Shown here: piece after piece, positions 1 to 32,000 of the stretch | Layout of the letters: each line of letters opens with the position of its first letter | Position numbering within the stretch: position 1 is the stretch's first letter | Source of the DNA: Candidatus Saccharimonadota bacterium | GTDB lineage: Bacteria; Patescibacteriota; Saccharimonadia; Saccharimonadales; UBA4665 | DNA: 32,000 nt | Assembly (NCBI GenBank): GCA_016699935.1 | Contig: CP064992.1 | Span: forward strand, 300,001 to 332,000 | Direction of reading: 5' to 3' | Made by a program: the position numbers and the translations under genes | Notes under the pieces: generated by a model | The model's database searches: none | What the model saw: the letters and a program-made list of their open reading frames with translations, nothing else | What the model was told of the DNA's origin: nothing

Positions 1-141
1 TGATGCCAAAGTTGTGTCGACGTGACGGATGCCTGTAGCCCACGAGAAAAGTACGGCGTCGCCAAAAGCGCTAGGAGCGCTCCAGCGATAAGCGCCAGGG
101 TCGCACTTAGTACAAGCTTAACACCTTTCGATTTTTGCGTG

Positions 142-381
142 TCAGAGCGATAGCCACAAGCATGGGGCTACGAGTAGTCCGAGCTGTACCCATTGCATGG
201 TTGTCAGCCCGCCGCCATTATTTGCAGAGTTCAACACCGTGTTAGCGTCACCGGCAACATATGTCGCTAACACACTCCCGAGAGACAAAGACAAAAACGT
301 AAACACCCCACTTGCATGTAAGAGAATAACCGAGAGAGCTGGCGCTAACATAAGAAGACCGAGCAATAGCTGTGCGTCCAT
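142..381 (-). CDS. small hydrophobic membrane protein, function unknown; may continue into 1-141 in another frame
   Basis: 79-aa ORF, almost entirely hydrophobic. TGgTATAGT extended -10 ends 6 nt before the ATG at 381. A second hydrophobic frame (KLVLSATLALIAGALLALLATPYF...) runs from about 135 to the window edge. Confidence 0.4.
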   Translation of the reverse strand: MDAQLLLGLLMLAPALSVILLHASGVFTFLSLSLGSVLATYVAGDANTVLNSANNGGGLTTMQWVQLGLLVAPCLWLSL

Positions 382-549
382 ACTGACACTATACCATAAG
401 CACTACTGGCGCATGGTGTAGCGTAAACATACGGTAATTACCACAAGCTGCAAAAACAAACGCAATGAAGCTACATAAACAAAATATTCACAAAACGGTA
501 TTTATAGACTACGTGTGACGAAAGAGATTTTGTATTCAACTCGTGCAAA

Positions 550-1062
550 TTACGGGATATTCACATCAAGTGTCTGACCTACGTAAAATGATTGGTTTTT
601 GGCAGATTCGGCTGGCAGCTCTAAAACGTATTTCGCTGGCTTCGCAGAACAGAACAGCTTGGGAAATGTCTCGGGCGACACTTTTTGTGCGATTTCGACG
701 ATAGTATTTGCTTCGTCAAGCCAGATGATATCTATACTAAGGCGCATATCTTTCATCCACATACAGGCAGCGCTAGGTACATCAAACTTAAACAGCATGC
801 CCGTGTTCGGAGTCAATCTCTGCCACCCGCTCAAGCCCCGTAGACGCGCCTCTTCGGTTCCGGCAACCTCTAGGGTAAACTGTGTCTTTTCAGTCTGGAG
901 CCTTGCGGTTTTAATGCTGGGTTTGTAGAGAAATACGACCAGACAAAGCAGTATTAGCATTGCTATTAGCAGCACGCCTGAAACAGGTGATGCACGAATG
1001 ATGGTGTGCGTAGACGCCAACTTTGTCTTTGCGGCGGCAGCTTTTAGCGTGCTGTTCAACAT
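550..1062 (-). CDS. DUF192 domain protein with N-terminal membrane anchor
   Basis: 170 aa with a TM helix (VLLIAMLILLCLVVFLY). Followed by the DUF192-type pattern RLRGLSG...GMLFKF...CMWMKDMRLSIDIIWLD...KYVLELPA. TGgTAAAAT lies 8 nt upstream of the ATG. Confidence 0.75.
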   Translation of the reverse strand: MLNSTLKAAAAKTKLASTHTIIRASPVSGVLLIAMLILLCLVVFLYKPSIKTARLQTEKTQFTLEVAGTEEARLRGLSGWQRLTPNTGMLFKFDVPSAACMWMKDMRLSIDIIWLDEANTIVEIAQKVSPETFPKLFCSAKPAKYVLELPAESAKNQSFYVGQTLDVNIP

Positions 1063-1221
1063 ACTTAATAATTTTACCAGTCGCAGTACAACTAGTCACC
1101 CTTCTGTAATAAACTCGGACTTGCAAGTAGCACTTGTAGGCAATTTGCTACACGCGCTATTTTTACCTAGAAACAACCTGCTTTGTTCGAGGTTTTTGTA
1201 CCTTGATGGCAATCGCCTGCT

Positions 1222-2464
1222 CTAGCCTGCGAATGTCCGCAAGCACCCTGGATCTGTTTTTGTTAAAAGAATAATGTCGAACACCGGGTCATCACCATTT
1301 CGCGCAAAATCACACATATCGCCAATTTTTTTCTTTATCTTTATATTCGAAAATGATTCTAGCTTACGGACTTTATTCACCCCTTCAAGACTCACCAGTC
1401 GTCCTTTTTGATGAGCGTAGAATTGCATGACTACCGTGTAGCCTTTGGTCTTTTTAGGTAAGATCGGCTTTTTTGGAATACGTATGAGGATATCATTCAT
1501 GGAATGATCCATGCCATATGAAAGCTCATACATTTCGTGCCGAAAGCCACCTATACGAGGCCAACCTCTATTACTTTCCAACCATTTTCCGTCTTCATGA
1601 GTTCTATGTGGCAATTTGTGCTGCGTAGATTCAGTGCTTCGACTGCTTTTTCTGCAACACGTCTCGCTGCCTCTACCTTGTGTGGCAATATGTTTACTGG
1701 TGTGATACGCATGTATCCGAAAAATCTTCAAACCCAACCGCTCTGCCCGTTTTCACATGTACGAGCGGGGCGTGATATATAACACCTCTTTGGTTAACGT
1801 AGGTGTCGATAGAATACATGGAACCTTCCATGAACTCTTCGACAAGAATCTGAGGCTCACCACGTCCTCGTTTTTTCACGTATATTTGGTCGATTTTTCT
1901 GACAGTTTTCTTTAAGTACTCTTCGAGTTCTTCGCGGTGATAGCAGAGCGTCACAAACAAACTTGCCGCAAGCCCTGACGGTTTAATAATAAGCGGAAAT
2001 CCTACTACTCGCTCTATGCGGTCAAGTGTCTCTTTGCTGGCATCATGAGCAACAACAAACTTAGGTGCAATGGAGCGATCATACCCTCGGAGTAGCTGCC
2101 GCATTTTAATTTTGTCAGTTGTCCAATCCAGTGATTTTTCGGTCGGGGTATTGAGGTATGGCACATGAGGCACGATTTTTTGAGCAACGGAATATTCTTT
2201 TCGGCACGACACGTCACCGCAAGAAAACGGTTTTTATATGGCATTAATGATTTTTGGATCTCGGTTTCTTTCGAGAAATCACACTCTAAAATAACTGCCC
2301 CATTTACCTTATGCGCTGCAGCCAGGCCCGCCATATCAGAATCATCGACTATCACGCAAGCGGTCAACTCACGCCCCAATACCTTTTCTAGTTTGGCTAC
2401 GGCAATTTGCTGTTTACCTAGATAAGATCCTACAAAAGGATCATATCTCTCTCTTGGGCTTCAT
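1222..2464 (-). pseudogene. ATP-grasp ligase (L-amino-acid-ligase-like, about 410 aa), broken by about 4 frameshifts as assembled
   Basis: ORF fragments 2014-2379, 1694-2212 and 1222-1737, plus an unlisted frame (FGYMRITPVNILPHKVEAARRVAEKAVEALNLRSTNCHIELMKTENGWKVIEVG), join into one ATP-grasp protein. It reads GFPLIIKPSGLAAS...EEFMEGSMYSIDTYV...PRIGGFRHEMYELSYG. The one break traced to base level (about 1715) is in a T run; the 5' end is ambiguous (ATG at 2464 or 2477). Confidence 0.6.
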
Positions 2465-2588
2465 CAAATCGTGACATACCTACATATAACCTTAGTCTTT
2501 ATAAATCAGCAAGTGATTTTAATCATTACAATGGTCCACACAATAAAATTTACTTACGTATGATACCATATTTTTTACTATAATTCAA

Positions 2589-3504
2589 TTATAGATTCGC
2601 TAGTTCTGCCAGATATTCATCTAGTACTGCTAATTTTTAGTCACATTACTCCCAGTCGAAAGCTGTGGCATATTATTAGCTTCCAAAAGTAATACTCGCC
2701 CGTTTCATTGTGACGAATCATATCAACGCCCGTAACTTCACGCTTAAGCAAACGCGCCATCCTTAGCGATGCATCTCTCACCGATTCAGGCAGCGACTCT
2801 ACTGGTACCACAGCTGCTGAACCACCTTGTGAAGTGTTATTGAGGTGGCTGCCGTTTTGAGCCTGACGGTGAATCACAAGCCGTACCATATCACCCATGG
2901 CAAGAATACGAAAGTCTCCGTCATTGGGTATATAGTCTTGTACTATGAAATTTAGAGGCTTGTCGCTAGGCTGTTCAAATATTTCCTGGAGCTCGTGCAA
3001 ATCATTCACCAAATAGTTCAGGTTACCCCCGACTAGCTGCCAGCGCTTTAACAATAAAAGGTACTTGGCGATGCTGGGCGGCCACTGCTTTCATCAACAC
3101 AACTTTGTCCATACAAAAATAAATGGCGTTACGGGCACATCGTTTAGAGCTGCGATCACGCATTGGCTAAGCTTGGTAAAGGACCTTCCATCATATGCCT
3201 CAGAATTGGCGAAGGGTATGCCGTGATACTTTGCATAATGTGCTACAGCTCGCGCCACATCATCAAGTGCTTTTGTTTTAAACCATCCGATTAAGAAAAT
3301 GGCATCAAAATCAGCGACATCTTTGCCGCTAACACTGTCTGTAACATGCAATTGCGTTCCATCGTACAGAAAGATCAGATCTTCATAGTCCATGCTCAAA
3401 TAAGAAGCCTTGGTATCAAGTTTCGCCATGCCGTCTAGCATGCTTTTGCCTGTATCGTACGCTTCGCGGTCATCGCGCCGGCAAAGTATGAGTATGTGTT
3501 TCAT
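2589..3504 (-). pseudogene. RimK-like ATP-grasp ligase, broken by about 4 frameshifts as assembled
   Basis: N-terminal fragment 3094-3504 and C-terminal fragment 2641-3054 (RILAMGD...NNTSQGGSA...VTGVDMI...GEYYF). Adding one T at the TTTT run restores YFLEANNMPQLSTGSN. A further shift gives the tail KLAVLDEYLAELANL* ending at 2589. AAGGA RBS before the ATG at 3504. Confidence 0.6.
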
Positions 3505-3533
3505 CGTTATCCTTATTGTTACGTAGTTATACC

Positions 3534-4472
3534 CTAAGCGTCTTTTACGAGCCAGTCAAGAAACTTGTTGGCAACATCACGTGACTGCCCAGTATAAGGG
3601 TAGCTATGCAACCCCAAGCTTGGCTGGCTGTTCATTTCTATAAAATAATGTTTCCCGTCTTCTGCAACGATAAAATCGACTCCGCACACACCTAATCTCA
3701 GCCGCTGGGTAAGTCGTATCGCATCTTTGGTCATATACGCATTTAGTGTGTCTGTTTTATCTATAGAGACACCACCTCTGCCAATGTTTGCGACACCCAT
3801 TACACGAACTTCTTCGCCATGTGCTGGAATAGAAACCAAGTTTTGGCCTAGAAACTGCTTTGCGGCTTGCATGTCTACATAACAAAGTTGTTTATTATAC
3901 CCAGGGCCGCGTTTGTCGTTCGCATTTTCACGCCTGATTAACTGCTCAATTGTGTGCATACCATCGCCAATCACATAAGCTGGTTTGCGAATGGCCGCAG
4001 CCACAATATGATGATCTATCACTAATACTCGATAGTCATCCCCTGTGATATGTTGCTGCAACATTACAACTCTACTGTACCGCTGAGCGTTCGATATAGC
4101 CCTACGAAGTTTACTAACAGTATCGATCGACACGGTTACACCTAATCCGTGCGCAGAATTTAGTGGCTTCACTACTACAAAGCCATGCTTTTGCAAAAAT
4201 GCTTCCGCAGCCTGGAGGTCTGCCTGAAATAGCTGCGAATCGGGGATTTGTATACCCATTTCCGTCACCAGCAACTGCGCTAGGTCTTTGTTGTCTGCAA
4301 TAAACGTATTGACCGCGCCTGATTTGTAAGACCTCAAACCCTTTAAGAAGTACTCCCGACCGTCTGGTAGTATGATAGCGCTCAAACCTGATTTGATAGG
4401 ATATAGCTCTACCTTCCAACCACGCTTTCGTGCTGCATCTAGAACAAGTTGTGTGGTAATACTAACTGCCAT
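3534..4472 (-). CDS. cyanophycin-synthetase-like ATP-grasp protein (G-domain only, no Mur-ligase-like domain)
   Basis: Intact 312-aa ORF. The pattern RKPAYVIGDGMHTIEQLIRRENANDKRGPGY...GVANIGRGGVSIDKTD...GVCGVDFIV...YFIEMNSQPSLGLHSYPYTGQSRDVA matches the CphA ATP-grasp region as I recall it. TATAGT lies 8 nt before the ATG. Confidence 0.7.
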   Translation of the reverse strand: MAVSITTQLVLDAARKRGWKVELYPIKSGLSAIILPDGREYFLKGLRSYKSGAVNTFIADNKDLAQLLVTEMGIQIPDSQLFQADLQAAEAFLQKHGFVVVKPLNSAHGLGVTVSIDTVSKLRRAISNAQRYSRVVMLQQHITGDDYRVLVIDHHIVAAAIRKPAYVIGDGMHTIEQLIRRENANDKRGPGYNKQLCYVDMQAAKQFLGQNLVSIPAHGEEVRVMGVANIGRGGVSIDKTDTLNAYMTKDAIRLTQRLRLGVCGVDFIVAEDGKHYFIEMNSQPSLGLHSYPYTGQSRDVANKFLDWLVKDA

Positions 4473-4532
4473 GCATGAGTACTATACTGGATATAATGTT
4501 TTTATGCAATTTTATTGTTTTTACACTTTTTA

Positions 4533-4541
4533 TGGTATAAT
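4533..4541 (+). promoter_or_regulatory. extended -10 box TGGTATAAT, 6 nt upstream of the GTG start of the S51 peptidase (leaderless-type arrangement)
   Basis: Sequence tatGGTATAATgtatctGTG. Sits in the 75-bp divergent region shared with the ATP-grasp operon. Confidence 0.5.
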
Positions 4542-4547
4542 GTATCT

Positions 4548-5302
4548 GTGAATATCGTAAGCATTGGCGGCGGCGACAGAACCCCGGAGTACAGGCTGCA
4601 CTCGCGCTCACCGGACAAGAACATCCCAATGTCTTGATCGTGCCAACGGCTTGTTCTACAGAAAAAAGCTACAATGGCAAAGTATCAAAAGTTTTAACAT
4701 TTTTTACTAACCTTGGCTTAACTGCACGTGTCCTACACGAACACACAGAAACACCTACGCGTGAAAAAATTGAAGATATGCTGGGTGAAGCAGCCCTTGT
4801 ATACACCATAGGCGGAAACACGCCCTACATGCTTGAGCAAATGAAGGCTTCGGGGCTAGACACTGCGCTAGCCGAAGCAATTCGGGGCGGCAAAGTACAT
4901 GCGGGCACAAGCGCCGGTGCACTGCTGCCGTTTGCTCTCATACATACCAACCCTTCGAAAAATCCCAGAAATCAATTGTGGGATTTTACGTTTGAAAATG
5001 GTCTTGGGCTTATGGATGCTGTAGCGACCGCACATGCCGACGGGCGCGACATGACACCCAAAGGTCCTCGACCAGACACCCGCCGTGAGCACCTCCAACT
5101 AAATTTTCCTACTGGCTTGGCTCATGGTTTAGCCATAGACAACGGTGTGGCTGTAACTCTTAGTGTACATCCCAGAGTTATTATTAACGACCCACACAGT
5201 CAAGCCGGGGTTTACCTTCTAAACAGACATCCCGACGGTCAAGTTACCAGCACGCGAGTTGAGGATCCATCACAGCTCAGCCAGATACCAATGAGAGGTT
5301 AG
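4548..5302 (+). CDS. peptidase S51 family (dipeptidase E / cyanophycinase-like); one frameshift near the 5' end as assembled
   Basis: GTG-NIVSIGGGDRTP in one frame, then ALALTGQEHPNVLIVPTACS...IGGNTPYML...HAGTSAGALL in the listed ORF (4634-5302). One extra C in the CCCC run at about 4582-4585 joins them. Confidence 0.75.
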
Positions 5303-5307
5303 CTTTA

Positions 5308-5421
5308 TTATTGAGCGCTTTGGACTTTTTTGTAGATGAGGTAGATGACGGCTGCAAGAATAATGAGTATGAGGAGTTCTAGGGTGATGAGGCCGCGCTG
5401 ATTGTGCTTAAGCTTATACAT
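5308..5421 (-). CDS. 37-aa hydrophobic peptide with prepilin-like N-terminus (MYKLKHNQRG/LITLELLILIILAAV...)
   Basis: Unlisted short ORF 41 nt downstream of the dnaJ stop. G-LITLE places Glu at +5 after the Gly, as in type IV pilin class III signals. The mature part would be only about 27 aa. Confidence 0.3.
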   Translation of the reverse strand: MYKLKHNQRGLITLELLILIILAAVIYLIYKKVQSAQ

Positions 5422-5462
5422 TTACCCGTTATTATGCCGAAACAACTATGCCGAATGCAAGC

Positions 5463-6578
5463 CTAGAAAAAACCACGCTTCTTTGGTTCGGCTCGGAAGG
5501 CTTCGAGGAGTTCTTGCTGTTGCTTCGAAAGTTTGGTTGGCGTATCGACTACGATGGTAACAATATGAGCGCCACGAGTTTCGCTGCGCAGGTGCGGTAC
5601 ACCGTGATTGCTTAGCTTAAAATCGGTTCCACTTTGCGTTCCAGCTGGAACTTTCATGCGTACTGCACCATCGACAGTTTCCACATCTATCTCCGTGCCT
5701 AGAGCGGCGTCCACCATGCTTATATGCTCATCGCTGAGGATCAGATCGCCTTCACGCGTAAAATGTTTGTGTGCTTTAACGCGAATGTGTACGTACAAGT
5801 CGCCTTTTGGTCCATTGGCAACAGCCTCACCGTGCTCACGCAGCCGAATCGTAGCACCGTCGTCAATACCGGCTGGGATTTTAAGCTGGATGGCTTGGGT
5901 GCGCCGTTCGGTGCCTTTGCCACGGCAAACACTACAAACTTTTTCGGGTTGCTTGCCTTTGCCATGGCAAGTTGGGCAGACTGCTGCTTGCTGGATATTA
6001 CCAAAAATGGTTCGAACCGCCTGCACTACTTGGCCGTTACCCTTGCATGTGTCACAGGTTTTAAGCTCATAGCCCGGTTCAGCAGTATTGCCCTTGCAAT
6101 GACTGCAGGTGTCTTCTATGTTGAGCCTTAGTTCTGTTTCGGCGCCAAAAACAGCTTCTTCAAAACTTATTTCGACGCGCGTTTCCAGGTCGTTGCCGCG
6201 GGCTTGACGTTGGCTGCGCCCACCGCCGGCTCCACCACCAAAAAAACTGCCAAAAATGTCACCTAAACCAAGGTCACCGAAGTCGAAGTTGACATTCTGG
6301 CCGCTCCATTCACCACCGAACCCGCCAAATGGATTACCCCCACCACCATTCCCTGCCGCCCCGCCGACACCAGCGTGGCCAAACTGGTCATAGCGCTGAC
6401 GTTTGCTTTGGTCTTTTAGCACCTCATAGGCTTCGTTTACTTCTTTGAATTTAACTTCATCACCACCCTCTTTGTCTGGGTGCAGCTCTACCGCCTTTCG
6501 ACGAAAAGCCTTTTTGATTTCATCGGCCGAAGCAGATTTATCTACTCCGAGCACTTCATAATAATCACGTTTTGCCAT
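5463..6578 (-). CDS. dnaJ: molecular chaperone DnaJ
   Basis: Intact 371 aa. J domain with HPDK, a Gly/Phe-rich linker, and four CxxCxGxG zinc-finger repeats ([32 protein letters not shown]). Confidence 0.97.
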
Positions 6579-6596
6579 TCCCTAAATTGTACAAAA

Positions 6597-6623
6597 CTAG
6601 CACTCAAAAGTCTAGAGTGCTAA
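6597..6623. promoter_or_regulatory. CIRCE operator (HrcA binding site) upstream of dnaJ
   Basis: CTAGCACTC-N9-GAGTGCTAA versus consensus TTAGCACTC-N9-GAGTGCTAA. Lies 19 nt upstream of the dnaJ ATG and overlaps the TACAAT -10 region. Confidence 0.85.
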
Positions 6624-6630
6624 ATTCACC

Positions 6631-7452
6631 CTATTGGGCATGGGCGGCTACGACGGCTGACCAAGCATCGATGCTCGGCTGATCGGTAAATCGCCACTGC
6701 TCCAGTACGTCGTTACTGCGGTTGCTCCACCAATACATCCAGCCAGCAAAGCCGTTGGCGACAAGCCACTGATGATCAGCTGCAATCACGCCCGGCCGAC
6801 CAGACTCGTCTACCGAAAGCAAATATCGTCCGTATTCTGTTATCCAGAGCGGTTTGCCCTTGCTCGCAACGAATGAATACCACGTTTGAAACTCAACAAG
6901 TTCAGTCAGTGGCTTAACAGCATTGACGCCGGTGTCAGTGCCTTTGCGATAGGTGTCGAAGCCGTACCAGTCGGCATTGGGCGGAATAAACGAACCGTCA
7001 GCCCCATTATTGCCAGGCCGATACTGAAAACCACCTGCGATCATACCAAACTGCACCGATGGTCGAGCTGCCTTGGCAGCGTTACGGTAACTCGTCCATT
7101 CACTAACAAATTGCGCACCTGTCGCATAATCGGCTTCGGGTTCATGATGAAATATAAACATTGGCGCATCACCACGCATGCTGTTGACGTAGCTAGCCAT
7201 ATTGCCACCAGCGTCATCTTTAAATGATGGTATCTCCAGCACGTCGCTGGGCGTAAAATATGACGCTGTCGCAGGTAATGTTTGCTCAAATGCACGCGTC
7301 GCCGCCAGTGGTCCAAACGTACTAACACCAGTCTGCCACTGCAAAGATAAGTTATTACTGTTTGGCTCATCGGGTCCTGGTTTACAACGTGCACCAACAT
7401 AAAAACGTGGTCTTGAAATTGCCCTTTGATGACGCCTGGCTGCTATGCTCAT
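6631..7452 (-). CDS. clan GH-A-like (TIM-barrel) glycoside hydrolase, paralog 1; no signal peptide
   Basis: Intact 273 aa. FHHEPE is a candidate acid/base in the position of the NEP motif, and WITEYG is a candidate nucleophile. N-terminus is MSIAARRHQRA. TATACT lies 7 nt before the ATG. Confidence 0.6.
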   Translation of the reverse strand: MSIAARRHQRAISRPRFYVGARCKPGPDEPNSNNLSLQWQTGVSTFGPLAATRAFEQTLPATASYFTPSDVLEIPSFKDDAGGNMASYVNSMRGDAPMFIFHHEPEADYATGAQFVSEWTSYRNAAKAARPSVQFGMIAGGFQYRPGNNGADGSFIPPNADWYGFDTYRKGTDTGVNAVKPLTELVEFQTWYSFVASKGKPLWITEYGRYLLSVDESGRPGVIAADHQWLVANGFAGWMYWWSNRSNDVLEQWRFTDQPSIDAWSAVVAAHAQ

Positions 7453-7488
7453 TGGCTCTAGTATACAACACAGGCGGAATTTATACGT

Positions 7489-9708
7489 TTAGTAAATCGG
7501 CGAACCGACTGTCGCACCGCGGCCGCTATCGCCGGTGTAAACATAGCCATCGAGACCGACAGCCAGTGTGCGGGTCGAAGAACAAGCCGCCGTGTAAAAC
7601 GCATCGCTTACCACGTCAAAGACTGGCACGGCCGCACGCGGGTCGAGACAGCGCCATAGCTTGCCCGAAAAATCATGTACAAACAACCAGCCTTCTGGGC
7701 TCATAGCGAGCGAACCGACGCTGACGCTCGTGAGTAGCGCTTCATCGACAGTTGTGCCAGTACCGGTGGTAGTATCGCCGTTGGTGATGCGGTAAAATGA
7801 TCCGTCGGTATTGCGAACATAAACGTAGGCTTGGTTAATCTTGTCGGCACAGACTGTATCCCAAGTAGCATATTCGGCATTGGCGGCGTGAATTTTGACC
7901 CACGTTAAACCAGCATTGTTGGAGCGCCATAAGCCCGTGCCACTATCGCCCTGAGCATAGACACGCGACCCGTACCACGAAAAGCTAGCGTTGTTGATAT
8001 TGGTAGCGCTAAATGGCCCACCAGTGATTTGCGTCCAGGTTGAGCCAGTTTTGCGCCACAGGCCACCAACTGCATTGCCACCACTACCAGCAATTGTGAC
8101 CAGTATGACGCGGTTGCCGCCGCTATCGCGTCCGACTGCCAGACCAGGTGCGTCGTTATAAACTGGCAGATTTTCGTCTACCCACGTACCGCCCGCATAG
8201 GGGTTAGTGTTACTTGCGATAGCACCGATGTTGTTATTGTTGTTCCGTGGGCTGGTGTTGAGAAAGAGCGTTGCATCTTGCGGATCATAAACCGCAACAT
8301 CGCCCTTGATATCACTTTCGCCAGCGGGAAAATCAGCCGGATGCTGCAAGACTGTCGTACCGTGATCTGTCGACGTTAAGCAAACATGGTCGCCATTTGA
8401 CCACGCAAGACGGCCTGCTACTAGCGGATCTGTGGCGACAGTTTTATTGACCGTCACCATCAGGCCATTATGAGCTGGCTGCCATGTCCAGGTACTTGTG
8501 AATGTGCCCATCCAAACACCACCGCGCCCAGCGACCACCAGTTGATCGGTTCTGTCAGGATCAACCACCAAATGTGCCGCACACCACTGCAAAGTTTGAG
8601 CGAAGTTTTGATACGTTTCATTGCGAAACCATGACAATACCGAAGTACCATAGACGGTATAATCGACAGTTGAATTGCCAGCGATCGAAATAGCCGTCCA
8701 GTTAGCACCACCATCGGTTGAGCGCATGATACCTTTTCGCCTTTTGGGCACAGTGTTATCTTGCACACCCTGTACAGCTCCAGCATATAGGATGATGTTT
8801 GCGCCTGATTTATATCCAGTAATCGACACCCATTTAGGTGTGCTCGATGCCGTGCCGGTATCGATACCATTGTTTAGATCCGTCCACGTGCCGCCACTAT
8901 AGCGAAATATACCAGAGTGATTACTTGCCGTGTAGAGACGTGTCGTGCCAGCATCATCCAGCGCGAACAATTCTTCAACATACTGGATTGTGCTCGAGGC
9001 AACAGTCGGCGGGTAGTCAGCCATTTTGGTAAACGTCATGGCGCCGCGCGCATTTGTGCTACGGTAAACACCACTAGTCGACGAGTTACCGTCGTCTGAC
9101 ACGGCCGCATATAAAATATCTGGATTGTTTGGGTCACTGGCAATACAACGTAACGATTTACCCGCTAATGCAGTTGAAGTAATCCACGATCCATTATCCC
9201 GTCGTTGAACACCTTGAGTGGCAGTTGCTACCCATAGGTATTTGGTTGCGCCACTATTGTCTTGCGCCAACATATTTCCGGTCGGGCGTGGCAATTCGAC
9301 ATTTTTCGAGTCGCCGGGCCATATCGGCACCATTGGCATCTTGGTCGTAATTGGCTGGCTCTGTTATGCCCGACCACGTCACTCCCCAGTTAGTACTGCG
9401 GTAGAGACCTTGGTCGGCCGCCGCAAAACATTCACCAGGCGTCGTGTCCGACCACATAACGGCTGCCATGTTTGACCCGACATTACCGACAGGCTGCCAC
9501 GTTTGGCCTTTGTCGACACTATAGTGCAGACCAGAAATATCAGCCGCCAGTATATACGGTCGCACACCTCCGTTTAAAAACGGGCTGATCGCGACGGCAT
9601 TTTGAAAGCCGCCGCCACCTATGCCTGAGCTCGCAAAGAATAACTCGTCGGTATTGAACCGGAAACTGAGTGATTAACGCGCATGAAACGTCGAGATGCA
9701 ATTCCCAT
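7489..9708 (-). CDS. BNR/Asp-box beta-propeller protein (sialidase/GH74-like fold), 2 frameshifts near the 5' end as assembled
   Basis: Asp-box repeats SVDKGQTW, RSTNWGVTW, RSTDGGANW and RSNNAGLTW. The 616-aa ORF (7489-9339) joins fragment 9254-9565 and a short ATG frame starting at 9708 (MGIASRRFMRVNHS...). TATACT lies 9 nt before that ATG. Confidence 0.65.
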
Positions 9709-9765
9709 ATGCTTTTAAGTATAGTCGATTGCTAAAACACAACCAATACGATTAAACCAAAAACA

Positions 9766-10804
9766 TTAAATGACAGGATTTTTTAACATCCGGGTCGACC
9801 AGTAGTCGATAGTTTCGGTTTCGGTCAGTTCCCAGTGTGCATAGCCCGAGTTGGTTACAGAACAATCGCTATTTGCATTCCAATAGTTGATCCAGGCAAA
9901 ATTGTTGGCCTGGCGGTAGTCAATTATATCCATGAGGGCATCTCGCCGCTCGAGCCCGTCAGAAATGTACCAAACACATTGGTATTGTTATTTTTGATAA
10001 CACCGTAGTTTTGCGCCATACCAAACTCTGGCACCACACCGGGCACACCAGCTAACTGCGACCATGCCGCGATTTCACCGCACAGCTCCTGACCTGTCAT
10101 TGGTGCTGTTTTACGCTCGTCCGTAAGCGTCCATGCCGACATAAAAACGATCGAATGTCTGGCCACCATGATAAGCTGGCCAATAATAATTGGAGTTCGT
10201 TACTCCACGCAGTGGGTAAAACAAACACTTCATGAGCGAACAATATTGTCCGTAGGGGCTCGATGCTCTTACTTGATCCATGGCGGTATAGACATCGCAG
10301 TAGTAGCTGGGCTGGGCCTCCTCAGGTACGCCAGATTGCCCGTCCCACTGCGGTTCTTGATAGTAGACTAGCACCCATGGCATAGAACGTGTGCCGAAGT
10401 AGTTAAGCGTTGTGTTGAGGTCGGCAATATCTTGGGTGGGATCAAGCTAGATTCCATACTTTGTGACACAATACCGGCCAGCGCGAGCCGGCACCATTGT
10501 TTTTGTATGAGTTAAGCGCCGTATTTATGCCACTACCATAATCAAAATACTTTATAAAACACGACGGTGAACTATTACCAAACCGAGACTGGTATACCAC
10601 TCGAGATGCGCCCGGTGTCGAAAACTGCTCCCACTGTGACTTATTGCCAGCCGTTACCAGCGTACTTGTACCGAGTAGCGCCAGCGAATCCAGCCCGGTG
10701 CTCCACTCCACTTTACTCCAATCGATACCGTTCGAGGCAATATCCCAGCCGACATAAAGCTGCGACTGGTAGGCTCTTTGCAACCTTCGCGCCGAAATGC
10801 TCAT
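9766..10804 (-). pseudogene. clan GH-A-like glycoside hydrolase, paralog 2, broken by about 3 frameshifts as assembled
   Basis: Fragments 10442-10804 (MSISARRLQRA...), 10111-10383 (VYYQEPQ, matching FHHEPE), 9924-10169 (VPEFGM, matching ITEYG), and an unlisted tail (DYRQANNFAWINYWNAN...). All are colinear with the 6631-7452 protein. Confidence 0.55.
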
Positions 10805-11180
10805 AGTAATCTAATTGTAGCATTTACACTCATGCTGATACTATTGATTACCTACTACAATTATAGGGGTTTGAGTTGTGAAAGCCTGAGCTTTGCTTCT
10901 ATGCGTCGCACCCGTTTGAGCAATGTTACTGGTTGGTGGTCATACCAATCTATCTTCAGAAAAAAGTTGCGCACAACTTCAAACCGTCATTCATAAGCTC
11001 AAAGCAACAACAAAAAACTTAATTTTGATGTAAAAATCAATCCTGTGATACCCGCAAACCAAACAAAATTTTCTAGACTATTTCATTTTATACACCAGCT
11101 GTGTTTCTCGGCTTGCAGGCTAATCTGTAAATCTTGTTTAAAAAACCAACTGTTGATTTATTGTGTTACTATTTTTAATT

Positions 11181-12182
11181 ATGGATAAACATTTCTTACC
11201 TAAGCTTAACAAAAACATAAAAAAACAACTGGTCCGCGCTAAGGTGCTTGTTTCAAAACATACTCGCCTATCAATTGCTTTAGCCGCATTTTTTTCCATA
11301 TTCTTTTTGGGTCTAGCGATATTTCTTACCAACAATAAAGCGTCCACAAATACAGCTAGCGGCACTTCAAAATTAACGTCTAGTAAAAGTAGCAGCTTAG
11401 CTTCAAATAATGACGAGAAGAAAAATACAGCATCAAGCACGGCAAATACTGCTCCTGCTGACACATCAAAGGCACCTCAGGGTAATAACCCTAGCACCAA
11501 ACCGACAGCTAGTTCGACGAAAGGCGCTTTGGTCGCCTCTCCCTCAAGCATAACGCTATCTTCAACAACCAACGGCGCAACCATATCTGTAAGAAGCAGC
11601 ACGGGTGACAATATTTTCTCGCCTATCGTCTCTAGTCTTCCTGGGTTGTCGGTCTACATATCATCTAATTATTCACTGAGCGGGACAGCCGATAAGCAGA
11701 CGTGGCAGATATCAGTTGACCGTATGGATTTCAACAGCAAAGGTCAAGACTACATAACAATCACAGACCGTGTTGGTCGTTTCGCAAGCACTAGAGTACT
11801 GGTTACATGGAATCCAGCGCCAACGTTTAATATCACCCAGGGATCCCTTGTACGAAGCGACGGAATTGACACCATAACTCATACCGCAAACTTCAGCATC
11901 GTGCCAAATAATCCATATTTTGGGAACCCTAACATGAATATTAGGCTATACGGTGGCCCATGTATCAATACTTCAGATTTAAGCCGCTCTTTCGTATACA
12001 ACGGACAAAACTCATTTAGCATACCCTGCGTGGTTAATCGGGTTGCAACTGGACCAGGGACGCTACCTCCACTGCCAAGTGCGACCACTTTCAATCTTGA
12101 TGTCTCTGGCACAGTAAATGGACAGTACATACGTGGAACCTATCCAGTCGTTTACACGCTGCCCTCTGGCTATGACCGCTGA
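11181..12182 (+). CDS. membrane-anchored surface protein with Ser/Thr/Asn-rich linker, function unknown
   Basis: ATG at 11181 (TACTAT 8 nt upstream). TM helix LSIALAAFFSIFFLGLAIFL, then about 90 aa of S/T/N/K-rich low complexity, then a globular C-terminal region of about 200 aa. Confidence 0.6.
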   Translation: MDKHFLPKLNKNIKKQLVRAKVLVSKHTRLSIALAAFFSIFFLGLAIFLTNNKASTNTASGTSKLTSSKSSSLASNNDEKKNTASSTANTAPADTSKAPQGNNPSTKPTASSTKGALVASPSSITLSSTTNGATISVRSSTGDNIFSPIVSSLPGLSVYISSNYSLSGTADKQTWQISVDRMDFNSKGQDYITITDRVGRFASTRVLVTWNPAPTFNITQGSLVRSDGIDTITHTANFSIVPNNPYFGNPNMNIRLYGGPCINTSDLSRSFVYNGQNSFSIPCVVNRVATGPGTLPPLPSATTFNLDVSGTVNGQYIRGTYPVVYTLPSGYDR

Positions 12183-12251
12183 GTGTTTGCAGAAATAGTC
12201 AACACACAAGCTTACCAAAAAGAACTAGACTTTCAATGAAGTTAAATCATT

Positions 12252-12279
12252 CCCTGTTATTCCCCCATCCCAAACAAAA
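12252..12279 (-). repeat. copy 1 of a recurring ~28-nt motif (minus sense TTTTGTTTGGGATGGGGGAATAACAGGG)
   Basis: Abuts the stop codon of the 12280 gene, between convergent genes. Shares the core TGGGAYRGGG..AATAACAGGG with copies at 13603 and 14267. Confidence 0.6.
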
Positions 12280-13049
12280 TTAGCGGATCGACAGAGCAAT
12301 GAGGATCATGGAGCCGTGGGAGAGAAATATGAAAGCGAGTTCGAAGAAAATATAGTGTCGTCGGTGCCGTGGACCAACGATGGCAATGGCTGCCATGACG
12401 GTAGCAATGATCCCTGCAACGATGGTATATTTTGGCAGAACAAGAGCAGACACAAGCGCCAACCCTAACATTGCAACTCCCATAGTGTACGCAAAAATAT
12501 TGTGCAGAATTTCTTCGAGTCCACCTCGAGGCAAAAACACACCAGCCACCATGCAGCATAGTACTGTTGTCATAATTAGAGTAATGATTATCCAGTTGTG
12601 AAGACGCGGTGCGACGAAAACCAAGCCCGTTAACCCAAACAAGATTGGGCACAGCCACATAAGTGTACGGTAGTAGTGTGCATTCGCATCTGAGCGCAAC
12701 GCGAGCTTGCTCCAGTTCAACTGGCGCAGATGGATTGTGTTCGCGCCACAAGAAATATGACCAACCAAAATATAGAAATCAAGGTTGCCACAAACACCAG
12801 CCAAAACGCCCAATTGTTCATGAGAATTACTATAGCAGAAACTTCAATGGCACTAGTCAGTAATAAAACCCAGGTAAAAACTTCCCCTGTTGTTTCCTCA
12901 TCCCAGGTGAACACACTATTATACCCTCTAGATTCGTTAGAGGAACTGTCCTCTAAAGCCCAATAACGTTCTGCTACCGTAAAATACTTGCTGATAGGTG
13001 TACACTTATAGGTGTTACGATAATTGGAGGTTTGTGCTATGGACGACAA
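12280..13049 (-). CDS. multi-pass membrane protein, function unknown; one frameshift as assembled; true start probably internal
   Basis: Fragments 12717-13049 and 12280-12813 are both strongly hydrophobic and colinear. The upstream end overlaps the RBS and start of the plus-strand gene at 13039, so a start near GTG 12914 is more plausible. Confidence 0.45.
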
Positions 13050-13533
13050 TAAAATCTTGAAGCTCGTGTATACATTTTCTTAGGTTTGTTGATAACATTT
13101 TTCATCGGCGTAGGTATAAACACCTTTTATGTACCGCCGAAAGAACCGGCTTATCTTAACGGGATTGTTACACACGACAAAACCTTAAATGATGAAGAAA
13201 TAAAAAGAACGTGAGTACGAAAAGCGTTATGAAGCATATGAAGAAAAATGAAACCATACAACCGAAATGTATCCATTATGACTTTGGCGGCTTCAGTCAC
13301 TTTACTCGTTGCTAGCCTTTGTCTACGAGAAGAAAATTAAAGTATTAACAGATGGTATTATGCTTGGAGGGCTATTCACGCTGATATACAGCATAGGCAG
13401 GGGTTTTGCCTCCCAGAACAGCAAATACGTGTTCATTGCTATCACTGTTGGTCTTGCCCTAGTTATTTATCTCGGTTACCGCAGATTCGCCCATGAAAAC
13501 CTTCCACCCAAAAAACACGCATCAGCCAAATAA
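13039..13533 (+). pseudogene. small two-TM membrane protein, broken by about 4 frameshifts as assembled
   Basis: GGAGG RBS plus ATG 13039 (MDDNKILKLVY...). Successive frames give IFLGLLITFFIGVGINTFYVPPKEPAYL..., EYEKRYEAYEEK, KPYNRNVSIMTLAASVTLLVAS and the listed ORF 13309-13533. Breaks lie at TTTT/AAAAA runs. Confidence 0.45.
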
Positions 13534-13602
13534 ACTTTACGCACTTAACTTTTTGGTTGTTTAGCAGAAAATCTTATAGGGGTCCGCCTTGGAAAAACCC
13601 GC

Positions 13603-13630
13603 CCCTGTTATTTCCCTATCCCAAGTTATA
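13603..13630 (-). repeat. copy 2 of the recurring ~28-nt motif (minus sense TATAACTTGGGATAGGGAAATAACAGGG)
   Basis: Lies between the convergent stops at 13533 (+) and 13677 (-). Confidence 0.55.
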
Positions 13631-13676
13631 TTACATGCCTGTTATCAGTTTGAGGCATGATCTATGATCACTCTGG

Positions 13677-14198
13677 TCAATTTGCTTCTGACTGGGCAGC
13701 TGCTGTTTCAACTTGCTGTATCAAACCTGCGCTCTGGTCTTTGCTGCTATCTAGGGCTTTGTACATACTACTTGGAAATAGCTTGCGCATCGATTCACCA
13801 TAGGCTGAGCCATCTTTTGGCATTTGGTGCGAAATGATAACAAAGTTCGGTTTTCTGTAAACTAATCTGACTGGTGAACTATACCCTTCACCCGTACCAT
13901 TTACCCCTTTAGAGTAGTCAGTATACCCTTGGCAATAAGCCCAACTGTAAGCATACTTTTCATCATAACCATAAAGTGTGTTTGCACAGTGGTAGTTATT
14001 GAAGCCTGGAGTACGTTGCGAAGCAAGCGATTCAAGATATATATTGATTGATTTACTGAGCTCTGCGTTTGGTGTTGTTACAACAATGCCTACGGGTTTA
14101 GCATACTTACTTTCTTCTGAACGCAGGAGTAAAAGCCACACACCTACACCAGTTATCACGACAGCTGACAGGCAACCCCATGCATATTTGCTCTTCAT
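13677..14198 (-). CDS. membrane-anchored or secreted protein, function unknown
   Basis: Intact 173 aa. N-terminal anchor CLSAVVITGVGVWLLLL followed by an aromatic-rich globular domain. Confidence 0.6.
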   Translation of the reverse strand: MKSKYAWGCLSAVVITGVGVWLLLLRSEESKYAKPVGIVVTTPNAELSKSINIYLESLASQRTPGFNNYHCANTLYGYDEKYAYSWAYCQGYTDYSKGVNGTGEGYSSPVRLVYRKPNFVIISHQMPKDGSAYGESMRKLFPSSMYKALDSSKDQSAGLIQQVETAAAQSEAN

Positions 14199-14266
14199 AT
14201 TGAATACTCTAGCATACGTGGCTTATAGCATCTACGTCAGGTAGCTCAAAATAATGAGGCGAACCA

Positions 14267-14293
14267 CCCTGTTATTCCCCGTCCCAGACAAAT
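14267..14293 (-). repeat. copy 3 of the recurring motif (minus sense ATTTGTCTGGGACGGGGAATAACAGGG)
   Basis: Lies 130 nt downstream of the 14426 stop and about 70 nt upstream of the 14198 start. Overlaps the end of a 25-aa minus ORF (14272-14349) ending FVWDGE*. Confidence 0.55.
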
Positions 14294-14425
14294 TGGCAAA
14301 ATTCCTGCTTAATAAGTTTGGCCTTTTTACTATTATTCCTGTTAGCCATCGGAACAACTTTTCACAGACTGGCTGTCAGGGAGTTTTGCCCTATACCATA
14401 CTTGAGCAAGTTAGCTGTTAGTAAC

Positions 14426-14668
14426 CTATTTTCCGTCATAACCGTGGCCGTATTTTTGGCGAAATTGCGTACGAAGTTGATCGTCGCTGCATGGGTACGC
14501 AAAAAACTGTTTACCAGCTGCAATATCAGCTTCGTATTGCGTTTGGCATGCTTCAACCAGCTTTTTATAACGCACCGCGTCATTTTCCGAGCTACGATTC
14601 CATGGGCGAACAAACATGATACCACCGACCGCCACAGCGAGTAGCACCGTAAGATACGCTTTATTCAT
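14426..14668 (-). CDS. small secreted or anchored protein, function unknown
   Basis: 80 aa with signal-like N-terminus MNKAYLTVLLAVAVGGIMFV. TAAAAT lies 6 nt before the ATG. The overlapping plus ORF 14318-14644 looks like a shadow ORF. Confidence 0.5.
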   Translation of the reverse strand: MNKAYLTVLLAVAVGGIMFVRPWNRSSENDAVRYKKLVEACQTQYEADIAAGKQFFAYPCSDDQLRTQFRQKYGHGYDGK

Positions 14669-14809
14669 AGACGTATTTTACCTTCTTATACGTGTTTGAA
14701 CAGCACCAAATCTCCGAAAACATTAACCGAGTGGAAGCATTAGGTTAATCGTCGTAAAAAAGATGGGGTAATGTGAAATTGGATTTTTCGTCTGGGGCTT
14801 ATCCATAAA

Positions 14810-14827
14810 GGGCGCATTGCTGCGCCC
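14810..14827 (-). terminator. candidate intrinsic terminator downstream of dnaK
   Basis: Minus sense GGGCGCA-GCAA-TGCGCCC followed by TTTATGG. Preceded at 14865-14909 by three short GC hairpins (CCCCG-N6-CGGGG, the palindrome TCTCCGCGGAGA, and CCCCACGGGG). The U-tail is weak. Confidence 0.4.
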
Positions 14828-14913
14828 CTGTGGGTTATTTTTCTTCGACGACTTCGCCACTGTACCCCACGGGGAATCCTCTCTCCGCGGAGACCCCGTA
14901 ATTTCGGGGGTTA

Positions 14914-16853
<1,940 letters not shown>

Positions 16854-16915
16854 TCATGAAGCGAAAATCATGTATCTTGCTCTTTACGTTATTAGTAGTT
16901 TCAAAATTCGACTTT

Positions 16916-16942
16916 TTAGCACTAAAACCTTCTGAGTGCTAA
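16916..16942. promoter_or_regulatory. CIRCE operator upstream of dnaK
   Basis: TTAGCACTA-N9-GAGTGCTAA. Confidence 0.85.
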
Positions 16943-16961
16943 CATACATTCATTAACCAAA

Positions 16962-16988
16962 TTGGCACTCCCATGTCAAGAGTGCCAA
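16962..16988. promoter_or_regulatory. second, variant CIRCE-like palindrome upstream of dnaK
   Basis: TTGGCACTC-N9-GAGTGCCAA. The A-to-G change is mirrored in both arms, so the palindrome is preserved. Lies 46 bp centre-to-centre from the first site. Confidence 0.6.
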
Positions 16989-17076
16989 CCCATTTTATCT
17001 TATGTTACTTAGGCCACGTAACTTATCTAATTCTTTGGGAAGAATCTTCTTTTTCTCTTAAATTACTTTCTAGATG

Positions 17077-18449
17077 TTAGGGCACCAGAGTCGAAAGCGT
17101 CACTTGTTTAACCCGCGCATTGCTGCCTTCAAAATACAGTTCAGGGCCTGTTATGCCACGGGTGGCGTTAGATCCGATAGTAACGTCTTGCGAGTCAACG
17201 ACCGAAACAGCATTAACTTGGGTATGCGTCGACTGTGTGTCTCCAAGGTTATTGCCTTCAACAACAACACCTAAGCAGCGATTGACAAGGACTCCGGCCT
17301 TGGCCCGTGTGACATTATCGTTTTGCCTGTTCTGATTATTATTGACTGAGACATTTCCAGCGACCGTAATTGATCGAGTGTCAACCGAGTTTGATGAACC
17401 AACACATACACCAACAGAGTCGCATTCGCGTATGTTATTGCCAGCTACTACGACATTGACGCACTGCTGAGAAACGGTAATACCGACATCGCCCGAACCA
17501 ATCACGGTGTTTCCCTGGACAATTACACCCACGGTACGATGAACTGAGATAGCATCGGCTGAACCTGGTGACACCGTATCTGCATTTCCCGTACCCATAC
17601 AAGTAACCTGATTGTGTGCAATAGTAATGCCGACATGCTTACTGGCATCGTCACCTAGCACCCGAATCGGTTGTCTTATTTGCGCCATGTCAGGAATCAT
17701 GGCGGGGGATTGATTAGCGAAACAACCAGCCGAGTTCTATGAGGTAAGATGTGATTACCCAAAATTCGCACATTTTCAGCATGATACGTATCCGTACCGT
17801 AAACATAAATCGCCATATCTTCCCAATTGCGGAAGACACAATCCTCTACGCTAGCACCCACCGTTGAGCGGTTAACCCTTAGTGCCACAGTTTGGCCGTC
17901 GAATTCACAATCCCGGATGGTAATATCTTTTACATTGTCACGAGTTTCAATTCCTTGAACCCTGTCACCTTCAGCAGCTCCATCGCAAGTTAGCCTAAGT
18001 CTCTCGAGGCGAACATTGGAAGAGTTAGGCGCAACCTCAAGCATGTATGACGTGATAGTTGCAGCAGTAGCTTGAAGTTGCAGGTCGCGAATTGATGCAG
18101 AAGCTGTAATCATCTTGGGGCGAGAGGTTGATATGGCGACGAGTTTTGCATTGTTTCCGAACAGCGGTGCAGTTACCGTCAGGAGTGATCCAAGCGCATA
18201 GGTCGCGGTGTGTAGCCAAACCTCACAGCCAGTTATGGTAGCGGCAGCTATAGCCGCCTGTAAGGCTGCCGTATCATCTGTAACTCCATCGCCCTTAGCT
18301 CCATAATCTCTGACGTTAATGACGCTAGTAGGTGCATTATTCCATTTTGCAGTTGTCGCGTTGTAGCTGAGAGTCTGCCCCTTACTCGGGTTAGAGAAAT
18401 AAACATCATTTGCGTTCTGTATACCCGTGCCTTGACCGGTGAATGGCAT
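17077..18449 (-). CDS. right-handed beta-helix protein, pectate-lyase-superfamily/tailspike-like (allele A); one frameshift as assembled
   Basis: N-terminus MPFTGQGTGIQNANDVYFSNPSKGQTLSYNATTAKWNN... then VINVRDYGAKGDGVTDDTAALQAAI (Pectate_lyase_3-type motif). Repetitive GN/VxG beta-helix rungs run through fragments 17697-18449 and 17077-17700. AGGAGA RBS; no signal peptide. Confidence 0.7.
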
Positions 18450-18612
18450 GTGTTTTGTCTCCTAACTAATGCTTGTGCTTAGTATAGCAAATCATGACTT
18501 ATGTGCACGATGTTCAGACCAGGCCTTACCAGTTGTCTAACAATTATTTGGTTGATTTCACGCGGACCATGGCGTGACGAATTACTTCGTTGCCTAGTTT
18601 GTAGCCGGATTG
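18246..18612 (-). repeat. 367-bp direct repeat, copy A (3 mismatches to copy B)
   Basis: Aligned by eye to 19881-20247. Covers the first 68 codons of the beta-helix gene, 94 bp of upstream region with -10 and RBS, and a 69-nt grpE 3' fragment. Confidence 0.9.
18544..18612 (-). pseudogene. orphan grpE 3' fragment (last 22 codons plus stop)
   Basis: Translates QSGYKLGNEVIRHAMVRVKSTK*, identical to the C-terminus of the grpE reading frame at 20179-20247. The two nucleotide differences are synonymous Arg codons. Confidence 0.85.
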
Positions 18613-18648
18613 CAAATTAGTCTTCACCTGTAATTTGGATGTTGTATA

Positions 18649-18770
18649 CCTGAGTCTCAAAACTGTCTCCATTTGTACTTGTGTCATTCCCGCAGAAGGC
18701 GGGAATCCATTTCATATATCTGGATCCCAGCCTTCGCTGGGATGACATCGTGGGGGTTTTGAGATTCAGG
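18649..18770. repeat. 122-bp MITE-like element with nested inverted repeats
   Basis: Outer inverted repeats CCTGAGTCTCAAAAC (18649-18663) and GTTTTGAGATTCAGG (18756-18770), 14/15 complementary. Inner perfect 8-bp hairpins ATTCCCGC-agaag-GCGGGAAT (18686-18706) and ATCCCAGC-cttc-GCTGGGAT (18724-18743), bracketed by TGTCAT/ATGACA. Confidence 0.7.
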
Positions 18771-20084
18771 TTTGTATTATTTGATGCCTCAGACGTTTGA
18801 TGGCATAGATGTATTTGTTGCTGCCCAAACTACACCCGTCACGTATGTTTCGTTTATTTGGTAGGCAGTTCCGCTCCTCAAACAAATTTATGCCTACACG
18901 GTGGAAGCCATAATTTGGATTACTAACACCTCCAAACATAGCTATGCCTCCATTTGTGTTTTGTTTACACTGATTACCGTCAATCATTGCCGATCGAGCT
19001 GAAATCCCTATTCCATAGTTCTTATTTGAGCGTAAAAGTTAGCAGAAATAACCATATTTGATGAGCATTGAATATTAATTCCATGAATATCATTTAAAAT
19101 GCACGTATTATTTGATACGGTTCCAAAGCACAATACATTGACACCTTCCTGGCCTTGAACCGTGGTGTCTATGGATATACCGTGGTCTACATTACTAATA
19201 CTAGTATTTGATGAAACTAACGGGTATAACTCAGCTGCAATCGTCGGACTACCGCCGCCAATGGTTATTCCCGATTGGCCATTGCCTTCACTCGTATTTC
19301 CAACAATCTGTGTATACTTGCCATACTGCGAGACTATACCGTGATTTACACAATTCCGTACTGTCGATCCAATAACTTTTGTGCCATAACTTCCAGACAG
19401 TATTACACCGTTCACGGTTCGTTCAACGAGACAGTTGCTTACTATCGATCCTCTGGTAGAATACAGCGCTATGCCTTGTGAATCGCAATCACTGACTGTC
19501 ACATTTTCTAGTACCGCCCTGCTATTTGGAACGCTGTCGACCGGCCGAGTGCCCAAAGAACCAACCCTCACACCTTGCTTATGCATGCCCGTAATCGTTG
19601 TGTCGCGTAAAACTGCCGTGCCCATCCAGCCATCGTCTGCATAGATTTCGATACCAGCAACTACTACACCTACAGATGTGTTTGTTTTATTTCCATCGAT
19701 TGTTAAGCCAGCAACTTCACACTGTCCCGATGACTTGATAATTGCAATTTCGGTTGAACCGTTTTTTAGTTTGATAGTTACATTGTAAGCACTAATGAAA
19801 CATCCCGTTATATCCAACGAGGAGCTGACTAGGTATGTTTGTGGGGGGAAATATACTGTTGCATTATCTAGCCGAGCATCAGCTATAGCCGCCTGTAAGG
19901 CTGCCGTATCATCTGTAACTCCATCGCCCTTAGCTCCATAATCTCTGACGTTAATGACGCTAGTAGGTGCATTATTCCATTTTGCAGTTGTCGCGTTGTA
20001 GCTGAGAGTCTGCCCCTTACTCGGGTTAGAGAAATAAACATCATTTGCGTTCTGTATACCCGTGCCTTGACCGGTGAATGGCAT
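18766..20084 (-). CDS. right-handed beta-helix protein, pectate-lyase-superfamily/tailspike-like (allele B); at least 1 frameshift, 3' end uncertain
   Basis: First 68 aa are identical to allele A, then a different beta-helix sequence (ORF 19008-20084). The frame continues after a TTTT run into ORF 18766-18987 (NYGIGISARSAMIDGNQCKQNTNGGIAMFGG...). Confidence 0.7.
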
Positions 20085-20247
20085 GTGTTTTGTCTCCTAA
20101 CTAATGCTTGTGCTTAGTATAGCAAATCATGACTTATGTGCACGATGTTCAGACCAGGCCTTACCAGTTGTCTAATAATTATTTGGTTGATTTCACACGG
20201 ACCATGGCGTGGCGAATTACTTCGTTGCCTAGTTTGTAGCCGGATTG
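19881..20247 (-). repeat. 367-bp direct repeat, copy B
   Basis: See copy A. This copy is contiguous with the full-length grpE. Confidence 0.9.
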
Positions 20248-20705
20248 TAGCTCTTCGCAGACAACCTCTTGGTCGCCATCACCCTCTTCCATACTGACTG
20301 CTTCGTGCAAATGAGGGTCAAACGCTTCACCCACAGTTTTGATGCGTTCGACGCCGATTTCTGCGAGGGTTTTTCGAACTGCAAGAGGATTTTCTTGACG
20401 CCCTCAACCCATTCAAGCAGATTTTTTTCCTCTTGACTCATGACTCTTGACTCATGACTCTCTGCCGCAGGAAGATGCTTGATGGCACGCTCAAAATTAT
20501 CGATGACAGGTAGCAGATCTTTGACCACGCTCGCCTTTACCGTTGAGCGCAGTGACGAGATTTGCTCATCATGCCGTCGGCGAATATTCATCGCATCTGC
20601 CCGCTCGCGCTGCAAAGCTTCAGTTAGCTGCGCATTCTCTGCCGCCAGCTGCTCGGCGATCTGTTTATAATCTAGTTTGTGGTCGGACTTTTTCTTTTCA
20701 GTCAT
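20179..20705 (-). CDS. grpE: nucleotide exchange factor GrpE; one frameshift as assembled
   Basis: ORF 20229-20705 is GrpE-like up to ...LEWVEGVKKILLQFEK. Adding one A to the A5 run at about 20377-20381 gives TLAEIGVERIKTVGEAFDPHLHEAVSMEEGDGDQEVVCEELQSGYKLGNEVIRHAMVRVKSTK*. The ATG directly abuts the hrcA stop. Confidence 0.85.
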
Positions 20706-21403
20706 TTACAGTACTTCCTCCAGGGTGCGGCCAGCGTGGGCGACTAGTGACATGACATCGCGGTAACTTTGGCGGGTCGGGCCAAGAGTACCTATGTAGC
20801 TATGATCGCTAAAAGGGCTGCGGAACCGACTAATGATTAGACTGACATCTGCGCTACGACCAATAGGGTTTTCGGCACCAATATAGACAGTCAAGGGCTG
20901 ATTTGGGGCAGCTTCACGTAACCACGGTTCGAGGTTATCAAGTAAAGACGCTACCTGTTGTACCTGCGCTCCGCCGTGAAATTCCGGCTGCCCAAAAGGT
21001 TTGATAGACCAGAAATGTATAGCTGATTACCGATGGTAGCAAGGCCGAGATTGTGTGTCAGCTCAACGAGCGTATCAACGGCGTTACGTATAGCACGCTC
21101 TGGCAAACCACCGTCTTGCAAGCGAGCGGCGAGAGCACGCTCACCACGTCGTTCTGGTGGAGTACTTTCTGTGTTGGCAATATCATTGACATAATAGCGA
21201 TAGCCTTTGTCAGTCGGTATACGCCCGGCACTTGTATGCGGCTGACGAATGTAACCCGAAGCTTCCAGTTCGGCCATTTCAGCACGGATAGTAGCACTGG
21301 ACACACCAAAAACCTTCGCAAGCAAGCTACTTCCGACGGGTGCGGCAACTTCGGCATACTGCTCAACGATTGCGGTTAGGATTTGCTTTTGCCTAGGAGT
21401 CAT
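20706..21403 (-). CDS. hrcA: heat-inducible transcription repressor HrcA (short form); one frameshift as assembled
   Basis: N-terminal winged-helix region [72 protein letters not shown]. One extra G in a GGG run joins fragments 20951-21403 and 20706-20894. Position upstream of grpE and the CIRCE sites support the call. Confidence 0.85.
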
Positions 21404-21421
21404 GACATAAATTATACCCGA

Positions 21422-21448
21422 CTGGCACTCAAAAGTCCAGAGTGCTAG
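21422..21448. promoter_or_regulatory. CIRCE-like operator upstream of hrcA
   Basis: CTGGCACTC-N9-GAGTGCTAG, adjacent to TATAAT (21411-21416), which sits 7 nt from the hrcA ATG. Confidence 0.7.
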
Positions 21449-21537
21449 ATGATTTTTGTGGGTGTGATAGGCAATACCTCAACGCTTAATGTGACAGCCG
21501 AAGTGTTGTCAGGCTCGATATTACAATTCTTAACGCT

Positions 21538-22253
21538 CTAGTTATGGCTCTTCAAATCGTGCAGAATCCGCTCTACCCATACGCGGTAGCTTTTATCTAT
21601 CTGGCTGAATTTGTCATCGTGCTGGGCAATGCCTTCAGCGGAGTGAACGGCTTGGTCAAGATCTTCGTTCACAATAAAGTGGTAGTACGGTTTACTAAGT
21701 GCATCTTCGAGTTCTTTTATAGCACTGGCGCGTCGTACCGGCCATGCTGCTTGAAAATCTTCCTCACTGTCATAGCGATGCTTAATACGCCGCATCCATT
21801 CGTCAAAACTAGGTGGTACAACAAAAACTGCTATCACATTATCTGAGAGGGATTTGAACGTATGAACACCCTGTACATCGACATCGACAATTGGCATTTT
21901 ATTCGCCTCGGCTGCTCGCTCTATCTCACTCGCTAAAACGCCATATATACATTCATGGACCAGTGCAGCTTCTATATACTCGCCAGCCCGTAGCTTTTCA
22001 ACAGCTTGCTGAGTTGTCAGGAAATGGTAATCTATGCCATTACGTTCCATCACGCCGTTGTTGTCACGCGGCTCGCGAGTCGTGCTGGTGACAATATCGT
22101 GATACCTGCCTGTTTGTAGTAGCCCGCTAATGATAGCGTTTTTACCCGCTCCAGCAGTGCCAGCAAAAATAACGAGTTTTTGGCGTCTTAACGTATCGAC
22201 GGTTTTTGGCTGGGATGATAATTTTGTAGTAGCTGTTTTATGTCGTCTTGCAT
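21538..22253 (-). CDS. gmk: guanylate-kinase-family protein; one frameshift near the 5' end as assembled
   Basis: P-loop GTAGAGKN and TSTTREPRDNNGVMERNGIDYHF (guanylate kinase signature region). ATG at 22253 (MQDDIKQLLQNYHPSQK) joins the listed ORF if the A5 run (plus T5 at 22203-22207) gains a base. TATAAC lies 6 nt before the ATG. Confidence 0.65.
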
Positions 22254-22429
22254 GCAATAGTTATAGCAGGTACAAACGTGATTGCAAAATGCATCGACTC
22301 GTCACCAGCTCTTAGTAACACACATACGCAGCACTGGCCTTTGCCCACTTTCACATTCGTATCAGCGTTTAACCTATTGCAAACTTATTACTATTACGTC
22401 TCCGATTAAACTCCAGTGTTTTTCAAAAA

Positions 22430-22471
22430 CCATGTAAATTTTCTACGCTATAGCGTAAATAATTTACATGG
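22430..22471. promoter_or_regulatory. 42-bp near-perfect nested palindrome upstream of bcp (candidate operator)
   Basis: CCATGTAAATT-ttc-TACGCTATAGCGTA-aat-AATTTACATGG. Has 11-bp outer arms plus a perfect 14-bp inner palindrome. Ends 54 nt before the probable bcp start. Confidence 0.5.
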
Positions 22472-22524
22472 TGCATGGTGGAAAATCAATGTTCGGTGGA
22501 TCGATGTGTGGTAAGGTAAGAGGG

Positions 22525-22986
22525 ATGAAACAGGCACCGGACTTTACGCTCAAAGACCAGGACGGAAAAGACCGTTCACTCACCGATTTCCGAGATCACT
22601 GGGTGGTCCTCTACTTTTATCCCAAAGACAACACCCCTGGCTGCACCAAAGAAGCTTGCGCTTTTCGCGACGCCCGCGAGGCAATTGCCGAGTATGGCAA
22701 TGCCGTGATAATTGGTATCAGCAAGGACTCACCAGAAAGCCACCAAAAGTTCGCCAAGAAACACGGCCTAACATTTACTCTTTTGAGCGATCCTGATCAT
22801 GCTGTGGCCGCAGCATACGATTCTTGGGACCCAAAATTTTTCTTTGGCAAAACGCTACTCGGCACCAAACGAAATACGTTTCTCATCGACCCTGCTGGTA
22901 ATATCGCAAAAGAGTATCACGGCGTCGACCCAAGCATCCACGCCTCCGAAATCATCACCGACCTCCAACAACACCAAAACCACTAA
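22525..22986 (+). CDS. bcp: thiol peroxidase / peroxiredoxin Bcp
   Basis: FYPKDNTPGCTKEACAFRD active-site motif. AAGAGG RBS before the ATG at 22525 (MKQAPDFTLKDQDG). The listed ORF start at 22468 lies inside the palindrome and is unlikely to be real. Confidence 0.9.
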   Translation: MKQAPDFTLKDQDGKDRSLTDFRDHWVVLYFYPKDNTPGCTKEACAFRDAREAIAEYGNAVIIGISKDSPESHQKFAKKHGLTFTLLSDPDHAVAAAYDSWDPKFFFGKTLLGTKRNTFLIDPAGNIAKEYHGVDPSIHASEIITDLQQHQNH

Positions 22987-23021
22987 TTTCACCTGGGATT
23001 GATAATTAACAGCTTACGATT

Positions 23022-23426
23022 TTACTTCTTTTTTTCTGAACCAAAATATTTCTGCAATACCGCGTCACATTCGGAGATAATTTTCGGCAGATACGTAAGG
23101 TCCAGGTCTTCTATTTCGTATGTATGGGTTTCATATACAGGATCTGGACGCAACGCAAGCTTGCCCCTTTAGATGACCGAGTAATCGGCCTTCAGTTCGT
23201 AGTGAATAAATGGCTCAAGCGTCGAGAATACTATTTTGCCTGTATTTGTCTGATGCATGTCGCGACAATCTTGTACGAAACCTAGGATATCCACGTAGTG
23301 TAATATGGAGCCAGTTATTTCAACTGTTGCACAGGCTGTCTTGTATACGACTGTGGCGCGCAGAAAACCAGCATTATCGTCAGCTCTGCCTGAAATCATC
23401 TTGGCTGCCCGAAAATTCTTTTCCAT
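23022..23426 (-). CDS. hypothetical cytoplasmic protein interrupted by an in-frame TAA at 23169-23171
   Basis: 85-aa ORF (23169-23426) followed in the same frame by 48 more sense codons (RGKLALRPDPVYETHTYEIEDLDLTYLPKIISECDAVLQKYFGSEKKK*). An ATG directly after the lepA stop (23475) opens a third frame, so the 5' end is also uncertain. Confidence 0.4.
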
Positions 23427-23475
23427 GTACCCAAATGTGCAATTTGCCTATCGATATGTCGGGTGAACTGTTCAT

Positions 23476-25274
23476 TTAATCCCTCTTTAGCATGACGGTG
23501 AAGGCTTCGGCGGGGATGTCGACTTTGCCGAAGCGTTTCATGCGTTTTTTACCTTTAGCTTGTTTAGCGAGGACTTTCTTCTTGCGGGAAACATCGCCGC
23601 CGTATAAGCCAGTGGTGACATCTTTGCGGTAAGCGCTTAGATCCTCTCGGGCGATGAAACGACCATTTATGCCGGCCTGGATAGCGACCGGGACGTTCTG
23701 CCGCGGTATGACATCTTTGAGCTTTTCGACCGTTTCTCGGCCCAGTCGCTGTGCTTCGCTGCGGTGCACCATGACACTGAGGGCTCCAACCACTTCGCCT
23801 GCTACATAAAAATCAACCTTGACTAAGTCTTCGGCGCGGTAATCATCAAGCTCGTAGTTGAAGCTGCCGTAGCCAGATGTGACGCTTTTGAGCTGATCGT
23901 AAAAGTCTGTCAATAAATTAGCGAGAGGTGCTTGAAAGCTAACCATGGCTTGCTCGTCGATATAACTAAGATTGGTCTGTAAGCCACGTTTGCTACTGAT
24001 GAGTTGTATGACGGCACCGACATATTTTTGTGGCACCACTATCTCACCCTTAATCCACGGCTCGCGAATCTCAGCAATCTTGGTTACTTCTGGTAAGTCA
24101 GACGCTGATTTGATATCAATTTCTTCGCCGTTTATCAGGCTAACTTGATAGTCAGTACTGGGATTGGTTACGACGAGCTCAAGGTTATATTCTCTCTCAA
24201 GTCGCTCGCGGATAATATCCATATGTAGCAGCCCCAAAAAGCCAATTCTGACACCAAAACCCAAAACTGGTGAGTTTTCGGGTGCAAACTGCAAGGCCGA
24301 ATCGCTGAGCGAAAGCTTTTCGACAGCGTCTTTTAGCTCAAGATAAAACTCGTTACTTTCTGGAAAAAACCCGGCATACACGAAAGGCTGGACATTTCGA
24401 TAACCCGGCAGTGGCTGCTCGGCCGGTTGAGCGGCAGGGTAATTGTGTCACCTACCTTTGCTTCTCTAGTGCTCTTCAAATTGGTGACAATATAACCAAT
24501 TTCGCCAGTTTGTAGGGCTGTGCCCAGTGTCATATCGGGTTTTAGCGCTCCAACTTCCAGCGCAATACCAACCGCTCCCGTGGCTAGCATCTGTATTTGA
24601 GCTGATTTACCGATTTCGCCGTCAAAAACACGAACATAAAGAATTACGCCTCGATAATCATCGTAGTAACTATCGAAAATAAGCGCCCTGGTCTGCTCGC
24701 TAGATGTTTGGCCACGCCATGAACCGCCAATGTGTGGAGGAGGTATATCGGAAACAATTCTGTCTAGCACCGCCTCTACTCCCTGCCCTGTTTTGGCAGA
24801 AATATGCAGAATATCTTCCTGTTTGCAGCCCAAAAGGCTGATGATTTCTCGACTGACTTTTTCGACATCGGCAGCCGGTAGATCAATTTTGTTTAGAACC
24901 GGTATAATGTGCAGATTTGCCGCAATTGCTAAATAAACATTGGCGAGAGTTTGAGCTTGGATACCTTGGCTTGCGTCGACTACCAGTAGCGCACCCTCGC
25001 AGGCTTCGAGGCTACGTGATACTTCGTAGCTAAAGTCAACGTGCCCTGGAGTGTCAATGAGGTTAAGTTCATACCCTTTGTAATCCATCCTAACAGGCGC
25101 CAGTTTGATTGTTATACCCTTTTCTCTCTCCAAGTCCATCCTGTCGAGAATCTGCGCCTTCATGTTGCGTTTTTCGACGGTGCCAGTCAACTCGAGCAAG
25201 CGGTCAGCCAGTGTCGACTTACCGTGGTCTATATGCGCGATGATACAGAAGTTTCTTATGTGAGACTGATTCAT
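23476..25274 (-). CDS. lepA: translation elongation factor 4 (LepA); one frameshift as assembled
   Basis: [17 protein letters not shown] and NKIDLP GTPase motifs in fragment 24333-25274. The C-terminal fragment is 23476-24381. The shifted frame reads [25 protein letters not shown] across the junction. Confidence 0.95.
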
Positions 25275-25446
25275 GACTCATCCTCTATGTGCGAAGAATT
25301 CTCGGACAAATAGCCGCGTCGGCTTGACCGCGTGCCTAGAAACCTTAAAAAGGCGTCTTGAGACTGCTTCATACTGCAATAATTCGTTTACGTGATTGTT
25401 CCATACTATCCTCAGCTCGTGAAAGTATAACAGAGGTGACGAGGAT

Positions 25447-27047
25447 TTAATACTCTATTTTGACTGGTTTCATCACGAAGCGCTTGACCGATGCAAAAAA
25501 TCCCCGTGCTTCGCTCAATCCAAACAGAGCCGAGACAACGAGGTGGGTCGTTATGGTCACTCCGGCAATCGCAGCCAGTTTATACAGCAAAACGAGCCCC
25601 TTATCTGCTGTCATAAGCGGCAAGAACTGGACCGCCACAAACCCCGCAACCAAACTAAATCCCGTTACGGAAATGATGCGAAATATACCACTCCAGAATT
25701 CTCCGTCAAACAACTTCCGGTCGCGTTTGAGCATTATCGCACCAAGTACAGCTACCTCCACGGCCGCCACAATAGACTGGGCTATGGCCAAACCAACGAC
25801 TCCGTAACTAGTTGGCCGAGATAGCTCATATGCCAAAATAACATTGAGGCCGATGACGAATACGGAGACTATCAGAGGTGTTCTGGTGTCTTTCTGTGCA
25901 TAGAACCACCGGGAGATTATGGCAAAAATGGTTCGAAAGAATATAGCTACACAGAGCGCGCCAAATATTATTGCAATGTCGCCACTCGTATTCCGAGAGA
26001 AAATGAGCCGCGCTAAATAGCCTCGCCCGAAAAAGCTCACAACAACAATTGGCAGAATTATCCATATAATAAGCCGGAGGGTACGCAAAAAATCCTGCCG
26101 AAACAAATCAGGCCTTCCCTGACTGAGCCGAGCGTTCAACTTTGGGAAAACTGCAGTAGATATGGCCGTGCCAATAAGCAGGATAGGTGCAGTATGCAGA
26201 ACATACGCGGTGTTATAATCTGCCACCGCTTTGGCCCCACCAAGAGCCTGACTGGAAGCAAGATTCGTTTCAACGATACTTTGTACCTGGTCGAGCCCTT
26301 GATCAAGCGAGCGAGGCGGCAGTTGACGCAGCATAGAACGAAAATCCTGTGAACGTTTTATCCTTGGAGTCCACCGAAACCCAAGACCCGAGACACCAAT
26401 AAGAATGACCAGTAACTGAAGTACGGCGCCAATAGCCGCGCCAATTGCAAGACCGACGATACCGATAGTATCCTTGAAAAGGTACAGGCTGACGATAATA
26501 CTTACGTTGTAGAAAATTGGCGCAGTTGCGTAAAAGAAAAACCTCCCAAATACCTGTTGAGTCGATGCGATAATGCCCGAAATAGTGAACAGCATGGGAT
26601 TGAGCGCCAGTATGCGCATCATGGTTGCAACATTATGGAGCTGTTCGGGGTGTAACCGTGGGCAAGCTTTCTAGCAAGCACGTCAGCGAAAATAAACATA
26701 AAGACACCGACAATCGCTAGGAATATTCCAAGAAAATTGATTAAGCTCGTTGAAAGCTCCCAAACCCCCGACGATCACCCTTTGCTAAACGATCATTCAG
26801 GTATGGCATAACGGCAACGCCAAGCGCTCCTGCCGCAATGATGAAGAAAAAAGAAGTCGGGAAGTACGAAAGCCGTAAAATAGACACCGGCATTTTGTGG
26901 GTCAGTTTTGGCAAGATCACCAAAGTTTGCGTTGACAAGCTTAGTCCGGAAAAAACCAAGCACTTGGGCGATAAGCGCAGCTCCCATGAGGAGCATAGTG
27001 GCATTGCCGAAGCTTATTCGTTTCCATTTGTGCGTGACTATTCGCAT
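25447..27047 (-). CDS. murJ: lipid II flippase MurJ (MviN family); at least 3 frameshifts as assembled
   Basis: A 391-aa polytopic fragment (25447-26622), plus upstream hydrophobic fragments (27047 MRIVTHKWKRISFGNATMLLMGAALIAQVLGFFRTKLVNANFG..., 26741-27004) and the unlisted frame WELSTSLINFLGIFLAIVGVFMF. The breaks between 26622 and 26760 fall at GGGGG/CCCC runs. Confidence 0.75.
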
Positions 27048-27088
27048 ATCTCTATGTAGTATAGCCCGCTTATAGGCAGTAAGTCACT

Positions 27089-29640
27089 TACTTTAGATGA
27101 ACAACTTGCTCCTCAGATAGCACGCCATTATTCGTGTGGCCTGGTACTGTGGGAGGGGTAGGTGTCTTTTGCGCTTACGAACACGCTTGCGCTTTGTTTT
27201 TGCCGGCTCTTCTTCTGGCTCTCGCGGTGGAATCACCGTATTCGCGACGGTGGTAACTGTATCTTGCTTGGGAGGTTCAGGTTCTGTCCGCACCGTTTGA
27301 AGAGGTATCGTTACGACTGGCCGTGCATGAGGTACACACTTGGGAGGCTCCGTAAGCCCGTAGCGCTCTCCGATAAACCGTTCGACTGACTCCCTAGGCT
27401 GGGCATAGAGCGCGACTGTGGTCAATAATTTGCTGACTAAAATCAAACGGGAAGCCAGGCAGATTCAAGCTAATAGCCGAGAAGGCTTGAACTTTTTCTC
27501 CGCCTATTGTCATACTGACAGCAAAGTGACGGTTATGCATGTGTACCATGTCATGATCAGTAAACTTCGGTTCAAAATATTTCATCATTGTGCTAGCATC
27601 ATCCGCGCTCGTACGGAAACTGATGATTGATCCAACGTTGCCAAAAACCGCATCTCGTACTTCGGGAAGCATCTGTGCAATGTACTGGTTGGCGACTGTC
27701 AAGTTCAAGCCATATTTGCGTGCTTCACTCAGGATGGTTGCAAACGAATCAGTGGCAAAGTTCTGGAACTCATCGACATAGAGGTAGAACGGCGTACGCT
27801 GCTCGCCATGAATGTCAGCACGAGACATTGCTGCCATCTGCACTTTGGTGACAAGCAGGGCGCCAAGCAGGGCTGCGTTGTCCTCGCCGACGAGCCCGCG
27901 ACTGAGATTCACTATGAGGATTTTGCGCTCATCCATGATTTGCCGAATATTGAAGCTGCTTTTAGGCTGGCCGATGATATTCCGCACAAGCGGATTAGCC
28001 GTAAACGCACCGACTTTGTTGAGGATGGGTGCGACGGCTTCGGTCATGAATCTTTCATTCCAACTAGCAAATTCTATCGTCCAGAAATTGCGCACAACTG
28101 GGTCAGTGACGTACTGCAGTACATCAGTACGAAACTTTTTTTCGGTGAGCATGCGGGTGATATCGAGCATCGTCGCCTGCGGGTAGTCAAGCAAAGCGAG
28201 CAGACAGTAACGCAAAATATACTCGAGCCGTGGCCCCCAGCTGTATTCGAACATCCGCTTGATGACACCTATGAGTTCGGATGACGTATGCGTTTTCAGT
28301 TTGGGGTCATAGATTTCAAGCGGGTTAAAGCCCATCGGGAAATCCGTATCAGCGGGGTTGAAATATACCACATCAGCTGCTCGTTCAGATGGAATTCGCT
28401 TCAGAATATTTTGCGCATAATCGCCGTGCGGGTCAATCACGGCAAATCCGTAAGGGCTATATATGTCAGATATCGTGAGAAGCTCGAGCAGGCCAGATTT
28501 ACCCGTGCCAGTCTGGCCAATTATGTAGAGATGTCGCCCTCGGTCGGTCCGTGGCATGCCAAACATGGTATTGTGCCCGCGAAAATTTGTGGCAGCAAGG
28601 GGACTAAGTGTCTCCCCAGTAGCTGCTGATACCACCGGTAGATTGGCGGGCGGTTCTGCGGTTTGGCTGGTCGCCCACATAATATACGGCGTTTCTACAG
28701 TAGTATGTGGCAAGTGATACAGCGTCGCGACTTCTTCGATGTTGCACATAAATCCACTCTTATTGAAAGCTCGACTACGATAGTGTGCGGTAAGAAATGG
28801 GTCGTTGATAACACGCTTTGCCTCAAACCCATTCAGGTATGTGCTGTTGAACTGTTTATAGCTGGCAACAATCGACTGCATCTGAAGTTGCGCCTGCTGC
28901 TTGAGCGTATTACCACGGTAGACTATGCGAACTTGCGTTTCAAACGCGAGTTTCTGGGTTTTTTGCTCGGCCGCCCCAATTCGGGTTTGTTGGTCATCGG
29001 TCAATTTTCCGGTTTCCGCTTTTGTCTCAGGTGGCGCCCACAGCACACTAAGCAGACCTGTCGTCGTCATGCTTGACTGCCCTTTCATCTTGGCGACGTA
29101 ACGTTCACTTGCCCGATGCCAATTCTGGCTGGCTGGGCGTATGAGCAGTTGGAGCCAAGCTTCTTCGTCATCACTAAACTTTGCGAGCGTCGCCGTAATG
29201 GCTGCAAGCGGATCGACCTCAAAACTTTGGAATGTTTTTATAGGCAAAGCGTTGTTGGCTGTAAACCGTAGCTCAGTCACCAGCTGCGTTGCATACTGCT
29301 CCTCCGGATTGTGTGCCGCATAGTCTTCAACTTCAGTGATATGCACTGTCGGATACTGTGCGTAGATTTGCTCTTCAACATAACTAACCAGATATCGAGG
29401 CACCCACACATAAAACCCGATACGCTTACCACGCACCGCTATCTCAAAACTGAGCCGTTCGCGTTTGGCTGCTTTCAGGATACCTGGCGTTGGTATGGTC
29501 AGCAGCCCATGCAGGCTCGCAAACATCTGTTCGGCAGCCAGTTCCTTTTTATCGTTAGTGCGTGGCACCTGCAGGAGCAGTACCACCCCCGTATCGTCAT
29601 GCATTGGCTCTTCAGCCTTACCAAATATTTTTCCTGCCAT
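27089..29640 (-). CDS. soluble VirD4/TraD (type IV coupling protein)-like P-loop ATPase; 2 probable frameshifts in the 3' tail
   Basis: Walker A GQTGTGKSGLLELL, Walker B FYLYVDEFQNF, then NLTVANQYIAQM...VFGNVGSIISFR. An N-terminal domain of about 350 aa has no TM helix. The tail continues in other frames (ALYAQPRESVERFIGERYGL..., Pro/Lys/Arg-rich). Confidence 0.75.
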
Positions 29641-29747
29641 AGTGAGCTACGCCCGCGTAAGCGGTTTCACCCACTCATTGTCTCACTTTTCAGCGTGGAA
29701 ATACAGCTCCGCTTCATTCCGATATCGCCACGGCTACGTTTGGAAAT

Positions 29748-31616
29748 CTAGTACAGTGCAGCTGCTTTAGGGAGGTGGGAGCCTTCGAATAGTTTGGCGA
29801 CTTCTTCGGCTTCAACGGTTTCTTTTTCTAGGAGAACGTCCTTCAGCTTATTCAGCTGAGCCATATTAGCCTTAATGACCACCCGAGCGCGCTGAGCTGC
29901 CTCTGTTATGAGCGCCTCGACTTCTTCATCTATAACCTTAGCAGTTTCATCTGAGTATTCGCGCTCGTGCATAATGCGCTCCATCATGATTCCCTCTTCA
30001 GCGTGGAAAACCTGGTCACGAAGCTTGCTACCCATACCTTGCTGCGTAATCATATCGCGGGCAAGTTCTGCTGCTTTTTGCAGGTCATTCCCTGCGCCGG
30101 TCGTCACACGTTCTTTGCCGTACACAACCTCTTCGGCTATACGCCCACCAAGCATCCGTGCTAGCACATCTTTGTATTCCAATATGCTGTGGTAGCTCTT
30201 GTCTTCGGGAGGGATGAACCATGTCACGCCGCCAGTACCACCACGCGGGATAATGGTTACCTTGTGTACAACATCGCTGTCTGGCAGCACGTGACCAACT
30301 ATGGCATGTCCTGCTTCGTGGTACGCAGTTAACTCTTTTTCTTTCTCATTCATGACCTTGCTCTTGCGCTCCGGACCAATCGCTACACGCTCAAACGCTT
30401 CGGTAACATCCTCTTGGGTAATCTGACTGTGGTTATTACGTGCAGCAACTATCGCGGCTTCATTGGCAATGTTTGCAAGATCAGCACCAGAAGAACCGGC
30501 AGTTTTCGCTGACAACGCATCGAGGTCAACGTCTTTCGCGAGTGGCTTGTCTGTGAAATGTATCTGTAAGACAGCGAGACGATCAGCTCGCTCTGGCAGA
30601 CCAATTCCTACTCGACGGTCAAAGCGGCCAGGACGCAGGAGTGCGGGGTCAAGTACGTCAGCGCGGTTGGTAGCAGCAAGGACAATAACATTTTGGCCCT
30701 GCTCAAACCCATCCATCTCGACAAGAATTTGGTTTAGCGTCTGCTCGCGCTCGTCATGCCCCCCGCCCATGCCGCTGCCACGCCGGCGACCGACGGCGTC
30801 AATTTCATCGACAAATATGATGCATGGTGCATTTTTCTTAGCCTTAGCAAAAAGGTCGCGCACTCGACTCGCACCGACACCCACAAACATTTCAACAAAC
30901 TCAGAACCAGATATGCTAAAGAATGGTACGCCGGCTTCGCCAGCGACAGCACGCGCTAGCATAGTCTTGCCATTGCCGGGAGGGCCAACGAGCAATACAC
31001 CCTTCGGTATTTTGGCACCAAGAGTTGAAAACTTTTTGGGGAACTTCAGGAATTCGACGACTTCCTCGAGGTCTTGCTTGGCCTCGCCCTGCCCAGCGAT
31101 GTCTTTAAATGTAACCTTATCTTTTTCATTGCCGTAGAGTCTGGCACGAGATTTGCCAAAACTCAACGCTTGGTTGCCCTGACCTTGTGCGCTGCGCATC
31201 ATCCAAATAAGCAAAGCGCCTATGAGTAGCACCGGCACAATTGTCGTCAGCCCAAAACCGACAATGTTTGCGGTTGTCGAACTAGACGGTTTTGCCGTAA
31301 TCTTTACCTTATCGCTCTTGATGCCCACGTCAACCGTGGTGGCACCTTCTTCTAGGCGGGATTTTAGCGTTGGTTTTTCTTTGCCCTTTTCGGTAATAAC
31401 GAGCTGTGAGCCATTGGCTTCTATTTGATCGTACTTGCCGGCATTTGCGTCTTTGACGGCCTGAGTGAACGGAATTTCTTTAAGAACTGCTGGTTGGTTC
31501 ATTGCCGAAATCGCAATGAGCATAAATAGTGTAATAAGGGCTATAAAGCCTATGTTCTTCCCGGTACGCTTGCCTGCAGGCCGCTTACCGTTTGTGCGGG
31601 GTGATTTTGTCTCCAT
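29748..31616 (-). CDS. ftsH: ATP-dependent zinc metalloprotease FtsH
   Basis: Intact 622 aa. Two TM helices, Walker A GPPGNGKT, Walker [10 protein letters not shown], and zinc site HEAGHA. TATACT lies 8 nt before the ATG. Confidence 0.97.
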
Positions 31617-31702
31617 GTCGAAATAGTATACAACAGATACACCGCTTTTTCGACCGTTTCACCCAGGATGAGATATTTAACAGAGGTGGTCTCCACCTTG
31701 GT

Positions 31703-32000
31703 TCAGTTTTCGTCGCGCATGTCACGAATGGGGTTGCGCCGAATATTGGTCATCAGCGGTAAAACTGTGCTAAGTATGGCGGCCGCGGCAATCAAACAAA
31801 TGATTATTGCGGCGTACTGAAAATCAAAACCGTAAAAACTAAACTGTTTGTGAATGTCACTGGCGTTGTAGGCTAGAACCGCTGAAACCGATGCATCGGG
31901 TGAGAGTTTATTGCTAAACAGCAGAGCAGCAGTCGAGCCAATGATAAACGAGATTAAAACTATAAAAACACCAATAAATAAGCTGTACGTTAGGTATATT
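31703..32000 (-). CDS. FtsX/MacB-type ABC transporter permease, C-terminal part (runs off the window)
   Basis: Open frame to the window edge ending ...AAIIICLIAAAAILSTVLPLMTNIRRNPIRDMRDEN*. This is a hydrophobic helix plus the R..P...LR.E-type tail typical of FtsX-family permeases. Confidence 0.5.
   Translation of the reverse strand, partial: IYLTYSLFIGVFIVLISFIIGSTAALLFSNKLSPDASVSAVLAYNASDIHKQFSFYGFDFQYAAIIICLIAAAAILSTVLPLMTNIRRNPIRDMRDEN

Follow-up and report, generated by a model that had tools for sequence, protein, structure and literature searches.

Tandem beta-helix genes with a shared 5' end in the variable grpE-dnaK interval of Saccharibacteria

Variable surface-glycan loci lying between conserved genes, such as the pneumococcal cps locus (dexB-aliA) and the O-antigen clusters (galF-gnd), are exchanged by transformation. 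The grpE-dnaK interval of Saccharibacteria resembles them in having conserved flanks around a segment of highly variable content and length, and Saccharibacteria likewise belong to a naturally competent group (PMC10633639). It differs from them in that it carries no biosynthetic pathway but between one and a few stand-alone proteins as cargo, and in that part of the homology that would be used in exchange sits within the cargo gene itself. A further parallel is offered by polymorphic-toxin style loci (Rhs, CDI orphan modules, Vibrio T6SS effector arrays), which have been accounted for by homology-facilitated illegitimate recombination (PMC5361080) and share with the locus described here a conserved 5' homology anchor followed by unalignable 3' bodies, an apparently incoming module upstream of the resident one, a stray neighbour-gene fragment at a putative illegitimate joint, and strain-variable content. 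Unlike in those loci, the displaced gene (gene B below) keeps its leader and its full N-terminus and is not an orphan, and the locus has no immunity gene or toxin domain, its products being predicted glycan-directed beta-helices.

The products themselves can be compared with phage tailspikes and depolymerases (the P22, Sf6, Det7 and CBA120 tailspikes; actinophage minor tail proteins), with which they share the right-handed beta-helix, the DYGAxGDG...TDDT cap motif and a mosaic construction with breakpoints just N-terminal of the helix cap or inside it. Unlike tailspikes, they lack a virion-binding domain, are encoded outside a phage, and begin with a module of 40 aa that is disordered in models. 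PfbA-type adhesins (PfbA is sortase-anchored) and the A-modules of alginate C5-epimerases have the same fold and are among the best Foldseek matches (probability 1.0, TM up to ~0.6), with a sequence identity of only 14-19% and no binding or catalytic residues that can be transferred. In the literature we found no work that connects tail fibres or beta-helix proteins, in the present sense, to Saccharibacteria.

Gene order and direct repeats

The window (the whole stretch of DNA analysed, 32,000 nt) comes from a Candidatus Saccharibacteria MAG of 1.23 Mb. Two beta-helix genes, A and B, follow grpE on the minus strand, a strand that the original prediction had left unstated. The gene arrangement is as follows, with the gene starts at the higher coordinates.

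20179-20705, minus strand: grpE (Pfam GrpE, E = 3e-40, repaired frame)
19881-20247, minus strand: repeat copy R1, comprising the grpE 3' end (22 codons and stop), the leader at 20085-20178 and gene A codons 1-68
18789-20084, minus strand: gene A, ~432 aa, with the N-module (residues 1-40) and a PF12708/PF13229 right-handed beta-helix
18612-18613: junction between the A-unit tail and the orphan grpE fragment, from sequence comparison of the flanks
18246-18612, minus strand: repeat copy R2, comprising the orphan grpE 3' fragment at 18544-18612, the leader at 18450-18543 and gene B codons 1-68
17077-18449, minus strand: gene B, 457 aa once a 1-nt deletion in a C-run at 17708 is repaired, with the N-module and a beta-helix
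14914-16829, minus strand: dnaK, split in the assembly by a frameshift near 16240

The MAG assembly carries numerous frameshifts, which are probably sequencing errors: grpE, dnaK, hrcA and lepA are all broken in this way, as are genes A (two frameshifts, near 19040 and 18875) and B (one), and the essential genes carry frameshifts at the same rate as A and B. Those in grpE (an A-run at ~20374) and gene B are 1-nt homopolymer deletions relative to the near-identical contig L094, and the true grpE C-terminus reads ...GYKLGNEVIRHAMVRVKSTK*. The NCBI annotation of gene A covers its first 358 aa only (QQS18826.1). The interruption of both genes in the assembly had been overlooked in the original prediction.

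Ungapped comparison of 20247-19881 with 18612-18246 agrees with the predicted pair of 367-nt direct repeats with three differences, which fall at 20212 (C/T, R1/R2), 20197 (T/C) and 20176 (A/G); a repeat search of the window returned a core of 300 nt. All three mismatches lie within the first 72 nt of the repeat, the other 295 nt being identical. The content ascribed to each copy (grpE end, 94-nt spacer, 68 codons) is found in both on the minus strand, the grpE part consisting of the last 22 codons and stop, ...SGYKLGNEVIRHAMVRVKSTK*, and the spacer carrying TGCTATACT and AGGAGA. When one site located 1 nt outside the repeat is included, four differing sites lie at or next to the repeat's left end (P ~0.002 for a uniform spread, by our own arithmetic), and at these the orphan copy matches L094 at three and the copy adjoining grpE at one. 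The shared 68 codons look B-type at the sites that separate the N-termini of A' and B', the counterparts of A and B in a second lineage.

Sequence comparison found no similarity between the flanks of 18612/18613, and because of this the junction appears to be an illegitimate joint. At the other end of the shared segment the genes cease to be alignable past codon 68, as had been claimed (BLASTP of the A and B bodies gave a best E of 0.023). Codon 68 is not a domain boundary, which had escaped the original prediction; it lies inside the PF12708 cap helix of a domain beginning at residue 44. Since this breakpoint falls within the most conserved motif of the family, the sequence suggests that its position was set by DNA homology and not by a module junction.

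Beta-helix bodies, phage relatives and the N-terminal module

Pfam membership was judged by a score above the curated gathering threshold, which both proteins exceed for PF12708 (70.8 bits for gene A and 61 bits for gene B; cut-off 27) and for PF13229 (70.7 and 37.8 bits; cut-off 25.9). In both AlphaFold models, which are monomer predictions with pLDDT values of 77.5 and 69.8, stacked three-strand coils run from residue 43 to the C-terminal region as a right-handed beta-helix, and the more than 100 PDB matches returned by Foldseek at E ≤ 0.001 are without exception beta-helix proteins (alginate epimerases, the PfbA adhesin, the Det7, CBA120 and Sf6 tailspikes, the RbmB lyase), so that the predicted fold of both bodies is well founded. 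Identity to characterised enzymes is 9-19%, too low for the transfer of catalytic sites, and PDB sequence searches with A and B matched the cap motif alone.

The resemblance to tailspikes that had been pointed out extends, for gene B, from the fold to homologues of its body in (pro)phage tail modules. The gene B protein is 71% identical to P0001, 66-68% to P0002 and 56% to P0003, the last of which belongs to a siphovirus-type tail module on an actinophage-like contig of 68.7% GC, where its gene comes after the tail tube, tape measure and distal tail genes (L009). The phage link of B consists of this metagenomic element, which occurs on two contigs (L009 and L010), and of one Kytococcus prophage, in which a B-type body (P0005) adjoins lysin and holin. 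Neither P0003 nor the B-family alignment had a match in IMG/VR, and P0001 had none among cultured phages (INPHARED). The gene A body gave no phage homologue, and its homologues among 5.8 billion proteins amount to two clusters; one A-type body (P0270) stands behind MSRKDFIMKVGVGAAVVTGLGAG, a hydrophobic, signal-anchor-like N-terminus. As regards tailspike membership, tail-protein homology was thus found for B only, and the anchor domain and the setting in a phage tail module for neither protein. A scan of ten neighbouring ORFs gave no phage family, in line with the claimed absence of nearby phage genes, and the flanks are hrcA-grpE and dnaK. The body of gene B has a GC content of 48.7%, in keeping with that of the genome, so any transfer would be old.

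The N-terminal module had been described as 68 conserved residues acting as a phage-type adaptor, and both parts of this description need revision. The truly conserved part is ~40 aa long, and just 40 aa precede the beta-helix in A and B. The alignments to PHROG profiles begin at profile positions 61-300 (for the tail-spike profiles, which have 612-757 positions, at ~120-170, to A/B residues 24-41 onwards), and the domain that anchors phage tailspikes is therefore absent. AlphaFold models the N-module as disordered (pLDDT ~30), and no signal peptide was found in N-module forms. A word-indexed protein search with a 43-aa module alignment returned one match, this type of search being unsuited to short queries, and an exhaustive HMM search was used in its place. 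The family comprises 449 clusters, in which the module either heads bodies of various kinds in one copy or is repeated internally within tail-fibre-like proteins. PDB sequences gave chance matches only (E ≥ 0.15), and the start pattern had no match among the 2.9 million viral contigs of IMG/VR. The module is a new, lineage-specific protein family, absent from Pfam and NCBIfam, with the start MPFTGTGTGIQNA..L.YN..TAKWNN.

Variation among relatives, origin and role

That the locus is variable, as had been claimed, is seen in the grpE-dnaK gap, whose length in Saccharimonadales lies anywhere between 15 and 7669 nt, and in the content of the interval, which varies between genomes while the DnaK N-terminus is 84-98% identical across the set. 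In L094, from a strain 96-97% identical to ours, grpE is followed by the 94-nt spacer and B without gene A, and because of this arrangement the A unit is a presence/absence polymorphism between strains. The same grpE-spacer-B state, together with the B-type character of the shared 68 codons, speaks for the earlier claim that B once abutted grpE. It could equally be the secondary product of a pop-out between R1 and R2, and the direction of the event is thus not fixed by it. The second lineage shows a comparable variation, with A present, absent or bearing a different N-terminus upstream of the same B': L103 is GH-A'-B' (the A' unit being bounded by 75-nt repeats), L107 is GH-B', and L104 has a signal-anchored A-type gene and then B'. 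In no fewer than four additional sequence contexts, each distinct (L020, L098/L100, L099, L022), the gene after grpE is an N-module gene with another body. Among the loci compared, no A-only donor strain was found.

Glycoside-hydrolase-like genes adjoin N-module genes in related loci (motifs by eye; no family match), and those neighbouring L007 and L019 show no homology to each other. An interpretation of L001-L006 as short-read contigs breaking at the repeated N-module was rejected; what stands there in place of codons 1-9 of B'' is an unrelated sequence with a hairpin, which is probably the margin of a mobile or repeated element.

We consider it probable, though by no means assured, that grpE-dnaK is a recombination hotspot at which exchangeable, phage-related glycan-targeting proteins are gained by one-sided homologous recombination. 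The start state would be B alone after grpE, as L094 still has it. A segment with the A body would then enter by recombination with homology at just one of its ends (in grpE, the leader or the conserved gene start), the other end being joined illegitimately 22 codons ahead of the grpE stop. Intact B would thereby be displaced downstream with its own leader and 69 nt of grpE, creating the 367-nt direct repeats. Such repeats would allow later loss of the A unit by simple recombination, and strains would therefore differ in cassette content. Homology-facilitated illegitimate recombination is a published concept (PMC5361080, PMC3240628), of which the locus may be a clean natural example, the orphan grpE end being its dated scar.

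An internal history is possible but doubtful, in which an ancestral A-B tandem had its 5' ends homogenised by ectopic gene conversion or unequal sister-chromosome exchange, carrying the grpE 3' end along with no foreign donor, and L094 is a later pop-out. The A'-B' tandem of the other lineage (L007, L103) with its 75 nt of identical 5' ends fits this, L107 is the exact product expected of recombination between those 75-nt repeats, and the long stretch of perfect identity within our repeat is what ongoing conversion predicts. However, the bodies of A and A' are ~48-52% identical against 71% for B and B', which fits separate acquisitions better than an old tandem; conversion requires homology at both ends, and one junction has none; and the clustering of the four differences within the first 72 nt or beside them, with the orphan copy L094-like, fits a donor-derived grpE end better than drift after duplication. 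It is scarcely plausible that a long-read metagenome assembler concatenated strain alleles grpE-A and grpE-B. The assembly is indeed error-prone, as the frameshifts in grpE, dnaK, hrcA and lepA attest, and a B-only strain exists; against this, there is no similarity across 18612/18613 to mislead an overlap assembler, the A tail does not continue into dnaK-upstream sequence as an A-only allele should, and tandem N-module pairs have been independently assembled from short reads in several samples. The 367-nt repeat is also well below typical long-read length.

The frameshifts admit another reading, namely that they are real and that A and B are functionless pseudogenes left over from the tail fibre set of a former prophage. 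The three frameshifts across A and B, the separate NCBI annotation of the fragments and the resemblance to phage tail proteins would agree with it. We regard it as very unlikely, as in both grpE and B the reading frame is lost through the deletion of one base in a homopolymer and essential genes are affected equally, no phage genes occur in the ten neighbouring ORFs and the N-module start pattern is absent from the viral contigs searched, and B is intact in L094, from which gene B differs by 31 synonymous and 7 nonsynonymous codons. This ratio indicates that gene B is under purifying selection. Because A and B, once their frames are repaired, can be aligned over their full length with intact homologues, and in view of the 31:7 ratio and the homopolymer origin of the grpE and B frameshifts, both genes appear to be functional.

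Returning to the hotspot with exchangeable cassettes, we infer that A and B bind or cut a cell-surface polysaccharide of the epibiont's actinobacterial host, because the B body is common to actinobacterial (pro)phage tail proteins and the A body occurs elsewhere behind an apparent signal anchor. The two proteins are in this sense candidate host-recognition tools, and the surface specificity suggested for them by the original prediction is likewise putative. That the proteins instead act within the cytoplasm or on the cell's own envelope, say as polysaccharide epimerases or hydrolases of its wall or capsule, with the variability of the locus reflecting self-surface variation such as phage evasion, seems rather unlikely to us. 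Alginate C5-epimerases among the top structural matches, the lack of a signal peptide in N-module forms and the adjoining glycoside-hydrolase-like genes (motifs by eye) would suit it, whereas the B body recurs in tail proteins of phages that belong with a different phylum and are aimed at actinobacterial surfaces, not at Saccharibacteria, and the A body has been found behind an export-type anchor. Were A and B ordinary self-directed enzymes, the finding would shrink to a well-documented recombination hotspot.

As a tentative extension of the host-directed reading, which we would not put beyond a speculation, Saccharibacteria may have domesticated the depolymerases of host phages, fused them to the 40-aa module for signal-peptide-independent export or display, and swapped them as hotspot cassettes by natural transformation; the cassette set would then determine which hosts are recognised or fed on. 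Host choice and attack by ultrasmall epibiotic bacteria are largely unknown, and the locus supplies concrete candidates: one of the variable bodies of the N-module family is closely related to an actinophage tail protein, and gain, loss and swapping of A/B-type genes between strains is the pattern expected of specificity determinants. Saccharibacteria live as epibionts on Actinobacteria, are naturally competent and can now be manipulated through natural transformation (PMC10633639), and the host-recognition idea is therefore directly testable.

Heat-shock operators, leader boxes and a palindromic element

Putative heat-shock operators lie upstream of hrcA and of dnaK, and other elements lie in and between the A and B units.

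21422-21448: CIRCE-like operator upstream of hrcA, with 3 mismatches to TTAGCACTC-N9-GAGTGCTAA
20110-20124, minus strand: TGCTATACT, an extended -10-like box in the gene A leader (sequence match only)
18648-18771: MITE-like palindromic element of 124 nt (inverted repeat), directly past the gene A stop
18475-18489, minus strand: second copy of the TGCTATACT box, in the gene B leader (sequence match)
16916-16942 and 16962-16988: two CIRCE operators upstream of dnaK (pattern match)

The operator upstream of hrcA, for which 0 matches are expected by chance, marks hrcA-grpE as a predicted separate heat-shock unit, and dnaK would have its own regulated start because of the two operators upstream of it, a pair also kept in L011 and L014. 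No small gene was found between gene B and these CIRCE sites, and no Rfam family in the whole window. Scans for sigma-70 promoters and terminators called no canonical promoter or terminator for A or B; a box similar to that in their leaders, at a similar distance, precedes the N-module genes of L020, L022 and L019. With regard to the palindromic element, no further copies were present in the 32-kb window or in the 101 loci searched, so that of the marks of a MITE it has the terminal inverted repeats and not, within that set, the dispersed multiple copies. These terminal repeats are 16 nt long and 94% complementary, and the element folds with a z of -6.1.

Organization and integrity of the duplicated locus

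All genes relevant here (gene A, gene B, grpE, dnaK and hrcA) are carried on the minus strand, where they read 5' to 3' as hrcA, grpE, a spacer, A, a palindromic element, an orphan grpE end, the spacer again, B, two CIRCE operators and dnaK.

Features of the locus (coordinates in the window; − marks the minus strand)
20705-20179, −, grpE, after hrcA
between grpE and gene A, −, 94-nt spacer
20084-18789, −, gene A
18771-18648, palindromic element of 124 nt, between A and the orphan grpE fragment
18612-18544, −, orphan grpE 3' fragment, then a second, identical copy of the 94-nt spacer
18449-17077, −, gene B, then two CIRCE operators
16829-14914, −, dnaK
6597-6623, CIRCE-like operator before dnaJ
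16916-16942 and 16962-16988, two CIRCE-like operators before dnaK
21422-21448, CIRCE-like operator before hrcA (four in all)
20374, frameshift in grpE
~19040 and ~18875, frameshifts in A
17708, frameshift in B
~16240, frameshift in dnaK
~20900-20950, frameshift in hrcA
~24333-24381, frameshift in lepA

An ungapped comparison matches 367 nt between 20247-19881 and 18612-18246 (a repeat search returned a 300-nt core), with three mismatches (20212, 20197 and 20176), all confined to its first 72 nt, and no difference over the 295 nt that follow. Each copy comprises the last 22 grpE codons and stop, a leader with TGCTATACT and AGGAGA, and codons 1-68 of a beta-helix gene, beyond which BLASTP finds no significant similarity between A and B (best E = 0.023). 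The repeat structure described for these tandem genes in the original prediction is therefore correct.

Frameshifts interrupt grpE, dnaK, hrcA and lepA as well as both beta-helix genes; the 358-aa ORF of A is identical to NCBI protein QQS18826.1 of a Candidatus Saccharibacteria MAG, and the two fragments of B are QQS18825.1 and QQS18824.1. The short-read contig of a near-identical strain (L094, 96-97% identical) allows only the shifts in grpE and B to be compared, and both are 1-nt deletions, at 20374 within a run of A and at 17708 within a run of C. The frameshifts most likely represent homopolymer errors, that is residual indels of a long-read assembly rather than marks of pseudogenes, and A and B are most likely functional. 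When repaired, B (457 aa) and A (about 432 aa) each align end to end with intact homologues, and B, with 31 synonymous and 7 nonsynonymous codon differences from its L094 counterpart, shows the codon signature of purifying selection.

The four CIRCE-like operators mean that the heat-shock genes fall into three units under separate control, with accessory DNA in between, and the operator scan placed none ahead of A or B. The leaders of A and B are identical, each with an extended -10-like box and an AGGAGA ribosome-binding site; the promoter and terminator scan called no canonical promoter or terminator. The 124-nt MITE-like palindrome right after A (18648-18771) has 16-nt terminal inverted repeats and two inner hairpins and folds strongly (z = -6.1); this long hairpin is a possible transcriptional barrier. 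No second copy was found in the window or in 101 fetched loci, nor any Rfam match.

Fold, N-terminal module and relatives of the two bodies

Both proteins score well above the gathering thresholds for PF12708 (from residue 44) and PF13229. Their AlphaFold models (mean pLDDT 77.5 for B and 69.8 for A) show a right-handed beta-helix from residue 43 on; the cap helix spans residues 60-73, and pLDDT is around 30 over residues 1-40. In the PDB, Foldseek places alginate C5-epimerases, the PfbA adhesin, the Det7, CBA120 TSP3 and Sf6 tailspikes, the phi29 appendage and the RbmB polysaccharide lyase closest to the models. Searches of the PDB by sequence pick up nothing beyond the DYGAKGDG...TDDT cap motif. 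At the level of predicted structure, A and B thus show the beta-helix fold of glycan-acting proteins.

The shared 68 codons had been read as an adaptor equivalent to a phage tailspike anchor, and neither its length nor its identity holds. PHROG tail-spike families match A and B from protein residue 24-41 at profile position about 120-170, so that the virion anchor of real phage tailspikes is absent from both, and copies from related loci are conserved over only about 40 residues (MPF[TS]G[TS]GTGIQNA[ND]DVFFSG...L.YN..TAKWNN; the N-module). Codon 68 belongs to the cap helix, where the most conserved family motif ends; it is not a domain boundary, and as a place where homologous crossover could plausibly occur it probably reflects nucleotide homology instead of a module junction.

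Synonymous sites of the N-module differ between lineages, which means that its conservation acts at the protein level. Searching 1.84 billion representative proteins exhaustively with a profile gave 449 clusters (E <= 0.001), in which the module takes two forms. In one it stands once, at residue 1, ahead of a body of about 150-500 aa that is either another beta-helix or tail-fibre-like with ITEPKLA...QVLSWNG repeats; in the other it is an internal unit repeated up to 10 times in tail-fibre-like proteins, one with a Phage_tail_C domain. No Pfam, NCBIfam or PDB entry covers the module, and a scan of 2.9 million viral contigs found none with its N-terminal form. N-module loci of a second kind are represented by the group, among housekeeping genes, in which a recurrent 158-aa N-module gene lies beside tail-fibre-like genes (L019 4576-6024, L096 1237-4139, L101 10526-12759): L096 has all three members (a 342-aa tail-fibre-like gene with MARLP.PGGDDG.WG..LN, and N-module genes of 158 and 453 aa), L019 only the first two (320 and 158 aa) and L101 only the last two (158 and 508 aa).

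The B body is 71% identical to P0001 and 66-68% to P0002, whose genes lie directly upstream of dnaK in other Saccharimonadales, and 56% identical to P0003 (603 aa), the last gene of a tail module (HK97 gp10-like protein, tail tube protein, chaperones, tape measure, distal tail proteins) on a contig of 68.7% GC (L009). The tail tube protein there is 39-42% identical to Cutibacterium phage major tail proteins and has relatives in Gordonia phages, and mycobacteriophage minor tail proteins match P0003 over its residues 1-30. P0005, more distantly related to B (29-33% identity), is encoded by a Kytococcus prophage, with giant tail genes on one side and a lysin-holin cassette on the other. The B body thus has homologues in tail modules of actinobacterial (pro)phages; no B-type body was found in cultured phages or IMG/VR, and the GC of the B body (48.7%) now matches the genome. 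The A body has only two homologue clusters among 5.8 billion proteins. One of its homologues, A' of a second lineage, is 434 aa and bears the N-module. In P0270 (466 aa), a body sharing about 84% identity with A' instead follows MSRKDFIMKVGVGAAVVTGLGAG, which by eye resembles a hydrophobic signal-anchor or Tat-like start. This export-type N-terminus suggests, short of proof, that the A-type body acts outside the cytoplasm.

Variation of the grpE-dnaK interval and proposed origin of the duplication

Of 80 Saccharimonadales loci fetched through GrpE, about 70 allowed the grpE-dnaK distance to be measured, the extremes being 15 and 7669 nt. In the nearest species representative, whose GrpE is 82% identical, the two genes are 382 nt apart with no insert between them. 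Larger gaps hold varied genes; some are tail-fibre-like, and the products of many look secreted, judging by their N-termini. N-module genes with different bodies lie 84 nt after grpE in L020 and L098/L100 (with the TGCTACAAT box at the same position), 54 nt after it in L099, 476 nt after it in L022 and within the gap in L019. L094 has an intact grpE, the 94-nt spacer, an intact B and then the B-downstream sequence, with both gene A and the duplication absent, so that contig comparison shows strain-level cassette variation at the locus. In the second lineage, copies of the B homologue (B') are 99.6% identical in loci with differing upstream genes: a glycoside-hydrolase-like gene and then A' (L103, L007, L105, L106), the glycoside-hydrolase-like gene alone (L107) or a signal-anchored A-type gene (L104). 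The 5' ends of A' and B' share 75 identical nt (16 nt leader and 59 nt coding), and L107 is the exact product expected if these repeats recombine. Turnover of copy number and alleles is therefore found in two lineages, and the predicted exchangeable body at a variable locus is largely upheld.

At L091 (52-831 and 1113-2513), the gene directly upstream of a signal-anchored A-type gene is a B-like paralogue with 39% identity to B', and L095 has, in order, a 470-aa N-module gene, a glycoside-hydrolase-like gene and a signal-anchored A-type gene; A-type and B-type bodies thus tend to travel together, variously ordered. In six independent assemblies (L001-L006), a B-type gene (B'') lacks codons 1-9 and has in their place unrelated sequence containing a GAACCAAG...CTTGGTTC hairpin; this stretch is the first 26-140 nt, and every contig stops within 140 nt of it. 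Probably a repeated or mobile element has inserted into the B'' start, and its edge lies here.

The orphan grpE fragment means that the segment now upstream of B was formerly contiguous with grpE. We favour B as the original neighbour of grpE, given the L094 state, the tie of the orphan fragment to B and the variable positions in the shared codons, which largely bears out the predicted history in which the downstream gene once abutted grpE and a second allele was placed in front. At shared-codon sites (nt 59-132) where A' and B' differ, B' is matched about 4 times as often as A', a faint hint in the same direction given that only one A-type comparator exists. Four allele sites cluster around the left end of the repeat (20248, 1 nt outside it, 20212, 20197 and 20176), and the other 295 nt hold none; L094 carries the allele of the orphan copy at three and of the grpE-attached copy at one. 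Under a uniform post-duplication clock, such a placement of four changes has by our own arithmetic a P of about 0.002. Strongly mosaic divergence between L094 and the window (23 differences in about 130 nt at the grpE 5' end, 20535-20664, vs. 8 in the next 655 nt) indicates that strains recombine often with one another.

The simplest model that we propose for this structure is homology-facilitated illegitimate recombination, in which an incoming fragment (grpE...-leader-shared 68 codons-A body-tail) would recombine homologously in grpE while its other end would be joined illegitimately 22 codons before the recipient's grpE stop; flanking similarity is absent at the 18612/18613 junction. This process is documented in naturally competent bacteria and has been proposed for displaced T6SS and Rhs module arrays (PMC5361080, PMC3240628), and Saccharibacteria are naturally competent (PMC10633639). 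Alternatively, an internal duplication or conversion may have built the structure, with L094 arising by later deletion between the repeats; the window's own direct repeats make loss of the A unit likely.

Possible function and other features of the window

The locus is a variation on known themes, namely modular tailspike-like proteins, core-gene-flanked hotspots and one-sided recombination scars. Cultivated Saccharibacteria are epibionts of Actinobacteria (PMC10633639), and we infer function here throughout: A and B, neither of which has a signal peptide, may bind or cleave actinobacterial host-surface polysaccharide, and the cassette set may contribute to host recognition or access. Host-interaction factors are scarce in Saccharibacteria.

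Short degenerate direct repeats at 15068-15324 were rejected as a separate element, being low-complexity coding sequence of the Glu/Lys/Ala-rich DnaK C-terminal tail. The dnaK-dnaJ interval (~6631-14700, about 8 kb) holds ORFs of 616, 273, 339, 177, 173 and 120 aa with no Pfam matches and is possibly another variable island among the heat-shock genes. At 27394-29640, a 748-aa protein with VirD4/TraG-type coupling-protein domains (type IV secretion) is encoded near MurJ (25447-26622) and FtsH (29748-31616).
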